NCBI GenBank assembly: GCA_021813435.1 | Contig: JAKAKR010000012.1 | Span: 9,982-73,981 of the forward strand | Direction of reading: 5' to 3' | DNA: 64,000 bases | DNA from: Nanobdellota archaeon | GTDB lineage: Archaea > Nanobdellota > Nanobdellia > Woesearchaeales > UBA9642 | In this document: positions 1 through 64,000 of the stretch, one piece after another | How the letters are laid out: the number at the start of each line of letters is the position of its first letter | Position numbering within the stretch: the stretch's first letter is position 1 | Position numbers and translations under genes: made by a program | The notes under the pieces: model-generated | What the model saw: only the letters and a program-made list of their open reading frames with translations | Databases searched by the model: none | What the model was told of the DNA's origin: nothing

Positions 1-2426
1 GTTGTTGTTGGTGGAGTAATATCAAGGAGTGCAGTAGTGTTTTTTGCAGTCTCGATATTGCCTGCATTGTCGACGCTGTAGAACGAAACACTATGGTTTC
101 CACTCGTGTTGATGACTATTGTCGTCCCATTTGCCCAGACTCCATCGACAGCATATGTGGTATAATTGACTCCGGATAATGCATCAGTTCTATTCAGTGT
201 GATGTTGAATGCTGCATTCTGCCAGACAGTTGCTCTTGCACCGACATTGCTGGTTGTGTTTGGAGCAGTGTTATCTTTGTAAAAGATAATCGAACTCGTA
301 GCATTGTTTCCGACAGGTGCCGGTCCATAATCGTAGGCTGTTACTGAAAGATTGTATGTGCCATCAGTGGAAACATTTGGCGTAAATACGCAATTGAACA
401 CTTCGCTGCCGACACTTATCGCATTACAATTTGCAGTGTTGGACGCGTTGGAGAAGCTTGCAACCACTGTTCCGTTGAGGGAGAAGTATGCTGCACTGAT
501 CTCTGTTCCTGTACCGTTCAATGTCACATTGATGAGATTCACATTCTGCAATCCCTGGCCCGAGATGGGGTAGTTGAATGCAATGATTGGTGCAACATTA
601 TCAGTCACATTGTATCCGGAGAATCCTCCAACAGTAAACTGGAGTGTTCCCTGCGGGACTAAGATGCTCATGTTCAACTGCGCAATGGTGATGTTGAACG
701 GTGTTCCCGGAGTCCACGAATCAATTGTAACTCCTGCAGTTCTGCTCGAATTATCCGCAAGGATTGCAGGCATTGTCGCAAATGGTATATTATACAATGT
801 GATTGTGGTATTAGTGTTGAGTTCTGCAAATGCAGTGTCATTCACATAGATCCTGGTGAGTCCGAACTCATGCGGCGCGCTGATATTGACCTGGAGCGCA
901 TTCTGGAGGTTTGCAAGCTTTGCACCAATGCCTGGCGAGGACATGTCAAGTGATGAGAAATTCATCATCATGACTGGCTGGAATCCCGTCCATGGCGATG
1001 AACCGTTTCCTTGTCCAGAAAGGCATGAACCATTCATTTCCATCTGGATTACAAAGTTCACGTTTGAAAAATTCATTTCCTTAGAGAAGTTTGTCGTCAG
1101 ATTGCCAAATCGCATGCAGGAGTTTGCGCCCATGGATGGAACGCCCATATCATGGAGCAGAATAGTAACAGGACTTGTGGTAAAATTCACATTGTTCACT
1201 GCATCCTCTGCAAGGAACGTAATCCCTGCACCTACTGGCGGCTGTCCATAAGCAGGTATCGCTGCTGTAACATTACAGGAACCCTCATAATATCCTGATG
1301 TTAGATTATACGTGAGGTTGAGCATTCCGCCGCTCGTACACGTAACGCCAGTCATGTTCGTGAAGTTTGCCTGGACAAAGGAAACACCACTGCCGCCGTC
1401 AGTCACATTCGCATGCACATGCACAGTATTGTCGTACGGCGAATAGAAGACATCAGTGTCAGTGCTATTATACGTAACAATTGCTGGCGATGTGGTGTCA
1501 TGTAAGAGTGTTTGATTATCTATGGTCTCATTATTACCCACAGAATCTACACTATAATAGCGGATATACGATACACCTTCAGTGCTCACATCTATGGGCG
1601 TACCATTAAATAGCGTTGATGGGGTGCAAGTTGGCCCGTTAGTACAATAATAAGTTGCGTTGCATCCGGACGCATCAGTACAGGAGAGGTTAATCGCAAG
1701 TACCGGGACACTTGTCCATACACCAAAGGCTGAGAAGCTGAGCGGTGTTGCAGTAGTTGTCGGCGGAGTAGTGTCAGTACCTTTTGCAGTCAAAGTAAGC
1801 GGATTTTGATTATAGAATGCAAATTTCACTGTTCCTGTTTGCAATCCTGCAACTCCTGCATGCAAATTGAATTGATGTCCAGCGGCGACTACACTTGAGG
1901 CAGTATTTATGGTAAAGTTTATCTGTACTTCTCCATTCATTGCTGTTGTTGTAGTATACGCATCATTGCCGTATCCCGAAGCATATCCATAACCATATCC
2001 CGCATAAGTCTCATTGCCTGTCGTATACTGTCCTGTTGTAGTATCATACCCGTAACCGTATCCTGCACCGGTTGTTGTTGTCGTGTAAACGGCATTATTT
2101 GTTACTGCATCAATACTTGCAATAGCACAAACTAAGGCATCAGAAGACAGGGCAGCATCTAAAGCATGTGTGGTGAAATTAAAATAACAATTATACGTTG
2201 TAGAAGTGTTTGCATCAATCAATTGGAGCGCAATAACATCCAAGGGGATATAATCTGTAGTGTGAATATCGACAGAAGCAGTATATTTCCAAACACCATT
2301 CGATGTTCCATCTGCAGTGTTGGTAATCCCGACAGTGATTGCCTGCGCAGGACCTGCAAACAGCAATGCAGCAATAATGGCTATCGTAATAGCCACTGAA
2401 AAGATTTTTGGAACATTTTTATTCAT
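1..2426 (-). CDS. Large secreted cell-surface protein, 3' partial (runs off the window start). It has a signal peptide ending AQA, is Thr/Asn/Gly/Tyr-rich with GYGYGY repeats, and carries many N-x-S/T sequons.
   Basis: Manual translation of the minus strand from the ATG at 2426 gives MNKNVPKIFSVAITIAIIAALLFAGPAQA. The frame was spot-checked open at 2040-2100, where it reads NNAVYTTTTTGAGYGYGYD. Plus-strand ORFs at 352-1251 are short shadow ORFs. Confidence 0.6.
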   Translation of the reverse strand, partial: MNKNVPKIFSVAITIAIIAALLFAGPAQAITVGITNTADGTSNGVWKYTASVDIHTTDYIPLDVIALQLIDANTSTTYNCYFNFTTHALDAALSSDALVCAIASIDAVTNNAVYTTTTTGAGYGYGYDTTTGQYTTGNETYAGYGYGYASGYGNDAYTTTTAMNGEVQINFTINTASSVVAAGHQFNLHAGVAGLQTGTVKFAFYNQNPLTLTAKGTDTTPPTTTATPLSFSAFGVWTSVPVLAINLSCTDASGCNATYYCTNGPTCTPSTLFNGTPIDVSTEGVSYIRYYSVDSVGNNETIDNQTLLHDTTSPAIVTYNSTDTDVFYSPYDNTVHVHANVTDGGSGVSFVQANFTNMTGVTCTSGGMLNLTYNLTSGYYEGSCNVTAAIPAYGQPPVGAGITFLAEDAVNNVNFTTSPVTILLHDMGVPSMGANSCMRFGNLTTNFSKEMNFSNVNFVIQMEMNGSCLSGQGNGSSPWTGFQPVMMMNFSSLDMSSPGIGAKLANLQNALQVNISAPHEFGLTRIYVNDTAFAELNTNTTITLYNIPFATMPAILADNSSRTAGVTIDSWTPGTPFNITIAQLNMSILVPQGTLQFTVGGFSGYNVTDNVAPIIAFNYPISGQGLQNVNLINVTLNGTGTEISAAYFSLNGTVVASFSNASNTANCNAISVGSEVFNCVFTPNVSTDGTYNLSVTAYDYGPAPVGNNATSSIIFYKDNTAPNTTSNVGARATVWQNAAFNITLNRTDALSGVNYTTYAVDGVWANGTTIVINTSGNHSVSFYSVDNAGNIETAKNTTALLDITPPTT

Positions 2427-2482
2427 TTCTAATCCCTCACCTAGTAATACACCCCAATTAAGAGGTGTACACGTATGAATAT

Positions 2483-2492
2483 TTATAAATAT
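2483..2492 (-). promoter_or_regulatory. TATA-like box (TTTATAAATA) upstream of the surface-protein gene.
   Basis: An A/T octamer matching the archaeal TATA consensus lies ~60 nt upstream of the ATG at 2426. It sits in a short intergenic gap. Confidence 0.25.
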
Positions 2493-2517
2493 TGCGGAAA
2501 AAACACTAATAGTATTA

Positions 2518-4113
2518 TTATGAACGAGTGATAACTATGATCACAATAACGAGTGCAAGGATGCTGATTATCATCCCGATGATAAAACCTACAGGCACCG
2601 GATGAGTAGTAGTGACCTGTTGTGCGGGGAGATGATAGATAGTGATGCATGAGTCTTCATGAACTATAGTCGCATTGATCTTATACGCAGGATAATGCGC
2701 GCAGTGGTCATAGAGGATATATTCGACTGCCTGATTTTCAAGGCAAGTGATTGATTGATTAGCAAGGCAGATCGTGATATTTTTCTGGAATGCAGTGGTA
2801 GTACCCCACGCATCAGGACCAGTCAGGATTATTGGTTTGACGATATTATTTATTGGTACAGGTATCCTGCCATCCGGACTCGCTCTTGTTGTCCAGTTAT
2901 AGGTGAGATATAGTTCCCAGGGGAGATAGATGCTCTTGCCCCGGATGACTTGTGCGTCCATATATGCTGCAGTGCTCTTGTAGGAGTCAGGATAATTGGT
3001 GGCATGGATTTGATTATTCAGGTTGATCAAAGGAAGTGAGAGGAGAGCTATGGTCATTACTGCAATAATTATGGGAATGAATTTCTTCATCTTTGACTGG
3101 AGATAAATGACTGCTTCAGGTATGAGAAATGCGTATGCTAATGCGACTAATGCGACGAATTTGTGACTGTCCCGAAAACCGTTAAAGAATGGAACATTAT
3201 TGAAGAGGAAACTAAAGAGGTTTTGCGTGAATGGATGACTGATACCCACTGCAAGTAAAATTCCCGCCCACCATAATGCAAAATAGAATGTATGCTTGGA
3301 ATTATGAAAATAGCCTATGAGGAAGAGAATTAATAATAATGCAAGGAGAATATACCATAAGACTATCGGCAGCATACGGTATGATGTTTGGTATCCGACC
3401 TCCCTCCAAAAGCCATACATAGACATTATTTTAGCAATCGCAGGGACATCCTGCGATAATTTAGGTGCAAAGAATGATTCGTGCGTTATGGTAATATCAT
3501 TAAAGATCTGGTTCTGAAATAATCCCTGAATCCAAAATGCTGAAAGGGCAATTGTTAATATGAGGAAGAGTACAACGGGTTTGAGTTTCCTATTATGCTT
3601 ATAGAAGAACAATGAGAGGAGAAATAACCCGATTGTTATCGCAAAAAATTGCGCCTGGATCGAGCCAATGATCGCTGCTACAATAATTGCTTTGTATAAC
3701 GAGGTTTTATCCTTGTCCAGAATATAATAGATAAAGACCGGGAGGAGTAAGTACGCTAAAATAACACCCAACTGCCCGACCATGATACGGCTATAAATGA
3801 ATGGATTAAAAAAATAAATAAACGCGAAGAGAAGCGGGTATTTTGAGAGTTTTTTGATGTAGAAGTAGGAGAGAAGCATAGCGATGAGAATACCTAACGT
3901 GAACATGAAACCGTAACTGAAGATAAATGTAAAAATAGAATTGTTAAAGGAGTAATTACTCATTAACATAACTTTCGTAAAACCGTGATAGATTGACGGT
4001 GTATAATCCAATAGTAATAGATTTTGAAAAAGATTAGAAAAAAATATGACTATAACTACGGCGGCGATAATCAAATAACCGTAATAATCCTTGGATTTCA
4101 CTTCGAAAGCCAC
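2518..4113 (-). CDS. Polytopic membrane protein with a C-terminal extracytoplasmic domain and a terminal TM anchor. Possibly a GT-C-fold glycosyltransferase or oligosaccharide polymerase.
   Basis: A 531 aa ORF with ~10 hydrophobic helices in the N-terminal 330 aa and a sequon-rich soluble tail. No WWDYG motif, so it is not a canonical AglB. It sits within the glycosylation cluster. Confidence 0.4.
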   Translation of the reverse strand: MAFEVKSKDYYGYLIIAAVVIVIFFSNLFQNLLLLDYTPSIYHGFTKVMLMSNYSFNNSIFTFIFSYGFMFTLGILIAMLLSYFYIKKLSKYPLLFAFIYFFNPFIYSRIMVGQLGVILAYLLLPVFIYYILDKDKTSLYKAIIVAAIIGSIQAQFFAITIGLFLLSLFFYKHNRKLKPVVLFLILTIALSAFWIQGLFQNQIFNDITITHESFFAPKLSQDVPAIAKIMSMYGFWREVGYQTSYRMLPIVLWYILLALLLILFLIGYFHNSKHTFYFALWWAGILLAVGISHPFTQNLFSFLFNNVPFFNGFRDSHKFVALVALAYAFLIPEAVIYLQSKMKKFIPIIIAVMTIALLSLPLINLNNQIHATNYPDSYKSTAAYMDAQVIRGKSIYLPWELYLTYNWTTRASPDGRIPVPINNIVKPIILTGPDAWGTTTAFQKNITICLANQSITCLENQAVEYILYDHCAHYPAYKINATIVHEDSCITIYHLPAQQVTTTHPVPVGFIIGMIISILALVIVIIVITRS

Positions 4114-4661
4114 CTAACGATTCTGAATTTTATAAACCAATTATGCAATTTTTCTGCCCAGCGATCAGACTTATTCCTGCGCCAATCATAAAACAAGTAT
4201 GCAAAACAGAATACTAATGTTAACGACGATATGAGTAATCCTAAGTAAAAATACGATTGCGGACGGAAATACAAAGACAACTCAGCGTTTATTGAACCAT
4301 CTGGATTTGTAGTGTAGTAATCGTGAGATTGCTTAATGGTTGATGTATCAATCAACCAACTATTCGCATATCCAAATATAATTGTGTGAGTATCTCGAAA
4401 AATATCTTGATTAAATATAAATCGTGTGTGATTTGTATGTGAATTGATCAAGTAAATTCTCCATTCGGGATTGTAATTATTTAGATAAACTAATGATGCG
4501 TTATCCGTGAGGTGATTTAATGAAATAATATACTCTTCATTGCTTACCTTGTTAATTGAACAGTTAACATTTTTGCAGTATAAAACATTTGAAGCATAGA
4601 CAGTTGGTATTGCTATCAGACCAAGTATCAATAAAATTATGCCGTAATTTAAAATTGTCAT
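4098..4661 (-). CDS. Hypothetical secreted or membrane-anchored protein with an N-terminal signal/TM and a C-terminal TM.
   Basis: A 187 aa ORF that overlaps its neighbours by a few nt in operon-like fashion. It has a hydrophobic N-terminus, a C-terminal helix and several sequons. Confidence 0.4.
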   Translation of the reverse strand: MTILNYGIILLILGLIAIPTVYASNVLYCKNVNCSINKVSNEEYIISLNHLTDNASLVYLNNYNPEWRIYLINSHTNHTRFIFNQDIFRDTHTIIFGYANSWLIDTSTIKQSHDYYTTNPDGSINAELSLYFRPQSYFYLGLLISSLTLVFCFAYLFYDWRRNKSDRWAEKLHNWFIKFRIVRWLSK

Positions 4662-5587
4662 AGTTTTCGCGCCTCTAAATAGATGTGATCAGATTCGAAT
4701 TTTATCAAATGCACCCCAATAAAGGTGATAGGTGTTAAACCTATTTCGAAAATACTCACGAGTATATCCCGGATTTTATATTTGTATAAGGATGAACGCG
4801 TTGACTTAATAATAGCATTCCCATTTCTTTTGGATATTTTTTTCCTCCTGTATCCGTGATTGAAAATTTTATCGTAAGTCATGGTTTTAATCCACATATA
4901 GGTGTCATGATTTGTAAATCTCAAAGGTTTGCAATAAACAACTTTAAATCCTTGGTTTTTTACAAGGTAATTTAATGATTCAGTTGTCCATTTAGTCAGG
5001 TGATGGGGTGGGCTATCACCTTGTTTAAAGATATAATCGGGTTTTCGAGTATAATTCGGTACAGAAATTACCAGTAAGCCATCTTTTTTTAATATTTTGT
5101 TACAACTCTGTATTAAACTCAAAGGGTTATCAACATGTTCAAGAACATCAATTAAGGTAACATAATCAAATCTACCGAATTTGAATAGTTTCGGCGAAGA
5201 TAAGGGAATATTATACACGTTCTTTAATCGATATTTTTGTTTACAAACATTTAGAGCAACACTATCAAAATCTAACCCATACACATTAAAGTTATACTTC
5301 TTAGCATGATGTATGAACCTTCCTGTTCCACACGCAATATCTATTAATTTTCCAGGCGTATTTCTTTTTATAAAATACTGCTGTGCTTCGTTAATATTGA
5401 ATCTATCAACATTATGTAAATCCAATTTTTCATAAAATTTTTCGTAAAATACACTTCCGGGATTCTTGAAAGGATCGCAAAATATTAGGCTACAATTACG
5501 ACAGGAGTATATCGCGTAGTTATTATAGCTATCAATACGTGTTGAATCTATAGTATTACATACTGGGCATTTTTTTCCATTTTTCAT
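4658..5587 (-). CDS. Class I SAM-dependent methyltransferase with an N-terminal CxxC..CxxC zinc ribbon.
   Basis: CPVCN...CRNC at the N-terminus. Motif I DIACGTGRF and a post-motif VISVPN are present. Confidence 0.65.
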   Translation of the reverse strand: MKNGKKCPVCNTIDSTRIDSYNNYAIYSCRNCSLIFCDPFKNPGSVFYEKFYEKLDLHNVDRFNINEAQQYFIKRNTPGKLIDIACGTGRFIHHAKKYNFNVYGLDFDSVALNVCKQKYRLKNVYNIPLSSPKLFKFGRFDYVTLIDVLEHVDNPLSLIQSCNKILKKDGLLVISVPNYTRKPDYIFKQGDSPPHHLTKWTTESLNYLVKNQGFKVVYCKPLRFTNHDTYMWIKTMTYDKIFNHGYRRKKISKRNGNAIIKSTRSSLYKYKIRDILVSIFEIGLTPITFIGVHLIKFESDHIYLEARKL

Positions 5588-5607
5588 TTAATACCTCATA
5601 TTTCGTA

Positions 5608-7320
5608 TTATGAATTTTTATTATCGCACACTTTATATATCTTTATATTATCAGTATTATATATACGCTCAAAATTTTTTTCAAAAAAAGGCAGCCATTG
5701 TTGCGGGCTCTTTATTTGATATTGTTGGGTATCAATATACCCCGACCATAGCACGTAATCTGTTGCAATGATATCCATGCTGTTGCAGAAGGACGTCACA
5801 TTATTATCCAGTATGGCTTGGTTTATAGGTCGTAATAATTTGGATGCCGATCCTGCTGAATTGGTATTCGCTAATACATTAAAATTTGTTGCAGTTTCAT
5901 AAACATTAAATCCTCTTGTTGAAAAGTTAAAAATAGGGAATGGCGTTATCGGCACTAATAAAATTCTTGTATCGCTCATATTAGTAGTTATATAATTTAT
6001 GGAATTAAGTACTTCAATGGGGACATGAATATTTGAACTATTGTAAAAGTCAGGAGTATAAAGTGGTCTGGCTAAGATTAATAACGGCAAGCAAAACACA
6101 ACAACAATTAATAATTTATGTCTCTGTTTATCTAATAAATGTTTCAAAAGCAGTCCAAGAGAGATAGTGAAAATGAATAATACCAAAAAATAAATTTTGT
6201 AGCTGTTTCTAAGCGCGTTAAAAAAAATAAAATTTCCGGACAGATATTTATAAATTGTATTAAATAATGGCGGCGCATGTACCCCCGACATCAAAAAAAT
6301 ACTAATAAGAAATAACGTCATTAATAATAGCGATATTTTTTTATACCGTGATTTACTCAATAACAGGAACATTAGAGCCAAAACAATCACTCCATAATAT
6401 GCAAGAAAGGTGTAATACGGGTTCAGATAATACGTCGTTGCAGAAGGTATTGAATACGCACCGTTATAATAATAGTAATAGGATGTCATTCCCATTATTT
6501 TATAGGTCTCAACTAGGTAGCTATTTGATTGGGTAAACGTAGGATTTTCTAGACTTAACATTTCGTTAACTAAAGGTCCCTGCGTAGTCTGTGGTAGAAC
6601 GATGGCTGTGTATATATATGGAAACCCCAGTAGTAAGAAGATCAAAAAAGATGATAAAATGAAGATACATAACTTTTTTAATGATATTTTTTTGTACAAA
6701 AAGCCCAATATGAGCATAAATAGAAGACCAAACGCGATATAAATATAAAAAATAACTTGAATCCCTAAAAATAAGAATAAAAATAGCGCAAATATCACAG
6801 AGTAGTAAAAAATATTATTGCATTCGTTATCAATAAATGATAGTAGTATATATACTAACAGCGGGAATAATGCATAAACCAGATTAAATGAGAAAGGCAT
6901 TACTGGCAAAAATTGTGATGGAACAAAGAAGATGTAAAAAAAACCTACTATAAGCTCTATAAGTTGGTTCGATTTTACAGCTAATAAAGACAAAATCTTC
7001 CTAAATGACAATCCTACGCCTATAGCGCCTAGAACATAAATGCCCCACCACAGCAGTATAACGCCGATTTTATGGCTAAATAATTTTGATAACACATTTA
7101 AAAACAGATAAAATGGCGCATAATACCCCGGTATTATACCTAAATCTTTGCCTGCCCATATGTTTATAAAGTTGGAAATGTGAAAATTATTGAAGCCCCA
7201 AAAGAATTCAAAATCAATATTAGACGCAATAATAAATTGTACTAATGGCAGCAAGGCTAATATTAGAATGTGCCAATTATCTTTAACAAATTTTTTGAAT
7301 TTGAATTGTTCTATAATCAT
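5608..7320 (-). CDS. Polytopic membrane protein of ~13 TM helices with a C-terminal soluble domain. Possibly a GT-C glycosyltransferase, polymerase or ligase.
   Basis: A 570 aa ORF with an extremely hydrophobic N-terminal 440 aa. It lies in the glycosylation cluster and has no WWDYG motif. Confidence 0.4.
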   Translation of the reverse strand: MIIEQFKFKKFVKDNWHILILALLPLVQFIIASNIDFEFFWGFNNFHISNFINIWAGKDLGIIPGYYAPFYLFLNVLSKLFSHKIGVILLWWGIYVLGAIGVGLSFRKILSLLAVKSNQLIELIVGFFYIFFVPSQFLPVMPFSFNLVYALFPLLVYILLSFIDNECNNIFYYSVIFALFLFLFLGIQVIFYIYIAFGLLFMLILGFLYKKISLKKLCIFILSSFLIFLLLGFPYIYTAIVLPQTTQGPLVNEMLSLENPTFTQSNSYLVETYKIMGMTSYYYYYNGAYSIPSATTYYLNPYYTFLAYYGVIVLALMFLLLSKSRYKKISLLLMTLFLISIFLMSGVHAPPLFNTIYKYLSGNFIFFNALRNSYKIYFLVLFIFTISLGLLLKHLLDKQRHKLLIVVVFCLPLLILARPLYTPDFYNSSNIHVPIEVLNSINYITTNMSDTRILLVPITPFPIFNFSTRGFNVYETATNFNVLANTNSAGSASKLLRPINQAILDNNVTSFCNSMDIIATDYVLWSGYIDTQQYQIKSPQQWLPFFEKNFERIYNTDNIKIYKVCDNKNS

Positions 7321-8390
7321 CTTCTTAAATGTTTAAAATAAAACATACCGATTTTATGAATCAAATTACTCGGTAATAAATAAGCCAGTAATATGATGAA
7401 ATTGTTCTTTACAGAGTATCTTGCTTGAGGAATAGTCTTAAAAACCAATGTTAAATTATCTGTAATATTTTTATTTTTAGCATTAAAATTTGGCGTTTTT
7501 GAAGCAATTCGTAGTAACCGTCCTTTAATTGAAAAAAAATCTTTTTCAAATGCTCGAAGGAGTAATCCTTTTAGATACGGTATCTCGATTTTATTTTTTC
7601 TGCAAAATATCACTAATTTATCGATAAATAATAAATATTGTTTAACTCCCTCAACAGTAGCGTTCATTTTATTACTTATATTTGGGTGGATACGGTAATC
7701 AATAAGTGGTTTATCGATATATGCACAAGGAGCCAAGCAGCAAATTGAAGATACAACCAAACTGTCGTGTCCATAAAATAATTCTGGATCTGAGCCGCCT
7801 ATTTTTTTGTATAATCGTTTATTAAAAATATGGTTTGGAAATGCTGTCGGTAATACCACGGCATATTTGCCTCCGCGCATAGGAATGCTCATCATAGTAA
7901 AATTACCCAACATATCTGTCTTCTCAAAAACAATAACATCGCGCATATTTCTGAAATAATCCTCTTTATGTATTCGTTTTCTTGTTACTTTATGTAAATA
8001 TTTGCCATTTGCATCTATAAAGTTATTTGCAGTTACAACAAATCCAATATCGGGTTTTTTTTGTATTACCTTCCAACAATTAGAAAGATACTCTTTATGC
8101 ATTAAATCGTCATCTGATAAAAATTGAATCCATTCTGTGTTTGATTCGTTAACCAAGCGGCGCATACTTTCGATATATCCTCTGTTTTTTTTATTAATAA
8201 TAACTTTTATGCGTTTGTCGGTATATCTTTTTAATGTATCTATTGTCCCATCAGTACATCCATCGACACATATTAAGATTTCAAACTCTTTGAAATTTTG
8301 CTTTAAAACTGAATCTATAGTGCATTTTAATAATTCGTTTCGATTGAATGTAGGGATACATACACTAATTTTTGGATTTGCATTTATCAT
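7317..8390 (-). CDS. Family 2 (GT-A) glycosyltransferase.
   Basis: KISVCIPTFNR...DG...DDD is the classic GT2 N-terminus with a DxD motif. The start was moved to the ATG at 8390 (MINANPKI) to avoid a 47-nt overlap with the upstream gene. Confidence 0.7.
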   Translation of the reverse strand: MINANPKISVCIPTFNRNELLKCTIDSVLKQNFKEFEILICVDGCTDGTIDTLKRYTDKRIKVIINKKNRGYIESMRRLVNESNTEWIQFLSDDDLMHKEYLSNCWKVIQKKPDIGFVVTANNFIDANGKYLHKVTRKRIHKEDYFRNMRDVIVFEKTDMLGNFTMMSIPMRGGKYAVVLPTAFPNHIFNKRLYKKIGGSDPELFYGHDSLVVSSICCLAPCAYIDKPLIDYRIHPNISNKMNATVEGVKQYLLFIDKLVIFCRKNKIEIPYLKGLLLRAFEKDFFSIKGRLLRIASKTPNFNAKNKNITDNLTLVFKTIPQARYSVKNNFIILLAYLLPSNLIHKIGMFYFKHLRR

Positions 8391-8394
8391 TTTG

Positions 8395-9507
8395 TTACTT
8401 ACCAAATTGTTTTTTAAAAACAGGCTTATATAGATCTTCATAATAATAAGCGTTTAATAAATTATGTACACCTTTTACATAATACTGATAGTTGTTCGCA
8501 ATTGTTAGTATCGCGCGATACAGCTGCTTTTCTGAATAATCAATAACTATCCCCGCATGGTATTTGTTAATTATTTTCGAAAATTCAACGCACGCAGTAG
8601 TAATTACAGGATAACCGTAACTAAGATATTGCTTTATTTTAGTAGGATCTCCGAGATATTTAACTGCATCAGGCATATATGGCGCAACTGCAATGTAGTT
8701 ATAATTCCCTAATAGAACTCTAAGTTGAACTTCATCAACCACAGGCGTATATACGCTAGTATTGTTATGCTGGTAAGTTGCATTGCCACCCACAAATACA
8801 AATTGGTATTTATCTAGATTTTTAGCCACACTATCGATTAATGCGATTCCTTTAGCCTTATCAAACGTCCCGATATATAATACTCTTTTTTCTGTTTTAA
8901 CTAATTTTTTTGTGTTATTATCTATGCCTAAGGACTGAACAAACCCTTTTTTTATGTTCGATCCACGAAAGTAATTTTTCAAACTGCGGGAGATATACCA
9001 TCGATGATCCGCATGCTTTAAGCTACATCCCAGAACTTTGGCAGTGATATTCGATTTTAAACGGGATATAATATTATTTTTACTGATTCGCATGATGTCG
9101 CCCACTATATATATCGTATGTAGTTTAAGTAAATTTCCAAAAAAGATTAAGTAGGGGTTAGAGGAGATTAGAACAATGTTCTTATTGAGGTTGCGTAATC
9201 TGATTGATGATAGATTCACAAAGAATGATAAATAATAAAGAATCACAGAAAATACATCTTTGCTTTTTGAAGTGTATGTCGCTGTGACTTTACTTAGGGA
9301 TCCTTTCTTAAAAACCGTGATGTTGCTATCACCATTATGGACTATATCTGGAAAATATATAGAGTACAAAATAACATCTTCATAATTCTCTACTAAATAC
9401 TTAGGAATCGACCCGAGATTGAAACCTACATCGAAATTAGCGTATATTATTAGACTATTATTTAAAGTGTTATTTAATTTCATCTTTAACAATTTCATTC
9501 CAGTCAT
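8395..9507 (-). CDS. GT-B-fold glycosyltransferase (GT1/GT4-like).
   Basis: A 370 aa ORF. The C-terminal half has a GT-B signature (LYIGTF...G.ALIDS...FVGG...P...GYPVITT). It has the 4-nt overlap architecture of its neighbours. Confidence 0.5.
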   Translation of the reverse strand: MTGMKLLKMKLNNTLNNSLIIYANFDVGFNLGSIPKYLVENYEDVILYSIYFPDIVHNGDSNITVFKKGSLSKVTATYTSKSKDVFSVILYYLSFFVNLSSIRLRNLNKNIVLISSNPYLIFFGNLLKLHTIYIVGDIMRISKNNIISRLKSNITAKVLGCSLKHADHRWYISRSLKNYFRGSNIKKGFVQSLGIDNNTKKLVKTEKRVLYIGTFDKAKGIALIDSVAKNLDKYQFVFVGGNATYQHNNTSVYTPVVDEVQLRVLLGNYNYIAVAPYMPDAVKYLGDPTKIKQYLSYGYPVITTACVEFSKIINKYHAGIVIDYSEKQLYRAILTIANNYQYYVKGVHNLLNAYYYEDLYKPVFKKQFGK

Positions 9508-10624
9508 ATTTTTTTACAAAATTATATGCCTTTTCAGCTAAGCGATGTCTTCTGCCTTCGTTGTTCAGGTACTGTAGTATCTTAGATGCGAAAATGTTTG
9601 TATTTGCAAACGGAATCCATTCAACATTATCTCTCCAAATCGGCACAATTTCCTTAAGATCATATGCCAATACTGGAACTTGAGCAGCCATAGCCTCTCC
9701 AATAACTATCGCCCAGTTTTCTTCATGGCTCGGAAGGACAAATAATTTTGCAGATTTAATTATTCTAAATTTTAAATTGAAATCATATATGGCTCCCAGT
9801 AGTATAATATTTGAATCTAAATTATTATCAGTAATGAATTTATTTATTTTATCAATTACCTCCTTATTTCCATCTCCAATTATGACGAGTGTTGCTCCGT
9901 GTCTTTTTTTGCATACTTCTTTCCAGATACTTAGAAGATCTAATACGCCCTTACCGTAGTTCAAACGCTTAATAAATACTGCATCATAATTCTTCTTTTG
10001 GACGGGAATTAAATTTATCTTAGCATAGTCAACGCCACAATACACTACGCGGATTTTACGTGAGGGAATGTGTTTAGTGCATATCAGTTTATTTTTCGTT
10101 ACTTTGGACACTGCCAGGATTTCGTCTGAAAAGTATTTAATAAGAAGACCGCTGATAACTCTATTAAGCCAATATGAATATCTTACGAACGCAGGAGTAT
10201 TCCCACGCGTATCTAACCACGGATATTCTTCTACCCAATGATATGCTGCGATCCATTTACTTTTTTGGGCTAATTTCACTCTCAAGGCAGGAAGAACATT
10301 ATAAATATGTTCACATGAACTATACACTATATCATATTGACTGTTCATGTAGCGAGATTTTATTATGGTTAATAGCGTAATGTAAAAATTTGAGGAGAAT
10401 GATGAACTTACAGAATAATTTATTGCTATTAATTTCGTGTACGGCACCTTAAGCTTCTTTGTTAATTCTTTGCCATTTTTGTTTGTTAATAAATGTACGT
10501 CATATTCATTCTGTTGGTAAATATGTCGCATGATTTCGAATAGTCTAATATCCCCGCCCGATATTGCGACTTTATTGTTATCTTTTGTTATACCGGTTGT
10601 AATAAATAATATTTTCTTTTTCAT
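9470..10624 (-). CDS. Family 4 glycosyltransferase (GT-B).
   Basis: An EX7E motif is present (SHEENWAIVIGEAMA). The ATGA start/stop overlap with wecB is typical. Confidence 0.7.
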   Translation of the reverse strand: MKKKILFITTGITKDNNKVAISGGDIRLFEIMRHIYQQNEYDVHLLTNKNGKELTKKLKVPYTKLIAINYSVSSSFSSNFYITLLTIIKSRYMNSQYDIVYSSCEHIYNVLPALRVKLAQKSKWIAAYHWVEEYPWLDTRGNTPAFVRYSYWLNRVISGLLIKYFSDEILAVSKVTKNKLICTKHIPSRKIRVVYCGVDYAKINLIPVQKKNYDAVFIKRLNYGKGVLDLLSIWKEVCKKRHGATLVIIGDGNKEVIDKINKFITDNNLDSNIILLGAIYDFNLKFRIIKSAKLFVLPSHEENWAIVIGEAMAAQVPVLAYDLKEIVPIWRDNVEWIPFANTNIFASKILQYLNNEGRRHRLAEKAYNFVKKYDWNEIVKDEIK

Positions 10625-11685
10625 TTTAGCATGTTAATGATTCTTTCGGTAACCTTCTCTCCAAATGGGTTCATCCAGTCACGATCAGAATATATTAACT
10701 TCTCGGATGCTTTTTTTAGATTATCATATTCGTGATTAGAAAGTATTGATGCACCAACCTCAATTGTCTCAGGTCTTTCAGTGTTATCTCTCAAGGTGAT
10801 ACAAGGTGTTTTCAGTATGCATGATTCTTCTTGTATCCCTCCTGAATCTGTATAAACAATTTTGCTTTTAGAGATTAGAATTAGGGTGTCAAGATATTTT
10901 GTTGGTTCAATAACTTTGATAGATGTAGGTATAGTGATATGATATTTCGCAATGATATTGAGTGTTCTCGGATGTATTGGAAATACTATTTCTAACGAAT
11001 ATTCTTGGCTTATCCTATCAATTGACGATAAAAGTTGCGAAAGCTTCGTTGGATCATCAACATTCGAGGGTCTGTGCAATGTAAGTAAAGCAAAGTTATT
11101 TGATAAATTCAACGTATTTAATATTTCACTATTCTTATATGCAAGTTCTAGGTTACAATTGACTGCATCGGATATAGTATTCCCTGAAACTATTACCTTA
11201 TTCTCTGCGATTCCTTCCTTCAATAATATTTGTGCTTGTATACGCGTGGGGCAAAATAAATAGTCGGATATGTGGTCAACGAGTATGCGATTCTTTTCTT
11301 CCGGCATAGTATTATCATAGCTGCGCAGACCTGCTTCTATATGGACTAGTTTTATGTTCAATTTCGAAGCAGTCAAAGCGCCCGCTAAAGTGCTGTTGGT
11401 ATCACCTTGTACAATTACGTAAGTCGGCTGCTCTTTGATCAATATCGGTTCGATTTTTTGCATCATTGTTCCAGTTTGCTGGGCGTGGCTTGCTGATCCA
11501 ATATTTAAATTATATTTCGGATTAGGTAGCATTAATTCCCGAAAAAAAACAGAGTCCATATTTTCATCATAGTGCTGATTAGTATGGATAATAAAAAAAT
11601 TTATTTTTTTATTGAGGAGTTCTCTAATAATCGGACTAAATTTTATTATTTCTGGTCTAGTCCCTAAAACAATACAAATCATCAT
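10621..11685 (-). CDS. wecB: UDP-N-acetylglucosamine 2-epimerase (non-hydrolysing).
   Basis: Hallmark motifs GTRPEIIK, HTNQHYD and HIEAGLRS are present. Length is 354 aa. Confidence 0.85.
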   Translation of the reverse strand: MMICIVLGTRPEIIKFSPIIRELLNKKINFFIIHTNQHYDENMDSVFFRELMLPNPKYNLNIGSASHAQQTGTMMQKIEPILIKEQPTYVIVQGDTNSTLAGALTASKLNIKLVHIEAGLRSYDNTMPEEKNRILVDHISDYLFCPTRIQAQILLKEGIAENKVIVSGNTISDAVNCNLELAYKNSEILNTLNLSNNFALLTLHRPSNVDDPTKLSQLLSSIDRISQEYSLEIVFPIHPRTLNIIAKYHITIPTSIKVIEPTKYLDTLILISKSKIVYTDSGGIQEESCILKTPCITLRDNTERPETIEVGASILSNHEYDNLKKASEKLIYSDRDWMNPFGEKVTERIINMLK

Positions 11686-13463
11686 TTTAACCCCAATTTA
11701 CCTATACAATATGTTATTGATTCTGTCGCATAAACACTCACAGTTAATACACCTGCAATAGGATGCACAACCCAAGCAAAATTTCTATCCTTAAAAATCA
11801 TATAAACAGACTCTATGAATGGTCCCACAAATGTTGCCAAATAAATAATCGATAATACAAATTTAATGTTACTAGTATCTCTCATCCAGATACTTCCGAT
11901 ATTTCTGTCATAACGCCATAACACTTTACTCACTATCTTTTTTCTTTTTTTTACAAAATCAGTTAAAGAGTTGGCATAATAGTGATAGATGTATGCATTA
12001 TTAGGTATTGCGTAAGTACTATATCCTTTTGTACGCAAATAATTTACGAAATTGGCTTCTTCAAAAATCGAGGTATCTTTCCAGTATTTACTCACCAGGG
12101 TTTTGTTCCATAAAAATCCATTTGCTCCCGTAATATACGGTTTGTCGGGCATTTGAAAAATTAAAGAATAATATTTCTTATGCACCACTGTTCTAGGTGG
12201 AGTGCACAGCATTCGAGCAAGAGGGTCAGAAATTCTTAGAAGTGTACAATATTTATTAATTAACGTCATATTTGTATTTATTGTCATCTTTGATTCAACG
12301 CCAATAATATTTGTTTCGTTATGCATGGCGTATATCATGTTCAGTAACCAATATTCATTTGTGATTATATTATCGGAGTCTAGAAGTATAAAATATTCAG
12401 TTGTACATTTTTTTATACCTACCGCTTTCCCATATTCTGCTATACGATGGGGATTGTTCTCAATTTTAACATCATATTTCTTTGCGATATTCAAGGTATC
12501 ATCTTTCGAACCGCCATCGATTATTATTACATCGAATTTGTTTTTAGGATACTTTTGCATAAAAATTCCGTTCAAACAATCTACAAAGTATTTATCAGAG
12601 TTATAAGTCGTAATTATAAAAGTTACTGGAGGGTAATGTGACAACATCGGCTGACTTTCAATGTAACTTTTTAATCCCTTTTTAAAAGAAATGAACTCAT
12701 TCAATTTTAGGACAAAAAGCCCGAATAAAAGTAATGGATGCAATAATCCATTTATTAACACCTTAAAAGGACTGAATCTCTTAAAAATATTGCGTTGATT
12801 ATTTGAAATAACACGATTCTTTTTTTGATACAAATAAAAATATTTTGCGTAATCTTCCTTCTTTTTTTTGATATTTGAAATATTTAGCTCACCTTCATCA
12901 TGCATTAATAATAGTTTTGTACGATATATCTTGTTGGTATATTTTCGAATTCTATTGTTTAAATCCCAATCTTCAAAAGCATTTAAGTCTTCATCATACC
13001 CCCCGATTTTTAAAAAGACTTTTTTATCGAAAAATCTTGCTGCTTCTATTAAATCATTCCCAACGTAAAAGCTTCTCTCAAACGCCTTAACTTTAGCCCA
13101 ATACCCGATACCGATGGATTTCTCGGGAAGGATTATTGCTTTGCAATTCGTCTGCTCAGCAAGCTCAACGCATTCCTTCACAGAATCTTTATGAAAATAA
13201 ATATCTGAGTCATGAATAAGCAAATACCTTCCTTTAGATTTTTTTGCACCAAAATTTCGCTGTGCACTTCGTTCAGGACCTTTCGTATAGAATTTATCTG
13301 CATATTTTTTTGCTATTTCTGGTGTCTTGTCAGTACTGTTATTATCAACCACAATTAATTCAATATGTCTATAACTTTGATTCTTAATTGTTCTCAAACA
13401 TCTTTCCAAAGTTCTTCCGGAGTTCTTTGTTGTTATGATAACCGAAACTAATGGCTTATCCAT
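11682..13463 (-). CDS. Bifunctional glycosyltransferase with two tandem GT2 (GT-A) domains and a C-terminal membrane anchor.
   Basis: The first domain reads VSVIITTKNSG...DNNSTD...DSD. The second, around residue 280, reads VTFIITTYNSD...DGGSKDDT...DSDN. The tail is hydrophobic. Confidence 0.7.
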   Translation of the reverse strand: MDKPLVSVIITTKNSGRTLERCLRTIKNQSYRHIELIVVDNNSTDKTPEIAKKYADKFYTKGPERSAQRNFGAKKSKGRYLLIHDSDIYFHKDSVKECVELAEQTNCKAIILPEKSIGIGYWAKVKAFERSFYVGNDLIEAARFFDKKVFLKIGGYDEDLNAFEDWDLNNRIRKYTNKIYRTKLLLMHDEGELNISNIKKKKEDYAKYFYLYQKKNRVISNNQRNIFKRFSPFKVLINGLLHPLLLFGLFVLKLNEFISFKKGLKSYIESQPMLSHYPPVTFIITTYNSDKYFVDCLNGIFMQKYPKNKFDVIIIDGGSKDDTLNIAKKYDVKIENNPHRIAEYGKAVGIKKCTTEYFILLDSDNIITNEYWLLNMIYAMHNETNIIGVESKMTINTNMTLINKYCTLLRISDPLARMLCTPPRTVVHKKYYSLIFQMPDKPYITGANGFLWNKTLVSKYWKDTSIFEEANFVNYLRTKGYSTYAIPNNAYIYHYYANSLTDFVKKRKKIVSKVLWRYDRNIGSIWMRDTSNIKFVLSIIYLATFVGPFIESVYMIFKDRNFAWVVHPIAGVLTVSVYATESITYCIGKLGLK

Positions 13464-14491
13464 TTCTCAAGCCTCCCGATGTTTTTGTTCCAGTCTGCGT
13501 GTGTTCTTGCAAATGTTATTGATTCGGTAGCATGATATTGTGGATTTTCAATCATCTTGTCCATTGCAGTGCGCATTTCTTTAATATTCCTGCACATAAT
13601 TCCTGTCTTATTGGCGTCGCGTAGTCCGGGGACGTCATAGGTTATAGCTATTGTCCCATTCGCATTGGCTTCAGTCACGATGAGTCCCCACCCTTCACGT
13701 ACTGAGGTCACAAGTATCGCAAGACTTTTTGCCATAATCTTATCCCGCTCCATTAAACCAATCTGTCCAGTAAATACGACCTTTTGTTCCAGATGAAGTT
13801 TTCTTACGAGGCGCATAAGATCTTTTTTATAATCGCCATCACCAATAACATACAATTTCGCATCAACATCAACCATTGCCCGTATTGCATCCTGCGCCCG
13901 TTTGCTCTTCTTGAGCCTGCCACAAAACACGAATGCATGCTCCTTATCAGAAACATTCGACATTGGCGTAAAATCAATCTGGTTTTCAAGAACCAATATC
14001 TCTTTTGGATTCATCCAGGCATAAGAGACTAAATCATTCTTAGTGGAGTTTGAGACAACAAATGCGCGTGTACATGCATATAATTTTAGATAACACCATT
14101 CACAAACAATGCCGATTGTTGCAACGGCAATATTTTTTTCATAAAACCATACATCAAGCGCTAATTGGTGAAAAAACGCAACTCTCTTCTTGCGTGGAAC
14201 ATAGAGTGGGGTAAAAAATGGGACAGTATTCACCTGATCAATTACTAAATCATAATTACCTCGCTTATAAAATTTGTAGGCTTCAATATATACTGAGAGC
14301 GGGGTCCCAGAGCGGGCAATCGTATATCCATGATAATTCTCAGATTTTCTTGAGCCCTGAAACCTGCTTGAAAACAATGTAACAGAATGGCCTTCTCGAG
14401 CAAGTCCCGCAAGATAATTATCAGTCACGATCTCAGCACCGCCCTTAAGCGGATTCTTCATATCCCTCCATGCGAGCATGAGGATGTTCAT
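13448..14491 (-). CDS. Family 4 glycosyltransferase (GT-B).
   Basis: MNILMLAWRD...GGAE is a GT4 N-terminus. The C-terminal VREGWGLIVTEANANG carries the E..E motif. Confidence 0.7.
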   Translation of the reverse strand: MNILMLAWRDMKNPLKGGAEIVTDNYLAGLAREGHSVTLFSSRFQGSRKSENYHGYTIARSGTPLSVYIEAYKFYKRGNYDLVIDQVNTVPFFTPLYVPRKKRVAFFHQLALDVWFYEKNIAVATIGIVCEWCYLKLYACTRAFVVSNSTKNDLVSYAWMNPKEILVLENQIDFTPMSNVSDKEHAFVFCGRLKKSKRAQDAIRAMVDVDAKLYVIGDGDYKKDLMRLVRKLHLEQKVVFTGQIGLMERDKIMAKSLAILVTSVREGWGLIVTEANANGTIAITYDVPGLRDANKTGIMCRNIKEMRTAMDKMIENPQYHATESITFARTHADWNKNIGRLEKWISH

Positions 14492-15234
14492 TTGTTCTGA
14501 TAATACCTCAATATGTAGTATCTATACCATATCGCTAATGTGTCGATGAGCATTCCGCGCACTGTCTTGGTGTTTATTCCAGTGCCCGAATTCTTATAAT
14601 CAAGAGTGATAGGTGCCTCCACAATCCGGAATCCATGCTTATGGGCAAGAAAACATAATTCCAGATCAAAAGCATATTGTTTTACCAAGATATACGGCAT
14701 GATAATTTTTAGGACATCGCGCTTCATGAGTTTCAGTCCAGTCTGGGTATCATGCAATTTAAGTCCAAAAAACACGCGGATAAACATTGAATACCAAAAT
14801 GATAGTACGCGCCGAAAGAACGGATACTGCAGTTTAGAGAATGGATGCCTTTTTGATCCGACGACCATATCAGCTGCTGAAAGATAGGGATACATCCGCT
14901 TGAGTTGCAAGGGATCAATATCCATATCCGCATCAAGAAACGTAACCAATTCACCCGTCGATGCCTCAAATCCCTTCTTTAATGCATAACCCTTCCCATG
15001 ATTAGTCTTATAAGAAATGATCTTAATCCCTACAACCTTGCGCGCCTCGCGATAAGTATTATCCACATGCCCATCAATAACTAAGATAATCTCATAATCA
15101 GATACTACGCCCGAAAGCTTGCGCTTAATAACCTCAAGATTATTCCGGATAGTACGCCCTTCCCGATATGCAGGGATAATAATGCTTAATTTTTTCGACT
15201 GCATATAATAAAACCCCCTCGAAAGGAAAATCAA
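14488..15234 (-). CDS. Dolichyl-phosphate glycosyltransferase of the DPM1/AglD/ArnC type (GT2).
   Basis: LSIIIPAYREG...DGHVDNT...LDADMD is present in a 248 aa ORF. This is the typical short Dol-P-sugar synthase architecture. An alternative start at MQSKK is at 15204. Confidence 0.65.
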   Translation of the reverse strand: MIFLSRGFYYMQSKKLSIIIPAYREGRTIRNNLEVIKRKLSGVVSDYEIILVIDGHVDNTYREARKVVGIKIISYKTNHGKGYALKKGFEASTGELVTFLDADMDIDPLQLKRMYPYLSAADMVVGSKRHPFSKLQYPFFRRVLSFWYSMFIRVFFGLKLHDTQTGLKLMKRDVLKIIMPYILVKQYAFDLELCFLAHKHGFRIVEAPITLDYKNSGTGINTKTVRGMLIDTLAIWYRYYILRYYQNK

Positions 15235-15242
15235 TACATCAT

Positions 15243-16535
15243 TTATAAATGTTTATGTTTTTTTGAGGACCGCAGCGTATAGAAAAAGAGACATACAAAT
15301 AGGGCCCCCAGAACAAGCAGCATCATCAGAATCACCAAGAAGAGACTGGTATGAAAAAGAAAGATAAGACCGATCTCTACAATAATCGCACCGATAACAT
15401 AATAGATGAACGCGTAACGTTTCAGGGCAAGATTATACATAATCATGATCTGATTTAAGGAATACAATCCGAAAGCAAGACCATAAAACCCGATAAGTCC
15501 AGAGATATCATATGCCGCGCCGTAGAACAAACGAACAATAATGTGAGGAATATAAAAATACAAGAGTGTTATTGCACCAACAATAAGTGCAGCATAGCCA
15601 AGCGTACTCTTGAATAGTTTAAATGTATCCTTACCCCGCGCATGCAAGTAAACAACTTTAGGGAACATAACCCCGACAAAGAACCCCGACGCAAACCAGA
15701 CGATTTTTGCAATATTGTCCGCGGCAGCAAAAAAACCTGCCTCGCGACTGCTAAAAAAGTGTTTAACAAGAAGGATATCAATCGTAATGAGCAGTGCAGG
15801 AATAAGAGTAGTTATAAGAACGGGAACAGCGTATTTGAGTACGTCAAGATGCTTGATCTTCTTCGGACGAACTTTACGCAATCGCAAAAGTGCAAAAAAC
15901 CCCACAATAAACGCAATAATAATCCCTGCAACAACTCCACCAATGGCTCCTGCAATACCAAAGCCGAGGACAACAAAAAGTATACCCAACACAAGCTTCA
16001 AGCCACTGCTGATGATACTCGTCACATTCTGATAGAGGAACCGCTGCAAGCCATTCAGATAGCCGCCAATGACTGCAAAAAGGATACTCACAAATCCCAG
16101 CACACCCACAAGGATTAAACCTGCAGCAACATCAAGCTTGAGAAATCGTGCAATCATTGGAACCAAAAGGATAAATAACCCGAGAAGAATGATCCCGATG
16201 ATCGTAAGATACCGAAAACTGCTCGTAATAAGGGTGCGGAGTCGTCCATAATCCTTGCGTGCACGATACGTTGCCGTATAATGGGAGATTACTGTCGTGA
16301 TAGTCCCTCCACCGATTTGGACAATATAGATGAATGCAAAAAGACTTCCTAAAACACCGTATGTCTCTGGACCTAGTGTACGACCCATATAGATCTGATA
16401 CAAGTAATTTGCAATTGAGGAGAATAACGAACCAAAAAGGAATATGCCGCTTGCAAGAAGCAAACCATCATCCTTATCCAATATCCGTTTAATATATTTT
16501 CTCATGACTATCAATCTCTCCCGCATCTTCTGCAA
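15243..16535 (-). CDS. MOP-superfamily oligosaccharide flippase (Wzx/AglR-like polysaccharide biosynthesis protein).
   Basis: A 430 aa ORF with ~12-14 TM helices, a positive N-terminus and a glycine-rich helix pattern. It sits inside the GT cluster. An alternative start is at 16505. Confidence 0.55.
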   Translation of the reverse strand: MQKMRERLIVMRKYIKRILDKDDGLLLASGIFLFGSLFSSIANYLYQIYMGRTLGPETYGVLGSLFAFIYIVQIGGGTITTVISHYTATYRARKDYGRLRTLITSSFRYLTIIGIILLGLFILLVPMIARFLKLDVAAGLILVGVLGFVSILFAVIGGYLNGLQRFLYQNVTSIISSGLKLVLGILFVVLGFGIAGAIGGVVAGIIIAFIVGFFALLRLRKVRPKKIKHLDVLKYAVPVLITTLIPALLITIDILLVKHFFSSREAGFFAAADNIAKIVWFASGFFVGVMFPKVVYLHARGKDTFKLFKSTLGYAALIVGAITLLYFYIPHIIVRLFYGAAYDISGLIGFYGLAFGLYSLNQIMIMYNLALKRYAFIYYVIGAIIVEIGLIFLFHTSLFLVILMMLLVLGALFVCLFFYTLRSSKKHKHL

Positions 16536-17397
16536 GGGCGAAATACTTCAATAAATATCCAAATATAAGGACTGTTCCAAGATAGAGCGTTAACACACGG
16601 ATCACTGACGATAAACCAAGGATTGTTCCCACACCAAAAACTAACAGCAGGGCAATGCCGACAAATAAAAACACCCTGCTAAAAAATAGTCGACCGGTAT
16701 GCACAAACGCAAATGCTGTTGTATAATTTTTACGCAATTCTCCAAACTCCAAGAGAACACCGATGACCAGAAAATAGAACGCATAAATCGCTGCAGCCTC
16801 AGCGCCATTATTAAATTTATAGATCAAAAGAAACGGACAAAGCCAAAGTAAAAGGATTGCGGGAAGGATCATATAACGCGCATCAATACGATACGCGAAA
16901 AATAGTATTCCTGCTAATACAAAACAGACAAAAAGCAGCTCCACATTCAGTGCCTTCCATAGTCCGGTATAAAACAAGAGGGTAAACACCCCAATGATAC
17001 TGTAAGAGGCGATAAGCACCAACGCGGAAAAATGATGCTGTATGAACAGCAGCAATCGCTGAAACACCCGAACAATAGATTTGAATAATGAAAGAAAAAA
17101 AGATGAAAACGCAAACCTTCGTGCATGTGATTTATGAGGATGCACGTCATGATGATAAACGCGATGGGTGGAATGCAAGCGTGATTGCAATCGATCAAAA
17201 AATGCAAGAATCCGCGCAATGTCTATATATGCAAGAATAGTCAACAATAAGATAAATGCAAGTGCAAAACTTACCCGGATAGAAAGACCAGGAAAAAGCA
17301 GTGCAGGCTTGAGCAGAGCATATGCTTCAAGAACAATAAGTCCGATAAGTAGGTATAAGAGGTAAGATCGATAGTTGCGCAAAATTCCCCCCATCAT
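16489..17397 (-). CDS. Hypothetical polytopic membrane protein with a His-rich loop (HSTHRVYHHDVHPHKSH).
   Basis: A 302 aa hydrophobic ORF. It is the first gene of the minus-strand cluster. Confidence 0.45.
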   Translation of the reverse strand: MMGGILRNYRSYLLYLLIGLIVLEAYALLKPALLFPGLSIRVSFALAFILLLTILAYIDIARILAFFDRLQSRLHSTHRVYHHDVHPHKSHARRFAFSSFFLSLFKSIVRVFQRLLLFIQHHFSALVLIASYSIIGVFTLLFYTGLWKALNVELLFVCFVLAGILFFAYRIDARYMILPAILLLWLCPFLLIYKFNNGAEAAAIYAFYFLVIGVLLEFGELRKNYTTAFAFVHTGRLFFSRVFLFVGIALLLVFGVGTILGLSSVIRVLTLYLGTVLIFGYLLKYFALAEDAGEIDSHEKIY

Positions 17398-17432
17398 CGT
17401 GGATACAGACGGATTATTTATAAAATTAACGT

Positions 17433-17894
17433 TTGGAGAGAGTTCAGGAAGAGGATAAACTATATAAAGATGTGCATGATAGGGTTATCATGCGTTTCAC
17501 CCGTATTACTATTATCAGGATCCATCATCCGGATTCAGACAATATCAATGAGGAGTTGCAGTATCTCGGGCATTCACTCGGACTATTCAGCGAGCGCGAC
17601 AAGGACAAGAGCTGCTATCGCATCTTTGTCATACTCATCAAGGCATTGAAAACCAGAAAACAGCTCACGAGCGACGATATCGCAGCGCTCACGCATCTTT
17701 CCCGCGGAACAGTCATCCACCATCTCACAAGGCTCATGGAAGCAGGGATCGTCACGAACCAGAAGAATTATTACATCCTCTCAGTCGATAATATGGCGGA
17801 GCTCGTGGATCTTGTCAAGAAGAATCTCGATAAAACATTTACCCAGTTGCAGGGGATCGCAAAGAATATCGATAAGAAACTCGCGCTTGAATAA
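17433..17894 (+). CDS. Winged-helix transcriptional regulator (ArsR/TrmB-like).
   Basis: HTH segment LTSDDIAALTHLSRGTVIHHLTRLMEAGIV. It is divergent from the glycan cluster. Confidence 0.5.
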   Translation: MERVQEEDKLYKDVHDRVIMRFTRITIIRIHHPDSDNINEELQYLGHSLGLFSERDKDKSCYRIFVILIKALKTRKQLTSDDIAALTHLSRGTVIHHLTRLMEAGIVTNQKNYYILSVDNMAELVDLVKKNLDKTFTQLQGIAKNIDKKLALE

Positions 17895-17921
17895 TAATTC
17901 TAAAAAACATCAGCAATACTA

Positions 17922-18125
17922 TTACAGTGCTTTAGAGAGCGTTTTGATATGATTATTGAGCGTGTTGATGCATTCAACAATATGCGCCTGTGCCTGTTCA
18001 ACAGTAATCTTGTCATTTTTAAATTGTGCCGCCTTGTCATAAAGGGTCGAAGCATCAACCGTCATACCCCTACTTGTAGCTTCCATAACACGAACCATTG
18101 CATTTTTATCCATGTAAATCACCAC
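17922..18125 (-). CDS. Small hypothetical protein (67 aa).
   Basis: An ORF downstream of rpoK in the same orientation. No recognisable motif. Confidence 0.3.
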   Translation of the reverse strand: MVIYMDKNAMVRVMEATSRGMTVDASTLYDKAAQFKNDKITVEQAQAHIVECINTLNNHIKTLSKAL

Positions 18126-18256
18126 GCTATCCCTTGCGGGAAGTCATATAAATAGTTTACGAAAAAGGTCGCAGATATACTATCAGGAGAATATATGAAG
18201 CAAGGGATATAGCAGGGGAGAGAATTATATAAAAAAGAAGAATGAAAAAGAATAAT

Positions 18257-18475
18257 CTAATTGCGCTTGACTTCGATGGGGATGACGCCTGCCTCGAATT
18301 CGAGCTTTGCAATCTCGAGCGGATCATAATGCAATTCCTCGAGTCGCTTGGGAGTCAATTTGACGAGAAGTGGCGCGCCCATGGATATCTGGAGTGATCG
18401 TGCACCGATGATGCGTGCGCGTTCATATTTGGTCAATCGATCAAGAGGCCAATTGATATCATTCATAGGATTCAC
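18257..18475 (-). CDS. rpoK: DNA-directed RNA polymerase subunit Rpo6 (RpoK/Rpb6 homolog).
   Basis: [25 protein letters not shown] matches the conserved Rpb6/RpoK core. Confidence 0.8.
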
Positions 18476-19286
18476 CTGTTCTGGGAACTAAAGAATCCTT
18501 TATAAGTTTTCTTATTTCCGTAGCTTTTGCGAGTGCAAGCGTAAGCATCTTGTCGATGTCGGGTATCGTGAGTGTCCCGTATCCGCCTTTCTGCAATGCG
18601 CAAAGATTCCCATCGTCAGTGGTGGTGACGGTAAGCCGCGTATCGCAGGACTGCTCCTCGCTCTCCTGGGGATCGACAATGAAGAATCCGCCGATCTTAG
18701 AGACTGTGACTGCAATAGGGATTTTAGCAAGCGGAATCTTTTCTGCAGTCCGCTTCTTGTAGTTGATCTTATCATTTTCGACTGCGGGAAATGTTGCAGA
18801 AAGAATGGCCGCAACCGCTGCCATGCTTCCGACATCGAAGAGGTTTCCGTCATCGTTGATCGGACAAATATCGACATTGATTGTCCAGACCTTCTCACCT
18901 GCCTGGATACAGAGTCGCTTATTATCCAATGATTTGCTCTCCCTGATCCCGCGGTCAATCACGCGTGCAACCTCGATTGCATATGCATCCGGTGGTCCGC
19001 TTTCGTAACGGGGATTGCTGAGCGGCAAGAGCTCTGCGCCAACCATAAGGATTCCTTCATTGGGAGTATCCGGGTATGGTTTTTCCATAGTCATCTTGAC
19101 TCCTGCAATAACCTCAGTGTTTCCGCACTTTACCTGCGCTGATCCTTCTGCAGTTTCGATGAGTCCTGTCCGGACCTCTATAGGCCGAAACTCTGTCATG
19201 CTGCGCCCGTCATAACGAACGCCTTTAGTAAGGCATTCAATAATATGTTTTTTTGTTTCAATATCTACCATGGTCATCATCCTCAT
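18459..19286 (-). CDS. rrp42: Exosome complex component Rrp42 (RNase PH-like, inactive subunit).
   Basis: RNase PH fold sequence ([12 protein letters not shown]...[16 protein letters not shown]). It is adjacent to rrp41. Confidence 0.85.
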
Positions 19287-19291
19287 CAGTA

Positions 19292-20164
19292 TTATCCCTG
19301 AGTCAAATCCGCTCCGGTATCTGTCGAGTCGGATTCATTATCTGCAGGTGCAGTTTGTGTAGTCGCTCCACTGTTTCCGTTGCCTGCGCTCTGTCCATTG
19401 TGTCCGTTGTTTCCGTTCAAGCCTTCGCCGGTTTCGCCATGAAATTTTTGCTTGAGCGCATTGCGCTGGATTGCAGAGATCTGGGGTATTGCCGCAGCTG
19501 CCTTGTGCAATGCTTCCATGAGCGCCTCGCGATTCACGATTCCATCCATCTGAAGGAGTGTGATCTCTCCAGTCGAGGGGACCATTGCGACCGGGATATC
19601 TGCGACGTGTTCAGAATCCACATGATCGACAAATTCCGGGAGGTGTTCCTCCTCGTAGTTCAAGTCGACAATGACGCGGTTGTCTGCCTGTCCGACTGCA
19701 ACTGCAGAAACAAGATCGCGCATTGCAAGTCCTGCGTCAGCAAGCGCAATTGCTGCAGCATTGATTCCGCAGCAGCGTGATCCTGCATCAGTCTGGGGCA
19801 ACTCGATGAATACATCAACGACTGCATTCGGGTAATCATCAAGATTGAGGACTGTGGATAATGCCTTTTCTGAGACCATGCTGATCTCTTTACTTCTCCT
19901 CGAGGGACCGGGCCTGACGCGTTCACCTGCGCCAGAAAATGGCATCATATTATAATTCACGCGCAAAATCCCTTTCTTGGGGTCCTGCATGAATTTCGGG
20001 AATAATTCCCGGGGACCATAGACTGCAGCATATGCCACAGTTTTTCCCATCTTGAAATATGCTGATCCATCAGCTTTAGGGATAACGCCTGCCTTTGCCT
20101 CTATTGGCCGGAGTTCGTCAAATCCTCGTCCGTCAACGCGTTTATTGTAAACCATTGTAATCAC
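19292..20164 (-). CDS. rrp41: Exosome complex exonuclease Rrp41 (RNase PH domain) with an unusual ~55 aa Gly/Asn/Ser/acidic C-terminal tail.
   Basis: RVDGRGFDELRPIEAKAGVIPKADGSAY...GTNDIYD. The tail GLNGNNGHNGQSAGNGNSGATTQTAPADNESDSTDTGADLTQG follows. Confidence 0.85.
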   Translation of the reverse strand: MITMVYNKRVDGRGFDELRPIEAKAGVIPKADGSAYFKMGKTVAYAAVYGPRELFPKFMQDPKKGILRVNYNMMPFSGAGERVRPGPSRRSKEISMVSEKALSTVLNLDDYPNAVVDVFIELPQTDAGSRCCGINAAAIALADAGLAMRDLVSAVAVGQADNRVIVDLNYEEEHLPEFVDHVDSEHVADIPVAMVPSTGEITLLQMDGIVNREALMEALHKAAAAIPQISAIQRNALKQKFHGETGEGLNGNNGHNGQSAGNGNSGATTQTAPADNESDSTDTGADLTQG

Positions 20165-20870
20165 CTTTCTCTCCAGTCATGTCCAGTTTTACGCCAGTCT
20201 TTTCCTCGAGGAATGTCTTGATGCGCTCGGTAAGTCCTGAGTAATGACTCTCTGACTCAATCTTCATGATGGTCTCGACCGCAATGTTTTCCTTAGCAGG
20301 CTCTCCGTCAACCCAGATGAGCCCGTTTTGTCCGACGATGATGCGGCAGCCGGTTGCCTGCTTGATCATAGTCACCATTGATCCCTTCTTTCCGATGATT
20401 CGCGGGACCTTATGGGTATTGACATAGATGATGCGTCCGCCCTTCAGCTTGCGCAGTCCCTGATCACGGACACTCAAGTCGACAAGGTTCTGGCTGGTGA
20501 CGTTCGTTATCTTTGCGACCAGATACTCGTCCAGATTGAAATAACGGGTGAGGTCCTCGTTCTTCTCGATGAATTCGGGCGTCTCTTTGCTGGAGAGCAT
20601 TGCCTGATAGGGGCTATTGATCTCGACGCGCCATCCCATCATGAGAATGTCGATCACTTTTCCGATGACAATATCATTGCGCTTGGGCAGATACTTTCCG
20701 GATACCGGAATGATCTTGAGCACTTTTCCCTCGACATTGACGAGGCCGAGTCGCGATGCGATGATCTTTGTTGCCTGGCGATAGCTGCCATATCCCGGGA
20801 TATATCCCATTCCTTCAGCAAGGGTGTCTCCCGGAACCACCACTTCTTTGTCTTGTACTAATATAGTCAT
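20142..20870 (-). CDS. rrp4: Exosome complex RNA-binding protein Rrp4 (S1 and KH domains).
   Basis: VVPGDTL...G.G and KH-like GKKGSMVTMIKQATGCRIIVGQNGLIWV. The start was set at the ATG at 20870 (MTILVQDKE). Confidence 0.8.
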   Translation of the reverse strand: MTILVQDKEVVVPGDTLAEGMGYIPGYGSYRQATKIIASRLGLVNVEGKVLKIIPVSGKYLPKRNDIVIGKVIDILMMGWRVEINSPYQAMLSSKETPEFIEKNEDLTRYFNLDEYLVAKITNVTSQNLVDLSVRDQGLRKLKGGRIIYVNTHKVPRIIGKKGSMVTMIKQATGCRIIVGQNGLIWVDGEPAKENIAVETIMKIESESHYSGLTERIKTFLEEKTGVKLDMTGEKGDYNGLQ

Positions 20871-20950
20871 GTATATCAACTCCGTGTTGTTTAAGCGTGA
20901 AAAGCGTGCGGGTGTAATGATGCGGCACGCATTGCGCGCCCGCGATGGCA

Positions 20951-21676
20951 TTACTGCACAATTGTTATCTCAACACCTCCATGGGTTCGTTTGTTGAGTT
21001 CGTCCATAATATCAGTGTAGATCCCTGCAGGGACTTCGATGGTTACAAAATAGCATCCATCCTCGAGCCATTCATCTTTGAGGATTTTTCCGTAACTCTT
21101 GATGAGCGCATAATTTTTCTGCGCGTATTTTGCGCTGATATGGATCTGCAATTTTTTTGTCTCGAACTTGATGGGAAGGATCGGTTTTAACTGCTTAAGG
21201 ATTGCCTGCACCTGATCGTCAGCACTCTTCTTGTCGTCGATTCTGATCTTTGCCTCCTCAAAGGCGTTCGTGATCCGGGTGATGGGATGGGGAAGGTTGT
21301 TGTCAGGATTGATGGCATTGCGATGGATGATCTCGATGATCCTGTTGCGTTTGAGCGCTGCAAGTGTCTTGCGGTACTGCTCGCTGAGCTGCAATTCCCC
21401 GTGCGTGATGATGTATGTTGCGATTTCATCCTCGGAAAGCACCCCGAATGCGACTGCAAGATCATTCTTTGCGCTAAAGAGCCCTTTTTTTGCATTCTCA
21501 AAGATATGCTCGGCCATGACGACTTCGCGGACATCATCAAGCGTATGGTTCTTGTAGGCGATCACTTTATCCGGATCGATGACAACCTCGAAATTCTTCC
21601 CATTCTTTTTGATCCGTGCAACATTGATATGGATCCGTTCTTTGATGGGTTTTTTGGAAAAATTTTGCGTTGCCAT
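20951..21676 (-). CDS. Ribosome maturation protein SBDS/Sdo1.
   Basis: N-terminal IHINVARIKKNGKNFEVVIDPDK. Length is 241 aa. It sits in the exosome superoperon. Confidence 0.8.
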   Translation of the reverse strand: MATQNFSKKPIKERIHINVARIKKNGKNFEVVIDPDKVIAYKNHTLDDVREVVMAEHIFENAKKGLFSAKNDLAVAFGVLSEDEIATYIITHGELQLSEQYRKTLAALKRNRIIEIIHRNAINPDNNLPHPITRITNAFEEAKIRIDDKKSADDQVQAILKQLKPILPIKFETKKLQIHISAKYAQKNYALIKSYGKILKDEWLEDGCYFVTIEVPAGIYTDIMDELNKRTHGGVEITIVQ

Positions 21677-21730
21677 GGTTTATAGCATACTTATATAATT
21701 TTGTACTTACATGATTATTTTTTTACATGA

Positions 21731-22483
21731 TTATTTTTTCTTGTCCTTGGAATCAATGGATGCATAGATCTTTGCGATCTTGTCCTTGGATATCTTGGTA
21801 TACTTCTTGTCCTCGCTACCGATAAAGACGCAGTCAATACGGTCTGGCTCGAAATTCTCGTTGAGCACTTTCTTTAATGCACTGATTGCAAGGCGCATGC
21901 CTTCATCAAGTGTCATGGAATCCTTGTATTCTTTGGAGAGTATTGCCTTGACATCAATTTCTCCCTCGCCGATTGCCGTTGCCTTGTATTGGAAATAGAT
22001 CCCTGTCGGGTCAGTCTCGAAGAGTTTGATGCCGTCCTCATCGCCACCTGCGATAAGAAGTGAGACCCCGAATGGTCGCAGGCCGCCGGATTGGGTGCAG
22101 AGCTGCGCGAGGTTTGCAATATCCTTGACGACCGTGAGTACGTCGATTGGCGTATCGTAGAGTACGCGGTGTTCCTGCGCTTTGAGCTGCGCGCGCTCGA
22201 CCAGTACCCGCGCGTCAGAGAGTATTCCTGCAGCAGTGATTGCGATGTGATCATCAGCAAGCCAGATTTTTTCAAGAGCATCCGCAACAATGAGTTTATC
22301 AACGACACGTTTGTCGGTTACGAGCAATACGCCGTCCTTGCAGGTAATGCCGATTGCAGTCGATCCTTGTCGGACTGTCTTTTTTGCATATTCGACCTGG
22401 AGCAATCGCCCGTCAGGGCTGAACATGGTTATTGCACGGTCATACCCCATCATCTGGTGTTGTAATGGTTGTACATCTGTCAT
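21731..22483 (-). CDS. psmA: Proteasome subunit alpha.
   Basis: YDRAITMFSPDGRLLQVEYA is the alpha-subunit signature. Length is 250 aa. Confidence 0.9.
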   Translation of the reverse strand: MTDVQPLQHQMMGYDRAITMFSPDGRLLQVEYAKKTVRQGSTAIGITCKDGVLLVTDKRVVDKLIVADALEKIWLADDHIAITAAGILSDARVLVERAQLKAQEHRVLYDTPIDVLTVVKDIANLAQLCTQSGGLRPFGVSLLIAGGDEDGIKLFETDPTGIYFQYKATAIGEGEIDVKAILSKEYKDSMTLDEGMRLAISALKKVLNENFEPDRIDCVFIGSEDKKYTKISKDKIAKIYASIDSKDKKK

Positions 22484-22568
22484 AGTGTTTACCTCACGTT
22501 GTGTTTATCAGCAATTTTATCAGCAATGTTTATCGACAATTAATAGATTATTATCCGTCCGTATATCA

Positions 22569-22967
22569 TTATCCGTCCATCTTCTCTTTTGCGCGTTGCG
22601 CAATTCCTGAAACGGCAATGGTTTTAATCGTGACCGGAACTGTGCGGCCTGCAGGACCTGCAGCATGAATGAGCCCCAGACACGTCTTGACTTTATCGAC
22701 GCTGGTATGGGTGACTCGGATGATGCCGCGCATCTTTGCATCATGATACTTTACGGGCGCAAGCCCTGCTGCTGCGCCATCAAAGATCCCGAGCATTGAC
22801 TGTACCTGCATAAGGATATCATCGTATACATCCTTGAAATGCACAGGCGTATGCGCGGTGATACACTCAAAGACAATATAGCGTTGGCGTTCCTTGAGTG
22901 TCGGCAATAATACCTTTTGTTTGTGCGGTATCATGTTGTGGTATGAGAAAGCATCAGCATAGCACAT
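22569..22967 (-). CDS. RNase P protein subunit Pop5 (Rpp14/Rnp2-like).
   Basis: A ~120-130 aa ORF immediately upstream of psmA. It contains KERQRYIVFECI, matching the Pop5 RYL.FE core. The start could be 22967 or 22934. Confidence 0.55.
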   Translation of the reverse strand: MCYADAFSYHNMIPHKQKVLLPTLKERQRYIVFECITAHTPVHFKDVYDDILMQVQSMLGIFDGAAAGLAPVKYHDAKMRGIIRVTHTSVDKVKTCLGLIHAAGPAGRTVPVTIKTIAVSGIAQRAKEKMDG

Positions 22968-23071
22968 ATGCTCTCATCGGCTCCATCATTCTGCAAGAAC
23001 AAAGAAAGCCAAGGTATTTATAAATATTATGGATGGGTGCTCTGCGCGGTATCGCTCAAAAATTAAAAACC

Positions 23072-23085
23072 TTTAAATAATAGGG
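23072..23085 (+). promoter_or_regulatory. TATA-like element (TTTAAATA) ~23 nt upstream of the ATG at 23101, suggesting a near-leaderless transcript.
   Basis: The sequence reads cctttaaataatagg. Confidence 0.3.
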
Positions 23086-23100
23086 TTCGTGGGCTAAAGT

Positions 23101-23907
23101 ATGGACGGGATCATCATCAGCATCATCGCATTCTTTGTCGTGATCATCGCACTCATCATTGTATTCCGTATCCTGCGCAGCATCCTTATCTTCCGGCTGC
23201 TCTTTCGCATTCTTTCCATCGCGTTCCTTCTCCTCTTTATCCTCTGCATCATTGTCGCGTATGCAGTCATCAAGGATGCAAATGACATGAAGAATAATTT
23301 CCAGAATTCCACGAACCTCATCCTGCTCAAGAACGGCACCATGCTCCTGAGCGGTGTCGCGCTCAATATCAATGCAGACAAACTCACCCCGCTCAATACC
23401 ACAACCATTGATGAACTCCAAAAATCCTATACAGGTGATCGCGCAAACATCGCGCATAACCGGGAATATTACAAGATCATCATCATGGACATCAGCGTTA
23501 TTGATGCCATGCCGGAGAATACCAGCATCGAAAAAGGGCTTACCCTGAACAAGTCAGAGATCATGCAGGTGCTCACGAGCAGTGACGCAAAGACAACGCT
23601 TGCAACAATCATCGCAGCACGACAGAAGATATCCTCAACTGTTGTCGCATCACAATTGTCCATGGATTCTGCCGGCATCAAGGCATATCTCACGACTGCA
23701 ATTATCACGTATTACTTCAGCCCTGACCACATCAATGCACTGTTCCAGGAGTACCGCAACGGATCAGTCGAGGTCTATCAGGAGACTGCAATCTTTATGC
23801 TCATCAAGTTTGCGCCGCAAAGCATGATCCAATCCCTTGTGAACCGCACAGGAAATAGCAGTATAACAAGCAGCATCACTCAAAAAGTAACCCAGGTCAT
23901 TGGATAA
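23101..23907 (+). CDS. Hypothetical membrane protein with an N-terminal double TM and a sequon-rich extracellular domain.
   Basis: A 268 aa ORF with hydrophobic residues 5-60. It was preferred over the antisense acidic ORF at 23056-23457. Confidence 0.45.
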   Translation: MDGIIISIIAFFVVIIALIIVFRILRSILIFRLLFRILSIAFLLLFILCIIVAYAVIKDANDMKNNFQNSTNLILLKNGTMLLSGVALNINADKLTPLNTTTIDELQKSYTGDRANIAHNREYYKIIIMDISVIDAMPENTSIEKGLTLNKSEIMQVLTSSDAKTTLATIIAARQKISSTVVASQLSMDSAGIKAYLTTAIITYYFSPDHINALFQEYRNGSVEVYQETAIFMLIKFAPQSMIQSLVNRTGNSSITSSITQKVTQVIG

Positions 23908-24212
23908 GAAGAGAATTCTCTACTACTATATATACCGGACATTTCTCACTGACGATATTGAAATCATCCTCGCTTCGCCGCGGTTGCCATCTGTTCGCTC
24001 TCAACGATGTTTGCAGGATATGCTCATTCATCTTGTCATAAAAATCGAAGATTTTTAGGAAATTAAACACATTCTTTGTTTAATTTAATCTTCTGAGCAT
24101 TCTATGCACTATGAATATTCGCTCACCTGAGGATGGCAATTATGATCTCAGCATAGTTCTTCCCACCAATACATTTATATAATACTGCGATTAGAAGGAA
24201 TTGAAGAGGTGA

Positions 24213-24659
24213 ATGATGGGTATCCTAGATTTTTTTAAGAAGAGGAATCCAGAACCTGTAGCTCCGGACCTGAATCTTGACATGAATGCAGGACTTCCCG
24301 GCATGCCTAATCTTGATCCTGGACTCGGACCAGAATTTGACCAGCACCCGGCAGATTTGAGCGGGGGAACAAATCCCTCGAGCATGAATATGCAGTCTGC
24401 GACAAACCTTTCCAGTATGGGATTCCAGTCAGGGTCACAACAAACCGCAGCAATGATGGGCGTGGCAGGCGGAACGCAACCCACATACGCATCCTACCCG
24501 CAACAACCCCCGGCAGACCTGCAGAAGGATTTGCAGATACTCTCACTCAAACTTGATGCAATCAAATCACAACTCGACTCAGTCAACCAGCGGGTCTCAA
24601 CAATTGAACGTATCGCACTCAAAGATGAACAGCAGATGCAACAAAAACGGTGGTATTGA
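24213..24659 (+). CDS. Hypothetical protein with a disordered Pro/Gly/Ser-rich N-terminus and a C-terminal coiled coil.
   Basis: A 148 aa ORF with heptad-like LQILSLKLDAIKSQLDSVNQRVSTIERIALKDEQ. It overlaps the lspA start. Confidence 0.4.
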   Translation: MMGILDFFKKRNPEPVAPDLNLDMNAGLPGMPNLDPGLGPEFDQHPADLSGGTNPSSMNMQSATNLSSMGFQSGSQQTAAMMGVAGGTQPTYASYPQQPPADLQKDLQILSLKLDAIKSQLDSVNQRVSTIERIALKDEQQMQQKRWY

Positions 24660-25245
24660 TACCATAACACCCGCAAGAACTCCTGCAAAGACTGCAGCGA
24701 TATCAAGCGGTCTTCGGGCAGGCGGGTATTATTATGCCATCGTATTTCTAATCCTTATCATCATTGATCGCCTGACAAAGATTTGGGCAGCGCAACTCTC
24801 TCATGAACAGGATTATGGGATATTCTCCTTTGTGTATGTGACCAATACTGGCGCAGGATTCAGTATCTTTACCGGGCAGAACACGCTTCTCATCATGCTC
24901 TCACTTATTGTTCTTGGACTACTCATCTTTTTTTCTTCGTCATTGCACCGGACCGGTGTATGGGTGGTTGCTGCAGGACTTATCGGCAATCTTATTGATC
25001 GCGTGAGTTATGGGTATGTTATTGATTTTATCAATTTCAAATTCTGGCCAGTATTCAATGTCGCAGACATGATGATTGTATTGGGAGTCATTGCGCTGAT
25101 AATTGATTTATGGAGAAAAGATCGCGCAGTTTCCGGCAAAGAAAAGAGTGGATCAAAACACATGCAGCGTAAAACATCAGGGAAAAGTAATGCTCAAAAA
25201 AGATCCCGAACAGTTATCAGAAAAAAGAAGCACACACAAAGATAG
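24625..25245 (+). CDS. lspA: Lipoprotein signal peptidase (signal peptidase II, peptidase family A8) with a basic C-terminal tail.
   Basis: All LspA blocks are present: IIDRLTK, NTGAGFSIF, GNLIDRVSYGYVIDFINF and FNVAD. Both catalytic Asp are conserved. The start was set at the in-frame ATG at 24625. Confidence 0.8.
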   Translation: MNSRCNKNGGIDTITPARTPAKTAAISSGLRAGGYYYAIVFLILIIIDRLTKIWAAQLSHEQDYGIFSFVYVTNTGAGFSIFTGQNTLLIMLSLIVLGLLIFFSSSLHRTGVWVVAAGLIGNLIDRVSYGYVIDFINFKFWPVFNVADMMIVLGVIALIIDLWRKDRAVSGKEKSGSKHMQRKTSGKSNAQKRSRTVIRKKKHTQR

Positions 25246-25282
25246 AAGATGAGAATATACTAGCGATATTCGACGATGATTT

Positions 25283-25615
25283 CTAGAATTCGTCAAGATC
25301 CTGGAGTTTGTCCAGAAATCCATTGCGCTCAAGCCATTGCACCTGGATTGGCCTATACTTGAAGATAATGTCCCCTTTTTCGTCGCCATCAAATTCCCAG
25401 GGCTCAATAAGGACCACATCGTTCTCGCGGACCCATAATTGGCGTTTTAATCGTCCAGGAATCCTGCAGTTCCTTGTCTTTCCATCAAGACACCGGACCT
25501 TTGCACGGCTGCCGCCAAGGCGCTGTTCAAGAATGCCCAGCACTTCTTTTCCGCGGGGTGTGCGCACACGCGTGAATTCTTCAGTGCCTTCGGTTGATGG
25601 TGCATTAAATGCCAT
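25283..25615 (-). CDS. eif1a: Translation initiation factor 1A (aIF-1A/eIF-1A).
   Basis: [37 protein letters not shown]...[10 protein letters not shown]...KGDIIFKY. Confidence 0.8.
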
Positions 25616-25913
25616 GATTCCAGGAAAAATGTCCCACACTTTATATAGCTTTTGATTTAGTGGGGGTGTTCAAAAAGTACGCCAATGCCACTATGCGAGC
25701 ATCGTAAAACAATTTTGCGAGCTGACCTAAGATATTGAACAAAGTAAACAAAGTTTACTTGGTTTCCTAAAAATTGAGTATCAATTTTTTTGACAAGAGT
25801 AAATGTCAGCGATCAAAACACGATACGCATGCGAGCGGCATGGCGTAAAAAAATATTTTCAACATACCTTATCACTTAAATAAATTTTTAAACCAAGAAA
25901 AAATCCAAATATC

Positions 25914-26441
25914 ATGGGACGGATGGATACGCACACAATCAAAAATCATGCACCGATTGGTAAACGGATCCTTGCATTCATCGCAGATTTTCTCATCATT
26001 GACATTGTGATTTTCTGGGCATTCCAGAATGCGTTTGCGCAGGTGTTTTTCGCAAAAACATTCAAAGAGGCCATGCAATCAGCACAGTCCATTAACCCAG
26101 CAGTATACTTTCTGCTCCTCGTTGTCGCACTGCTCATGCTCTTCTATCACACCTTTTTCGAATATTATCTCGGGCAGACCCCGGGGCAGATGTTCTTCAC
26201 TATCCGCGTGATTGATCGCGTCAAAGGTGAAGTCGGGTTCTGGAAGGCGCTTACGCGCAACCTCTATATCCTCCCCTTTTTCCCCTTTTACATCTTCTGG
26301 ATCATTGAACCGATTTATCTCGCGTTTTACAAGGAACGATTCCTCGAGCGCATCACGAACACTGCAACAATCAATGCAGATGCGTATAGCACGCCTGAGA
26401 ACAGGTCATGGAAATCGTATCCATTCAAGAAAGTAAAATAA
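25914..26441 (+). CDS. RDD-family membrane protein.
   Basis: KRILAFIADFLIID...GQTPGQMFFTIRV is the RDD signature. It has 3 TM helices. Confidence 0.6.
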   Translation: MGRMDTHTIKNHAPIGKRILAFIADFLIIDIVIFWAFQNAFAQVFFAKTFKEAMQSAQSINPAVYFLLLVVALLMLFYHTFFEYYLGQTPGQMFFTIRVIDRVKGEVGFWKALTRNLYILPFFPFYIFWIIEPIYLAFYKERFLERITNTATINADAYSTPENRSWKSYPFKKVK

Positions 26442-26465
26442 AAAGAAGAACAGGCAGGTGAATCC

Positions 26466-27392
26466 ATGAAAGACGAACAACCCAAAAAACGATTATGGAC
26501 CATGGTGTGGATACTCCTCATCCTCTTGGTATTTAGCGTACTCATCGCTGCAGTATTTACCGGCATCGGATCGCAGGATACAAATTATAATACTGCAATC
26601 ATCGGAATCAACGGCGAGATCACCAGTGACGATAGCGGATCATTCTTTGCAGGAGCAAGCGCGAGTTCACCGACGGTCATCGCTGAGCTTGAGCGTGCAC
26701 GCACTGACCCGCAGGTCAAGGCAATCATTCTTGAGATCAATAGCCCGGGCGGAAGCCCGGTCGCAACTGATGAGATAAGCGAGGAGATCAAGGATATCCG
26801 CAATAACAATATCACTGTTGTTGCCTGGATCCGCGAGGAAGGCGCATCAGGCGCATACTGGATCTCGACTGCAAGCGAACATATCATCGCAAACCGGATG
26901 AGTATTGTCGGATCCATCGGGGTCACGGGATCCTATATTGAATGGTATGGACTCATGAACCGTTACAATGTCACCTACAAGCGGCTTGTCGCCGGAGAAT
27001 TCAAGGACACCGGAACACCATACCGACCCATGAGTTCAGCAGAAGAAGCGATGCTCCAGTCAAAACTGGACAAATTGCACGAATATTTTATCAGTGCAGT
27101 TGCCGCAAACCGTCATATGAGTGTCGCAAAAGTGCGCGATCTTGCAACCGGAGAGATATTTTTGGGTGTCGAGGCAAAAGAGAATGGGCTTATCGACGAA
27201 CTCGGGGGAAAACGCGAGGCAGAGGCGTATCTTGCAAAAAGATTGAATACCACGATCACGACACGGGAATTTGTTCCTGACAAAGGATTTTTCGAACGGC
27301 TGATGAGCGCCATGAACCAGAACAGTTTTTTCATGGGTGAAGGCATTGCATCTGCAGTACTCAAGCAAAACGCACTCAAGATACAGACATAA
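26466..27392 (+). CDS. sppA: Signal peptide peptidase SppA (36K type, S49 family).
   Basis: N-terminal TM, INSPGGS serine motif and the GEFKD/K region. Length is 308 aa. Confidence 0.7.
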   Translation: MKDEQPKKRLWTMVWILLILLVFSVLIAAVFTGIGSQDTNYNTAIIGINGEITSDDSGSFFAGASASSPTVIAELERARTDPQVKAIILEINSPGGSPVATDEISEEIKDIRNNNITVVAWIREEGASGAYWISTASEHIIANRMSIVGSIGVTGSYIEWYGLMNRYNVTYKRLVAGEFKDTGTPYRPMSSAEEAMLQSKLDKLHEYFISAVAANRHMSVAKVRDLATGEIFLGVEAKENGLIDELGGKREAEAYLAKRLNTTITTREFVPDKGFFERLMSAMNQNSFFMGEGIASAVLKQNALKIQT

Positions 27393-27405
27393 AGAGGAAT
27401 AAATC

Positions 27406-27648
27406 ATGGGCCTACGTGAATCATTGCGGAAATTGAAAGAAGAGGAAGAGGCGCAAAAGAAACTCAGCGTCAAGCGCGAAGTAAAAAAGGAACTCACCAA
27501 ATTAAAAAATCAGATCAAGACAACAACAAAAAAATGCGTCATGTGCAGCAGGGACGCGCAGTATTCCATCAAGGGTTCCAGCGAATGGTATTGCAAGGAT
27601 TGCGCAAAGGAATGCTTTGGGGATTTAAGCCATCTGAAAAAAACATAA
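27406..27648 (+). CDS. Small zinc-ribbon protein with a Lys/Glu-rich N-terminus.
   Basis: CVMCS...CKDC. Length is 80 aa. Confidence 0.35.
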   Translation: MGLRESLRKLKEEEEAQKKLSVKREVKKELTKLKNQIKTTTKKCVMCSRDAQYSIKGSSEWYCKDCAKECFGDLSHLKKT

Positions 27649-27661
27649 TCCAGAACATACC

Positions 27662-28132
27662 ATGGAACTTAACCAACTCATAACACTGGTGAAAAAAATC
27701 GTAGCTGAAGCATGCAAGCTTAAAGATGCACACACTACTGCAAAGCATGCGCCAGTAAATTATGCATGCATATTCACCCAAAATCAAAAAGAATACGAAG
27801 CATTAGTCGCAACTGCAAACAAGATAGGTGCAGTGGTGAAAGAAACACCATCAGGTCTACTTTTTCATATACCGCCCATAAACACTGTTGCAGGCGATTT
27901 ACGATTAGTAAAAATAAGGTTGCCTGACGTCACAAGACCTGAAAGAGGAGATGCAGATTTTACTATTCTTGATTACCATGTATTCAAGAAAAAATATTTA
28001 TCAAAAAAAGGTTTCAAATTAATACCGCGAGAAAATTTTGAGATGATTGAACTCATGAATGCCACATTCAATGTCCGCGTATATTTTTCTTATCCTCCGC
28101 TAGGCGAGCAACTCAAGATTACAAAAAAATAA
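27662..28132 (+). CDS. Hypothetical protein.
   Basis: A 156 aa ORF with no motif recognised. Confidence 0.3.
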   Translation: MELNQLITLVKKIVAEACKLKDAHTTAKHAPVNYACIFTQNQKEYEALVATANKIGAVVKETPSGLLFHIPPINTVAGDLRLVKIRLPDVTRPERGDADFTILDYHVFKKKYLSKKGFKLIPRENFEMIELMNATFNVRVYFSYPPLGEQLKITKK

Positions 28133-30052
28133 TTAGATATATACCATATGTTCTCTGCTTTTTATCCCGTAGATGATGACATAGGTCCAAAACAGCCTTT
28201 TCTTGCGCGTGATATGCACGGAGAATCCTGCGTCACGAAAAATCTTCTCGATGTACGCATCGTCCGAGAGCCATTTCACGTTCGGGATGACCCAGAAATA
28301 GTCGACGTACTCGACCATGCAGATCTTGCCGTTGCGGGGAAGGATCTTTGCAATGTCCCGGAGCACTTTGTGCACATCTTGGATATAGCTGAGTTGCCCG
28401 ACAGAGAATGCGACGTCGATATTCTTGACACTCGGGTGGACTCGGCTGATATGATGCTCATCATAGATCGGCTCGACATTCGTAAGGTTCCTGCGCGCAA
28501 GGCGTTTTTCAATGATTGCAATGTTTTTCTGGCTGATATCAGTTGCGTAGATCTTTCCGCCCGGTCCCACAATATCTGCAAGATGGAGTGTCAGTGTTCC
28601 AACCCCTGCGCCATAATCCAGTACGACCTTGTCCTTGAGGTCTGAAAAGTAGAGGAGCAATTCTTTGCGGAATGTCTTGGGAAAACTGATATTTTCGAAT
28701 AAGAGATCAAAGATTGCAAATGAGTCATTGACTTTCTTGATCCAGTCAGGATCATAATAGATCATGAGAAGCAGAAAGATTGGGATACCAAAAAGGATGA
28801 AACTCAGGCCCAGCCGGAACATGCCGAATGCATCCGGAGTCGAAAAGAGCCAGGCCACGACCGTAGTAGTATAGATGAGTGCAACAATGATGGGCCCGCT
28901 TTTTCCGAACCATACCTTGAATGGTCGGGGATGATTGGGTTTTTTGTAACGGAGCACCACCACTGCAAGAATGATTGAGATATACATGAGAAGTGCCATG
29001 GGTACGAGCAGTTCAAGAAGGTATTCGTATCGTCCGAACCCGAAAATGATGACTGCAATAAGTACCACGGTCTGGAAGATGATTGCCTTATAGGGCGTCT
29101 GGTAGCGGGGGTGGATGTCTTCGAGTTGCTCGATGAATAATTTGTCGCGTGCAAGCCCGAGAAGGAGTCGGGGACTGCCGATGAGTCCGCCTGCAGCTGA
29201 TCCGATAAGCGCGAGTGCAACACCCATATTGACAATGATTGCGACCTGCGGATTGAATAGAATGGCAGTCAAGTCAGAGAGTGGTGTTCCTGAATGCGCA
29301 AGGATATGCCAGGGGATAACGCCGAGCATGACAAATGCGAGCAGGATTCCGAGCAGTGAGACAAAGACTGATCCCCAAAGGAGTGCCTGCGGGATGACGT
29401 ATTCAGCATTCTTTGTTTCTTCAGCCATGAATGTCGCATTTTCCCATCCAAAGAATGTTTCGACAATAAAGAAGAGCGCGACAAAGAGTCCGAGAAATGG
29501 CGTCGTAAAGAACGGCGTATAGTTGGCATAGTTGATGTGCCCGAATCCAAAAACAATAATGGTCATAAGGACCACGATGATGATGATTGCAAAAATCCCA
29601 AGGATTGTCGAGATGCTGTCGGTCCCGAAATATGCAAAGGTGTTCAGGAGCACAACAATAGCGACTGCAAGAACAATCTTGAAGATCATGCCATATTCTT
29701 TCGGGATTAAATAATCGAGTGCTGCAACAATGAGCAGCGCATTCATGATATTGATGACGACCCAGGATGTCCATCCGATGAGAAACGCCAGAGGCCCCTT
29801 GCCATAAGCCTGTTTTGCAAATTCATAGACTCCTCCTGCGCTGGGAAACATTGCAGTCAATTCGCCAAAGCATGCACCGACATAGACAGTCATGATGCCG
29901 AGAAATATCCAGACGAGTATCGAGGCATTGCCTGCCTTGTCAGCCGCAAGTGCTGTCCCAAAAAACATCCCGGTTCCGATCATTGCAGTAATGGTTATTG
30001 CAAAGATTGTCCAGAATCCTAGTGTGCGTTTCAGCTCAGCCATTGTTTCCAT
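28133..30052 (-). CDS. APC-family amino acid permease fused to a C-terminal class I SAM-dependent methyltransferase domain.
   Basis: The N-terminal ~440 aa has 12 TM helices with the permease signature GTGMFF...GELTAMFPSAGGVYEF. The C-terminal ~190 aa carries MTase motif I (VLDYGAGVG) and the post-I acidic ATDIS. Confidence 0.65.
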   Translation of the reverse strand: METMAELKRTLGFWTIFAITITAMIGTGMFFGTALAADKAGNASILVWIFLGIMTVYVGACFGELTAMFPSAGGVYEFAKQAYGKGPLAFLIGWTSWVVINIMNALLIVAALDYLIPKEYGMIFKIVLAVAIVVLLNTFAYFGTDSISTILGIFAIIIIVVLMTIIVFGFGHINYANYTPFFTTPFLGLFVALFFIVETFFGWENATFMAEETKNAEYVIPQALLWGSVFVSLLGILLAFVMLGVIPWHILAHSGTPLSDLTAILFNPQVAIIVNMGVALALIGSAAGGLIGSPRLLLGLARDKLFIEQLEDIHPRYQTPYKAIIFQTVVLIAVIIFGFGRYEYLLELLVPMALLMYISIILAVVVLRYKKPNHPRPFKVWFGKSGPIIVALIYTTTVVAWLFSTPDAFGMFRLGLSFILFGIPIFLLLMIYYDPDWIKKVNDSFAIFDLLFENISFPKTFRKELLLYFSDLKDKVVLDYGAGVGTLTLHLADIVGPGGKIYATDISQKNIAIIEKRLARRNLTNVEPIYDEHHISRVHPSVKNIDVAFSVGQLSYIQDVHKVLRDIAKILPRNGKICMVEYVDYFWVIPNVKWLSDDAYIEKIFRDAGFSVHITRKKRLFWTYVIIYGIKSREHMVYI

Positions 30053-30166
30053 TGCAGCCCTGCGGCTGCGTTATATACGCATTGCAGTATAAATGCATTA
30101 AAAAGCTTCGTATTATTTCAAGAGTAGTGATAAATATTTTAATATCGGCACGACTCTGGTAAGGAA

Positions 30167-30469
30167 ATGAAGAAAATGACCAAGAAAAAAGTCCTGCACA
30201 AATCATTGCGCAAGGCGCATCGCGCGCGCCCTGCAACGCAATCGCGAAAATCATCTGCCCGCGCTGCAGCGCAATACAAGAAAGATCTCATGGACGTCAA
30301 TGTCGTAGAGAAGAATTATGATACACTCTTTGAGGAAAAGCTTGCGGCTGAATACCGCGAATTCCGCAACAACAAGGAACATGCCCTGCAGGCCCATAAA
30401 TTCTACCGCGCGCTCATCATTGTCGTTATCGTTATGCTTCTTGTCCTCTTGCTGCTCAGCTTTGGATAG
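30167..30469 (+). CDS. Small basic protein with a C-terminal TM anchor.
   Basis: A 100 aa ORF with a Lys/Arg-rich N-terminus and a hydrophobic C-terminus. Confidence 0.3.
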   Translation: MKKMTKKKVLHKSLRKAHRARPATQSRKSSARAAAQYKKDLMDVNVVEKNYDTLFEEKLAAEYREFRNNKEHALQAHKFYRALIIVVIVMLLVLLLLSFG

Positions 30470-30546
30470 ACGCTGCAATGCATCTTAGCAGTAGAGAAAG
30501 TAGAAAGGCATGCGGGTACGCAGGATAACGTCGAGAAGAGAGAATT

Positions 30547-30984
30547 CTAAAGCAGGTAGATTCCCGCAGCCACAATTATTCCGAGCAATATTCCTGCCAT
30601 GACCTGGAGGAGTGTATGCCCGTAGACGACAGTTAAGGGCTTCTCCTTTGCTTTCTTGAGAAGTTTATTCAATGCATCGCCCTGCAGGCCAACCTGGTAG
30701 CGGAGCCGGAATGCATCACTGATGATGATGAGGGAAAAGACGAGGGCAACAAAAAAGAGTGGGGAGAATCCTTCAGCAAAATATATTGCGGCAGTGATTG
30801 CGCTCACGACTGTGGAATGGCTCGAGGGCATCCCGCCGTTATGGAATCCATCCCTGATATCAGGATTTTTCTTCTGCGTAAGTGCAGTGAGGATGGTCTT
30901 GATGATAATAGAGAGTATCCATGCACTGGCAAATGCCACAAAAAGATAATTAAGCAAAAAACCCTGGAAGACGTTCATATCCAT
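30547..30984 (-). CDS. Divergent PAP2-family membrane protein (DUF212-like acid phosphatase/haloperoxidase-related).
   Basis: The GGMPSSHS motif is present. Length is 145 aa with 4 TM helices. Confidence 0.6.
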   Translation of the reverse strand: MDMNVFQGFLLNYLFVAFASAWILSIIIKTILTALTQKKNPDIRDGFHNGGMPSSHSTVVSAITAAIYFAEGFSPLFFVALVFSLIIISDAFRLRYQVGLQGDALNKLLKKAKEKPLTVVYGHTLLQVMAGILLGIIVAAGIYLL

Positions 30985-31059
30985 AACACTGCTGTGGAAT
31001 TTATAAATTTATTCCCTGAGCTATTCCCTCATCGATTCCGGTATAGCTATGTCGGCGTA

Positions 31060-31422
31060 TTATAATGTGCTCGGTAGTGTTGCCGCAACATGTATCCCTG
31101 TCGCGACAAGCCCGGTCAAAAACAGCAGTGCCATGACAATAAAGAAAAGGTAGAGGATTGTCCAGAAAAACCCCAGGATAATTCCTGCGATTGCAAGACC
31201 GCGCCCGGATTCAGCAGTCCGTGTCATCTGATTGAGCGCTACAAAGCCGAATACAATGGCGACAATGGATGCAAAAGGGACAAAGAAGAATAACCCGAAT
31301 ATGAATGAGAGCACTGCAAGAATATTGGTCTCATGAGTCGTATGATGGATTGCTGCCGCATGCGTAGTGGCGCGTGCAGCCAGGGATGCATTTGTGTGTG
31401 ATCGCGTCCTTGTTTTCTTCAT
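31060..31422 (-). CDS. DUF4190-like small membrane protein.
   Basis: GRGLAIAGIILGFF motif with two hydrophobic hairpins. Confidence 0.45.
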   Translation of the reverse strand: MKKTRTRSHTNASLAARATTHAAAIHHTTHETNILAVLSFIFGLFFFVPFASIVAIVFGFVALNQMTRTAESGRGLAIAGIILGFFWTILYLFFIVMALLFLTGLVATGIHVAATLPSTL

Positions 31423-31452
31423 ATTGTTACCCGCTCAACAATCTTCTCTTCA

Positions 31453-31531
31453 ATAAATAACTGATTTGAATAACGGATTGCAGTAACTGATTGCAGTAAC
31501 TGATTGCAGTAACCGATTTCAGTAACTGATA
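31453..31531. repeat. Tandem array of a 13-bp unit (GATTGCAGTAACT), three perfect copies plus ~3 degenerate copies.
   Basis: The sequence reads gatttgaataacg gattgcagtaact gattgcagtaact gattgcagtaacc gatttcagtaact gatactacggcag. It lies in the intergenic region upstream of lonB. Confidence 0.7.
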
Positions 31532-31618
31532 CTACGGCAGAGATAATTAACAAATTATTTAAATCTTCCCTTTCTCCAAGAGTATACCAATACATTTATA
31601 ATATACCCATCATTCAGG

Positions 31619-33682
31619 ATGGTTACATCGTGGGGGACCATGGCAAAAAAAGTAATACCAAAAAAGCGTAGCGTAACGCATGCCGCACGTACTGCAAGAA
31701 GTACAGCCAAAAAGGCTGCGCGCAACGTAAAAAAGGACAAGAATGTCCGTACGGTAAAGAGTAAGGACCGCGATTCCAAAGAGGCGGCAAAGACTCCTGT
31801 TCTAGATCTCAAGAATCTGAAGTATACTACGACCCAGGATATCCCTATTGCAACGCGCATGGTCGACCAGGTCATTGGCCAGGAAGATGCAGTCGAAGTC
31901 ATCAAGAAAGCAGCGCAGCAGCGCAGGCATGTCCTACTCATCGGAGAGCCAGGCACAGGTAAAAGTATGCTGGGCATGGCGCTTGCAGAATTATTGCCCA
32001 AGGAAAAACTTGTCGATGTCCTTGCACTCCCGAACCCGAATGATGAGAACCAGCCGCTCATCCGCACTATCGAATCAGGAAAGGGCCGCGAGGTTATCGC
32101 AAAAGCGCGGGTCGAGCATGCATCAGCATTCAAGACGCAAAATATCATCATATTCATCCTTGCAATCCTTGCACTGGTCGCGCCCTGGTGGATCCGCGAT
32201 TATTACAAGTCAGATATCATGTTTGCAGCATTCTTTCTTGGCGGCATGATGTTTCTTGGCGCATTTGTCATGTTTTTGAATTTAGGAAAAAAGATGATCA
32301 ACAGCGACGGCGGAGTGCCCAAGCTTGTGGTTGATAATTTTGACAAGAAGAATGTCCCATTCTATGATGCGACTGGCGCGCATGCCGGAGCGCTGCTCGG
32401 CGATGTCCTGCATGATCCCTTCCAATCCGGAGGGCTCGGCACACCTGCAAATGAACGTGTGGTTGCAGGAATGATCCACAAGGCGCACATGGGAGTCCTT
32501 TTTATCGACGAGATTTCAACCCTTGAGCCGGCAACGCAGCAGGATCTTTTGACTGCACTCCAGGAAGGAAAATATCCTATTACTGGCCAGAGCGAGCGAA
32601 GCGCTGGCGCAATGGTGCGAACCGAACCAGTCCCCTGCACATTCATCCTTGTCGCTGCAGGAAATATTGAGACAGTCCAGCATATGCATCCTGCACTCCG
32701 CTCCAGAATCCGCGGATACGGTTATGAAGTGTACATGCATGAGACCATGGTTGATACTCCGGAAAACCGCAACAAGATCGCAGTCTTTGTTGCGCAGGAA
32801 GTGATCAAGGATAAGAAGATCCCGCATTTCACCAAAGAGGCAGTAGAGTATATTATTGAAGAGGCGCGCCGCAAGGCAAACCGGAAAGGACACCTCTCGC
32901 TCATGTTCCGCGATCTTGGCGGACTCATCCGCGCTGCAGGCGATGTTGCGCGCGAATACCAGGCAGAATTCGTCAGCAAGGACCATATCGTGCAGGCGCG
33001 AAAGATTGCGCGACCATTAGAACAGCAGATCTCAGACAAGTTCATTGAACGCAAAAAGGAGTATGAAGTCATTGTCGTGACCGGCAAGAAGATCGGGCGC
33101 GTGAACGGGCTTGCAGTCATCGGCGCAGGAATCAATTATTCCGGAATCGTTCTGCCTATCGAAGCAGAGGTCACGCCAGGCGGCAAGGAAAGCGAAATCA
33201 TCGCGACCGGAAAATTAGGAGAGATTGCAAAAGAGGCAATCAAGAATGTTTCTGCAATCATCAAGAAATATTTCGGCGAGGACATCAAGGAGACCAAGGA
33301 TGTCTATGTCCAGTTCCTGCAGACCTATGAAGGTGTCGAGGGCGACAGTGCATCCATTGCCGTTGCAACAACCATCATCTCTGCATTAAAGAAGATCCCC
33401 ATCAAGCAGGATTATGCCATGACGGGCTCATTGTCAGTGCGCGGCGAAGTACTGCCCATCGGCGGGGTATCTGCAAAGATCGAGGCTGCAATCGCGGCAG
33501 GCATCAAGAATGTGATTGTCCCCAAGAGCAATGTGAAGGATATCATTATCGATGCTGAAAAGCTTGCACACATCACGGTTATCCCGGTCGAGAATATCAC
33601 TGAAGTTCTCAAGGAAGTTCTGGACTGGAATGAACACCACGATGTTCTTAAGAAGATCGAGCAGGTCAACCGCAAGGGATAA
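31619..33682 (+). CDS. lonB: Archaeal membrane-bound Lon protease (LonB) with a basic N-terminal extension.
   Basis: Walker [14 protein letters not shown] insertion [15 protein letters not shown]...[14 protein letters not shown], and Ser-Lys protease domain GDSASIA. An alternative ATG is at 31640. Confidence 0.85.
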
Positions 33683-33721
33683 GAAGTCTACGCGCAGGAT
33701 CACCAGTGAATCCTGAATCAA

Positions 33722-35230
33722 TTATTGGATCGCATACACCTTGTTTTTCTCATAATACTCTTTTGCATAATCGAGTGATTGCTCATTGTTTGCGTAGAGT
33801 GTCACAAGCGCATCGCCGACCTGCACAATATCGCCGACCTTCTTATGCAGGTATACTCCTGCCTCCTTGGTCTTGGGAGCGCCGCAGAATCGCGCCATGC
33901 GCGAGATATCATGGTTATTGATTGCGCGCACTACACCCTTGCGCTGCGCAGTGAATGTGTGATGGAATTTTGCAAGTTGCGGCAATTTCTTTTTGCCCTG
34001 CGCTGCGATGATGTCCATGAATTTCTCATAAGCCCTTCCGGATTGCAATAATTCAACAACAGCCTGCTGCGCCTTCTTCCGGTTTCCGAGATGCATTGCA
34101 AGAAGCTCTGTTGCCATAAGTATTGTCTTTGCACGCAGATCTTTTGGTGCATCAATATCATTGCGCAAAACTTTAAGGACATCAATTGCCTCAAGGAGCG
34201 GTCCAACCCCGTTGCCGATGGGCGATGAACCATCAGTAAGAATGATCTTGATATTCATGCCGAGCGCCCGTCCAATGGTCGTGAACTGCTTGCGCAAAAG
34301 CCGCGCGCGCGACCAGGTCTTAACCTTTGCATGTTCTGCAACCGGGATATCGATCAGGATATCGGTCGAACCTACAGAGAATTTTTTTGCAAGAATGCTT
34401 GCAAGCATGAGCCCGTCAGTGTCAATGCTTAAGGGATGCTCGATGCGCAGGATCTTGTCATCTGCGGGCGCAAGATTCAATGCCCCGCCCCAGACAATGC
34501 AGGCATTGGTCGACTGGACAACCTGCTGCAATTTTTCTGCAGAAAGCGAAACCTCTGCAAGCACTTCCATGGTGTCTGCAGTTCCTGCAGGACTCGTGAT
34601 TGCGCGTGATGAAGTCTTGGGGATCTTGAGACCGTATGCCGCAATGATGGGGATGACGCACATCGTCGTCCTGTTCCCTGCGACCCCGCCGACACAATGC
34701 TTATCATAGATGTGTTCCTGCGGCGATGCGCGAAGATCAAGTTTTTCTCCTGTCTCGACAATGGCGCGCGTAAGCGCGATGACTTCACTTGTCGAGAGCC
34801 CATGCGCGTAGCATGCTGAGACAAAATAAGTCATCTCAATACTCGTGATCCGTCCCTTTACGATATCCTCGATGATTGTTGCAATCTCAGTTGCAGTGAG
34901 CGTTCTGCCATTCAATTTTCCCTTGATATAGGAGAGTGATACTGGACTATCCTCGCGGGATATCTGTACACGCATGCCTTCTTTAATCCCGAGAAGTGCT
35001 GAAACTTCTTCCATCAATGCAATAGTGTCCTTGCGCAATTTCTTGTTGTCATAGAAATCGACTACTGCAATCACTTCGCGCCCATTCTTGGGATTAGTGA
35101 CCTTTACACGTTCACCAAGGTGAAAGTCGAGTTCAGCGCAAGCCTCGCGATTCAGGACAACAACAGGCACTACACCTGTTGCAATAGGTATGGTCTTGAC
35201 CTTGAAATCCATCATATCACTCCATAACAT
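33722..35230 (-). CDS. AMP phosphorylase (archaeal DeoA-type thymidine phosphorylase family with an N-terminal extension).
   Basis: A 502 aa ORF with the glycosyl-transferase family 3 core and an ~80 aa N-terminal domain typical of AMPpase. It ends ...YEKNKVYAIQ. Confidence 0.7.
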   Translation of the reverse strand: MLWSDMMDFKVKTIPIATGVVPVVVLNREACAELDFHLGERVKVTNPKNGREVIAVVDFYDNKKLRKDTIALMEEVSALLGIKEGMRVQISREDSPVSLSYIKGKLNGRTLTATEIATIIEDIVKGRITSIEMTYFVSACYAHGLSTSEVIALTRAIVETGEKLDLRASPQEHIYDKHCVGGVAGNRTTMCVIPIIAAYGLKIPKTSSRAITSPAGTADTMEVLAEVSLSAEKLQQVVQSTNACIVWGGALNLAPADDKILRIEHPLSIDTDGLMLASILAKKFSVGSTDILIDIPVAEHAKVKTWSRARLLRKQFTTIGRALGMNIKIILTDGSSPIGNGVGPLLEAIDVLKVLRNDIDAPKDLRAKTILMATELLAMHLGNRKKAQQAVVELLQSGRAYEKFMDIIAAQGKKKLPQLAKFHHTFTAQRKGVVRAINNHDISRMARFCGAPKTKEAGVYLHKKVGDIVQVGDALVTLYANNEQSLDYAKEYYEKNKVYAIQ

Positions 35231-35303
35231 ATCACTCTATAATATATCACTCTATATATCACTCTATAACATTCTATTTCACAACATATTCCACAAAAAT
35301 TAA

Positions 35304-36599
35304 TTATAAATCTATCTCGTGACCTACCGCAGGACCATAGGTACGGTATCCCTCCTGTTCAGCCCAGGTGCAAAGATTATTGACTGCATCCTCATCACCA
35401 TGCTGGAAGATGACGATCTTTGGCTTGAGGAGATTGACAAATGTTTTGAGTTCTGCATCATCAGAGTGGCCGGAAAAATCAAATTTTTCGACAGCGCAGC
35501 GCACAGTGGTCTTCCATCCCTTCAGGTAGAGATAGCCTTCATCGACGAGCGTGCGCCCATTCGTGCGTTTGCATTGGAATCCGGTGAGAAATATCGCATT
35601 ATTGGGATCGCCCCAGATATTCTCGATATATTCCATGACCGGGCCGCCCTGGACCATTCCTGAGGTGGTGATGAATATCGCGCGCTGGTTCATGATCTTT
35701 TGCCGCTGCTGCTCTTGGCGAACAAGAGTAACCTTGCGAAACATCTGGCGAAGCGTTGCTGTTCCTGTAAGATAAGAAGGATCTTTTTTGAGGATGATAT
35801 CAGTCATATCAACGCACATCCCGTCAAAATAGATGGGAACATTCCATTTGCGTTTTGCAAGGATGATAAGGATTTCCTGCGCGCGTCCAAGACTAAAGAC
35901 CGGGATGACGACTGCGCCCTGCTGCGTGACCTCTGCAACGCGGTCCAGAAAGTGTTCTTCGAGTGGCGCGCGTTCGGGAAGCGTCTTATCGCCATACGTG
36001 CTTTCACTGATGAGGATATCAATATCTTTAAGATCGCCATTGGTAAGGTATTTTTGTGATGAATCACGCGCGCCAGTCATGAGTTTTGTGGTCGAGAGTT
36101 TGAAGTCCCCGGTATACAATATTTTCTTTCCTTCTGTCTTTATGAGAATCATCGCGCTCCCCGGGATATGCCCTGCGTTCAGGAATTTGAATGTGATCCC
36201 CTGCGCAGTATATTCCTTGTCGAAATTGACAATGTTTGTTGCCGCATATACCTTCTTGAGGTCAGGCTTCTGGTAGGCCGGGTGCAAGTGCTTGATGCGC
36301 GCGATCTTATAAGAATCCTTGAGAAGTATTTTAGTGAGTTCACGGGTCTGCTGAGTGCAATAGATTGGGCAGATAAGATTAAAATGTTCAAAGAGCGGGA
36401 GTGAACCGGTATGGTCCAGATGGGCGTGGCTGAGGAATAATCCGTCGATGTGGGGCAGATCAAAGACCTTGAACGGCGCCTCAAACCCGTGTTCCTTGAA
36501 TTTGAGTCCTGCATCGAGAAGATAACGATTCCCATTCGTAATTAACTCAATACAACTCTTTCCCACCTCTTTTGCTCCACCATGAAAAATAAATTTCAT
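35304..36599 (-). CDS. Metallo-beta-lactamase-fold beta-CASP family nuclease (aCPSF/RNase J-like).
   Basis: The HAHLDHTG (HxHxDH) motif is present with a beta-CASP-length C-terminal region. The start was set at the MKFIFHGG ATG at 36599. Confidence 0.55.
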   Translation of the reverse strand: MKFIFHGGAKEVGKSCIELITNGNRYLLDAGLKFKEHGFEAPFKVFDLPHIDGLFLSHAHLDHTGSLPLFEHFNLICPIYCTQQTRELTKILLKDSYKIARIKHLHPAYQKPDLKKVYAATNIVNFDKEYTAQGITFKFLNAGHIPGSAMILIKTEGKKILYTGDFKLSTTKLMTGARDSSQKYLTNGDLKDIDILISESTYGDKTLPERAPLEEHFLDRVAEVTQQGAVVIPVFSLGRAQEILIILAKRKWNVPIYFDGMCVDMTDIILKKDPSYLTGTATLRQMFRKVTLVRQEQQRQKIMNQRAIFITTSGMVQGGPVMEYIENIWGDPNNAIFLTGFQCKRTNGRTLVDEGYLYLKGWKTTVRCAVEKFDFSGHSDDAELKTFVNLLKPKIVIFQHGDEDAVNNLCTWAEQEGYRTYGPAVGHEIDL

Positions 36600-36742
36600 G
36601 AATATCAGATAAACTGCAAGATAAAGCATATATAAAGTTTATTAATTTACTGGACTCCTTTCAAAAAGTCGTTTTTGTGGTCATCATCATAGCGCAATCC
36701 GCGCCTCGCGGATAGAACTTCTCTAGAACAGTAGGGCAATCA

Positions 36743-37216
36743 TTATCTTTGGAAGAATACACCAGAATTGACGTGAAACTCTGGTCGATCCTTAAACCGC
36801 TGTGCTGCGGGCGTATTGGGGAATGGGATAATATAGGTTAATGTTGCGCAGGAAAATCCTTTCTCAGTAAAATCTTTCTTGAACTTGATGTATCCCATGT
36901 CAACAGAGGGTAGTGGGCAGGCAGTGTAAATAAAATTCTGGATTTCGTATGATTCATGCAATTCGTGATCTGTAAGTTCTGCAAAAATCAGTGCGAGAAG
37001 CACATTCATGCCCGCAATACTTTTCTTCGGATTCTTGGATACTGCAAGGATATACTCATTATCGATCATATCAGTGTAAAGGTTTTTTGGATTGCGCAAG
37101 GGCATATTCCAGCGATCAAATGGTTTTTTGAAAGATTCTACACTCTGAACAAGGGGATGGGCTGAAACAATGCTTGCGATTGAATCCAATTCTTTGCTCT
37201 CCATGGGATGCTCCAA
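36743..37216 (-). CDS. Hypothetical protein.
   Basis: A 157 aa ORF. Confidence 0.3.
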   Translation of the reverse strand: MEHPMESKELDSIASIVSAHPLVQSVESFKKPFDRWNMPLRNPKNLYTDMIDNEYILAVSKNPKKSIAGMNVLLALIFAELTDHELHESYEIQNFIYTACPLPSVDMGYIKFKKDFTEKGFSCATLTYIIPFPNTPAAQRFKDRPEFHVNSGVFFQR

Positions 37217-37300
37217 GTCTTGCCGTAGAGTTATACATCATGGTCATACCGATAGTGATATAACATAAAAAGATAAAAAAATGAAAAGTAAAAATAGTGC

Positions 37301-38701
37301 TCAGAATACAAATTTGACGAGCAGCACAATGATGAATGCAAGCAGGATCACTGCTGCAACAACAAGCAGTACAAGATATGCCGGACTGTCAAAGAGTGAT
37401 TTGGATCCATAGACCGGTGCACTTACACCTTCAGGATAGGAAACCGGTGCTGCTGTCTGGACGCATTGTCCTGCCTGGCATTGGTATCCTGTTCCGCAGG
37501 AGGTAACTGCACTGAGTGTTCCTGTCGCGCTGCAGCGCTGATAGCTTGTACCCGAGACGCAGAATTGCTGCCCATAATTAGTGCATTGCGCATTCGGGTT
37601 ATTGTTTGAATTGTCATTGCCGCATGCTGCTACAGTCACAGGGATTATTGCAGTGCCGCTGTCTGAGCTGGAGTCATAATACGTACTTACAAGGATATTG
37701 TATTGTCCGGGCTTTACAGTGCTTGGGACCTGGAATGAGTAAGTCTTTCTCCAGATGCTGTCAGTGTCGAGGCTGATTCCTGCAAAATCCTGGTTGAGGA
37801 GGAAATCATTGCTGAGGAGATTGACCCGCATCTTGTTTTCATTATGCGCGCCAGTGTTTTTGACATTGAGATTCACTGTCACAGTGCGATCGCAGGATAC
37901 AGTTGAAGGCATAGCAGTTGCGGATTGGACAGTGAGTTCATGGGATTCACGCTTGACATCGATATCAAATGAATAACTCCCGCCATGGGTTGCACCATTC
38001 TCATCACGTCCACGTAAAGTGACATCGACATGGTATGTGTCAGTATTGATATCAGAAGGGACGCTAAAGGAGAAATCTGCAGTGTCCTTGTCACCGTAGC
38101 GCAGATCACTAAAGTCAAGGCTTTCATCAATATCAAGATCGCCATTGTAGACATCAGCAGTGATGTCCCGCATGCGTACATCGCTGGAATATTCGTTGCG
38201 CACAGTTATCGTAACCTTAACCTTGTCTCCGGGCTTTGCCTTGAATGTTCCGCCAGTACTGATTGATTTTGAACTGTCTGTGGTCTCCAGATAGATCTTT
38301 GAGACATCAAGATTGTTCTGCGCAGTCATGTAGATGTTTGCAATGCGCGTGATGCCGTTCAGGTTCGTGGTGGCAGTGATTGTTCCGATATTAGTCTTTC
38401 CTGCATTGGCAGAGAGCGGGACATAGATACTCATCAGAACATCAGTTGCAGCTCCTGGTGCAAGCGTGACTGTTGCAGGCGAGAATGTGACGCGATAATC
38501 AGGACCTAAGGTTGTGGAGAGTGTAACAGTCATTGATTGGTTCTGATCATTTGCGATATGGACTGTTGCAGTCGTAGTCTGTCCGCGCTGCTGGGTGTTT
38601 GATCCCACAGAAACATCAGTGATGCTGAATGCAGCGACAGTAGTTGCAGTAAGCATGAATGCTACTGCAAAAAGCATTAAAGCGAAAAGCAGTTTTCTCA
38701 T
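37301..38701 (-). CDS. Secreted cell-surface protein with a signal peptide, a Cys-rich C-terminal region and a C-terminal TM anchor.
   Basis: Signal peptide MRKLLFALMLFAVAFMLTATTVAA. It has repeated beta-rich segments, eight Cys near the C-terminus and a terminal hydrophobic helix. Confidence 0.5.
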   Translation of the reverse strand: MRKLLFALMLFAVAFMLTATTVAAFSITDVSVGSNTQQRGQTTTATVHIANDQNQSMTVTLSTTLGPDYRVTFSPATVTLAPGAATDVLMSIYVPLSANAGKTNIGTITATTNLNGITRIANIYMTAQNNLDVSKIYLETTDSSKSISTGGTFKAKPGDKVKVTITVRNEYSSDVRMRDITADVYNGDLDIDESLDFSDLRYGDKDTADFSFSVPSDINTDTYHVDVTLRGRDENGATHGGSYSFDIDVKRESHELTVQSATAMPSTVSCDRTVTVNLNVKNTGAHNENKMRVNLLSNDFLLNQDFAGISLDTDSIWRKTYSFQVPSTVKPGQYNILVSTYYDSSSDSGTAIIPVTVAACGNDNSNNNPNAQCTNYGQQFCVSGTSYQRCSATGTLSAVTSCGTGYQCQAGQCVQTAAPVSYPEGVSAPVYGSKSLFDSPAYLVLLVVAAVILLAFIIVLLVKFVF

Positions 38702-38938
38702 TGTGTATACCCCCGGTCGTTGATGAAAGCATCGATATACAATCATCACATAAAAATCATTAAGTTGTTACTACGGAGTGATTTCTCATTTATAAAGTTT
38801 ATGGTTTAGGGGACTTTGCACAATATACCGCAGACAGGATACCATAAGATAGAATACGCATCAGTAGCAGTCTTCGCGCAATACTCCACAGTGTATATAC
38901 AGATAATATGCAAAGGGGTTGCCTGCGTCTCAAAGAAA

Positions 38939-39553
38939 TCATAACCCATAATTGTATTCATCCTTCCAAGGAATATCTGCGCTCGTGAATTCCTTTTTGA
39001 GGCGCAATTTCGCCTCCTGAAGGACTGGGAGGAGTGCAGGAAAATTTTTCACATGCGGATCAGCATATACGGGAAAGACCTCAGGCATATGGTGCAATGC
39101 TACCCCTACGTCAAGAGCGTGCGCAATGCATTCAATTTTTTCCAGCGCCTTGATATACTTTGCCTCAGCGCTCGACACATGCTCATATTCTTCCCATAGT
39201 GCGGTTAATTCAGCGGAGAGCGCGGGATCGAGTGGGGCGCAAATAATCTTGATAGCTGCAGCTTCCTGTGCATGTTTTTCTGTTTTAGAAATTTTCCCCT
39301 TGACCACCAGAGTATAATCCACATCACCATGGATACATTCAACAATATCATGGACAAGCGCGATCTTTACTGCCTTAAATAAATCAATATCCAAGGCAAG
39401 CTCTTCACCGAGCGTGAACGCCATGATCGCAACTCTCCACGTATGCGCAGCAGTCGATTCCTTGAACTCAAGTGAAGCCGCGCTAAACCTATCAGTATAC
39501 TTCAATCGCTCAATAATAGTCAGAAACTTGAAATAGTTCTCGAGAGGAGTCAT
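38939..39553 (-). CDS. HD-domain phosphohydrolase (YfbR-like 5'-nucleotidase family).
   Basis: HTWRVA...VHDIVECIHGD fits the H..HD..D pattern. Length is 204 aa. Confidence 0.6.
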   Translation of the reverse strand: MTPLENYFKFLTIIERLKYTDRFSAASLEFKESTAAHTWRVAIMAFTLGEELALDIDLFKAVKIALVHDIVECIHGDVDYTLVVKGKISKTEKHAQEAAAIKIICAPLDPALSAELTALWEEYEHVSSAEAKYIKALEKIECIAHALDVGVALHHMPEVFPVYADPHVKNFPALLPVLQEAKLRLKKEFTSADIPWKDEYNYGL

Positions 39554-39567
39554 AAAGATAAGATCAT

Positions 39568-40344
39568 CTATCCGCTGCGTTTCCCGAAATTGAACATGTT
39601 GGAGAGATCGACCTTGTCTTCTTCATACGCATCTTTGGGTTTTACATTCTTTGGCTTTTCCTTGATCTCGCGGGTATGCTCCTCAAGCGGTCCATCCTCT
39701 TCCATCATCTTAGTAAGTTTTTCAGAATCCAGAACAACATTTTCCTTAGGCGTCTCTTCATGTTCCGGGGCAGGCGCTGCTGCGGGTGCAGGTTCTGGCG
39801 TCGGGAGCGGGGTCTCTTCAACTATGTTTGCCTCAGGGATGGATTGCACTACAGGCGCTGCAGGCGCTGTGGGCGCATCTTTTGCTGCTGCGCGCTCTGC
39901 TTGCATTTTTTCATACTGGTCCTCAAGCGGTGTCAAGTCTGCGTGTTCAGCAGCGATTTGCCCAAGCATCAAATCCTTGAGCGATCCCTTGCCAAGATTC
40001 ACATCAGTATGCGCTTCTTCCAATTGGACCTTTTTTTCATGAATAGATTCATCGACTGGTTTTGCGCCGAGAGGTTTCACGAGTACATTATCCTGATTAC
40101 GCGGGGCAATAGGCGGGGCTTGCGGTTTTGCCTGCACGCGCGGTGTTCCAAGATTCTTAGTCGTGCTCAAGAATTCCTGGGCTTTCTGGTGCTCGCTATC
40201 AAACCGCTTTTGCACATTATCCTCGACACCGACCATCTCTTCAGCCATCATCCGTGCCTGACTGTCAGAGCGCGCCATTCCAGAAGATTTTAATGTTGCC
40301 GCAAGGCTTGCAATCCGTTCTTCACGCGTTGTCATCATCATCAC
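39568..40344 (-). CDS. Low-complexity Pro/Ala/Glu-rich protein, likely intrinsically disordered.
   Basis: A 258 aa ORF with PAPEPAPAAAPAPE repeats. Confidence 0.35.
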   Translation of the reverse strand: MMMMTTREERIASLAATLKSSGMARSDSQARMMAEEMVGVEDNVQKRFDSEHQKAQEFLSTTKNLGTPRVQAKPQAPPIAPRNQDNVLVKPLGAKPVDESIHEKKVQLEEAHTDVNLGKGSLKDLMLGQIAAEHADLTPLEDQYEKMQAERAAAKDAPTAPAAPVVQSIPEANIVEETPLPTPEPAPAAAPAPEHEETPKENVVLDSEKLTKMMEEDGPLEEHTREIKEKPKNVKPKDAYEEDKVDLSNMFNFGKRSG

Positions 40345-40422
40345 CCTTGACCCATCATAGAGATAATGGTATCAATTATTAGAGAATGAATCATTGCCTG
40401 CAAGATATATAAATGTTGTTAT

Positions 40423-40935
40423 TTATCGTATGGTCCCGAATTCGTCTCCCTTGAGATGAAAGAGGCGTTTTGCATTCCGGTCCATCACTGCGCTATGGAC
40501 GACTTTTCCAATGAAGAATGTATGATCCGCAAAATCAATGGTCTCAATAATCTCGCATTCAAGAAACGCTGCAGCTTCCCTGACCCTGCAACAATCAATC
40601 TTTTCACAGTCCAGTTTTCCAAGACCGGTCTTTGCGAATTTGTCCTCGAAATTTCCTGAATGCCTGCCGCAGTACAATACTTCGCCGGCCTTAGAGTGCG
40701 GCACGAAATTTATGCAAAAGACACCGCTTTCCTTGATAAGAGTGTGCGAGAATCGCGTCTTTCCAATCGCAATGCCATAAAGAAAGGGTTCGACATTGAT
40801 CATCGTATGCCAGTCGACAGTGATAAGATTATCCTTGACTGTTGTTCTGCCGACAAGTGTCGCATTTCCCCTGCAGGATACAAGGACTGTCTGCAAAGGG
40901 TTGATGATTTCAGAAAAGTTTGGCATGGGATGCAC
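40423..40935 (-). CDS. Flavin reductase-like (FMN-binding split-barrel) domain protein.
   Basis: A ~165 aa ORF whose VSCRG...GRTT...DNLITVDWHT resembles flavin reductase-like domain proteins. Confidence 0.4.
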   Translation of the reverse strand: MHPMPNFSEIINPLQTVLVSCRGNATLVGRTTVKDNLITVDWHTMINVEPFLYGIAIGKTRFSHTLIKESGVFCINFVPHSKAGEVLYCGRHSGNFEDKFAKTGLGKLDCEKIDCCRVREAAAFLECEIIETIDFADHTFFIGKVVHSAVMDRNAKRLFHLKGDEFGTIR

Positions 40936-40939
40936 GTGA

Positions 40940-41863
40940 TTATTTTAATGTCATATATCCATCGTTTTCTTCATCAAAGGACTTCTTGCGTTTAGGGCCG
41001 CTCTTAAGGTTCCCACGCTCATCAACGTCATAGCTGTCCTGTCTTGGCGCTGATTGCCGGGACAGTCCACCCCGCTGATTGTGATCATCTGCAAAGATGT
41101 CGCGACTTTTCGAAGTGGTAATGGTCTGGGAAGCGCCCTTGGGAGTCTCGCTGTCACGCAGGGTCAAAAGGACCAGGATGAAGAGCAGCCAGTAGGCGAT
41201 GAGAGGAATATAGAATAATCGGTAAAAGGGGAATAAGAGCAGTTGAATAAGTATCATGATGGTCGACGCGTACAATGCGACCTTAAAGATTCTTGACGGA
41301 CGGATGCTGAACCGCAAAATCCATACCAAAAGGAGTCCGATAATAAATGTCAGCGCGATCATGATCCAATAATAGATACTGAGGAATACAAAAGCCCAGA
41401 AAAAGAGTGCAGGACTGAGCAGGAAAAATACCATGCCGACAGATTGCGCAAGCGAAGGGTCATTCTTGAGGTCAAGCGTCTTATCCAATGGTATACGCTG
41501 TTCCTTGCCGAAGAGGATGAATGATTTGTAGTAGAGTGCATCATTGCTCAGAAGAATCGTCGCATCGCGCATGCTGGTATTAGTATCTGCAACAATCAAT
41601 GGATCAGCAGCAATGACAAATGGCGTTGTAAAATGCATGTCAAGCTGCAACGCGAGCGTATCAAAATTTGCTGCGCGCGACTGCGCATACTGCGGAATCA
41701 TGAAAAGTGCAGGGATAAGGAGGATGAATGTTGCAATAAGCGTAAAGAAGAGGAGTACACAGAAATAGCGCATGGCAAAAGAGAACCGTTTTTCAGTCAG
41801 GTGCGGATAGGCATACGGATTAAAGCTCTGCAGTATTGCATGAAAGAGCGGCTTCATTTCCAT
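40940..41863 (-). CDS. Hypothetical membrane protein (~5 TM) with a disordered basic C-terminus.
   Basis: A 307 aa ORF. Confidence 0.35.
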   Translation of the reverse strand: MEMKPLFHAILQSFNPYAYPHLTEKRFSFAMRYFCVLLFFTLIATFILLIPALFMIPQYAQSRAANFDTLALQLDMHFTTPFVIAADPLIVADTNTSMRDATILLSNDALYYKSFILFGKEQRIPLDKTLDLKNDPSLAQSVGMVFFLLSPALFFWAFVFLSIYYWIMIALTFIIGLLLVWILRFSIRPSRIFKVALYASTIMILIQLLLFPFYRLFYIPLIAYWLLFILVLLTLRDSETPKGASQTITTSKSRDIFADDHNQRGGLSRQSAPRQDSYDVDERGNLKSGPKRKKSFDEENDGYMTLK

Positions 41864-41956
41864 AACGCCGGACTAGAGAGAAGTAGTATTTAAAGTTTAC
41901 TGCACGGTCTACGCGCAGTGTCTGTTGCCGCATAGCAGAACAATGATACCGACGAT

Positions 41957-42484
41957 TCAGGCAATCTGTTTTTGCATGAAGAAATAGACTTCATTGGATT
42001 TTGCAAGATGCCGCAGGAAAATCTTTCGCCCGGATGCGAGCGTCAGCTGCACTGTTCCTGTCGCAAAATACCGGTCGAACACATTGCTCGTATACCATAC
42101 GTTCCTGATACTCGTGTAGGGTATCTTCTCGACTCCTGCAGCGCGGATTTCAAGATACGCTTCGTAGAAGATATAAGTGATGCGCTGGTACTGCAGGTAG
42201 GCAAAGAGCGTTTCGAACGTGATCAGAAGGAGTATTCCGACGCCATAGAACATATTGAGCCATAGCGGGATCTGAATCTGCAAAAGATAATAGTTTATCG
42301 CAATCCCTGTATAGAGAAGCAGGGCAAGAAATATCAATGTGATCATCTTAATGATCAAGAATCGTTCAGGGACAGGATGCGTCTTTAACTTCGGGATATC
42401 AGGAAGATAATTCATGCTCACACTCTTTGTTAACATAAGTGAATAAGAGGTATTTAAAGATTGCTGTTGGAGGGTATTGTTCAA
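41957..42484 (-). CDS. Membrane protein with a bacterial-PH (DUF304/YdbS-like) domain.
   Basis: Two N-terminal TM helices are followed by a ~90 aa beta-rich domain. Confidence 0.35.
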   Translation of the reverse strand: MNNTLQQQSLNTSYSLMLTKSVSMNYLPDIPKLKTHPVPERFLIIKMITLIFLALLLYTGIAINYYLLQIQIPLWLNMFYGVGILLLITFETLFAYLQYQRITYIFYEAYLEIRAAGVEKIPYTSIRNVWYTSNVFDRYFATGTVQLTLASGRKIFLRHLAKSNEVYFFMQKQIA

Positions 42485-42537
42485 CCTGTAGATGTTAAGT
42501 GTCGGCTGTTAAGAATTCGGCTGTTTTCTTTATAAAC

Positions 42538-43029
42538 TTAGAATTTCCAGCCTTCTGCTCTGAATAATTCGACAACATCTATGGCTTCGATGGACTTCTT
42601 ATTGCAAACAAAAGGTATTCTTACCCTGTTTTCTCTGAGTTTTTCTTCAGTTACAACAATTCGTTTAATGCTGAACAATGTTTGTTGTGTACTTGATGTT
42701 AATTCGATAGCTAGAGCAATAACCCAAGGATCAGCATCGAACTTTCTTTCAGTATCAATTAATGCAGGATAATCCCTTAGTATTTCTTGGACTAGCTCAA
42801 TCTGACGTTGTGTTGGCTCTTTGAACATCTTCTTCTGGTTTTTAACCCATTTGCTAAGCATATCATCATTTTGCTTGATTTCGTTTAATACTTCTCTTGG
42901 TGCAATTAAGCGATTATTATCTGCTAAGAACTTGAGCTTCTCCCAGATACTTGGAAATACATCGATTGGGTTATTTCTGTTCAACTTCACTAAGGAAGAA
43001 GTATCGATGATGTAAACGTTATTAGTCAT
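42538..43029 (-). CDS. DUF4411-like PIN-related protein, the predicted partner/effector of the ImmA/IrrE metallopeptidase.
   Basis: A 163 aa ORF beginning YIIDTSSL. It has an ATGA-type overlap with the upstream ImmA/IrrE gene. Confidence 0.45.
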   Translation of the reverse strand: MTNNVYIIDTSSLVKLNRNNPIDVFPSIWEKLKFLADNNRLIAPREVLNEIKQNDDMLSKWVKNQKKMFKEPTQRQIELVQEILRDYPALIDTERKFDADPWVIALAIELTSSTQQTLFSIKRIVVTEEKLRENRVRIPFVCNKKSIEAIDVVELFRAEGWKF

Positions 43030-44189
43030 TTTTTCGCCTTTGAGAGTACCTTGTCAAAACTCTTTGATTTTATTGAAAGATAATTTAATGCATCGGTGTA
43101 TGTGATATGGTCTCTGTCATAGTTGTTGGCGACAAGAGAAACAAATTTATTTCCAACTTCAGAAAGACATCTTACTTCGGATGGAATTCCTCCGCCAGTT
43201 CCTTCTTCACCTTCTTTTTTTGTTGGTTTGATATCTTCTTTTTTGAATCTTGATAGGATTGCATCGTAATCTGTTCTTCCAATATAATTTAATTTGAGCA
43301 TATTCAAAAGAAGCATAGCTTTACTGACTTTGTATCTATTAGACAAGTATTTTAGAGTCTCTTTTTGAGTAAGCTTTGCTTTGTTCGTATCAAATGCTGA
43401 TTTTGCGATATCTTTTGGAAGCAAGAATGCTGATGCAAATTCATTGCACCATTTTTCAACATTATCTTTAAAAGTGTGTGTTGCATCAGGAAGATCTATG
43501 ACTGATTCTCCTAATAAAATATGACCAAATTCGTGCATTAGAGAGAATATTCTTGCTTCGATATTGTCTTTTGTGTTTACAACGATAACTGTTGGTGTTT
43601 CATCTACAAACACAAATCCTCGTGCATCTTCAACAGGCATTGAAAATTGGAATAAATAGATGTTTTGATCCTCAAGAATATCTCTTAAGTAATTGAAAAG
43701 TTCGTACGGTGTTTTGAATTTTCTTTGTTTTTCTTCAGTTAAATTAAATTTCTCTCTAAATTTAATGGCAATGTGTTCTGCATTATCAGAAATCTTGACT
43801 TTTTCTATTTTTGATTTTGTTTCATAATCTACATTTCGAGATAATTCTTTGCTTAGTTCTTGTAATCTTCTTGCATGTCGCATTACAAAAACAGTTTTTT
43901 TGTCAAATTTGTTAGTCTTATCTGGAAGCATCCTGTAATCTTTTGGCTTTGGTTTTTCTGTCAACGGTTTTGATAATAAGAATGACGCTACAGGTCTTTT
44001 GAAAATGATTGCTAATTCTTCCAATTGCCTAAAAGATGGTTTCTTCTCACCAGATTCCATCTTTTCAATATTTTGAGTGCTAGTGTTTAGACGCTTCGCT
44101 ATTTCTTCTCTTGTCCATCCTGAACTCTCAATAAGCCATTTCAGGACAGATGGTTCAACATTCACAGCGATTGGTTTCGTTCTAGCCAT
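43026..44189 (-). CDS. XRE-family HTH fused to an ImmA/IrrE (COG2856) zinc metallopeptidase.
   Basis: N-terminal HTH (TREEIAKRLNTSTQNIEKMESGEKKPSFRQLEELA) and a C-terminal HEXXH motif (LMHEFGHILLG). Confidence 0.75.
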   Translation of the reverse strand: MARTKPIAVNVEPSVLKWLIESSGWTREEIAKRLNTSTQNIEKMESGEKKPSFRQLEELAIIFKRPVASFLLSKPLTEKPKPKDYRMLPDKTNKFDKKTVFVMRHARRLQELSKELSRNVDYETKSKIEKVKISDNAEHIAIKFREKFNLTEEKQRKFKTPYELFNYLRDILEDQNIYLFQFSMPVEDARGFVFVDETPTVIVVNTKDNIEARIFSLMHEFGHILLGESVIDLPDATHTFKDNVEKWCNEFASAFLLPKDIAKSAFDTNKAKLTQKETLKYLSNRYKVSKAMLLLNMLKLNYIGRTDYDAILSRFKKEDIKPTKKEGEEGTGGGIPSEVRCLSEVGNKFVSLVANNYDRDHITYTDALNYLSIKSKSFDKVLSKAKK

Positions 44190-44222
44190 TTTAGTCAGTT
44201 AGTGTTTCTTTCTTGATTAAGT

Positions 44223-44681
44223 TTATTCTTCTTTTTTCTTCTTAAATCTTTCTTTGATTTTTCTGATTAATCCTTTTGATAATTCTACATTGAAAAAAGT
44301 CAAGTCTATAAGTGTAAATAATCCGATGCTAAATGCAAGGGTCAAAGCTATTGTTATTTTTATAGTGAAACTGATGTATGTATTGATGTATTTATTGTTT
44401 GTTTCATATATTGTAATTACATTCTGATTAACTTTGGAGATTGCATCCGTAAGTAAGGTTAAATCTGATTTAGTAACTACTGTTTTATTAAGTTCTTCAT
44501 AGTTTTGTTGACAAGTTTTCAATTGCTCCGAAAGATTTTTGGCTTGTTCTATTGCAGTGTTATCAACTACCACATTTGTCGGAGGGTTAGCTACAGAATT
44601 AAGTTGAGAAATAAGTACTGGCGTTATGATTGCCAAGAATACTAATGCAATAATCCCTGAAACAATCTTTTCGACGCTCAT
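44223..44681 (-). CDS. Small membrane protein with N- and C-terminal TM helices flanking a coiled-coil segment. It is translationally coupled to the RM gene.
   Basis: A 152 aa ORF whose ATG overlaps the stop of the upstream RM ORF in an ATGA-type junction. Confidence 0.45.
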   Translation of the reverse strand: MSVEKIVSGIIALVFLAIITPVLISQLNSVANPPTNVVVDNTAIEQAKNLSEQLKTCQQNYEELNKTVVTKSDLTLLTDAISKVNQNVITIYETNNKYINTYISFTIKITIALTLAFSIGLFTLIDLTFFNVELSKGLIRKIKERFKKKKEE

Positions 44682-47600
44682 TTTAACGAATCCTCGATAA
44701 GCTTCTGTTCTTTTGCGTTAACTCCATATAGTTCATAAATTAAAGAGTTAATTTGCGGTTCAATAGCATCTATTTGCCTGGATATGATTTCTTGATCAGA
44801 TGTCAATTTCGAAGCATTGAATTTCTTTTTTAATTCGATTATATTTGTTACAGATGCAACAATTTTATCGTGAGATTCTTTTTCTTTTTTATTATTGAAA
44901 TCGATTTGTTTTATTGGTATTTCCCCAGAAAACTGCTTGTTTGTAGCGTAGAATCCACCACTCAAAAAGATGCTTATCTTGCTGATAAAAAATGTTGCAA
45001 GAGTACTATTTAAAATGGATAATAAATACTTTTTATCCTCTTTGATTTCTTTTTTCAAGGTAATTCCATTCACACCTACATTTTTAATGAAGATTGAACC
45101 TTCTTCATCAATCGCCGAGCGAGCTCTTTTTACAACATGGGGAATTAATATTTTGGATAATCTTTGTTTATCTATTGCTTGATTTCTGCTGTATTGATAC
45201 CATCCAGAATTATTGAATTTTCCTTTTTCTCTATCCTTAAGTTCTTTTTTAAAGATGCTTAAGTAATCCCAACACATTTTGTATTTTTGGATTTCTTTTT
45301 CTTCCAAAAGTTTTCCATCTTTATATGGAAAAATAATATAAGCATCACTTTTCCCAATATAATAATTATCTATATCGCTATCACCTATGATGTTAAAAGT
45401 TACCTCTGATTCTATTTCTACATTTTTATCCATTTTTTTAGAGTAAAAAATTCTAGTTTTTCCCTTATCTTCTATTAGCTTAAGGATGTATACATCATCC
45501 ATCCCCGTAATTAGACCTTGAAAATTCAATTCGAAGCAATCTTGAAATTTCTTATTTTTTCTTATCTTTTCAAAGAGTTTTTCTTCTTCTTCTGTCATGA
45601 AATACCATTTATCTTCATTGAGGAAGTGCGGTTCGATTTCGTCAATGACAAAATTATCTTCATTTTCTTTTGCTTCATTCAAGAAATATGTGATTTTTTC
45701 ATCCTTATTTTTATACAATCCTCGAATCTCTTGATATGTTAATGAAGACTGTTGCTTTTTATTCTGCAAAAACAGTAAACAAGTGTACGTGTCTGCTTTG
45801 CTGAAGACAAAATAATGCCTGAAATTTGTTAAGTGATATATGTTAAAGTTTTTGATATGCTTTCTTAGATTTGAACCATATTCGCTATTAAAAAATCTAT
45901 TGGGACAAATAAAGCCGAGAACACCATTTTTATTTAATAATGAAAGTGATCTCTCGATAAATGGAACATATATATCTACATTTCCATCTTGAGCGGTTTG
46001 ATATTTTTTTTGATAAAATGCAGTTTCTTCAGGATAAAATTCAATTAATTTCTGAATTTGAATATATGGGGGATTTCCGATAATTGCATCAAATCCTCCC
46101 TCTTTCATCACGTTACCAAATCCTTTAATTGAATCAGCCCAATTGAAAATATTGACTCTTCTTGTTGTATCCATATCCGATAGAGTTAACTGGGTCTCTT
46201 GATAAAATTCAGAACCAATTAATGAATTTCCGCATTTAATATTATCGTCTAAGTCAGGAAGTACTCTTTCTTGAATTAACTTCATTTGTTGATCTACGCT
46301 TTCTTTGGTTTCATTTTCCAAAACTTTTAGCAATAAACTCAATTTTGTAACTTCTACCGCTTGCGAGTCAATATCCACGCCATAAATATTATTTAATAGG
46401 ATCTTCTTTTTTCTCTCAGAAGTTAAAGCCCATTGATTTTCTTTTATCTGAAAAATATCTTTTTTGAATTTTTTTGGATCATTTTTTATGTAATATTTCA
46501 AATGATATTCTAAGAGATAAGAATATGCGCCTAATAAGAAACTTCCAGAGCCACAAGCAGGGTCTAAAATTCTTATGCTTTCAATTTCTTTGGGCGTTTT
46601 ACCTTTGAAAACCTTGCCGACTGTGTTTTTAACCACATACTTTACAATATAAGAAGGAGTGTAGAAAATTCCACCTGCTTTTTTTACCTCTGGTTTTTCT
46701 TCAACCTTAGCTTGGTGTGATGTCGTTAGTTTTATCACTTTTCCCAAGAATTGCTCGTATACATTACCTAAAACCTCAACACCGATAACGGTAAACTCAT
46801 AGGGGCAGATTGGATAATATAATTCCAGAATAATGCTTTTTAAGACAGAATCGTCAATCTGAATTTTAGTGGTAATTTTATCTGGCTCGAGATTGAAGAT
46901 TCCACTATTGTATTTTTCGTCAGCATATTGAAAATAACTTAAAATCTCTTTGTAAACATTTGAACTTGATGAAATTTCTTTTAATCGCTCATATCGTTCA
47001 ATACTATGATCTTCACATATTCTTAAAAATAAGATTCTATCTATTGTTATTTGAACTGCAAAATTCAACTCGTAAATCGATAAATCTTTATTTCTCGAGG
47101 CAATATTCTTCGCTAAAATTTCTCTCCATTTTTCAATTTCTTTCAAAAATTCTTCATCAACTTCAGTAGTCCCCTTTTTCCCTTTTGATGATTCTATAAA
47201 TCTATCAAAACTTCCTCTTAAAACATATTCTTTTGAAAATGATGTAAATATTTCTTCAAACTTTTCTTCATATTGTTCGAAAGTGAAATACCATATTCTT
47301 CCAGCACTGGCTTTATCTTTTTCAGAAGGTTTACTTGTACAATCATAAACAGCGAACTCTTCAAAATCAGTAAGAATTGATATTGGTAATTTAGCGTTCC
47401 ACGCGTAACGTTTTAATTGAAATGCAGGTTCTGGTGCATCTTTGATATTTACTGCTGGCTTTTTTGCTTCAACAAAAAACTTTCTCACTCCACCTATTCT
47501 AAATCCGTAGTCGGGTGCTTTTGTTTTACCGCTGATTTTAAGAGAATCTTCATTTACAACTTCTTTATATTGTTCAGCATGACCTTGCTCATTATCAACA

Positions 47601-47761
47601 TCCCATCCAAGAATTTTAAAAAATCTATCAACATATTCTTTCCTAACTTGAGCTTCATTATATGTGTCTTTTTTATATTGAGAATAGCTCTCTTTAAATT
47701 GTGCAACTAACTTTTTAAGTTCAATTTTTGCCTGTTCTTTAGTTAATTGTGTAAGTACCAT
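44678..47761 (-). CDS. Type IIG/IIL restriction-modification enzyme (MmeI-like, with fused PD-(D/E)xK nuclease, gamma-class N6-adenine methyltransferase and target-recognition domain).
   Basis: N-terminal PD...EAK nuclease motif (PDYGFRIGGVRKFFVEAKKP), MTase motif I DPACGSGSFLLGA and motif IV IIGNPPY. Length is 1027 aa. Confidence 0.8.
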   Translation of the reverse strand: MVLTQLTKEQAKIELKKLVAQFKESYSQYKKDTYNEAQVRKEYVDRFFKILGWDVDNEQGHAEQYKEVVNEDSLKISGKTKAPDYGFRIGGVRKFFVEAKKPAVNIKDAPEPAFQLKRYAWNAKLPISILTDFEEFAVYDCTSKPSEKDKASAGRIWYFTFEQYEEKFEEIFTSFSKEYVLRGSFDRFIESSKGKKGTTEVDEEFLKEIEKWREILAKNIASRNKDLSIYELNFAVQITIDRILFLRICEDHSIERYERLKEISSSSNVYKEILSYFQYADEKYNSGIFNLEPDKITTKIQIDDSVLKSIILELYYPICPYEFTVIGVEVLGNVYEQFLGKVIKLTTSHQAKVEEKPEVKKAGGIFYTPSYIVKYVVKNTVGKVFKGKTPKEIESIRILDPACGSGSFLLGAYSYLLEYHLKYYIKNDPKKFKKDIFQIKENQWALTSERKKKILLNNIYGVDIDSQAVEVTKLSLLLKVLENETKESVDQQMKLIQERVLPDLDDNIKCGNSLIGSEFYQETQLTLSDMDTTRRVNIFNWADSIKGFGNVMKEGGFDAIIGNPPYIQIQKLIEFYPEETAFYQKKYQTAQDGNVDIYVPFIERSLSLLNKNGVLGFICPNRFFNSEYGSNLRKHIKNFNIYHLTNFRHYFVFSKADTYTCLLFLQNKKQQSSLTYQEIRGLYKNKDEKITYFLNEAKENEDNFVIDEIEPHFLNEDKWYFMTEEEEKLFEKIRKNKKFQDCFELNFQGLITGMDDVYILKLIEDKGKTRIFYSKKMDKNVEIESEVTFNIIGDSDIDNYYIGKSDAYIIFPYKDGKLLEEKEIQKYKMCWDYLSIFKKELKDREKGKFNNSGWYQYSRNQAIDKQRLSKILIPHVVKRARSAIDEEGSIFIKNVGVNGITLKKEIKEDKKYLLSILNSTLATFFISKISIFLSGGFYATNKQFSGEIPIKQIDFNNKKEKESHDKIVASVTNIIELKKKFNASKLTSDQEIISRQIDAIEPQINSLIYELYGVNAKEQKLIEDSLK

Positions 47762-47769
47762 TTTATGAC

Positions 47770-47913
47770 CTAAGCTTTTTTTATTTCCTCTAATTCTTTT
47801 TTCATAAGCGTCTCAACTTTTCTAGAAAGAATCATATCGTTTTCTTCACAGTACTTCTTGTACTTCTCGTAAACTTTTTCGTCAAGACTTAATGCAAAAG
47901 TTTTCCTACCCAT
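47770..47913 (-). CDS. Ribbon-helix-helix (CopG/Arc-like) small protein, 47 aa, not in the ORF track. Possibly a controller or antitoxin of the downstream RM operon.
   Basis: Manual translation gives MGRKTFALSLDEKVYEKYKKYCEENDMILSRKVETLMKKELEEIKKA. This is a beta-strand then two helices, typical of RHH. It ends 9 nt before the RM start. Confidence 0.5.
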   Translation of the reverse strand: MGRKTFALSLDEKVYEKYKKYCEENDMILSRKVETLMKKELEEIKKA

Positions 47914-48281
47914 ATAAACACATATAATCCCATATACTTATAAATTTATCGCAAAAAAAGTTTTAAGACACATAAAATCATATAAAGAAAAAAACTGATT
48001 TCTATTTTTTATGAGAGAGTAGACTCTTAATGTCCTTAAAAAGAAATCAGAGCTCTTTCATCCAGACTGGACTCGAGATGTTACTACTATTGACTCCAGT
48101 GGCTCAAAAAACAGGGAAGAGAGATACAACATAAAATTAGGAAAATAAAACAATGGGCTTTCCCCTGTTTTCAACATCACTGAACTGAGAAGTAGTAAAT
48201 TGACGTTTCATTTATAGAAGAGAGAATGAGAGAGTAAGTAGAGTATGGTAGATGTAAGAATATTATAGATTGGTCACTGTA

Positions 48282-48983
48282 ATGGATTTGTACATGAAGG
48301 GCGTTAGCTATCGATCAATTGCAGACCACTTAAAGCAAATCTACGGACTTGAAGTAAGTCATATTACGGTTTTGAACTGGGTTAATACTTATCTGACAAA
48401 GATTACCGAATATGTCAAGTCTATGCAACCGCAAGTCGGAGACTACTGGCTTGCAGATGAACAATTCATCAAAGTCAAAGGCAATCAACAGTATGTCTGG
48501 AATGTACTTGACAACAAAACAAGATTTCTTTTAGCAAGTAATGCAAGTAAAACAAGAAACTATGAAGATGCGAGAAGAACCTTCAAACGAGCAAAGAAAG
48601 TTGCTGGCAAGAAAGCTAAGACAGTGGTCACAGACGGCTCATTCAATTATTCAAAAGCCGTAAGAAAAGAATTTGCAACCTATCAAAATCCTAAACCTCA
48701 CAAGCGTTATGTTTCATTAAGACAGAAGACAGGAAATAACAATAAGATTGAACGATTCCACGAAACTTTCAGGCAGAGAGATAAAGTAATGCGCGGATTC
48801 AAAGGAAATCAAAAGAAATACGCAGAGAACTTTCAGACATACTATAATTTTGTAAGAAAACATTCAAAGATTGGTATGACTCCTGCTCAAAAAGCGAAGA
48901 TAGATCAGAAAGCAGACTGGAAAGAACTTCTAACCAAAGCAATGCAAAGTCCAGTGCCTGAAAATCACACAAGACCAGTGTAA
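48282..48983 (+). mobile_element. IS6-family (IS26-like) DDE transposase gene.
   Basis: Architecture and blocks parallel IS26 Tnp: N-terminal HTH (YRSIADHLKQIYGLEVSHITVLNWV), WLADEQFIKVKG (D), VVTDGSFNYSKA (D) and NNKIERFHETFRQR (E). Candidate imperfect IRs are ttggtcactgtaatgg (48270-48285) and attgacagtggacaaa (49061-49076). Confidence 0.75.
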
Positions 48984-49146
48984 ATCACTGGACTCATGTC
49001 AAGTCTATTGAGCAGTTTACGTTTGAAAATAGGTCGGACTTGACAAGCAAATTCTCAGAAATTGACAGTGGACAAATTATTATTGCATAATCTTAACACT
49101 GGACTTCCTCCAAAATTCTTTTCTACATATTTCCTATTTCTCACTG

Positions 49147-49640
49147 TTGGTCTCACTGTCGGTTTTGATTTTTTGCCTACAGGTTTGCCTACTGGTTTCA
49201 ATTCAGGCGGTTAGTTTCTCGGTTAGCTTTCAAAATGTGATTTGCCACTACAGGGTTCACTACTGGCTTCAATTTTTAGAATCATCTTTATGTGTCCATT
49301 CTCATTTTCAGAGACTGCGTCTGAGACTGGGTTTCAATATGTCCCCTTCCCTTCTTAGCCTGTTAGAAAGCCGGTTTACACCAAAAACACAACAAAAATG
49401 GTTTATATACCCCCGCCCCTCCGACTACTGGCTTGACTACAGGTTCCAAAAAAATCACTGTTAGATTCTCAGTTAGGACCATATGAACAAAGAAAGAGTT
49501 CTCACTTACCTTTCAGTTAAACCTGACTGTTAGACACCAAGAAAAAGTCAATTTCCTCAGTTAGACCCCCTGCCTGTCAGAACATCCGCCACTTAACGGA
49601 TAGGATTGACATCCACAGGGTGAACAATACGCTGTTGGAG
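49147..49640. repeat. Non-coding tract of degenerate short repeats (motifs ACTGG[CT]TTCAAT, CAGTTAG and ACTGTTAG recurring every ~70-95 bp).
   Basis: Examples are cctactggtttcaattcagg, cactactggcttcaattttt, gactgggtttcaatatg and gactactggcttgactacagg. There are also ctcagttaggacc, tttcagttaaacctgactgttag and cctcagttagacc. No long ORF is present. Confidence 0.5.
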
Positions 49641-49705
49641 GGTAGGATACCAAGAAGGATCATTGTTTAGAAAGATTAATAAAAACATCAAGCCATAGAA
49701 CGGTG

Positions 49706-50692
49706 ATGCAGAACCAAAAGCTACTTGAACAGAAATTTTTTGAAAGAATCAATCACAAGGGCAAATTAGAAGAGATATCCCGAAATGTCTGCCGGGATTA
49801 TAATTTAGGCGATTTTGTTTCCCACAAGCTTATCCCCATTGGTTATGAGGATTTCAATTATGCGCTGGAAACAGACAAGGGCAAGTATTTCGTCAAGGTG
49901 TTTGCAAAATCGCGGACAATCGGTGAATGCAAAAGAATAACCCGGATTATCAAAGAGACGTCATCTGCAAATGTTTCGACCCCAAAACTACATCAATCGA
50001 ATCAGGGGATATGCTATTCAATAAAAAATCCGCATACACAACTCCAGCTCTGCGTCCTTGAATATGTCGACGGCAAGACGATACACGACCTGCATAAACC
50101 ATTGACAAAAAAAGAGATACAATTCATTGCAAGACAGGCAGCGCGCATCAATACGCTTCACATAAAACCATCGTTCATCTATGATGAATGGGCAATACCT
50201 CATTTTTTGAGAGAATACCGCAAAAAGGGCAAGTATCTCAATGCGAAGGACCGCGCGCTCATTGATCAACTTATCACAGCGTATAAGAAATTAAAGTTGG
50301 ATACGCTCCCGCATGCATTTGTCCACGGCGATATATTAACGACTAATATTATCAAGGATACGCATAGAAGGCTATGGATAGTGGATTTTTCTGTAGCAAA
50401 CTATTATCCGAGAATTCAGGAACTTGCGGTTCTTGCATGCAATCCACTCTTCGATGAAAAGAACAAGGACAACAGCGAATACCAATTACAATTGGCGTTA
50501 AAAGAATACCAGAAGATCATTCCATTAACCCGAAGGGAGCAAGATGCACTGCCGACATACATCAAATTGGCGCATGCCATGCATCTATTATCAGCAAATT
50601 ACCAAAAAGTAGTCATGCATAATGTTTCTGAAGAGAATATATATTTCTTGAATCAGGGCAGAAACGGATTGAAACAGATGGGTAAATCATAG
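49706..50692 (+). CDS. Aminoglycoside phosphotransferase (APH)/choline-kinase-like family kinase.
   Basis: Catalytic loop HGDILTTNII (HGDxxxxN) and the metal-binding IVDFSVA (DFx equivalent). Length is 329 aa. Confidence 0.65.
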   Translation: MQNQKLLEQKFFERINHKGKLEEISRNVCRDYNLGDFVSHKLIPIGYEDFNYALETDKGKYFVKVFAKSRTIGECKRITRIIKETSSANVSTPKLHQSNQGICYSIKNPHTQLQLCVLEYVDGKTIHDLHKPLTKKEIQFIARQAARINTLHIKPSFIYDEWAIPHFLREYRKKGKYLNAKDRALIDQLITAYKKLKLDTLPHAFVHGDILTTNIIKDTHRRLWIVDFSVANYYPRIQELAVLACNPLFDEKNKDNSEYQLQLALKEYQKIIPLTRREQDALPTYIKLAHAMHLLSANYQKVVMHNVSEENIYFLNQGRNGLKQMGKS

Positions 50693-50700
50693 ATCATAAA

Positions 50701-50773
50701 TGGGCCCGACCGGATTCGAACCGGCGACCTTCTCCACGTCAAGGAGACGTCATAGCCACTAGACTACGAGCCC
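50701..50773 (-). tRNA. tRNA-Val (anticodon GAC).
   Basis: The reverse complement folds as a cloverleaf: acceptor GGGCTCG/CGGGCCC, anticodon stem TCTCC/GGAGA with loop TTGACGT, T-arm GCCGG-TTCGAAT-CCGGT, discriminator A. A TATA-like TTTATTTATAAA lies ~28 nt upstream (50796-50807). Confidence 0.8.
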
Positions 50774-50865
50774 ATTGCCATGCAAGATTCAAAATTTATT
50801 TATAAATGTAATGATTTATCGCGCGTCATCTTTAGCGCCCTATTTTTGCAGATGGCACGGTGTTA

Positions 50866-51714
50866 TCACGTCATCAACGGAATAAACACATACGCCGCGG
50901 CTGCGCAGATAAGAAGAACAATAAGGGATCGAAAGATAAAGAGCGTGAGTTTGTCCTGCGGATACGCGACAAGAACACCGCACGCTCCTGCAGAAATGAT
51001 CATAAGTGTCATGATGATCGGGGATTGTATCCCGGAAAAGAATATGATAATACAGCAGACGAGGAATGCGAAAAGCGCTGTACCCCGTCTTCCCAGAACT
51101 GTCGCAATGGTCTTTTGTCCTGCACGGATATCCGGAGTATAATCCGCGAGTGCTCCAAGGGCGTGGAATGCAGCGACCCCTCCTGCAAGAAATACTGCCT
51201 TAACAAGTATTGGTAGGGAATAGGTTCCCTGCAGAAGACCGACCATAAACAATAAGAGTACCATCACACCATTCGATAATGAGTCGACGATCGGCACTTC
51301 CTTGAATCGCAATGGCGGCGCAGAATAATAATACGCAAAGAACAAGAGCAGGATGATAAGAATCAGCGGATAATAATTATGGATCATGAACGCATCGCCG
51401 ATACTGAGGAGAAGAATGAGTATTCCTGCAAAGAATACTGCGCGGCGCATCAATGCATGCGCTTGAGGCTTGAGGACTGCCCCCTCAATCCCTCCCTTGC
51501 GGGAATTGCGCTTATCCGTAGGATAATCATAGATATCATTAGTCCCGAAGACAAAAAGTGAGAGCGCAATAGCAAAAAATACGCTAAAGATCATAAACCC
51601 CGGCGTCAGCACGCTCCTGCAGGCGTATGCGCCTGCAAGCAGGGTACAGAGTATGACAATCCAGAAGGCCGGCCTACTGGTCTTGAGAAGTACCCGCCAC
51701 TGTTTTTCTGACAT
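50866..51714 (-). CDS. UbiA-family prenyltransferase. Possibly the digeranylgeranylglyceryl phosphate synthase of archaeal lipid synthesis.
   Basis: NDIYDYPTDKRN (the NDxxDxxxD first Asp-rich motif). Length is 282 aa with 8-9 TM helices. Confidence 0.6.
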   Translation of the reverse strand: MSEKQWRVLLKTSRPAFWIVILCTLLAGAYACRSVLTPGFMIFSVFFAIALSLFVFGTNDIYDYPTDKRNSRKGGIEGAVLKPQAHALMRRAVFFAGILILLLSIGDAFMIHNYYPLILIILLLFFAYYYSAPPLRFKEVPIVDSLSNGVMVLLLFMVGLLQGTYSLPILVKAVFLAGGVAAFHALGALADYTPDIRAGQKTIATVLGRRGTALFAFLVCCIIIFFSGIQSPIIMTLMIISAGACGVLVAYPQDKLTLFIFRSLIVLLICAAAAYVFIPLMT

Positions 51715-51748
51715 AACACATATAAACCCGGAATGATTTAATAATGTT

Positions 51749-52261
51749 ATGGATAACTATTATGACGGCATTGCCGAAGGATACGAGGAATTGCATGGTG
51801 CAGAGCAATTGCAGAAACTTGCAATCATCAGGCATACACTTACTACGCAGCCGCAATTGAAGGGATTCATCAACCCCTCAGATTCACTTCTTGATGTGGG
51901 ATGCGGAACAGGCATTGGCACAGCATATTTTGACTGCGCGCGCCGTGTAGGAATTGATCCCAGCGCGCAACTTATCGCACGCGCGCGAAAAGGCGCATCA
52001 AGTTATAGTGTCGGATGCGCAGAGAAACTTCCGTTCTTCGACCACGAATTCGATGTCATTATCTCGCTTACCGCAATCCAGAACTTTGATGATATCAAGA
52101 AAGGTCTTTCTGAGATAAAACGCGTCGGAAAGAAGCGGTTCATCTTGACTGTTCTCCAGCGCAGCGAGAAGTATGCCCTGATTGATGAGATGATCAAAAA
52201 AACATTTACTGTCATCATGACCATTGCTGAGGAAAAAGACATGATCTATTTCTGTACATAA
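51749..52261 (+). CDS. Class I SAM-dependent methyltransferase.
   Basis: Motif I LLDVGCGTG. Length is 170 aa. Confidence 0.6.
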   Translation: MDNYYDGIAEGYEELHGAEQLQKLAIIRHTLTTQPQLKGFINPSDSLLDVGCGTGIGTAYFDCARRVGIDPSAQLIARARKGASSYSVGCAEKLPFFDHEFDVIISLTAIQNFDDIKKGLSEIKRVGKKRFILTVLQRSEKYALIDEMIKKTFTVIMTIAEEKDMIYFCT

Positions 52262-52357
52262 TAGTCTATCCTGCAAGAAATTATTCTATCGCAGATAAAA
52301 ATATAAAAGTATAAAAAGAGTTTTGTAAAGAAAAGTACATTACCAAAAAAAGTGTAT

Positions 52358-54061
52358 TTATTCTTTGAGCAGGTTCTCTGCAATGACTGCAAATGCAGGA
52401 CGGGTGATGAATACTCCGATGCTGATGCCAAGAACCGTGGTGATTGCAAATCCTTTCAAAAGACCGGCTCCGGCAAAGAGAAGCGGGATCATTGCAACGA
52501 CCAATGTGAAATAGCTTGCATACACAATAAAGAATGCATTCTTGATCTTATCTTTCCAGCCTAAGGATGAACTCGTATCAGAACGGTAATTGCCGCTGAT
52601 CTCATCAATGATGACCAGTTGACTATCAACGCCGGTACCGATAGCGATGATGATTGCTGCGACTGCAATCAAGTCTATGTTCCATCCGATGAGTGCTGCA
52701 GCGCCAAGAAGGATAATAACTTCAGAGATGAGCGTGATTGCAACAGGGATTGAGACCACAAGTTTGCGATAGCGCAACATGATGATTCCTACCACCAGAA
52801 TCATTGCGATGAGTCCAACAATAAGCGTGTTGCCGATGAACTGGTTGCCCAGAGTCGGGCTCATGGTATCGACATTGACGATCTGCAATTTGACCGGAAG
52901 CGATCCTGTGATAAGAATAGTCTGCAATCGCTTCATATTCTGCCCGGCGCTTGTCATTGCTTCCTGTTGTGTCGGGCCGCTGCCAGAACCCGATATGGAG
53001 ATGTCAGTTTCCGCGCGTCCTTTCAGGCTCTCGCCGATGCGCAGGGTATCAACTTTCTCGTCATCAAGATACAGGTCAAGGTTTTCTGCCAGAAATCCCT
53101 CGCCATTCTCGACAGTCACTGCCATATTCTTGGTGAGGTCTGCCTGCAATTGTGCAGCCTCAGGACTCATAGTGATTGCAAATACGAATTTACAATAATA
53201 CTGATTGCCTTGCTTTCCACATTGCTGGATGCGCGCGCAGTCAGCGGTCTTGCAGACATACTTGATGTCTGTTCCGCCACGGAACACTGTAGTATTGCCG
53301 ATCTTTCCCTCGAACTTGCCCTGTTTTGAGATGAGATCCTTGACTTCTTCATCGCTTGCACCGGCAATATCGACCTGGATGAATTTTTGTCCTTCAAGAT
53401 CAGAAGTTGTCTTGACCACAATGTCGCTGAGTCCGTACACATTCAGTCGTTGGGTCATGCCGTCCACAAGCGAGTCCAATTCATCCTGGGTCACATTGGT
53501 CTCAGGTTTCAAGAGTACGCTTGTTCCGCCCTGGAGATCAAGTCCCATGCGAATATTTGATGTCGGCGCATTATAGACTTTCAGTCCAATGTCATCTGCG
53601 CCGATGATTCGCGAGCTTGTCTTATTGACGAGTACCTCGGTTGTGGTATTGACTGTCTGGTTGAGTGTGGTATTAAAGTATGTCGTAGTCACATTCTGCC
53701 ATTCAGTCTCGTTGAGAATTGTGACCTCATATTTTGGCTTTACCACCACGCGATAGATTGAACTGGTGGTCTTGATCGAGAGCGTCGTGTTTGGCGTCAA
53801 TGATATCATGACTTTTGCATAATCATTCACGTTGGTGATAGGGATATTATTGATTGCGGTGATGACTTCACGCGACATTGGCGGAGCATTGGGCTTGGGA
53901 CTGGGAACTCCTGCAGCATAGGCCGCAGAATCCTTGACCACACTGCGGATCGCGACACCCTTTGCAAAGGGATTCGGGTGCAGTGCGATAAGTGCAAAGA
54001 CAAGACAGAGTATCAAAAGCCAGATCTTCCAGTTATGAAATATTTTTTTGATTGCACTCAT
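52358..54061 (-). CDS. secD: Protein-export membrane protein SecD.
   Basis: N-terminal TM, a ~350 aa extracytoplasmic domain and a C-terminal bundle of 5-6 TM helices (LISEVIILLGAAALIGWNIDLIAVAAIIIAIGTGVDSQLVI). It is adjacent to the secF-like gene. Confidence 0.65.
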   Translation of the reverse strand: MSAIKKIFHNWKIWLLILCLVFALIALHPNPFAKGVAIRSVVKDSAAYAAGVPSPKPNAPPMSREVITAINNIPITNVNDYAKVMISLTPNTTLSIKTTSSIYRVVVKPKYEVTILNETEWQNVTTTYFNTTLNQTVNTTTEVLVNKTSSRIIGADDIGLKVYNAPTSNIRMGLDLQGGTSVLLKPETNVTQDELDSLVDGMTQRLNVYGLSDIVVKTTSDLEGQKFIQVDIAGASDEEVKDLISKQGKFEGKIGNTTVFRGGTDIKYVCKTADCARIQQCGKQGNQYYCKFVFAITMSPEAAQLQADLTKNMAVTVENGEGFLAENLDLYLDDEKVDTLRIGESLKGRAETDISISGSGSGPTQQEAMTSAGQNMKRLQTILITGSLPVKLQIVNVDTMSPTLGNQFIGNTLIVGLIAMILVVGIIMLRYRKLVVSIPVAITLISEVIILLGAAALIGWNIDLIAVAAIIIAIGTGVDSQLVIIDEISGNYRSDTSSSLGWKDKIKNAFFIVYASYFTLVVAMIPLLFAGAGLLKGFAITTVLGISIGVFITRPAFAVIAENLLKE

Positions 54062-54094
54062 GGTACTAGTATCCTTTATTTTCGATCATATCTT

Positions 54095-55330
54095 TTACTT
54101 CCAACCCTTCCGCTCAAGATGCCAGCGCAGGATTCCTGCATTCTGGATCCAGGTGAACACAATATCGCCGACTAATCCTACGGCAAGGATGAACATGATT
54201 TCCTTGATAACATCAGAACTCGTGAAAAAGTATGCTGAGAGCACTGCAATGAGCGCTGAAAATGACATCATAAGACCGGTCTTCATTGCGCCGATCATGC
54301 GATCAAACACTGCGCCCTCTCTTCGCTTGAGGACGCGAACTGACATCAGAATATCAGTGTCAATGCTGTAACCGACGAGCATGAGGAATGCTGCGACTCC
54401 AGCAATATTGAGTTTCATGCCGGATAAGTTGAATATGGCAAGTGAAAAAAAGATATCAGAGATCGCGCAGAGGATGATTGCAAAACTGGGAACACTCGTG
54501 CGCAGATACATGACCATAAGGCCAACCCAAAGTATCAACGCCAGGATAATCGTGATCAGCGCGTGACCATAAAACATGATGATTCCTGCAAGGATTGAGA
54601 CACCGGTCGCAATCCACTTCAATTTTATTCCTTCACCAAAATAGAGGAAGACAACAAGGCTCATAAAGAGAAATGCAATGAATACTGCCTTGAGTGTCTG
54701 CGTGAAAAATGAAGTGCCAAGGCTTGGACCGACTGCACGTACTGAGATGTCGGCAGCAGTGAGTTCAGGGAATTGTTCTTTTAATGTTGCGGTGAGTTCT
54801 GGCTCAGAGACTCCTGATGCATCAACGATGATTCCGCCGAATGATCCAGTCGTGCTGCTTCCAAAACTACGCACAGTGATATCGGCAGTAGGATACGCTT
54901 TTGCAAAATATCTTCCTACAGCGTCCGGATCAACAGTGTGGGAGAGCTGCGCAGTAAGCGTTATTCCGCCGGTCAGCGAAGCGCCTTTATGGACAATCTC
55001 TCCTGTTGTTGCGTATTGATAGCCGATAACTACAAGGGAGAATATCAAAAGAAGCATGGAAAAGAGCATAAGGGCTTTGTAATGTTTTTCATAGAGCCCG
55101 ATAATGATGTGGTGTTTTTGGTGATGGGATTCCTGCGATTCATGAACCGGTTTATGCGCATGATGCGCAGGCGCTTTGTGCTCAGAAGTGTGTTGATGCT
55201 TTTGCGTTCCAGAATTTTGCGCTCCTGCATTCTCTTCGCGCGGCGCAGCAGTGTTTTTTTGAGAAGGCGCAGGTGTTGCAACTGGTTCTCCTGCAGTATC
55301 CCCCTCATCCTGGATTATCTCATCACTCAT
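54095..55330 (-). CDS. secF: Protein-export membrane protein SecF with an N-terminal His/Ala/Gln-rich extension.
   Basis: TM1, a ~140 aa periplasmic domain and a C-terminal 5-TM bundle (GYSIDTDILMSVRVLKRRE). The N-terminal ~75 aa is low-complexity (HKAPAHHAHKPVHESQESHHQKHH). Confidence 0.65.
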   Translation of the reverse strand: MSDEIIQDEGDTAGEPVATPAPSQKNTAAPREENAGAQNSGTQKHQHTSEHKAPAHHAHKPVHESQESHHQKHHIIIGLYEKHYKALMLFSMLLLIFSLVVIGYQYATTGEIVHKGASLTGGITLTAQLSHTVDPDAVGRYFAKAYPTADITVRSFGSSTTGSFGGIIVDASGVSEPELTATLKEQFPELTAADISVRAVGPSLGTSFFTQTLKAVFIAFLFMSLVVFLYFGEGIKLKWIATGVSILAGIIMFYGHALITIILALILWVGLMVMYLRTSVPSFAIILCAISDIFFSLAIFNLSGMKLNIAGVAAFLMLVGYSIDTDILMSVRVLKRREGAVFDRMIGAMKTGLMMSFSALIAVLSAYFFTSSDVIKEIMFILAVGLVGDIVFTWIQNAGILRWHLERKGWK

Positions 55331-55802
55331 GATTTATGCGGATTGGTCATAATTTTATAAATATTTCTATTTTCAGATAATACAGGATTACTGATACAAT
55401 CCGGTCACGCTTTAAGGTCACGTCCATGATATACTAGTGGTACACGATATTGACATAATTATTGGCATACTATATATAGTAAGCGGATATACTGGACTGA
55501 TATAGGGTTAATAACAGATGTTGATGAGTGGTTAGAGACCACGGCCTGGTATAATTTAGCGTCTTCTCGCTCACGCAAATGTCTTTCACTGAATTAAAGG
55601 ATAAAGTCAATTTAAGTATCAAACGTTTCGTGTGTGCCATCTGCTTGCAGCGATCGATAATTATTAGAAAGAAAAATCTCTCTTGGAATCTCTGATTTTT
55701 CTTGCAGTTATGACATAAGTGCTGCAAGCCTTATGATGGCAAACACACTCAACTTGACTGCACTGAATTACGGTAATATTTTTAAATAGGAATACCCAGA
55801 GC

Positions 55803-56303
55803 ATGATGATGAAGAGGTGGAACAGTACTGCACAGATATCGCTCGAATACCTATTAATCATCGGGATATCGCTTGCAATACTCATCCCGACAAGCCTCTT
55901 TTTCTACCAATACACCCAATCATCCAATGAAGGGGTTATCCGCTCACAGATCGCAAAGATCGGCAACACCATGCTCAAGAACAGCGAGCAGATCTATGGG
56001 ATGGCTGAGGGGTCACGGGTAACTGTCGATATGGATTTTCCTGCAAACATCAACAGCATCACTGTCCTCAACAAGAATGAGATTGTCATCCAATATGAGC
56101 TGAGCAGCGGGACAAGCGAAGCAGTCTTCTACTCGCCGGTTGATATCACAACACCCATCAATCTCTCCACTAATGCAACGTGCACTGGCAATTGCACCCT
56201 GCTTCCCTGGACCAACTCAACCCTCGGGACATTTGCAGAAGGACTGCATCATATCAAATTCGAGTCAGAGACCAGTTTCGTGCTTATGAGCATCACTTCT
56301 TAA
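55803..56303 (+). CDS. Archaeal type IV pilin-like protein (class III signal peptide).
   Basis: The N-terminus KRWNSTAQISLEYLLIIGISLAIL resembles the prepilin QxSxEYL hydrophobic-helix signature. The extracellular domain is sequon-rich. Confidence 0.45.
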   Translation: MMMKRWNSTAQISLEYLLIIGISLAILIPTSLFFYQYTQSSNEGVIRSQIAKIGNTMLKNSEQIYGMAEGSRVTVDMDFPANINSITVLNKNEIVIQYELSSGTSEAVFYSPVDITTPINLSTNATCTGNCTLLPWTNSTLGTFAEGLHHIKFESETSFVLMSITS

Positions 56304-56304
56304 G

Positions 56305-56754
56305 ATGAGAAATAATATCAAGGCGCAATACAGTGTGGAATTTATCATACTGACCACATTCATGTTCTTTGTCTTTATCGTCATCTTTATTCTCGTACAG
56401 CACTATATGGTGTCCCACGTCAGCACCCTTGATGACACTGCTGCAGAGAATGTGATGAACAAGGTCCTCAATGAGATCAGGATTGCCGAGGCAGTCAGCG
56501 ACCATTATTTCCGCCAGTTCAGAATCCAAGAAACCATCAACGGCAAAACATACACGATTGCAATCATCCCGGGGGTTGGGAATAGTTCTGAGATTGTCAT
56601 CAAATACGCTGATGCGTCAAAAGAACGGATCTATTTTCTCGAATATTATATTAGTAATGAATCAACCATTGATCAGGGATGCAACAGCATCTCCAAGGAT
56701 AACGGCATTATCCTGCTCCGAACTGTTGCCGCAATCAATTGCACTGCGCAATAG
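56305..56754 (+). CDS. Archaeal type IV pilin-like protein (class III signal peptide).
   Basis: The N-terminus NNIKAQYSVEFIILTTFMFFVFIVIFIL has the K-A-Q cleavage-site pattern followed by a hydrophobic helix. Confidence 0.5.
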   Translation: MRNNIKAQYSVEFIILTTFMFFVFIVIFILVQHYMVSHVSTLDDTAAENVMNKVLNEIRIAEAVSDHYFRQFRIQETINGKTYTIAIIPGVGNSSEIVIKYADASKERIYFLEYYISNESTIDQGCNSISKDNGIILLRTVAAINCTAQ

Positions 56755-56953
56755 ACGCGTGTCTGTTCGACGATCATTTTGAAAGGATGCTCATCTTCAG
56801 GCAACGTATATGTTCTACTGCATGCGTCTTCTTCAATAAACTTTTTAAATGAGCGGCTTGATAGTCCACTCTTTTATCGAGAAAACAATCGATAAAAAGA
56901 GTGAATGGTGAAAAAGAGTAGTACGATAACACTGTTCTGTAACGTATTGATTG

Positions 56954-57622
56954 ATGGAGACTTCGCGTATGATTGCACAATTAAAAATAGTGTTCCAGGA
57001 TTTTTTTGACACAATTTTTGGAACCCAAAAAGTGATTAGGATCGGACTGTATGGTCCGCCCAACAGCGGCAAGACAACGCTTGCAAACCGGATCTGCAAA
57101 GATATTCTCAACTCTGAGGAGGATTTTGGCGAGGTTTCCAGCATCGCCCATGAAACGCGCAAGATCAATGTGAAAGAGCGTGTCATCATGGCGCGCAATG
57201 GCAAGAAGGTCATCTTTGACCTTATCGATACGCCCGGGATTGCAACGCGCATTGATTATGAGAAGTTTGCGCGTGCAGGCATGAGCGATCGCGAGGCAAA
57301 GCAGCGCGCAAAAGAGGCGACACGCGGCGTCATTGAATCCATCAAATGGCTCGACAAAGTCGACGTTGTCCTCATGGTCCTTGACTCAACAAAAAATCCC
57401 TATAATCAGGTCAATCTCACAATCATCGGAAATCTTGAGGCGCGCAAGATCCCCGTCATTATTGCCGCAAACAAGACCGACCTCAAATCGAGCAAACTGG
57501 ATCGGGTCACCCAATCATTCCCCAAATACCCCGTCATTGGCATCAGCGCAAGATTCTCAAAGAATATGGACGAATTCTATGATGCAGTGCTCAAGGCCAA
57601 AAAACATATCAGGAAGAGATAA
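56954..57622 (+). CDS. Small GTP-binding protein (P-loop GTPase).
   Basis: G1 GPPNSGKT, G3 DTPG and G4 NKTD motifs. It is translationally coupled to the next two genes. Confidence 0.7.
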   Translation: METSRMIAQLKIVFQDFFDTIFGTQKVIRIGLYGPPNSGKTTLANRICKDILNSEEDFGEVSSIAHETRKINVKERVIMARNGKKVIFDLIDTPGIATRIDYEKFARAGMSDREAKQRAKEATRGVIESIKWLDKVDVVLMVLDSTKNPYNQVNLTIIGNLEARKIPVIIAANKTDLKSSKLDRVTQSFPKYPVIGISARFSKNMDEFYDAVLKAKKHIRKR

Positions 57623-57623
57623 G

Positions 57624-58106
57624 ATGCTCACATTCCAATATATCCCCTCTGCACGTATCGCGCAGCTTAGCGCTGAAGAGAAAATCAAACTCATTCTTGC
57701 ACTGATCAAAGAACACAAGGTGTTGATCATCGAAGGCAGACTGCAACCTGCAGAAGAAGTAGCATTAATCGCGCGCACCATGGACAATCTCTATGAGGAG
57801 TTTACTGCATTCAAGGGTATTGAGATCGGAATATTGCAGAATACCGTGCCGGCGCCGGAAATTTCAGGATTCAAGAGATTCAAAAAGAGACTTGCATCCA
57901 TGCTTGTCAAAGAAGAGCCGCGGCCAGAAGGCATCACTATCATCGGTCCTGCAAAGATCATAAAAGAGATCAAGGAAGAGCCTGAAAAACTTGAGATGCA
58001 TTTCCAGAAGATGTTTCTGCAATCACACCTGAAGATTCCGCGTAACACTGCAAAGAAAAAGCGCAAAAGCGTATCGGGAAAAAAGGGTAACCAGAGGAAA
58101 AGATAA
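57624..58106 (+). CDS. Small protein coupled to the GTPase (DUF2073-like?) with a Lys-rich C-terminal tail.
   Basis: The ATG at 57624 follows the GTPase stop by 1 nt. The track ORF 57333-58106 includes a spurious 97-codon 5' extension in a different frame from the GTPase. Confidence 0.4.
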   Translation: MLTFQYIPSARIAQLSAEEKIKLILALIKEHKVLIIEGRLQPAEEVALIARTMDNLYEEFTAFKGIEIGILQNTVPAPEISGFKRFKKRLASMLVKEEPRPEGITIIGPAKIIKEIKEEPEKLEMHFQKMFLQSHLKIPRNTAKKKRKSVSGKKGNQRKR

Positions 58107-58447
58107 TGCAGCACAAATGCACCAATTGCGGGATGGTGTACGCCAAGGATTCTGACGAGATACTGCAGGGCTGCAGTTGCGGAAACAAGCTCTTCTATTT
58201 TATTGGCGACGGAAAAAAGAAGGAGAGTACGACATCAGTCGGATACGCTACAGAGATCACTGTTGACGATGACGACCAGGGGATGATTGTCTTTGATACT
58301 GAGGCAGTCAATATCATTGCAAACGGCAAGTATGAGATCGACATCAACGCGCTCATCAGCACGCCGGAAAGCATTGTCTATTGTTATGGCGACGGAAAGT
58401 ACAGCATTGACATTAGTGACAATCCAAAAATCCGGCGCAAGAAATAG
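58106..58447 (+). CDS. Zn-ribbon-containing protein (DUF2072-like).
   Basis: CTNCG...CSCGN forms the ribbon. The ATG overlaps the previous stop (TAATG). Confidence 0.5.
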   Translation: MQHKCTNCGMVYAKDSDEILQGCSCGNKLFYFIGDGKKKESTTSVGYATEITVDDDDQGMIVFDTEAVNIIANGKYEIDINALISTPESIVYCYGDGKYSIDISDNPKIRRKK

Positions 58448-58520
58448 ACCATAATAACACCCCGATAGATGAGTACTAAACAAGAGTAATATTTTTATAT
58501 TGCTTCTTATTCCACGGGCC

Positions 58521-59027
58521 ATGGGTATTGAATTATACGCAAAGGAGGTCTCAGGCAAAAACGGGATCCCTTTTATTGCATACAAGATACAGACCATGTA
58601 CGATCATGCAGACGAAAAACTCGAGGAGATCGTTGCCGCTCATGGAATCAACGGATTCGGAAAACCTGCGCATGATCCGCGCATCATTCCCTCACGCGCA
58701 TGGATGCGCAAATACTTTATTGATGAATTGCCGCAGATATACAATGTCCTCAAAGGGGAAATGAGTATTGTGGGCATTAGGCCAAAAAGTGTAGCATACT
58801 GGGCGCTTGAACCTCAAGAATTACAGAAAGAAGCATTGTGTTACCGGCCGGGATTGTTTGGCGTAACATACGCACTTGGCGATCTCCAGAATAAAACACG
58901 CAAAGATATTATCGAATTCCAAAAACAGTATCTCACAGAGAAAAAGCAACACCCATTCAGAACCGATATAAAATATTTCTTCAGGATCATGTATAACATC
59001 CTATGCAAAAAAAGCCGCAGCTGTTGA
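58521..59027 (+). pseudogene. PglC/WbaP-type polyprenyl-phosphate sugar phosphotransferase catalytic domain. The N-terminal membrane re-entrant helix is missing, so it is possibly truncated or a pseudogene.
   Basis: Hallmark YFIDELPQIYNVLKGEMSIVGIRP and a YKIQTM (KFRTM-like) motif are present. The in-frame upstream region hits a stop at 58470, so no N-terminal TM helix can be encoded. Confidence 0.5.
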
Positions 59028-59096
59028 CGCGATTGTTAACGGTAAGAATACACACCGACCTATTCAGATTCTGGATTAATGAACATTAGTGAAGAA

Positions 59097-59825
59097 TCAT
59101 TTTTCTGCGGCATCCCAGAGTATCTTCCAGTACTTGTCGTAGGAATCTGCAGCTTCCTTGTTATGGATCATGATCCCGATAGGCTCGTCGGTCCAGATGA
59201 TGATTCCGACCCGATCGTTTCTGATGATTGTTTCGGTGAGCGGTTCGAATCCGGCTTTATGATACCGCACTTCTATACGTTCATGATTATATTTTTTTGC
59301 AGCATCCCATTTTTTCAATGAGTTGTTAAAGACTAATTTTGCAGATATTCCTTTCTGCGCCCGCCGTTTATGGTATGCCACCCACCATGCGTCGGAGATC
59401 ATGAGTGATTTTATTGATGATCCAAAGGTGTGGTGCTCTGTTCCTCCTGCATCGAGTAATTCCAGGAGCATCTCCTTGACTCCGCGTATGCCGTGGAAGA
59501 GCACTGTCGAAGGCTTGTGTTTGGCAAGCGACTGTTTGAGCAGCAGTTCAGGGAGGAGTGATTCAAACCGTTCTTTTTTTTCATTGATGTAGGATACGAT
59601 ATTCTGTGGGTTTGATGCCTGGTAATGTGTCCGCTTCCCTTCTTTCACGAGGGACAGCAATCCTTTATCCAAGAGTTTCTGGAATGTGTTGTAGACCACA
59701 GAGCTTTGCAGGCCGGATTTTTCGATGATAGGCCCCGCGGTGCTGCTTCCTAATTCTAATAACGCAAGATAGACCCGTATCTCGGCATTCGTAAGTCCGA
59801 TATCCTCGAGTATTGAGGGATCCAT
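59097..59825 (-). CDS. TrmB-family transcriptional regulator.
   Basis: N-terminal wHTH LTNAEIRVYLALLELGSSTAGPIIEKSGLQSSVVYNTFQKLLDKGLL. Length is 242 aa. Confidence 0.6.
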   Translation of the reverse strand: MDPSILEDIGLTNAEIRVYLALLELGSSTAGPIIEKSGLQSSVVYNTFQKLLDKGLLSLVKEGKRTHYQASNPQNIVSYINEKKERFESLLPELLLKQSLAKHKPSTVLFHGIRGVKEMLLELLDAGGTEHHTFGSSIKSLMISDAWWVAYHKRRAQKGISAKLVFNNSLKKWDAAKKYNHERIEVRYHKAGFEPLTETIIRNDRVGIIIWTDEPIGIMIHNKEAADSYDKYWKILWDAAEK

Positions 59826-59954
59826 ACTTTATTTGTGCTCATGCAATATATAAAACTTTCTTTTTTCCTCCAATAATGGAGAGCAAATATTTAAATAGAA
59901 GTATCACTATAAAGTAGTTATAAGAACAAAAGGTTGAGTTGCAAAGAGGAAACC

Positions 59955-60653
59955 ATGAACCGCAAACATGAACAAGATCGATTCGCAGGAGAAGAATACG
60001 AGTTATTCAAACTTGCGTGTCCACACTATGACGAATTCCAGACAATGATTGCGCAGCAAATAACAGAGCGATTTCAAAACAAGAATATAAAGATCGTAGA
60101 AATCGGCTGCGCTGAAGGATACACCACACGGAAAATACTCGAAATGAATCCGAAGAGTACGGTGTATGCGATAGATAATGATAAGGCAAGGACAGCATTA
60201 GCAAGACAGATGCTGCGTAGGTATCATGGGAGGGTACACGTGGAACAGATCGATGCGCTTGAAGGTATCAAAGCGCTGACATCAGGGTCAATAGATGCAT
60301 TCGCAACAGGATTCACTATACACAATTTTCCGGAAACATATCGAAGACAGATCCTTTCCGAATCATATCGCATATTAACACCGGGAGGGATATTTGTGAA
60401 CGGGGATAAATATGCCCGCGCAGACAGTGCTGAACATCAAGCGGATTTAGAATGGCAGATGGAACAATTCAATATATTTGAACAGATCAATAGGCCGGAC
60501 CTTAAAGAGCTTTGGACGGCACATAATCTTGAAGATGATAACATAGCGATGAAAGAAGACGAATCAAAAGAAACCATGAGGATTATCGGTTTCAAAAACA
60601 TACGAACAGTCTACAGAAACCACATGGAAGCAGTGATTACCGCAGAAAAATAA
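59955..60653 (+). CDS. Class I SAM-dependent methyltransferase.
   Basis: Motif I IVEIGCAEGYTT and post-II LTPGGIFV. Confidence 0.55.
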   Translation: MNRKHEQDRFAGEEYELFKLACPHYDEFQTMIAQQITERFQNKNIKIVEIGCAEGYTTRKILEMNPKSTVYAIDNDKARTALARQMLRRYHGRVHVEQIDALEGIKALTSGSIDAFATGFTIHNFPETYRRQILSESYRILTPGGIFVNGDKYARADSAEHQADLEWQMEQFNIFEQINRPDLKELWTAHNLEDDNIAMKEDESKETMRIIGFKNIRTVYRNHMEAVITAEK

Positions 60654-60670
60654 AACAAGAGGTGAAACAT

Positions 60671-61321
60671 ATGAAGACCTTACAACGACTAACACAAATT
60701 GCACTACTCTGGGCAGGACTCGGAGCATTGTACGGTAGCAATATCAACGCGCAGGATATCAATGCTGAAGTCATCAAATCATTAAAACCCGCAAGTTCCT
60801 ACGGGCGATTGAATGCAGACTATCAACTACCCACAGGCATCAAAGGGTACACATTTGCAGAATTTTATAGTGACGGAAACAGTTATTTTTCAAAGACCAC
60901 GTTCACCAAACCGGTAATCGGAAATGTGAGTGCTATGGGCCAGATGGTCAACGGGACAGGATTCGAGGACCATGCAGGACTTGGAGTGAGTGTCGTCATC
61001 CCCACGCCAGACCATACATTCGCCAAAGCATATATTGTCCCACGATACCTGTCAAGTGCCGGAAGTCCTATCGATAACAAATGTGTCGCAGGATACTATG
61101 CAGAGGCAAATCTCCCCCTTGACATGAAGATATCAAGTTTTGGAGAAGTAAATCTCAATGGGAAAAACGGTGCAGAATGGATGTACGGGGAATTAAACCT
61201 TGAAAAGAAATTGACAGACAAGGTCTCAGTGTCCTATAACCCTGCATTACAGAACAAGGGACCAGGAGACATTACACCCGCAATAGAACACCGATTCACA
61301 CTCAAGTATGAATTCAAATAA
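60671..61321 (+). CDS. Secreted beta-rich hypothetical protein (signal peptide, C-terminus ...FTLKYEFK).
   Basis: N-terminal signal LTQIALLWAGLGALYG. It has alternating polar/hydrophobic strands. Confidence 0.4.
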   Translation: MKTLQRLTQIALLWAGLGALYGSNINAQDINAEVIKSLKPASSYGRLNADYQLPTGIKGYTFAEFYSDGNSYFSKTTFTKPVIGNVSAMGQMVNGTGFEDHAGLGVSVVIPTPDHTFAKAYIVPRYLSSAGSPIDNKCVAGYYAEANLPLDMKISSFGEVNLNGKNGAEWMYGELNLEKKLTDKVSVSYNPALQNKGPGDITPAIEHRFTLKYEFK

Positions 61322-61324
61322 TCT

Positions 61325-61352
61325 TATTTTTTGTTTTTTTTCTTTTCTTCTT
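61325..61352 (+). terminator. Pyrimidine-rich T-tract typical of archaeal intrinsic termination.
   Basis: The sequence ttttttgttttttttcttttcttctttc lies immediately after the stop at 61321. Confidence 0.4.
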
Positions 61353-61576
61353 TCTGCAGGGATACAGCCATATTCCCGACCACTCTCAAAATTTTTATTT
61401 GCGCCTTAAGATGAGCACCTTCTCATTTTGACATCCAGAAAATTTCACAGGATTGCAAGTGGTGAAATTTTCCATAGGAGTGGACAGGTAAATGCGAATG
61501 GCGCAAAAATGAAGAAATTTGGAAAGAAGTCTTACATTTTCTATAACTTTTTAAAACAATTCTCTTTCTTTAGTGC

Positions 61577-62365
61577 ATGATGTTTATTGACGTGCATGCA
61601 CATCTGGATCTGAAAGAATACGATGCTGACAGAGACGAGACTATCGCAGCGTGCGCAAAAGACGATGTCAAGATCATTCTCAACAATGGCGTGCATGATA
61701 AGAGCAATCGCATGGTCCTTGCACTTGCAGAAAAACACGCCAATTGCCGTGCATCCCTCGGGATTTATCCGGTCCATATTGTGGAATGGGTCGAAGCGCA
61801 AGAGATAGCGCGGCTTGAAAACGAGTTTACATTCATCGAAGAACAGTTGAACGCAGGAAAAGCGATTGCAATCGGCGAAGTGGGTCTTGAATACAAGGAA
61901 ATCGAAATGACTGACGCGCGCAAAAAGATCATGAAGGATGCATTGCTGCGATTCATCGCATTATCAAAGAAATATCATGTCCCCCTGCTGCTGCATTCGC
62001 GCGGCGCAGAACTCGAACTCATCGAACTCCTTGAGAAAGAAGGGATGAAAGGCAACAGTAAAGTCATAATGCATTGTTTCTGCGGTCGAAAACATCTCGT
62101 CAAAAGGATACGCGACAATGGATGGACATTCTCGATCCCAGCGCTGGTCCTCAAGACCCAGCAATTTCAGGAAATCGCGCGTGACACCCCGATGAACCAG
62201 CTCCTCACTGAGACTGATTCGCCCCATCTTGCGCCAAAACTGGGCGAGCGCAATGACCCGCGGACCATCAAACTGATCACTGCAAAGATTGCAGAGATCA
62301 AGGGATTGACTATCGAGGAAACCGCAAATATTATGTATCAAAATTATCAGCGAACATTCGGATAG
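61577..62365 (+). CDS. tatD: TatD-family metal-dependent hydrolase/DNase.
   Basis: MMFIDVHAHLD...GEVGLEY...H.F. Length is 262 aa. Confidence 0.75.
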   Translation: MMFIDVHAHLDLKEYDADRDETIAACAKDDVKIILNNGVHDKSNRMVLALAEKHANCRASLGIYPVHIVEWVEAQEIARLENEFTFIEEQLNAGKAIAIGEVGLEYKEIEMTDARKKIMKDALLRFIALSKKYHVPLLLHSRGAELELIELLEKEGMKGNSKVIMHCFCGRKHLVKRIRDNGWTFSIPALVLKTQQFQEIARDTPMNQLLTETDSPHLAPKLGERNDPRTIKLITAKIAEIKGLTIEETANIMYQNYQRTFG

Positions 62366-62367
62366 AC

Positions 62368-62628
62368 ATGATTGAAAGTACTGATTTTGAAGTATTAGAA
62401 AAGCGCATAGCACAATTAGATGCAGAATTCGAAAAGTATTGTTATGATCGCGAATTTGTGTATCTTACAAGAATAGAATGCGAAAGAGAAATCGATATGT
62501 ATGTAACTAAACATCCAGAATATGCAGATGCAACAAAGAACATCACTGCACGCCAACAAGTGGTGCGAATGCTTAATCAAAAAAAGGTGTATAGATTACT
62601 TTATATTTCAGATGATCAAAAAAACTAA
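62368..62628 (+). CDS. Hypothetical small protein.
   Basis: An 86 aa ORF that abuts tatD. Confidence 0.3.
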   Translation: MIESTDFEVLEKRIAQLDAEFEKYCYDREFVYLTRIECEREIDMYVTKHPEYADATKNITARQQVVRMLNQKKVYRLLYISDDQKN

Positions 62629-63772
62629 CTATTATTCTTGGACGTTGAATAATCTGCCTGACGGATGTAAACAGTGCGTCAAGGGCGAAAAACTCGTCAT
62701 GTTCGTGACTGGCATCTGCCCGCGACAATGCTCCTATTGCCCGCTTTCAGAGCAGAAAAAAGACCAAGATGTGATTTTTGCAAATGAGCGGCAGCTTGCA
62801 AGCGAGAAAGAGATTGCGGCAATGGTTGCAGAGGCAAGGACGTGCAGATCCAAAGGCGCAGGATTCACTGGCGGCGATCCGCTCACAAAAATTGATCGGA
62901 CATGCAGGTACATTCGGATACTCAAAAAAGAATTTGGCAAGAAATTTCACATCCATCTCTACACGAGCATGGATTTACTCAGTGAAAAGAATTTACAAAA
63001 ATTAAATGATGCAGGACTTGACGAACTACGGTTTCATCCGGAATTGTTTACGGACAGATTATGGTCAAAAAAATCATTATTTTATGACGATAAGGGAAAA
63101 CGAAAATACCGGTTCAAGATCGGGATTGAAATCCCTGTACTCCCGAAAAAATTTGAAGTAACAAAAAGGGTCGTAGATTATTTTGCGTCAAGTGTAGATT
63201 TCATTAATTTGAACGAACTTGAAATATCCGATGCCGAGGCGTTTAAAATCAAGCATGTGAAAACCAAGAACGCTCAATATTACGGGGCATTAGGCTCAGA
63301 AGAGACTGCACTGCAGATCTTGGAATATCTCAGCAAGAGTTATTCAAAACTTAATGTGCATTATTGTACTTGTAAATTAAAAGATAAGGTGCAGCTTGGA
63401 GAAAGGCTCAAGCGACGCGCAAAAAACACTGCAGAATCCTTCGATCTCATCACTGACGACGGGACAATCCTGCGCGGAGCGATTTATCTCCCGCAGACAA
63501 GACCAGGATTCGGTTACAAGAAGAGACTTGCAGAAACAAAAGATAAAGAGAAAATCATCAAAAGATTGGTAACAGCGCAAAACAAAATCATCAAAGAATT
63601 CGCTATCCCTAAAGAATACATGGGCATTGATACGCAAAAACTGCGGCTCATCACCAACATCGGGATTGTGCGCGAATTGTCCGGCGCATTAAAGCAGCGC
63701 GGACTGGTCCCTGCCATCGTCGAACAATACCCGACCTATGACCAGATGGAAGTCGATGTGGAGTTTTTGTAA
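62612..63772 (+). CDS. Radical SAM protein (PflA/NrdG-like activase family).
   Basis: CPRQCSYC cluster and the GFTGGDPL glycine-rich motif. The start was reset to the ATG at 62612 (MIKKTNYYSW). Confidence 0.6.
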   Translation: MIKKTNYYSWTLNNLPDGCKQCVKGEKLVMFVTGICPRQCSYCPLSEQKKDQDVIFANERQLASEKEIAAMVAEARTCRSKGAGFTGGDPLTKIDRTCRYIRILKKEFGKKFHIHLYTSMDLLSEKNLQKLNDAGLDELRFHPELFTDRLWSKKSLFYDDKGKRKYRFKIGIEIPVLPKKFEVTKRVVDYFASSVDFINLNELEISDAEAFKIKHVKTKNAQYYGALGSEETALQILEYLSKSYSKLNVHYCTCKLKDKVQLGERLKRRAKNTAESFDLITDDGTILRGAIYLPQTRPGFGYKKRLAETKDKEKIIKRLVTAQNKIIKEFAIPKEYMGIDTQKLRLITNIGIVRELSGALKQRGLVPAIVEQYPTYDQMEVDVEFL

Positions 63773-63820
63773 AGGATAGAAACACATTTAAATCAGATAA
63801 GGGTTCTCAAGAGATATCAC

Positions 63821-63892
63821 GGCCTCGTGGTCTAACGGTATGATGTCGCTCTCACTCAGCGAAGGTACGGAGTTCGACTCTCCGCGGGGCCA
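63821..63892 (+). tRNA. tRNA-Val (anticodon CAC).
   Basis: Acceptor GGCCTCG/CGGGGCC, anticodon stem TCGCT/AGCGA with loop CTCACTC, T-loop GTTCGACTC. A TTTAAAT element lies ~30 nt upstream. Confidence 0.7.
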
Positions 63893-64000
63893 TTTTTAAT
63901 TCTTCACCACTCTAAAATTATATATCATCTTTTTATATTCTGGATCGTTGTGAGGACCATGCCTAACGGTGACAAGGAATATATTGCATATTTTAGCATG

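What the first reader, a model, noticed from the sequence alone, without database searches (positions are those of the whole stretch)
24625..25245. Canonical lipoprotein signal peptidase (LspA) in an archaeal genomic context
The ORF carries every conserved block of bacterial signal peptidase II, including both catalytic Asp (VIDFINF and FNVAD). The window itself is unambiguously archaeal, with proteasome alpha, exosome Rrp41/42/4, aIF-1A, RpoK and LonB. Archaea are generally described as lacking the Lgt/LspA/Lnt lipoprotein pathway. An LspA here therefore suggests a bacterial-type lipoprotein maturation step or a horizontally acquired gene co-opted for another substrate. The protein also has an atypical ~40 aa Lys/Arg-rich C-terminal tail.
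Basis: partly seen in the sequence, partly recalled or inferred. Interest (0 to 1): 0.62.

Follow-up and report, generated by a model that had tools for sequence, protein, structure and literature searches.

The report
Bacterial-type lipoprotein signal peptidase in archaea
A tiny-celled (DPANN/Woesearchaeota-type) archaeon carries an intact, apparently functional copy of the bacterial enzyme that trims lipoprotein signal peptides. Reviews up to 2026 say no archaeal homologue of this enzyme has been found, and here it is paired with a previously undescribed small partner gene instead of the bacterial partner lgt.

Summary
ORF 24625..25245 (+), 206 aa, is a full-length Peptidase_A8/LspA. It scores 107.7 bits in Pfam (cut-off 25) and 83 bits against TIGR00077 (cut-off 73.95). 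Both catalytic Asp and 13 of the 14 residues I recall as strictly conserved in bacterial LspA are present. The AlphaFold model matches solved LspA structures (TM about 0.70).

It is not contamination. Its GC equals that of the window, and it lies between RNase P Rpp14/proteasome alpha/exosome genes and aIF-1A. The same arrangement recurs in about 45 independent archaeal contigs, some up to 953 kb.

The gene belongs to a large clade whose named members are all Woesearchaeota or Nanoarchaeota. Its nearest bacterial relatives are Omnitrophota and Planctomycetes/PVC (branching unsupported). Those bacteria often have lgt directly downstream of lspA. No archaeal locus does.

Instead, 36 of 45 archaeal loci have a lineage-specific small coiled-coil protein directly upstream (window 24213..24659), which overlaps or abuts lspA. 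Lipobox proteins occur in these archaeal loci at near-bacterial density.

Best reading: an anciently acquired, vertically inherited, active signal peptidase II that processes lipobox proteins. Whether Lgt or AliA lies elsewhere in the genome could not be tested. NCBI already names relatives "signal peptidase II", but I found no paper reporting it.

The parts
24625..25245 (+). lspA: signal peptidase II (Peptidase_A8), 206 aa. Basic N-terminal extension is aa 1-36. The predicted TM helices are about aa 32-56, 86-102, 109-129 and from 146. Extracytoplasmic beta strands are aa 67-74, 132-138 and 141-144.
   Evidence: Pfam 107.7 bits, TIGR00077 83 bits. Sequence matches to PDB 6ryo, 9emz and 5dir. 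AF2 model pLDDT 82.9. Foldseek matches to LspA structures with TMt 0.69-0.72.
25024..25026 (+). Codon of the first catalytic Asp, D134, in VIDFINF (Asp124 in my recalled P. aeruginosa numbering).
   Evidence: Invariant in 43 archaeal-type sequences. Aligned to VVDFI of 9emz and VVDFI of 6ryo.
25066..25068 (+). Codon of the second catalytic Asp, D148, in FNVAD (Asp143 in my recalled P. aeruginosa numbering).
   Evidence: Invariant in 43 sequences. Aligned to FNLAD and FNIAD of solved LspA chains.
25111..25242 (+). C-terminal Lys/Arg-rich tail, aa 163-206 (17 K/R in 44 aa). It is presumably cytoplasmic.
   Evidence: Composition. Low-confidence helix in the model. Basic tails of variable length occur throughout the 74-sequence clade, whereas bacterial tails are only 18% K/R.
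24213..24659 (+). Conserved upstream partner ORF ('up'), 148 aa. It has an N-terminal MG(I/F)(L/F)D..KK motif, an acidic P/Q/G-rich low-complexity linker, a four-heptad C-terminal coiled coil (KDLQILSLKLDAIKSQLDSVNQRVSTIERIA) and a basic/aromatic C-terminus. It overlaps the lspA start by 35 nt.
   Evidence: Found directly upstream on the same strand in 36 of 45 archaeal-context lspA loci and in no bacterial locus. The pair is kept with 1-nt spacing where the surrounding context differs. No credible Pfam, NCBIfam or PDB match. All 122 database relatives that carry names are from Woesearchaeota or Nanoarchaeota.
24174..24181 (+). Putative archaeal TATA box, TTTATATA, about 32 bp upstream of the 'up' start. 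It is followed by an SD-like GAGGTGA at 24203-24209. This is the likely promoter of an up-lspA bicistron.
   Evidence: Read directly from the sequence. No transcript data, so this is inference.
25283..25639 (-). aIF-1A, convergent with lspA and 37 bp from its stop. It serves as a syntenic archaeal marker.
   Evidence: Pfam eIF-1a 66.4 bits. Next to lspA in 26 of 45 archaeal loci.
25914..26441 (+). RDD-family membrane protein. It is a syntenic neighbour; no functional link has been shown.
   Evidence: Pfam RDD 64.5 bits. Found in 10 archaeal loci.
26466..27392 (+). SppA-type signal peptide peptidase (Peptidase_S49). It is a syntenic neighbour in a subset of loci and is functionally coherent with signal-peptide removal.
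   Evidence: Pfam Peptidase_S49 138.8 bits. Found in 7 archaeal loci by clustering, including a distant member on a 953-kb contig.

Best explanation
The ORF encodes an active aspartyl signal peptidase II (LspA, MEROPS family A8) of a DPANN archaeon of the Woesearchaeota/Nanoarchaeota type.

Origin: the gene was acquired once, long ago, from bacteria. The nearest sampled relatives are Omnitrophota and Planctomycetes/PVC. Since then it has been inherited vertically as part of a stable chromosomal neighbourhood.

Mechanism (inferred by homology): after Sec export, the four-helix membrane enzyme uses its Asp134/Asp148 dyad to cut lipobox signal peptides immediately before the +1 cysteine of secreted proteins.

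Expression: lspA is co-expressed, probably as a bicistron from an archaeal TATA promoter, with a lineage-specific small coiled-coil protein. That protein replaces the lgt neighbour seen in the bacterial relatives.

Open point: the enzyme that lipidates the cysteine in these archaea is not identified here. It could be an AliA-type enzyme, an Lgt encoded elsewhere, or something unknown.

Shown: family membership, residue conservation, predicted fold, archaeal synteny, the partner gene, and the presence of lipobox proteins in LspA-carrying relatives.

Inferred: catalytic activity, substrate identity, the nature of the lipid, and the direction and age of the transfer.
For: Family membership:
- Pfam Peptidase_A8 107.7 bits and the TIGR00077 equivalog above its cut-off.
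- Sequence matches to solved LspA chains at E 4e-12 to 3e-11.

Conserved residues:
- D48, K52, N74, G76, G118, N122, D125, R126, V132, D134, P142, F144, N145 and D148 are invariant across 43 sequences that are only 35-51% identical to the window protein, and A147 is nearly invariant.
- This covers 13 of the 14 residues I recall as strictly conserved in bacterial LspA, which indicates purifying selection on the active site.

Fold:
- AF2 model pLDDT 82.9 with four TM helices plus beta strands.
- Foldseek top five hits are all LspA (6ryp, 6ryo, 5dir), probability 1.00, TMt 0.69-0.72; the next hit has E 0.6.

Native to the archaeal genome:
- GC 42.4% against 42.1 +/- 6.3% for 54 window genes.
- The identical protein occurs on 14 contigs from several samples, always in the same context.
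- up-lspA-aIF-1A(-RDD-SppA) synteny recurs in GTDB, JGI and ENA contigs of up to 953 kb that also carry archaeal ribosomal proteins, LSM, eIF2 and diphthamide synthase.
- Two relatives labelled as bacterial turned out to sit on archaeal contigs.

Phylogeny:
- The window protein falls in a 74-sequence clade (bootstrap 72) with no verified bacterial member.
- 18 of 19 archaeal-labelled GTDB loci group together with a single bacterial sequence.

Substrates:
- 10 lipobox hits (8 credible) in 551 kb of archaeal-context DNA, against 1 in the reversed-sequence control and 7 in 293 kb of lgt-positive bacterial loci.
- Two of the archaeal hits are independently called genes 2-6 kb from up-lspA.
- PMC12462473 predicts that lipoproteins are prevalent in DPANN.
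Against: - No biochemical data exist for any archaeal LspA.
- No Lgt was found in the window or within 10 kb of lspA in any of about 45 archaeal loci. Bacterial LspA normally needs a lipid-modified cysteine.
- The 64-kb window itself has no credible lipobox protein. Its single pattern hit lies antisense inside secD.
- The residue equivalent to P. aeruginosa Ala109 is Ile or Leu in 98 of 121 archaeal-type sequences. Two extracytoplasmic segments are 5-6 residues shorter than in the bacterial relatives. Substrate or lipid specificity may therefore differ.
- Deep nodes of the NJ tree have no bootstrap support, so a single origin and the donor group are only suggested.
Confidence: 0.8

Rival explanations
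1. The LspA scaffold has been co-opted. Together with the small coiled-coil partner, it acts as an intramembrane aspartyl protease on substrates that are not lipid-modified lipobox proteins. Examples would be other signal peptides, membrane-protein quality control, or a partner-dependent regulatory cleavage.
For: - lgt is absent next to lspA in all archaeal loci, although 28 bacterial loci among those retrieved have it adjacent.
- A lineage-specific operon partner of unknown function is present.
- There are clade-specific changes near the active site (A109 to I/L) and shortened extracytoplasmic loops.
- No lipobox protein is found in the window.
Against: - 13 of the 14 residues that I recall as surrounding the lipobox/lipid-binding active site in bacterial LspA are invariant. 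That is hard to explain if the substrate had changed class.
- Textbook lipobox N-termini such as LLVIAG|C and LLVIG|C are encoded in LspA-carrying relatives at near-bacterial density.
Confidence: 0.13
2. The gene is bacterial contamination or an assembly or binning chimera, not part of an archaeal chromosome.
For: - The family is otherwise bacterial.
- A few database relatives carry bacterial labels.
Against: - The same gene order occurs on 14 contigs carrying the identical protein and in about 45 independent archaeal contigs from GTDB, JGI and ENA.
- Archaeal genes lie within 40-400 bp on both sides.
- GC matches the host.
- The bacterial-labelled relatives P0073 and P0034 are themselves flanked by proteasome alpha, Rpp14 and aIF-1A.
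Confidence: 0.01
3. The gene is a decaying, non-functional remnant of a transfer.
For: No partner lgt is detected nearby.
Against: - The ORF is intact.
- Catalytic and structural residues are invariant across sequences that are otherwise only 35-51% identical to the window protein.
- The operon structure with overlapping or abutting stop and start codons is conserved.
- The fold is predicted with confidence.
Confidence: 0.02
4. The protein is a resistance or decoy copy that protects against bacterial LspA-targeting antibiotics (globomycin or myxovirescin type), as seen for extra lspA copies in producer bacteria.
For: From my own background knowledge, antibiotic-producing bacteria carry additional lspA paralogues. 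I did not check this here.
Against: - A resistance copy presupposes an essential housekeeping LspA, and no second copy was seen in any locus.
- The gene sits among housekeeping genes, not in a biosynthetic cluster.
- It is inherited throughout the lineage.
Confidence: 0.01

Closest known systems
Bacterial lipoprotein signal peptidase LspA (Peptidase_A8; solved structures P. aeruginosa 5DIR/9EMZ and S. aureus 6RYO/6RYP)
   Same: - The whole catalytic domain aligns (aa 40-168).
- Both catalytic Asp residues are present.
- D/K in TM1, the N-x-G motif, GN..DR, V.DF and FN.AD are all conserved.
- The model shows a four-helix bundle plus extracytoplasmic beta strands, with TM-score about 0.70 to the solved structures.
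- It scores above the TIGR00077 equivalog cut-off.
   Different: - Only 26-27% identity to the solved enzymes.
- The position of Pa-Ala109 is Leu here and I/L in 81% of the clade.
- The first extracytoplasmic loop is about 5 residues shorter, and the N54-to-G108 segment about 6 residues shorter, than in the bacterial relatives.
- It has strongly basic N- and C-terminal extensions.
- The host is an archaeon whose membrane lipids are presumably ether-linked isoprenoids or scavenged from a host.
- No adjacent lgt.
lspA-lgt operons of Omnitrophota, Planctomycetes/PVC and some Bacillota (loci L034, L043, L045, L054, L073, L078, L081 and others)
   Same: - These are the nearest bacterial neighbours in the NJ tree.
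- They share the FWP(V/I)FNxAD motif and the same 14-residue spacing between the catalytic Asp residues.
   Different: - In these bacteria lgt follows lspA directly; 28 of the retrieved loci have it.
- In the archaea lgt is absent from the locus, and a small coiled-coil gene precedes lspA.
- Identity is 33-45%, against 45-61% within the window's clade.
AliA/AliB archaeal lipoprotein lipidation system of Haloferax volcanii (arCOG02177/arCOG02178; PMC12462473, PMC13631571)
   Same: - It concerns the same pathway, maturation of lipobox proteins in archaea.
- AliA is reported in DPANN 'with some gaps', and lipoproteins are predicted to be prevalent in DPANN.
   Different: - AliA and AliB act at the lipidation step and are not proteases.
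- The downstream archaeal signal peptidase is explicitly still unidentified in those papers.
- Whether AliA is present in this genome could not be tested, because no AliA sequence or profile was available to the tools.
Archaeal SppA (Peptidase_S49 signal peptide peptidase) and Sec11-type signal peptidase I
   Same: - They belong to the same export pathway.
- An SppA gene lies 1.2 kb downstream in the window and in several relatives.
   Different: - They have unrelated folds and catalytic types (Ser proteases).
- They do not recognise the lipobox.

Membership tests
Signal peptidase II / LspA (Pfam PF01252 Peptidase_A8; TIGR00077; MEROPS A8) | Significant full-length match to the curated family profiles, above their trusted cut-offs | tested here: met
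   PF01252 107.7 bits (cut-off 25), profile positions 2-141 of 142. TIGR00077 equivalog 83 bits (cut-off 73.95).
Signal peptidase II / LspA | Catalytic aspartate dyad (Asp124/Asp143 in my recalled P. aeruginosa numbering) in the V-x-D-F and F-N-x-A-D motifs | tested here: met
   D134 (VIDFINF) and D148 (FNVAD) align to the corresponding motifs in 9emz and 6ryo. Both are invariant in 43 relatives.
Signal peptidase II / LspA | The other strictly conserved residues. The list (D23, K27, N54, G56, G108, A109, N112, R116, V122, F139, N140, A142 in P. aeruginosa numbering) is recalled from the 5DIR structure paper and was not checked here. | tested here: met
   D48, K52, N74, G76, G118, N122, R126, V132, F144, N145 and A147 are present. 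Only A109 is replaced, by L119. That gives 11 of 12, or 13 of 14 when the dyad is counted.
Signal peptidase II / LspA | Four transmembrane helices with an extracytoplasmic beta-sheet ('beta-cradle') fold | tested here: met
   The AF2 model has helices 32-56, 86-102, 109-129 and 146 onward, and strands 67-74, 132-138 and 141-144. Foldseek to 6ryp, 6ryo and 5dir gives probability 1.00, TMt 0.69-0.72 and rmsd 2.7-3.5 A. This is a prediction, not an experimental structure.
Signal peptidase II / LspA | Enzymatic cleavage of lipid-modified prolipoproteins before Cys+1, and inhibition by globomycin or myxovirescin | not testable with these tools
   This requires expression and an activity assay. The organism is uncultivated.
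Bacterial Lgt-LspA(-Lnt) lipoprotein pathway | Lgt (PF01790) encoded in the same genome | tested here: inconclusive
   An Lgt HMM built from E. coli Lgt and 12 bacterial loci finds nothing in the 64-kb window or in about 550 kb of archaeal-context loci. It does find lgt adjacent to lspA in 28 bacterial loci. The rest of the genome could not be searched.
Bacterial Lgt-LspA(-Lnt) lipoprotein pathway | Lipobox-bearing substrates encoded in the genome | tested here: inconclusive
   The window has none that is credible. LspA-carrying relatives have 8 credible hits in 551 kb, against 1 hit in the reversed control. No proteome-wide test on this genome was possible.
Archaeal Ali pathway (AliA arCOG02177) | An AliA homologue in the genome | not testable with these tools
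   No AliA sequence or profile was obtainable: the supplements of PMC12462473 are not held. Four multi-TM window proteins without any Pfam or NCBIfam family could not be compared with AliA.

The most novel reading that the evidence does not exclude
Woesearchaeota-type DPANN archaea run a hybrid lipoprotein-maturation route. A bacterial-derived LspA is adapted to a non-bacterial lipid anchor through the A109-to-I/L change and shortened loops. It works without a neighbouring Lgt, as a two-gene module with a lineage-specific coiled-coil accessory protein that docks on its basic cytoplasmic tails. If so, this would be the first archaeal signal peptidase II and would reveal a new LspA accessory factor.
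Probability: 0.3. Interest if true: 0.75.

Novelty: new variant of a known kind. Interest (0 to 1): 0.6.

Why it matters
Reviews and primary papers from 2012 to August 2026 state that no archaeal homologue of SPase II/Lsp (or of Lgt) has been identified, and they list the archaeal lipoprotein signal peptidase as an open problem.

This finding shows that a large archaeal lineage does carry a bona fide, conserved LspA embedded in core archaeal synteny. That has three consequences:

- It corrects the general statement.
- It gives a directly testable candidate: heterologous expression, globomycin sensitivity, and cleavage of archaeol-modified versus diacylglycerol-modified lipopeptides.
- It raises the question of how an enzyme evolved for diacylglyceryl-cysteine works in an archaeal or host-scavenged membrane without an adjacent Lgt.

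The conserved partner ORF is a new lead for LspA biology.

Two limits apply. The result does not solve the problem for haloarchaea or other Euryarchaeota. NCBI's pipeline already labels relatives as "signal peptidase II", so the novelty lies in recognition and context rather than in a new protein family.

Tried and rejected
Lgt near lspA:
- phmmer with E. coli Lgt, then a 13-sequence HMM, found nothing in the window or in the archaeal loci. It found clear hits only in bacterial loci.
- A genome-wide search of the source MAG (GCA_021845245.1) was not possible with the tools.

AliA:
- No sequence or profile could be obtained.
- Pfam and NCBIfam scans of the window's unassigned multi-TM proteins gave nothing relevant. 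The proteins were 2518..4113, 5608..7320, 16489..17397 and 40940..41863. The only hit was a sub-threshold MmpA-like match for 2518..4113.

Function of the upstream partner ORF:
- Pfam gave only sub-threshold coiled-coil noise (NPV_P10, DUF5320, FlaC).
- PDB gave E 0.27 and NCBIfam nothing.

Other conserved neighbours:
- Clustering of all ORFs within 8 kb of lspA in 45 loci gave no conserved multi-TM enzyme that could stand in for Lgt.
- The only extra membrane family, seen in 8 loci, is a 4-TM protein with a C-terminal Cys/His-containing segment (my reading: possibly metal-binding).

Organism name:
- An exact look-up gave no source name for the window proteins.
- Taxonomy therefore rests on the named relatives.

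Literature:
- Searches for any report of LspA/SPase II in DPANN or Woesearchaeota found none.
- The hits on 'signal peptidase II' plus DPANN turned out to be either class III peptidase matches or statements that archaeal SPII is unidentified.

Phylogeny:
- The NJ tree has unsupported deep nodes, so I do not claim a specific donor.

Contamination and pseudogene readings were considered and rejected; see the rival explanations.
Full report
**1. The observation**

An ORF runs from a TTG at 24553 to the stop at 25245. The in-frame ATG at 24625 gives a 206-aa protein. Independent gene calls on four public assemblies that carry the identical protein use this form.

The protein matches Pfam Peptidase_A8 over essentially the whole profile: positions 2-141 of 142, 107.7 bits against a gathering score of 25, E 7e-31. 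It also passes the curated cut-off of the NCBIfam equivalog model TIGR00077 lspA, with 83 bits against 73.95.

Sequence search of the PDB returns only lipoprotein signal peptidases: S. aureus 6ryo at E 4e-12, and P. aeruginosa 9emz and 5dir at about 2-3e-11. The alignments run over residues 40-168.

- VIDFINF is residues 132-138, with D134 encoded at nt 25024-25026.
- FNVAD is residues 144-148, with D148 encoded at nt 25066-25068.

**2. Active-site conservation and fold**

I aligned 43 relatives that are only 35-51% identical to the window protein. The invariant columns are D48, K52, N74, G76, G118, N122, D125, R126, V132, D134, P142, F144, N145 and D148. A147 is nearly invariant.

Mapped through the HMMER alignment to the P. 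aeruginosa chain, these correspond to D23, K27, N54, G56, G108, N112, R116, V122, D124, F139, N140, A142 and D143. That is 13 of the 14 residues that I recall the 5DIR structure paper listing as strictly conserved. The list is from memory; the mapping is from the tool output. The exception is Ala109, which is Leu here.

An AlphaFold2 model built on this alignment has mean pLDDT 82.9. It shows four long helices and three extracytoplasmic strands. In Foldseek against the PDB, the five best hits are all LspA chains (6ryp, 6ryo, 5dir), with probability 1.00, target-normalised TM 0.69-0.72 and rmsd 2.7-3.5 A. The sixth hit has E 0.6.

The protein is therefore a structurally complete LspA with an intact active site.

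**3. It belongs to an archaeal chromosome**

Upstream on the opposite strand lie RNase P Rpp14, proteasome alpha, SBDS, Rrp4, two RNase PH subunits (Rrp41/42) and RpoK. Downstream lie aIF-1A (convergent, 37 bp away), an RDD protein, SppA, an amino-acid permease/methyltransferase fusion and LonB.

The GC content of lspA is 42.4%. The 54 larger window genes average 42.1 +/- 6.3%. The identical protein occurs on 14 contigs of up to 517 kb from several samples, always in this context. One of them is NCBI assembly GCA_021845245.1.

Scans of GTDB species representatives and of metagenome contigs with the family alignment returned 160 loci. Of these, together with loci fetched individually, 45 have archaeal context. 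aIF-1A lies next to lspA in 26 of the 45, RDD in 10 and SppA in 7.

Two distant family members (42-45% identity) lie on contigs of 953 kb and 566 kb. They show the same order among genes for ribosomal proteins L37e, S8e and S7, LSM, eIF2-gamma and diphthamide synthase.

Two close relatives are labelled 'Alphaproteobacteria bacterium' and 'bacterium' in NCBI. Both are in fact flanked by archaeal genes: the first by proteasome alpha, Rpp14 and aIF-1A, the second by aIF-1A. These are mis-binned contigs. Contamination is excluded.

**4. Lineage and origin**

All informative source names among the closest 120 relatives are Candidatus Woesearchaeota, Nanoarchaeota or 'archaeon'. Several GTDB loci labelled 'Methanosarcinales' or 'Methanobacteriota' share the Woesearchaeota-type synteny, so those labels are probably automatic mislabels.

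I built a neighbour-joining tree of 197 core domains. The window protein sits in a 74-sequence clade with bootstrap 72 and no verified bacterial member. 18 of the 19 archaeal-labelled loci fall in one 132-sequence group together with a single bacterial sequence. The next bacterial neighbours are Omnitrophota, Planctomycetes and PVC.

Deeper nodes have no support, as expected for about 145 aligned positions. A single ancient bacteria-to-archaea transfer followed by vertical descent is therefore the most economical reading, but it is not proven.

**5. What differs from the bacterial relatives**

*(a) Gene neighbourhood.* An Lgt HMM, seeded with E. coli Lgt from locus L085, finds lgt immediately downstream of lspA in 28 bacterial loci. 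It finds none in the window or in any archaeal-context locus.

*(b) A new partner gene.* The archaeal lspA is preceded on the same strand by a small ORF, window 24213..24659, which overlaps the lspA ATG by 35 nt.
- Homologues of this ORF occupy the same position in 36 of 45 archaeal loci and in no bacterial locus.
- In two contigs where the downstream context is different (an S-layer protein or DUF6259 instead of aIF-1A), the pair is retained with one nucleotide between stop and start.
- The family has an N-terminal MG(F/I/L)(F/L)DK..FWKK motif, an acidic P/Q/G-rich low-complexity linker, and a C-terminal helix of about four heptads (KDLEIISSKLDAIKAxLDSINQRLxNLERIA) with a regular 3-4 hydrophobic spacing. 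It ends in a basic/aromatic C-terminus.
- It has no credible Pfam, NCBIfam or PDB match.
- Its 122 detectable database relatives carry only Woesearchaeota or Nanoarchaeota names.
- A canonical archaeal TATA box (TTTATATA, 24174-24181) and an SD-like GAGGTGA precede this ORF. This suggests an up-lspA bicistron, which is inference only.

*(c) Sequence features of the archaeal LspA*.
- The Ala109 position is I/L in 98 of 121 archaeal-type sequences, against Ala in 49 of 53 bacterial relatives.
- The first extracytoplasmic loop is 22 residues against 27.
- The N54-to-G108 segment is 44 residues against 50.
- The spacing between the catalytic Asp residues is identical, at 14.

*(d) Basic termini.* The window's C-terminal tail (44 aa, 17 K/R) is the long end of a clade-wide feature. 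The clade median is 17 aa at 47% K/R. Tails in the bacterial relatives are 18% K/R.

**6. Substrates**

I scanned ORFs of at least 80 aa with a strict combined pattern (the G+LPP pattern plus a PROSITE PS51257-like rule).
- 551 kb of archaeal-context DNA gave 10 hits, of which 8 are credible.
- Reversed-sequence controls gave 1 hit.
- 293 kb of lgt-positive bacterial loci gave 7 hits.

Examples:
- Three tandem paralogues with LLVIAG|C, 4-5 kb from lspA in a Woesearchaeota contig. That contig also encodes a wyosine-formation enzyme, a class Ic (Glu/Gln-type) aminoacyl-tRNA synthetase of 560 aa and DUF460.
- A 433-aa thrombospondin-repeat protein.
- Two independently called genes, a DJ-1/PfpI protein and a 239-aa protein, lying 2-6 kb upstream of up-lspA in L169.

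The window itself has no credible candidate. Its single hit is antisense within secD. At the observed density, fewer than one would be expected in 64 kb. PMC12462473 independently predicts that lipoproteins are prevalent in DPANN.

**7. Mechanism**

The best-supported explanation is an active signal peptidase II. After Sec export (SecD and SecF are in the window), it cleaves lipobox signal peptides before Cys+1 using the D134/D148 dyad. The adjacent-region SppA is a plausible, but unproven, downstream degrader of the released peptides.

The lipidation step is unresolved. Lgt was not found locally, AliA could not be tested, and the Ala109-to-I/L change and shortened loops may reflect a different lipid anchor.

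The partner protein's acidic linker and the enzyme's basic cytoplasmic tails suggest a direct interaction. This is speculation.

The main rival is co-option of the scaffold for non-lipoprotein substrates. It cannot be excluded, but the invariance of the substrate-facing residues makes it less likely.

**8. Comparison with what is known, and novelty**

The protein passes every sequence and structure membership test for LspA. Activity and pathway context remain untested.

Database pipelines already name relatives 'signal peptidase II [Candidatus Woesearchaeota archaeon]'. The literature held here says otherwise:
[quoted passage not shown] - 'an archaeal Signal Peptidase II ... has yet to be identified' (PMC7613921).
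[quoted passage not shown] Targeted searches for DPANN or Woesearchaeota together with SPase II, lspA or Lgt found no report.

I rate it a new variant of a known kind: a known enzyme family in an unreported domain-level context, with a new conserved partner and without its usual neighbour.

The score is moderately high rather than high, for three reasons. DPANN are known to hold many bacterial-derived genes. The function is inferred. The finding does not identify the signal peptidase of lipoprotein-rich Euryarchaeota.

Noticed in passing
window 24213..24659 (+), and the equivalent position in 36 of 45 archaeal lspA loci: A lineage-specific small protein lies directly upstream of lspA and overlaps or abuts it. 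It has an N-terminal MGxxDK..FWKK motif, an acidic low-complexity linker and a four-heptad coiled coil. It matches no known family, and its named relatives are all from Woesearchaeota or Nanoarchaeota. I have included it in the report as a probable operon partner.
   Followed up: yes
L016 14662..15771 (+) (Woesearchaeota RIFCSPLOWO2_02_FULL_34_11): This is a strong match to cyclopropane-fatty-acyl-phospholipid synthase (CMAS, 305 bits). In bacteria that enzyme modifies fatty-acyl phospholipids. It sits on an archaeal contig that also carries lspA and three lipobox genes, which hints at bacterial-type lipids in the membrane of some of these archaea.
   Followed up: no
window 55803..56303 (+) and 56305..56754 (+): These are two adjacent small proteins. 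The first matches Pfam Class_IIIsignal at a sub-threshold score (21.3 bits against a cut-off of 23.7), and the second looks similar by eye. They are likely substrates of a prepilin-type peptidase, not of LspA.
   Followed up: partly
window 2518..17397 (-): This is a long same-strand cluster of glycosyltransferases, a Polysacc_synt flippase and several large multi-TM proteins without family assignment. One of them (2518..4113) gives a sub-threshold MmpA-like match of 98 bits. It is probably a cell-surface glycan locus.
   Followed up: partly
window 28133..30052 (-), and L006, L008, L009, L086, L087, L092, L135, L169: A 639-aa fusion of an amino-acid permease with a SAM-methyltransferase domain is conserved in synteny near lspA and aIF-1A across the lineage. 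Its function is unknown.
   Followed up: no
L017, L018, L024, L027, L037, L050, L094, L122 (between lspA and aIF-1A, minus strand): In eight relatives, but not in the window, a roughly 220-aa protein is inserted between lspA and aIF-1A. It has four TM helices and a C-terminal Cys/His motif (TPGKYVASKxSNVYHxPKCxWAKKI...GYKxHxC). The motif may bind a metal, but I did not test this.
   Followed up: no
window 33722..35230 (-) and 50866..51714 (-): The first is a thymidine/AMP-phosphorylase-type protein (Glycos_trans_3N, Glycos_transf_3, PYNP_C). The second is a UbiA-family prenyltransferase next to secD/secF. The prenyltransferase could be the archaeal-lipid DGGGP synthase, which would bear on which lipid is available for protein anchoring.
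   Followed up: no
GTDB loci L005, L017, L020, L024, L027, L028, L037 ('uncultured Methanosarcinales archaeon, binchicken') and L008 ('Methanobacteriota archaeon'): These records share the Woesearchaeota-type up-lspA-aIF-1A synteny. Their taxonomic labels are therefore probably wrong.
   Followed up: partly
L171 1..285 (+): An Exosortase_EpsH (exosortase/archaeosortase-family) gene fragment lies just upstream of the up-lspA pair in one relative. That is another protein-sorting enzyme next to lspA.
   Followed up: no

Follow-up and report, generated by a model that had tools for sequence, protein, structure and literature searches.

Organisation of the island

Five open reading frames are tightly packed on the minus strand at positions 42538-47913 of the window, the 64-kb stretch of DNA analysed here. 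In reading order, they encode an Arc-like ribbon-helix-helix (RHH) protein, a Type IIG restriction-modification (RM) enzyme, a two-TM membrane protein, an HTH-M78 protein and a DUF4411 PIN protein. A first-pass annotation had described five co-directional, nearly overlapping genes that are richer in A+T than their surroundings, and this description is accurate for every ORF. The RHH and RM genes are separated by 8 nt, the RM stop and the start of the membrane-protein gene share 4 bp, a 33-nt gap precedes the HTH-M78 gene, and the start of the DUF4411 gene overlaps the HTH-M78 stop by 4 bp. The GC content is 0.312 over 42538-47913; it is 0.427 across the rest of the window, and the sequences immediately on either side have 0.44-0.47. 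The island is not the sole low-GC block of the window: a cluster of glycosyltransferase genes (about 4-14.5 kb) is just as AT-rich.

Directly upstream, an IS6-family-like transposase gene (48270-48983, plus strand) is read divergently from the operon; its product matches Pfam DDE_Tnp_IS240 (E=2.3e-19) and scores 120.9 bits against NCBIfam transpos_IS6, under the cut-off of 125. Terminal inverted repeats were looked for at this gene and none was found. A 14-nt direct repeat, GCTGTTGGAGGGTA, occurs exactly twice in the 64 kb, at 42463-42476 and 49631-49644 (both on the plus strand), where shuffles give an expectation of 0. The two copies, possible borders of the island, bracket 7.2 kb comprising the five genes, the IS6-like gene and a repeat-rich non-coding stretch. 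Because of the GC content of 0.31 against 0.43, the adjacent IS6-like gene and this unique bracketing repeat, we regard the operon as probably foreign, acquired horizontally by a DPANN (Woesearchaeota-like) archaeon.

Predicted promoter and RHH protein

The first gene of the operon (47770-47913, minus strand) encodes 47 residues that match PHROG 3180, 'Arc-like repressor', over their full length (E=1.9e-7), bearing out the earlier placement of a small RHH gene in front. Pfam gives sub-threshold matches only, to DUF6364 and CcdA, and these recur at that level in 20/20 and 10/20 of the homologues, respectively. The RHH profile matches PDB 2KEL, the RHH structure of SvtR from SIRV1, with E=0.011, and the predicted model consists of an extended N-terminal strand and two helices. 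The 40 homologues are 68-95% identical; the few with source names belong to Woesearchaeota or Nanoarchaeota.

Upstream of this gene, a predicted archaeal promoter and operator can be read from the sequence at 47914-47990 (minus strand). The TATA box, TTTATAA, at 47938-47944 occupies positions -31 to -25 from the RHH ATG, which implies that the transcript would be leaderless or nearly so. Three 20-nt direct repeats containing ATATG (47907-47926, 47917-47936 and 47965-47984; repeat family D1) overlap the start region. The same TATA box and an ATATGGG / ATATGT / ATATGGG layout are found upstream of a 67%-identical RHH gene at locus L025, where the RHH gene and conserved promoter head a non-RM operon, RHH-107aa-104aa-TA, ending in the same toxin-antitoxin (TA) pair as the island. 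We infer that 47914-47990 functions as promoter and operator and that the RHH protein is an autorepressor, which would hence repress the whole operon.

The Type IIG restriction-modification enzyme

The RM enzyme (44678-47761, minus strand) is a single chain of 1027 residues, matched over residues 10-1020 by the PADLOC model REase_MTase_IIG PDLC03604 (E=1.3e-246). PADLOC and Pfam profiles delineate an N-terminal PD-(D/E)XK nuclease, a gamma-class N6-adenine methyltransferase of the Eco57I family and a TaqI_C-type target-recognition domain (TRD), the Pfam matches being Eco57I (1.5e-44), MmeI_Mtase (4.7e-16), N6_Mtase, TaqI_C and HSDR_N. The catalytic motifs are intact: the nuclease motif D84...E98-x-K100 is invariant across six related enzymes, and DPACGSGSF and NPPY are present in the translation. 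Relatives in the PDB are adenine-specific DNA methyltransferases (7LNI and others), M.BseCI and M.TaqI, and an identical protein is found on 13 public contigs.

The prediction of a single-polypeptide Type IIG enzyme is thus confirmed. The label 'MmeI-like' that went with it is apt for the general layout: as in Eco57I- or MmeI-type members of the Type IIG class, the nuclease, gamma-class methyltransferase and C-terminal TRD are joined in one polypeptide, and the island has no separate methyltransferase gene. The label does not extend to a closer relationship. Eco57I, TaqI_C and HSDR_N fit best in Pfam, and MmeI_Mtase is the only MmeI-specific model hit; the Pfam search did not detect MmeI_N, MmeI_hel or MmeI_TRD, and the PDB search matched no MmeI structure.

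A two-TM protein of restriction operons

The third gene (44223-44681, minus strand) encodes 152 residues, of which about 6-24 and 107-125 form hydrophobic segments; the C-terminal tail is basic. This is in keeping with the small membrane protein annotated previously. By the positive-inside rule only, the predicted topology is N-in/C-in, which would place a conserved helical segment of about 80 residues outside and the basic tail in the cytoplasm. The AlphaFold model is all-helical and of low confidence (pLDDT 69, pTM 0.32). No significant match was found in Pfam, NCBIfam, PADLOC (v2, PDC models included) or PHROG. We collected 17 homologues, and among 1.84 billion representatives only four clusters, which are archaeal, fall below 1e-10.

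In a small sample of 13 intact contexts, the gene lies in every case inside or directly after a Type I or Type IIG operon, either between hsdS and hsdM or directly after the Type IIG gene. The order RM then membrane protein is a recurrent one. Eleven contexts, with RMs of two types, have no TA pair. The protein represents an undescribed family, which in the sampled contexts is confined to restriction operons, and is the novel element of the island. Embedding in RM, BREX or DISARM loci is a signature by which new defence genes have been nominated ('guilt by embedding'; Payne et al. 2024 preprint; PADLOC PDC models). The membrane protein shares this embedded placement, but it matches none of the PDC genes, is confined to a handful of archaeal clusters and is a candidate only for an antiviral role. 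Our best guess is that it assists the RM enzyme at the cell membrane, either by tethering or sensing or in the capacity of a guarded membrane effector.

The HTH-M78/DUF4411 pair

The last two genes encode a putative HTH-M78 (ImmA/IrrE) antitoxin of 387 residues (43026-44189, minus strand) and a putative DUF4411 PIN-like toxin of 163 residues (42538-43029, minus strand). The former matches HTH_3 (E=1.2e-8) and Peptidase_M78 (E=1e-17) in Pfam and RmrA (E=4e-23), capP (E=1.2e-16) and capH (1.8e-5) in PADLOC; against NCBIfam antitox_spr1629 it scores 81 bits, under the cut-off of that model. The latter matches Pfam DUF4411 over its full length (E=1.4e-29) and PHROG 11126 (E=5.5e-17), and matches no PADLOC RmrT model. 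Both domain assignments of the first-pass annotation stand. Its remark that such pairs had been 'proposed' as TA-like or phage-sensing modules named the correct class and was an understatement, a homologue, VapBC52, having been solved and characterised.

VapBC52 (Rv2515c/Rv2514c) is from M. tuberculosis, and its complex is PDB 9VZY; the antitoxin cleaves itself when bound to ssDNA, the toxin cleaves tRNA, and the system experimentally protects against phages (PMC13273310). Like the island pair, it comprises an antitoxin of about 390 residues (HTH, M78 HExxH peptidase and C-terminal domain) and, after it, a PIN toxin of the DUF4411 family with about 160 residues. The HExxH, the third Glu ligand, the aromatic-Arg linker motif and the PIN acidic residues are common to the two. 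Residues 11-383 of the island antitoxin align with 2-385 of 9VZY chain A (E=8.6e-22), and the toxin aligns with the DUF4411 protein of 9VZY/9VZZ (E=1.5e-9) at DTS..., ...EV..E..., ADP(W/F)VIALA and VVT(E/Q)E, with the acidic active-site positions kept. Mapping through the chain A alignment and the VapBC52 paper (PMC13273310), we find that the antitoxin retains an HEFGH zinc site and the third ligand Glu, that Y85-R86 aligns with the F75-R76 cleavage motif of VapB52 (Y-R for F-R), and that Ile occupies the position of the cysteine-switch residue, C229. The island pair is archaeal and distant from VapBC52, and it lies behind an RM gene with a 33-nt leader, whereas VapBC52 stands alone. The pair is a full-length VapBC52 homologue of RosmerTA-like character. 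Since the cysteine-switch residue is missing and the homology is only distant, the trigger here may differ from that of VapB52.

The 33-nt leader (AAACTTAATCAAGAAAGAAACACTAACTGACTAAA; 44190-44222, minus strand) is kept in the window and at loci L005 and L022, and it is at this leader that the similarity of the window to both loci begins; at L022, it stands behind a Type I HsdR gene. The perfect direct repeats of stand-alone TA copies are absent from it. Some 26-30 nt ahead of the antitoxin ATG, the leader contains a weak TATA-like element, CTTAATCA, so the pair may also have a promoter of its own.

Modularity across related loci

Nine TA contexts, a small sample chosen for long contigs, were compared. 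The HTH-M78 gene is translationally coupled to DUF4411 in all nine. An RM gene lies directly upstream of the pair in five, and in the other four the pair is alone or accompanied by non-RM genes. The RM-TA linkage thus recurs, and the order is RM then TA. TA copies that are 84-96% identical stand directly behind four other RMs, which are only 30-39% identical or of Type I, in different genomes and with different outer flanks; the supposition of a more than chance linkage between the RM and the HTH-M78/DUF4411 pair is borne out by these divergent partners. In other RM-TA loci, a SEC-C protein or a 105-aa ORF stands in place of the membrane protein, or there is no linker gene. An RM/membrane/TA cassette at 84-90% identity is present in another genome with other flanks and no RHH gene, and the TA pair of L022 is a mosaic, its antitoxin being 90% and its toxin 70% identical.

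The earlier treatment of the five genes as one unit does not survive this comparison, given that the TA pair also occurs alone, the RHH gene and promoter head a non-RM operon, and the membrane protein occurs without the TA pair. Three modules are separable: the RHH gene with its promoter, the RM enzyme with the membrane protein, and the TA pair. Within the island, the five genes are most likely co-transcribed. This is plausible because of their spacing (8 nt, -4, 33 nt, -4) and because RM-linked TA copies have leaders of only 11-77 nt, without the direct-repeat operators found at stand-alone copies. RM and TA could also be adjacent without cooperating, through ordinary clustering in defence islands or because a particular insertion site is preferred.

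Relation to known systems

The Xre-COG2856+PIN class has been defined already (PMC2701414), the position of DUF4411.1 downstream of HTH-DUF955 has been described (PMC5499597), and RosmerTA systems with PIN-like toxins have been reported at the ImmA antitoxin node (PMC10440598). The island pair belongs to this Xre-COG2856-PIN / RosmerTA class, described in 2009-2022. RosmerTA (RmrT/RmrA; Millman 2022; Ernits 2023, PMC10440598) likewise combines a Zn-peptidase (ImmA) and HTH antitoxin with a variable toxin; the validated RmrT toxins cited are of undefined function or membrane-depolarising, whereas the island toxin is a DUF4411 protein.

Operons in which a regulator, an RM system and an embedded TA module are combined are also known, and the enzyme and the TA pair of the island are of known kinds. 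The claim that its architecture is not a described one was therefore too strong. In the RptR-Type I RM-DarTG2-M48 ('RRDM') island of EPEC (PMC12255303), the first ORF is a small repressor whose binding sites are three direct repeats that overlap the promoter, and RM and TA share one operon. The island resembles it in having a predicted small repressor first, three repeats at the promoter (a predicted operator), and RM and TA genes. The parts are not homologous (RHH versus helical RptR, Type IIG versus Type I, HTH-M78/PIN versus DarTG2). The island TA is at the 3' end whereas that of RRDM lies between hsd genes, and the island has an archaeal TATA promoter and an extra two-TM protein. EcoprrI-PrrC, an anticodon nuclease in a Type Ic RM locus, shares with the island the joining of a translation-targeting RNase to RM as a suicidal back-up. 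PrrC consists of one HEPN/ABC protein, and the RM complex itself keeps it silent, whereas the island toxin has a dedicated antitoxin in a pair that also occurs without RM.

Proposed working of the island

Overall, we consider it reasonably probable that the island is a horizontally acquired DPANN defence operon, assembled from three separately mobile and likely co-transcribed modules, that layers restriction with growth arrest or abortive infection. The RHH protein would repress its own TATA promoter through the ATATG repeats, and thereby the whole operon. The Type IIG enzyme would methylate host DNA and cut unmodified incoming DNA, with the membrane protein made by translational coupling to it, and the modules may be linked physically or by signalling. 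By homology, the HTH-M78 antitoxin would keep the DUF4411 PIN RNase inactive until ssDNA, built up through viral replication, DNA damage or the processing of restriction fragments, caused the peptidase to remove the antitoxin's own N-terminal domain; the freed toxin would cleave tRNAs and stop translation. Restriction would thus act first, with growth arrest or abortive infection second.

Instead of a defence layer, the TA pair, carried at the 3' end by mobile RM cassettes, might be a module for addiction or stabilisation that kills cells losing the island, so that the linkage reflects selfish co-mobility and not antiviral cooperation. The apparent mobility of the island (low GC, IS6-like gene, flanking repeat), the movement of the RM/membrane/TA cassette as a block between genomes, the mosaic recombination at L022 and the classically addictive nature of TA systems (PMC2701414) are all consistent with this. 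We nevertheless think it unlikely, given that the homologues VapBC52 and RosmerTA confer experimental phage protection and that an ssDNA-activated, self-cleaving antitoxin is designed as a sensor and not as a simple unstable antitoxin; the two roles are not mutually exclusive. Slightly less likely still is an obligatory integration of all five genes into a single system, with the RM enzyme, membrane protein and TA pair physically or allosterically interdependent; the RM complex might, for example, hold the toxin or a membrane effector in check, as EcoprrI does PrrC. Every part is also found without the others, the RM and TA genes tolerate different linkers or none, VapBC52 is a self-contained two-protein system, and a TA pair of 90% identity cannot have become co-adapted to RM enzymes that share 30% identity or belong to a different type. 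These observations stand against the tight packing with its two 4-bp overlaps, the RM-then-TA order despite unrelated or other-type RMs, the constant RM association of the membrane protein, the lack of an obvious operator in RM-linked TA copies, and the PrrC precedent.

It is very improbable that the HTH-M78 protein serves mainly as a CapH/CapP-like or ImmR/ImmA-like switch that de-represses the RM operon on DNA damage, with DUF4411 a minor passenger. The capP and capH matches point in this direction, as do the resemblance of the middle domain of VapB52 to the CapP structure and of its N-terminal domain to the RM controller C.Csp231I, and a COG2856-Xre fusion was earlier proposed to be a LexA-like regulator (PMC2701414). 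However, the gene closes the operon at its 3' end, a long way from a promoter that has its own RHH protein and RHH-type repeats, conserved with L025. Moreover, its coupling to DUF4411 is invariable in the nine contexts, and in the crystal structure the homologue binds and neutralises its toxin.

Organisation of the island

The island spans window positions 42538-47913 and comprises five near-overlapping, A+T-rich genes on the minus strand, as the first-pass annotation had proposed. From the ORF reading, these encode, in gene order, an RHH protein (47 aa; 47770-47913), a Type IIG RM enzyme (1027 aa; 44678-47761), a membrane protein (152 aa; 44223-44681), an HTH-M78 antitoxin (387 aa; 43026-44189) and a DUF4411 toxin (163 aa; 42538-43029). 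The RHH and RM genes are separated by 8 nt and the membrane-protein and antitoxin genes by 33 nt; at the other two junctions the genes overlap by 4 bp. The GC content is 0.312 across the island, compared with 0.427 in the remainder of the window and 0.44-0.47 in the immediate flanks. The interpretation that had been placed on this arrangement, that of a layered restriction and abortive-infection unit, is supported in part by the analyses described here.

The restriction enzyme

Nuclease and methyltransferase are combined in the single 1027-residue polypeptide. The PADLOC model REase_MTase_IIG matches residues 10-1020 with E=1.3e-246, and Pfam assigns an HSDR_N nuclease to residues 68-145 and Eco57I/N6_Mtase to residues 330-653 (Eco57I, E=1.5e-44), together with TaqI_C. 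The nuclease motifs expected of such an enzyme are retained, the PD-(D/E)XK triad of D84, E98 and K100 (D84...E98-x-K100) being unchanged across six homologues with identities of 28-86%. SAM motif I, ILDPACGSGSF, and motif IV, IIGNPPYI, are present in the translation, and both align to the adenine-specific DNA methyltransferase structure 7LNI. Judged from its sequence, this protein is an intact single-chain Type IIG enzyme.

Its earlier description as 'MmeI-like' holds for the single-polypeptide RM character, for the layout and for a match to MmeI_Mtase, but not beyond. The MmeI_Mtase match, at 59 bits, is overlapped by the stronger Eco57I match of 152.6 bits; none of MmeI_N, MmeI_hel, MmeI_TRD and MmeI_C is matched in Pfam at E<=0.01, and a search of the PDB with the protein returned no MmeI chain. 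On these searches, the resemblance to MmeI is one of layout only.

The HTH-M78/DUF4411 pair

In the 387-residue protein, Pfam finds HTH_3 at the N-terminus and a Peptidase_M78 domain with the motif HEFGH. Its residues 11-383 align at E=8.6e-22 with residues 2-385 of chain A in PDB entry 9VZY, the VapBC52 toxin-antitoxin complex of M. tuberculosis (PMC13273310). The homology covers the NTD, the peptidase/HTH middle domain (MD) and the CTD. VapBC52 is a 1:2 antitoxin:toxin complex in which the antitoxin cleaves itself at the NTD/MD linker, a reaction induced by ssDNA, and in which the toxin cleaves tRNA; phage resistance has been reported (PMC13273310). The zinc site is kept in the window protein, with HEFGH aligned to HEFVH and the glutamate of VEKWC aligned to E245 of VapB52. 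The two antitoxins differ at the cysteine-switch residue C229 of VapB52, where the aligned position holds Ile, and at the F75-R76 self-cleavage motif at the NTD/MD junction, to which Y85-R86 is aligned; in the alignment, the latter is a conservative change.

The identification of the 163-residue protein as DUF4411 was borne out: it is matched over its full length by the Pfam family (E=1.4e-29) and by the DUF4411 chain 9VZY_D (E=1.5e-9), and from sequence and homology its PIN acidic residues are intact. It lies directly downstream of the antitoxin gene, as the likeness to VapBC52 would have it, and the same gene order is found in 9/9 contexts, with a 4-bp overlap in the window. Pairings of this kind have been described before. 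Xre-COG2856 fusions with PIN toxins were predicted as a class (PMC2701414), DUF4411.1 was placed downstream of HTH-DUF955 (PMC5499597), and PIN-like partners were noted at the ImmA/Rosmer antitoxin node (PMC10440598). By homology, we assign the pair to the VapBC52 / Xre-COG2856-PIN class, of which it is a RosmerTA-like member. The comparison with PADLOC was positive for the enzyme and for the antitoxin, which matches 15 models of RmrA (best E=4.1e-23), the Zn-peptidase (ImmA) antitoxin, often with an HTH, of the RmrT/RmrA systems. No RmrT model matches the toxin, whose sole PADLOC hit, to PDC-S70, is weak (E=2.3e-4); for this reason the pair is not counted as a canonical RosmerTA. Viral carriage was considered and rejected, an IMG/VR scan having found no relatives of the HTH-M78 protein; PHROG families exist for both proteins of the pair.

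Genomic contexts of the toxin-antitoxin pair

Homologues of the antitoxin below 1e-10 number 796, and over 100 of them are 60-97% identical. We retrieved a small sample of nine distinct contexts of the pair, and in five of them an RM gene ends 11-77 nt upstream on the same strand. Besides the window, these are L005, which carries the same cassette at 84-90% identity, L021, with an 891-aa Type IIG enzyme and an SEC-C protein, L022, with a Type I system in the order M-x-x-S-R, and L023, with an 894-aa Type IIG enzyme and a 105-aa ORF. The four contexts in which RM is absent are L024, L025, L026/27 and L028/29. The RM-linked copies are 84-96% identical to the pair in the window. The RM proteins beside them either share only 30-39% identity or belong to another type, and no two of these loci have the same outer flanks. 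Similarity at the DNA level begins at the 33-nt leader and stops about 15 nt past the toxin stop codon.

Perfect direct repeats lie just upstream of the antitoxin ATG in the stand-alone pairs and are lacking in the RM-linked copies; they are likely to be operators for the HTH domain. In L029, AAGTTGGTGATGCAT occurs twice (4530-4569), and in L026 TAATATTC(A/G)TAG occurs twice (5940-6000). The identities within the pair are themselves uneven. When the pair in L022 (6001-7649) is compared with that in the window (42538-44189), the antitoxins are 90% identical and the toxins only 70%, while for L021 the toxins are 96% and the antitoxins 90% identical. This mosaic suggests that toxin and antitoxin genes have recombined.

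The membrane protein

Searches of Pfam, NCBIfam, PADLOC and PHROG gave no significant match for the 152-residue protein. Two segments of its chain are hydrophobic and its C-terminal tail is basic; by the positive-inside rule the conserved segment of about 80 residues between the TMs is predicted to lie outside the cell. The AlphaFold model is all-helical and of low confidence (pLDDT 69, pTM 0.32). The protein has 17 homologues; an exhaustive search of 1.84 billion representatives with its profile yielded four clusters below 1e-10 and about 20 weak full-length relatives of the same layout. No relatives were found in the IMG/VR scan for viral carriage. When the remaining embedded ORFs in the retrieved RM loci were searched with HMMs built from the family and from its weak relatives, no distant members came to light.

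In 13/13 retrieved intact contexts, again a small sample, the gene for this protein lies in an RM operon; recurrence beside RM genes is seen for the pair as well. Seven of the operons are Type IIG, with the membrane-protein gene directly after that for the enzyme (the window, L005, L012, L013, L014, L017 and L018), and six are Type I (L007, the JGI contig, L009, L015, L019 and L020), in which it usually lies between hsdS and hsdM, its start and stop overlapping those of its neighbours. In L016, the gene is truncated by an IS whose transposase is unrelated to the IS6-like one near the island. Both RM types that carry the membrane protein share an adenine methyltransferase and a TRD. Some membrane proteins that are 50-54% identical go with Type IIG enzymes that share only about 30% identity. 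Among the intact contexts, the toxin-antitoxin pair accompanies the membrane protein only in the window and L005. The strictness of this association in both RM types speaks for a role connected with RM, for instance as tether, sensor or guarded effector. A simple cytoplasmic partner is hard to reconcile with the prediction that the most conserved part of the protein faces outwards.

N-glycosylation sequons number 88 in 36 family members against 65 expected from shuffles, an excess too weak to serve as evidence for an extracellular loop. The MNKKGQ N-termini of some members prompted consideration of a class III (pilin-type) signal peptide, which was rejected: the hydrophobic stretch begins 7-8 residues past the Gly, and the leader is missing in half of the family, the window protein included.

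Other genes recur in these loci. A Zn-ribbon protein (83-94 aa) and a Bro-N protein (279-283 aa) are found beside the membrane protein in L014 (794-1891) and L016 (1516-2654); the Zn-ribbon motif also terminates the 263-aa SEC-C protein of L021 (5198-5989), and a Bro-N protein of the same size recurs beside the toxin-antitoxin pair in L026 (8111-8950). These genes appear to come from the same pool of shuffled accessory genes. The Type I operons of L007 (2465-8034), L019 (7004-12499) and L022 (71-1629) contain many further embedded family-less ORFs of 70-723 aa, TPR- and SWIM-containing proteins among them, and their stops and starts all overlap.

The RHH protein and its promoter

For the 47-residue protein, the evidence favours an Arc-like RHH. 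It is matched over its full length by the Arc-like repressor family PHROG 3180 (E=1.9e-7), and its profile reaches the RHH structure of SvtR from SIRV1 in the PDB at E=0.011. In Pfam, DUF6364 scores 21.8 bits, below the cut-off of 27.3, and CcdA likewise falls below its cut-off. In the structural model, residues 1-11 are extended and are followed by helices at residues 12-24 and 31-46.

The start of the RHH gene is overlapped by three ATATG repeats at intervals of about 10 nt, which are conserved in L025. There, a 67%-identical RHH gene heads an RHH-107aa-104aa-HTH_M78-DUF4411 operon that has no RM gene, and its upstream sequence keeps TTTATAA at -31 to -25 and the repeats ATATGGG, ATATGT and ATATGGG. 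This upstream region resembles an archaeal TATA promoter, with putative RHH operator repeats lying over its start. L005, conversely, has the RM/membrane/toxin-antitoxin cassette and lacks the RHH gene. Together, the related loci show that the island resolves into three modules: the RM enzyme with the membrane protein, the toxin-antitoxin pair, and the RHH protein with its promoter.

A possible mode of action

In the scheme that we consider, all five genes would be co-transcribed from a single promoter repressed by the RHH protein, and the RM enzyme would restrict unmodified DNA. Should infection proceed and ssDNA accumulate, the antitoxin would cleave itself and the PIN toxin would arrest translation. 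It is tempting to link the two layers by supposing that processed restriction fragments could supply the ssDNA signal; if that link holds, it would explain why the pair is so often found behind RM genes. In the fullest version of the scheme, the membrane protein would be a dedicated partner, in DPANN archaea, of Type I and Type IIG enzymes built on an adenine methyltransferase. It would either station the enzyme at the membrane, at the point of entry of foreign DNA, or serve as a membrane effector freed when restriction is inhibited. With the VapBC52-like pair at the end of the operon triggered by restriction-fragment ssDNA, the genes would no longer be a loose island but three layers wired into one system. 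We regard this version as rather unlikely. Should the modules instead prove independent, the locus would be a defence island that is ordinary and easily annotated.

The claim that such an architecture had not been described was too strong. The RptR-Type I RM-DarTG2 operon of EPEC (PMC12255303) is a precedent, and the island falls within the broader group of RM-embedded genes, which includes PrrC, a nuclease embedded in an RM locus, and genes recognised through guilt by embedding; these systems have no parts homologous to those of the island. Three features appear to be new: the recurrent arrangement of RM followed by HTH-M78/DUF4411 in DPANN archaea, the operon frame led by an RHH gene and, above all, the RM-restricted two-TM family.

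The logic of 'embedded in RM' has yielded validated defence genes in bacteria, and it nominates the two-TM protein as a testable new gene family; if this protein links restriction to the membrane, it would bear on a long-standing question, the cellular site at which incoming DNA is met by restriction. The repeated attachment of the same toxin-antitoxin pair to very different restriction systems is natural evidence for a selected coupling of immunity and dormancy. DPANN archaea have tiny genomes and reportedly few RM and CRISPR systems (PMC12988326). The island presents a compact solution to defence, which combines a single predicted promoter and repressor with a single-chain restriction enzyme and a sensor-toxin pair.

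Probable acquisition of the island

The window corresponds to contig JAKBRV010000003.1 of assembly GCA_021845245.1, and the RM protein is identical on 13 public contigs. The named close homologues of every island gene are labelled Woesearchaeota or Nanoarchaeota, which points to a DPANN archaeon as the host. A gene for an IS6-family-like transposase lies directly upstream of the island (Pfam, NCBIfam). The sole significant flanking repeat is a 14-nt direct repeat, GCTGTTGGAGGGTA, present in exactly two copies in the 64 kb (42463-42476 and 49631-49644; 0 expected), between which lie the five genes together with the transposase gene and a non-coding stretch rich in repeats. The low GC content, the transposase gene and the GCTGTTGGAGGGTA pair point to a 7.2-kb insertion. 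An empty site that would confirm it was not found, nor were IS6 terminal inverted repeats. The tRNA-Val gene (50700-50774) was considered as the integration site and rejected, its 3' end not being repeated at the other border.

Each copy of GCTGTTGGAGGGTA sits upstream of a flanking gene, encoding a bPH-domain protein in one case and an APH kinase in the other, and a shared TGAACAATAC motif adjoins both copies in opposite relative orientation. The stretch at 48984-49702 covers some 700 nt, and the ORFs listed in it are all short (about 50-105 aa). Short degenerate repeats are frequent there: CTACAGGTTTGCCTACTGGTTTCAATT occurs three times, and 12-nt units such as TCTCACTGTTGG/TCTCACTGTCGG form several tandem pairs. 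No Rfam family matches the stretch at threshold.

Low GC is not unique to the island, since a block at 4000-14500 is equally AT-rich (GC 0.30-0.35). Its overlapping minus-strand genes encode GT2 and GT4 glycosyltransferases, a UDP-GlcNAc 2-epimerase, a SAM methyltransferase and several family-less ORFs, and the block is probably a surface-glycan cluster that has been exchanged horizontally. The APH-family kinase gene (49703-50692) adjoins the RM island, and a homologous gene lies beside an unrelated Type I RM and membrane-protein operon on a contig from another metagenome (JGI 3300072015). This recurrence could reflect an insertion hotspot or a co-travelling gene.

Follow-up and report, generated by a model that had tools for sequence, protein, structure and literature searches.

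In EcoprrI, the accessory gene prrC lies within the hsd operon. PrrC is co-expressed with the RM (restriction-modification) system and is thought to provide a second layer of defense (PMC12707154). According to Payne et al. (bioRxiv 10.1101/2024.01.29.577857), PrrC hardly ever occurs other than embedded in a Type I RM system, and embedding in RM operons is an established predictor of defense function (Payne et al., bioRxiv 10.1101/2024.01.29.577857; TgvAB, PMC11411939; PrrC, PMC12707154).

Here we describe a gene with the same arrangement in a Woesearchaeota archaeon: it is nested in an RM operon, has the same orientation, and adjoins the specificity gene. Its product is a small membrane protein. 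To our knowledge, RM systems have been regarded as purely cytoplasmic, and the accessory genes that we know to be embedded in them (PrrC and TgvAB) encode soluble enzymes. The protein family that we describe is new; accessory genes in RM operons are an already known pattern. Woesearchaeota belong to the DPANN superphylum, whose ultra-small archaea are almost all uncultured and for the most part lack CRISPR. We are highly confident of the descriptive part of our account, namely that the gene is real, that its family has the architecture given below, and that it is embedded in RM operons, coupled to their genes, and conserved.

The gene, its neighbors, and its family

The window (the whole stretch of DNA that we analyzed) is 64,000 nt long. 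The gene, which we will call the TM gene, lies on the minus strand of the window, among these features:

42539..47766, minus strand: four-gene cassette of 5.2 kb (Type IIG, TM, ImmA, and DUF4411 genes), delimited by blastn boundaries and by composition
47770..47913, minus strand: 47-aa Arc/RHH-like ORF, 8 nt upstream of the RM gene (PHROG Arc-like repressor, E = 1.9e-7)
44678..47761, minus strand: Type IIG RM enzyme of 1027 aa, the operon partner (Pfam and PADLOC)
44691..44695, minus strand: GAGGA, a Shine-Dalgarno-like motif within the 3' end of the RM gene, 9 nt 5' of the ATG of the TM gene
44678..44681, minus strand: ATGA overlap of the RM-gene stop and the TM-gene start (translational coupling, as predicted from the sequence)
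44223..44681, minus strand: TM gene, an ORF of 152 aa for a two-TM protein, the founding member of an RM-embedded membrane protein family
43026..44189, minus strand: HTH + Peptidase_M78 gene (ImmA/IrrE; RmrA-like antitoxin) (Pfam; PADLOC RmrA, E = 4e-23)
42538..43029, minus strand: DUF4411 (PIN-like) gene, the presumed toxin of the ImmA pair (Pfam DUF4411, E = 1.4e-29)

The 1027-aa partner of the TM gene has Pfam matches to HSDR_N, N6_Mtase/Eco57I/MmeI_Mtase, and TaqI_C, and it matches the PADLOC model REase_MTase_IIG with E = 1e-246. It combines an HSDR_N nuclease, a gamma-class N6-adenine MTase, and a TaqI_C TRD. An earlier note on this DNA had described the 152-aa ORF as starting inside the stop codon of a Type IIG RM gene and as lying just upstream of an ImmA/IrrE gene, and we found both to be correct. 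The ATG of the TM gene (44681-44679) and the TGA stop of the RM gene (44680-44678) share a 4-nt overlap, and the ImmA/IrrE gene (HTH + Peptidase_M78 by Pfam) follows after a gap of 33 nt. The DUF4411 gene in turn overlaps the ImmA gene by 4 nt. Most homologs of the TM gene are preceded by purine-rich motifs of the GGAGG/GGTGG type. At the other end of the operon, the 47-aa Arc/RHH-like ORF precedes the RM gene in the window and is also predicted as a gene in loci L021-L023; it is missing in L001 (the Woesearchaeota MAG JACPTG010000002.1). The Arc/RHH-like protein is a probable regulator of the operon.

The four-gene cassette is common to the window and L001, with 84% nucleotide identity by blastn. 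In L001, the cassette has sharp borders, and its flanks are unlike those of the window, so the four-gene block travels as a cassette. The island that holds the cassette has a GC content of about 30%, versus about 45% for the host genome, and a transposase of the IS240 family (identified by Pfam) adjoins it. The LonB protein of the host is 79–86% identical to proteins from Woesearchaeota MAGs.

Relative to its ortholog in L001, the TM gene has a dN/dS of 0.09, which is close to the values for the three flanking genes (0.05–0.06). Among 5.8 billion proteins, there were 17 clusters of close homologs (51–95% identity), and an exhaustive profile search of 1.84 billion representatives found about 20 full-length distant relatives (E = 1e-8 to 1e-3). 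With a second profile search, which found further distant relatives, there are about 35 distant clusters and about 50 clusters overall. Given this dN/dS and these close and distant homologs, the ORF is not a chance ORF. By the same comparisons, it is a genuine Woesearchaeota gene and is under purifying selection.

To judge from the alignment of 53 members that we used for the counts below, the TM gene founds an unnamed superfamily of proteins of 146–192 aa with a fixed architecture: a short N-terminus, a first TM segment (TM1), an acidic α-helical hairpin of 75–110 aa, a second TM segment (TM2), and a basic amphipathic tail. The earlier note had recognized no family for the protein, and no curated model in Pfam-A, NCBIfam, PADLOC-DB v2, or PHROGs v4 matches it above its cutoff. 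(We scanned these profiles with the window's protein and 25 family members.) Its best Pfam score is 18.2 bits for FlgK_D1, where the cutoff is 28.6; AI-2E_transport reaches 15.6, where the cutoff is 34.3. We rejected the matches to FlgK_D1, AI-2E_transport/PerM, ASRP, SH3_and_anchor, SLATT_5, and tape-measure proteins as sub-threshold noise from coiled coils and TM segments. The JGI labels of some homologs ("PerM permease" or "gas vesicle protein") are artefacts of such noise.

Other searches gave similar results. A sequence-profile search of the PDB with the TM protein returned the coiled coils of GCN4, keratin, and BicD only, and Foldseek searches of PDB and BFVD with both AlphaFold2 (AF2) models yielded no match with E under 0.25. 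A scan of 2.9 million IMG/VR viral contigs with the alignment of the close family found no relatives. Using local HMMs, we found no second copies or related ORFs in the window or in all of the loci, nor any detectable relation between the family and other TM proteins of the same operons (x213 of L010, and x70 and x113 of L005). A literature search did not find a description of the family.

Embedding in restriction-modification operons

We examined the genomic context of every homolog locus that could be retrieved, which gave about 18 loci, from metagenomes and from a narrow lineage. All 16 of the intact homologs with readable flanks lie within RM clusters, of which 5 are Type IIG and 11 are Type I. 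The Type IIG loci are the window (with L021-23), L001, L026, L016 (with L029 and L030), and L017. The Type I hsd loci comprise L005/L006, L032, L012-14, L007-9, L010-11, the P0015 locus, and L031 from the close family, and L018, L019, L020, and L025 from the distant branch. The 16 leave out L028, which is a 3' remnant of the TM gene that was cut off by an IS, and L024, which is at a contig end and has a truncated upstream gene that is not assignable as HsdS or other.

The TM gene comes directly 3' of the TRD-bearing gene, which is hsdS or that for the IIG enzyme, in 11 loci; in 3 others, a single small ORF separates the two. The position is not absolutely fixed, as the order in L031 is M-x298-TM-x479-S-x473-R. 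Upstream of the TM gene, 11 of 13 loci have a junction of −8 to +1 nt, and the junction on the downstream side is usually equally close in the Type I operons. Across these loci, then, the TM gene is an embedded accessory gene of RM operons, both Type IIG and Type I, and it is usually coupled to the 3' side of the TRD gene.

The earlier note had also linked the ORF to restriction. This link is strongly supported, as firmly as comparative genomics of about 18 loci permits. The check that the note proposed, whether homologs always co-occur with MmeI-like RM genes, had a stronger and more general outcome than expected: homologs are found with MmeI/Eco57I-like Type IIG genes in 5 loci and with Type I hsd genes in the other 11. 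A functional tie between the TM gene and the ImmA/IrrE gene was not supported. From the matches to RmrA, ImmA-DUF4411 is a toxin-antitoxin pair like RosmerTA. Only the window and L001 have this pair beside the TM gene, and the pair is missing from 14 of the 16 informative loci, including all of those with Type I systems. In L026 and L028, whose TM proteins are 90–93% identical, a zinc-finger gene and a Bro-N gene replace it. So although the RmrA model matches the ImmA gene, the TM gene is not a component of a RosmerTA pair.

Other genes embedded in these operons vary by locus and include Shedu SduA-like, Mrr-TPR, MNT/HEPN, AbiE, PIN, NYN, SWIM, and SLFN/AlbA_2 genes. The TM gene is the constant element among them, and beyond the RM subunits, we found no conserved second partner among the embedded genes. 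Because these DPANN hsd operons are crowded with unrelated embedded genes, embedding by itself is no proof that the products work together or bind each other.

The TM protein is 50–55% identical across operons, versus about 30% for the IIG enzymes and 25–30% for HsdR and HsdM. When the window is compared to L016 or L017, blastn still detects the TM gene and nothing else. In these comparisons, the TM protein is better conserved than the RM enzymes that accompany it.

Architecture and predicted topology of the protein

Hydropathy analysis (Kyte-Doolittle) of the TM protein gives two TM segments, at about residues 6–28 and 103–129. AF2, using the alignment of 53 sequences, predicts helices at residues 3–31, 41–66, 71–130, and 133–151 (pLDDT 79.7). 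Since the pTM is just 0.38, the packing of the hairpin and any oligomer remain predicted. The earlier note had read the protein as a TM segment, a coiled coil, another TM segment, and a basic C-terminal tail, which agrees with the hydropathy, with the AF2 model, and with a helical loop between the TM segments. The parts of the protein are encoded as follows:

44598..44666, minus strand: TM1, residues 6–28 (hydropathy; AF2 helix 3–31), predicted to run from the cytoplasmic side outward
44376..44558, minus strand: α-helical hairpin loop, residues 42–102 (AF2 helices 41–66 and 71–102+), predicted to be extracytoplasmic, net acidic
44463..44501, minus strand: motif at the hairpin tip, Y61-x2-L64-NKT-VV-T70-K71-x-D73 (column counts and sequon)
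44292..44375, minus strand: TM2, residues 103–130, with a polar stripe (T106, T110, T114, S118) and D126 near the cytoplasmic end
44226..44291, minus strand: basic amphipathic tail, predicted to be cytoplasmic, residues 131–152 (AF2 helix 133–151; IKxRF motif)

All 53 members have two TM segments. The loop between these segments is 73–109 aa long; its net charge is negative in 50 of the 53 members and positive in none. The tail is mostly basic across the 53 members, and it is not net basic in one distant branch. In the window's protein, the tail sequence (ELSKGLIRKIKERFKKKKEE) is strongly basic, with 9 K/R among the last 27 residues of the protein. Across the protein, lysines and arginines are concentrated in the N-leader (where there is one) and in the tail, and none are found in the 15 residues that follow TM1. 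This distribution of charges, together with the acidic loop, indicates an N-in/C-in topology, in which the hairpin would be outside the cell with its tip directed away from the membrane.

The tip of the hairpin is where the superfamily is most constrained. Across the superfamily's columns, L64, T70, and D73 are invariant, K71 is found in 52 of 53 members, and Y61 is found in 47 of 53. In the AF2 model, the invariant residues (consensus L..[IV]TK.D) map to the turn of the hairpin, which is the membrane-distal tip. The tip also carries an N-x-S/T sequon in 50 of 53 members, versus 25% expected from shuffled sequences, and the sequon is kept despite a shift in register from N65-x-T67 to N68-x-T70. 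Because the sequon is retained in this way, we infer that the tip is probably extracytoplasmic and N-glycosylated. By region (alignment A1), conservation is highest in helix A of the hairpin (0.82; the second score for the hairpin is 0.71), followed by TM2 (0.73), and it is lowest in TM1 and the tail (0.58 each).

TM2 has polar residues (T, S, or N) in the middle of the helix across the family, and 51 of the 53 members have an acidic residue close to its cytoplasmic end (column 123 or 126). This combination suggests either assembly between helices or a polar conduit.

A proposed role, its rivals, and the known systems

We propose that the TM protein is an envelope-level module that works alongside the cytoplasmic restriction enzyme. 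The protein would oligomerize in the membrane via the polar and acidic face of TM2. Because the outward tip is strongly conserved, its partner would be a conserved component of the envelope rather than a fast-evolving viral protein. A protein so placed might gate or sense the entry of foreign DNA, and the short basic tail would be its sole possible contact, on the inside, with DNA or with the RM complex. The operon would combine two layers of defense, one at the membrane and one by restriction. Taken as a whole (an oligomeric, envelope-level accessory module of archaeal RM systems, with an outward tip and a contact via the tail), this mechanism is tentative, and we consider it plausible but somewhat short of probable.

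Some observations weigh against the mechanism. The cytoplasmic part of the protein is about 5 + 22 residues, which leaves little surface for binding the RM complex. Also, we expect that ultra-small cells would gain little kinetic benefit from localizing the enzyme. The many unrelated passengers in these operons, along with the tiny cytoplasmic surface, count against all models of a partnership.

Where defense operons encode small TM-only proteins, these usually act by disrupting the membrane, as in CBASS, Pycsar, retrons, and RexB. The earlier note had found the architecture reminiscent of small abortive-infection membrane effectors and had put the protein forward as a candidate link between restriction and a membrane-disrupting response. 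We also considered that the TM protein might be a guard, as PrrC is: a latent pore or ion channel that the RM complex, or the protein's own basic tail, keeps inactive. If a virus disabled restriction, such as by an acidic DNA-mimic anti-restriction protein that could bind the basic tail, then the pore would open, the membrane potential would collapse, and the infection would be aborted. The TM gene does hold the place of prrC in the hsd operon, immediately after hsdS (PMC12707154), the tail is basic and amphipathic, and a stripe of hydroxyl and Asn residues in TM2 with an acidic residue (in 51 of 53 members) is common in pore-lining helices. The conserved polar and acidic residues of TM2 are compatible with a pore but do not specifically favor a role in abortive infection. 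A guard of this kind seems inconsistent with the absence of a cytoplasmic sensor or ligand-binding domain. It also does not explain why the best-conserved part of the protein is the outward tip of the hairpin, which a pore triggered from the cytoplasm would not need. In its conserved outward tip and its missing cytoplasmic sensor, the protein is unlike the known abortive-infection pore effectors. Furthermore, a guard would have to serve Type I as well as Type IIG enzymes, whose likeness is limited to domains and extends to no common surface, and we saw no likeness above noise to the models for known pore effectors, holins, or SLATT proteins. Overall, we think that a latent pore is rather unlikely.

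Alternatively, the TM protein might be autonomous and ride in RM operons, for instance as a factor by which a mobile element excludes superinfection or entry, or as an envelope protein with no role in defense. The operon would then be a vehicle for transcription and mobility, with no functional interplay with restriction. Small two-TM exclusion proteins do exist, such as T4 Imm, and many other autonomous genes are embedded in the same operons. The cassette is horizontally mobile (an island of 30% GC with an IS nearby, and the same 5.2 kb in another genome), and the TM gene adjoins an ATPase gene for VirB4/TraG-type conjugation in L032 and a Bro-N gene in L026 and L028. A passenger of this sort would be hard to reconcile with the constancy of the TM gene while the other embedded genes vary, or with the retention of its place beside the TRD-bearing gene across both RM types and among enzymes of under 30% identity. 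Also, the gene was never outside an RM cluster in the 16 informative loci and was not found in the viral contigs of IMG/VR. We judge this explanation to be unlikely.

Another possibility is that the basic tail binds the RM complex or DNA and keeps restriction on the inner side of the membrane, at the place of entry of foreign DNA. The role of the outer hairpin would then be only to stabilize an oligomer or to anchor it to the S-layer. E. coli EcoKI is reportedly associated with the cytoplasmic membrane. The tight coupling of the TM gene to hsdS on one side and hsdM on the other suggests production in a fixed ratio, and the tail has a conserved basic motif of the IKxRF type. But the tail is among the least conserved regions (0.58) and is not net basic in one distant branch; its contact surface is about 22 residues; in many hsd operons of these loci, further genes separate the TM gene from the RM subunits; and localization would probably be of little gain in ultra-small cells. 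A membrane tether is therefore improbable.

Finally, a [KR][GA][QE] leader, which resembles a class III (prepilin) signal peptide, is found in 16 of 53 members, and the leaderless members (including the window's protein) start with M-[SA]-x-E at the would-be mature end, so that a processed protein might join a structure for DNA uptake or like a type IV pilus; however, 37 of 53 members, including the window's protein, have no leader, a second TM segment and a cytoplasmic tail (in 53/53) are not features of a pilin, no match to Class_IIIsignal or to a pilin model in Pfam was found, and no pilus genes are nearby in the loci examined, which makes an archaeal type IV pilin highly implausible.

To return to the envelope-level module, a more far-reaching reading is that DPANN archaea have RM systems with a dedicated, surface-exposed membrane subunit. 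A glycosylated tip would read or gate events at the envelope, such as the docking of a virus or the entry of DNA, and TM2 and the basic tail would relay them to the enzyme, whether Type I or Type IIG. Restriction would then be membrane-coupled, working in the manner of Zorya or Kiwa but built on classical RM enzymes. We regard this reading as doubtful. Nevertheless, if the association is functional, then restriction can be coupled to the cell envelope, and the family would be a first handle on the antiviral or DNA-uptake biology of DPANN archaea. Even if the protein is an autonomous passenger, "guilt by embedding" would make it a new candidate for defense at the envelope. In either case, the family offers targets for mutation: T70, K71, D73, the acidic residue of TM2, and the tail.

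How does the TM protein compare to proteins that it resembles in shape or in context? MexA/HlyD and Get1/WRB, which are its top but weak Foldseek neighbors, have a membrane-anchored antiparallel helical hairpin that docks to a partner by its conserved tip or by the hairpin itself, as we propose for the TM protein. This is an analogy of shape alone, since the Foldseek matches are not significant (E = 0.6–3), and the hairpin of Get1 is cytosolic. A SLATT or 2TM pore effector is not a good fit either: SLATT_5 was matched in just 2 of 25 members with E = 0.003, far below the cutoff, and the surroundings contain no cyclase or sensor genes.

T4 Imm and class II holins are small two-TM proteins with an N-in/C-in topology, and the holins have a charged C-terminal tail. 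The TM family differs from both in that its loop is a long, conserved helical hairpin instead of a short one, and in that its genes are cellular and embedded in RM operons instead of being encoded by phages. We rejected a class II holin in particular: the topology and the charged tail fit, but the loop is long and conserved, the gene has neither the endolysin neighbor of a holin nor a phage setting, and none of the IMG/VR viral contigs contain it.

Membrane proteins have been linked to DNA-targeting activities before. Kiwa (KwaA and KwaB) couples a membrane-embedded sensor to a DNA-targeting effector. In Zorya (PMC11890865), as in the operons described here, a membrane component is encoded together with a DNA-degrading activity, and the acidic residue in a TM helix is reminiscent of ZorB/MotB. 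However, the TM protein is far smaller than the proteins of Zorya, and it lacks a partner like MotA/ZorA, a peptidoglycan-binding domain, a long cytoplasmic tail, and homology. We also rejected a stator of the MotB/ExbD/ZorB type, despite the acidic residue of TM2 in 51 of 53 members, as no locus has a gene for the partner and there is no match to ZorB in PADLOC.

The closest parallels are in gene context. Like the genes that are embedded in Type I RM, BREX, and Hma systems (TgvAB, BrxU, and the PDC candidates), the TM gene is a non-RM gene nested in an RM operon. None of the models in PADLOC-DB v2, including those for PDC candidates, match the family. Embedded systems known so far consist of soluble nucleases or ATPases and typically work on their own, whereas the TM family consists of membrane proteins and is the constant element of its operons.

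PrrC is the most similar in arrangement, in that it too is embedded in the hsd operon immediately after hsdS. The TM protein is not itself PrrC: neither the ABC-ATPase-like N-domain nor the anticodon-nuclease C-domain was found in it. While PrrC is a soluble ATPase-nuclease that cleaves tRNA-Lys, the TM protein has two TM segments, no enzymatic domain, and no similarity to PrrC in sequence or fold. And unlike PrrC, the TM family is archaeal and is also found beside Type IIG enzymes.

One cassette, its partner genes and the borders of its island

The ImmA/IrrE-DUF4411 pair moves together with the RM-TM pair, that is, the Type IIG restriction-modification gene and the gene for the two-TM protein (the TM gene), in a single 5.2-kb cassette.

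42538-44189 (-), ImmA/IrrE and DUF4411 pair
42471-42498 and 49606-49633, the two arms of a 28-nt inverted repeat, 86% complementary
48270-48983, IS240-family transposase gene, inside the inverted repeat
49703-50692 (+), APH-family kinase gene, flanking the RM island
50700-50774 (-), tRNA-Val gene, flanking the RM island

The ImmA/IrrE protein has a match to RmrA, from the RosmerTA defence system (E = 4e-23); DUF4411, with which it is paired, is a PIN-like protein. Between the window and L001, a Woesearchaeota MAG locus with the same four genes, the proteins of this pair are 84% identical, and dS is high (about 2).

Between them, the arms of the inverted repeat enclose the entire low-GC island, the IS240-family transposase gene with it; they may mark the two termini of a composite mobile element. 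An APH gene also adjoins the Type I + TM operon at another locus (P0015), and the APH-adjacent site may be an integration hotspot for RM islands that is common to Woesearchaeota.

A second low-GC island at about 4000-13500 (30-34% GC) carries a run of same-strand genes and is probably a surface-glycan cluster that was gained horizontally. It includes:

11682-13463, double GT2 glycosyltransferase

Probable control of the operon and the end of the IIG enzyme

47770-47913 (-), 47-aa Arc-like ORF, separated by 8 nt from the Type IIG gene that follows it
44681-44770 (-), C-terminal coding end of the IIG enzyme

The 47-aa ORF has a PHROG match to Arc-like (ribbon-helix-helix) repressors (E = 1.9e-7) and is preceded, at a distance of about 30 nt, by a TATA-like box (AATTTATAA). 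These are probably the regulator and the promoter of the RM-TM-ImmA-DUF4411 operon. The cassette of L001 lacks this ORF but is otherwise identical.

The Type IIG enzymes of the window, L001, and three other loci with TM homologues (L016, L017, and L026) share only about 30% identity overall. Directly before the start codon of the TM gene, the same five enzymes have near-identical C-terminal ends (Y.LYG[IV]..[KE]E.K[IL]IE[DE]SLK*). In part, this shared sequence is the usual terminal helix of TaqI_C. Where the coding sequence overlaps the ribosome-binding site and the start of the TM gene, this overlap may constrain the final residues to stay identical.

Type I operons with embedded genes

The Woesearchaeota-type Type I (hsd) operons of L005, L010, L012, L018, L019, and L031 are crowded with embedded genes: Shedu SduA-like, Mrr_cat-TPR, MNT/HEPN, AbiEi/AbiEii, PIN, NYN, SWIM, and SLFN/AlbA_2-Fic-like, as well as several large family-less proteins (such as x723 of L005). 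These operons are a rich and mostly unannotated supply of defence candidates.

In two of them (L010, 7363-8004, and L005, 8477-9034), other small membrane proteins, unrelated to the TM protein, adjoin the TM gene. L010 x213 has the same layout as the TM protein (TM, coiled coil, TM, with a KKRFKRRKRK tail), yet homology between the two is not detectable. L005 x70 has two TM segments and L005 x113 has one, at its C terminus. Operons of this kind may repeatedly include membrane proteins.

At another locus, L032, a conjugation gene adjoins the Type I + TM cluster, and therefore at least one copy of this system may be carried by a conjugative element:

L032 4859-7738 (-), VirB4/TraG-type conjugation ATPase, 959 aa

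Decayed copies and N-termini of the TM superfamily

In L028 (390-1526, from another metagenome), an inserted DDE transposase gene has reduced the TM gene to its last 85 codons. The remnant is 93% identical, and the RM gene is missing. What is left is a decayed copy of the cassette. Several contigs carry the 85-aa form, to which cluster members P0061 and P0062 belong.

In our alignment of 53 superfamily members (A4), 16 begin with a [KR][GA][QE] leader. Leaderless members start with M-[SA]-x-E, where the mature end would be. The leader resembles the class III signal peptides of archaeal prepilins. Processing of the leader-bearing proteins by a prepilin peptidase is possible.
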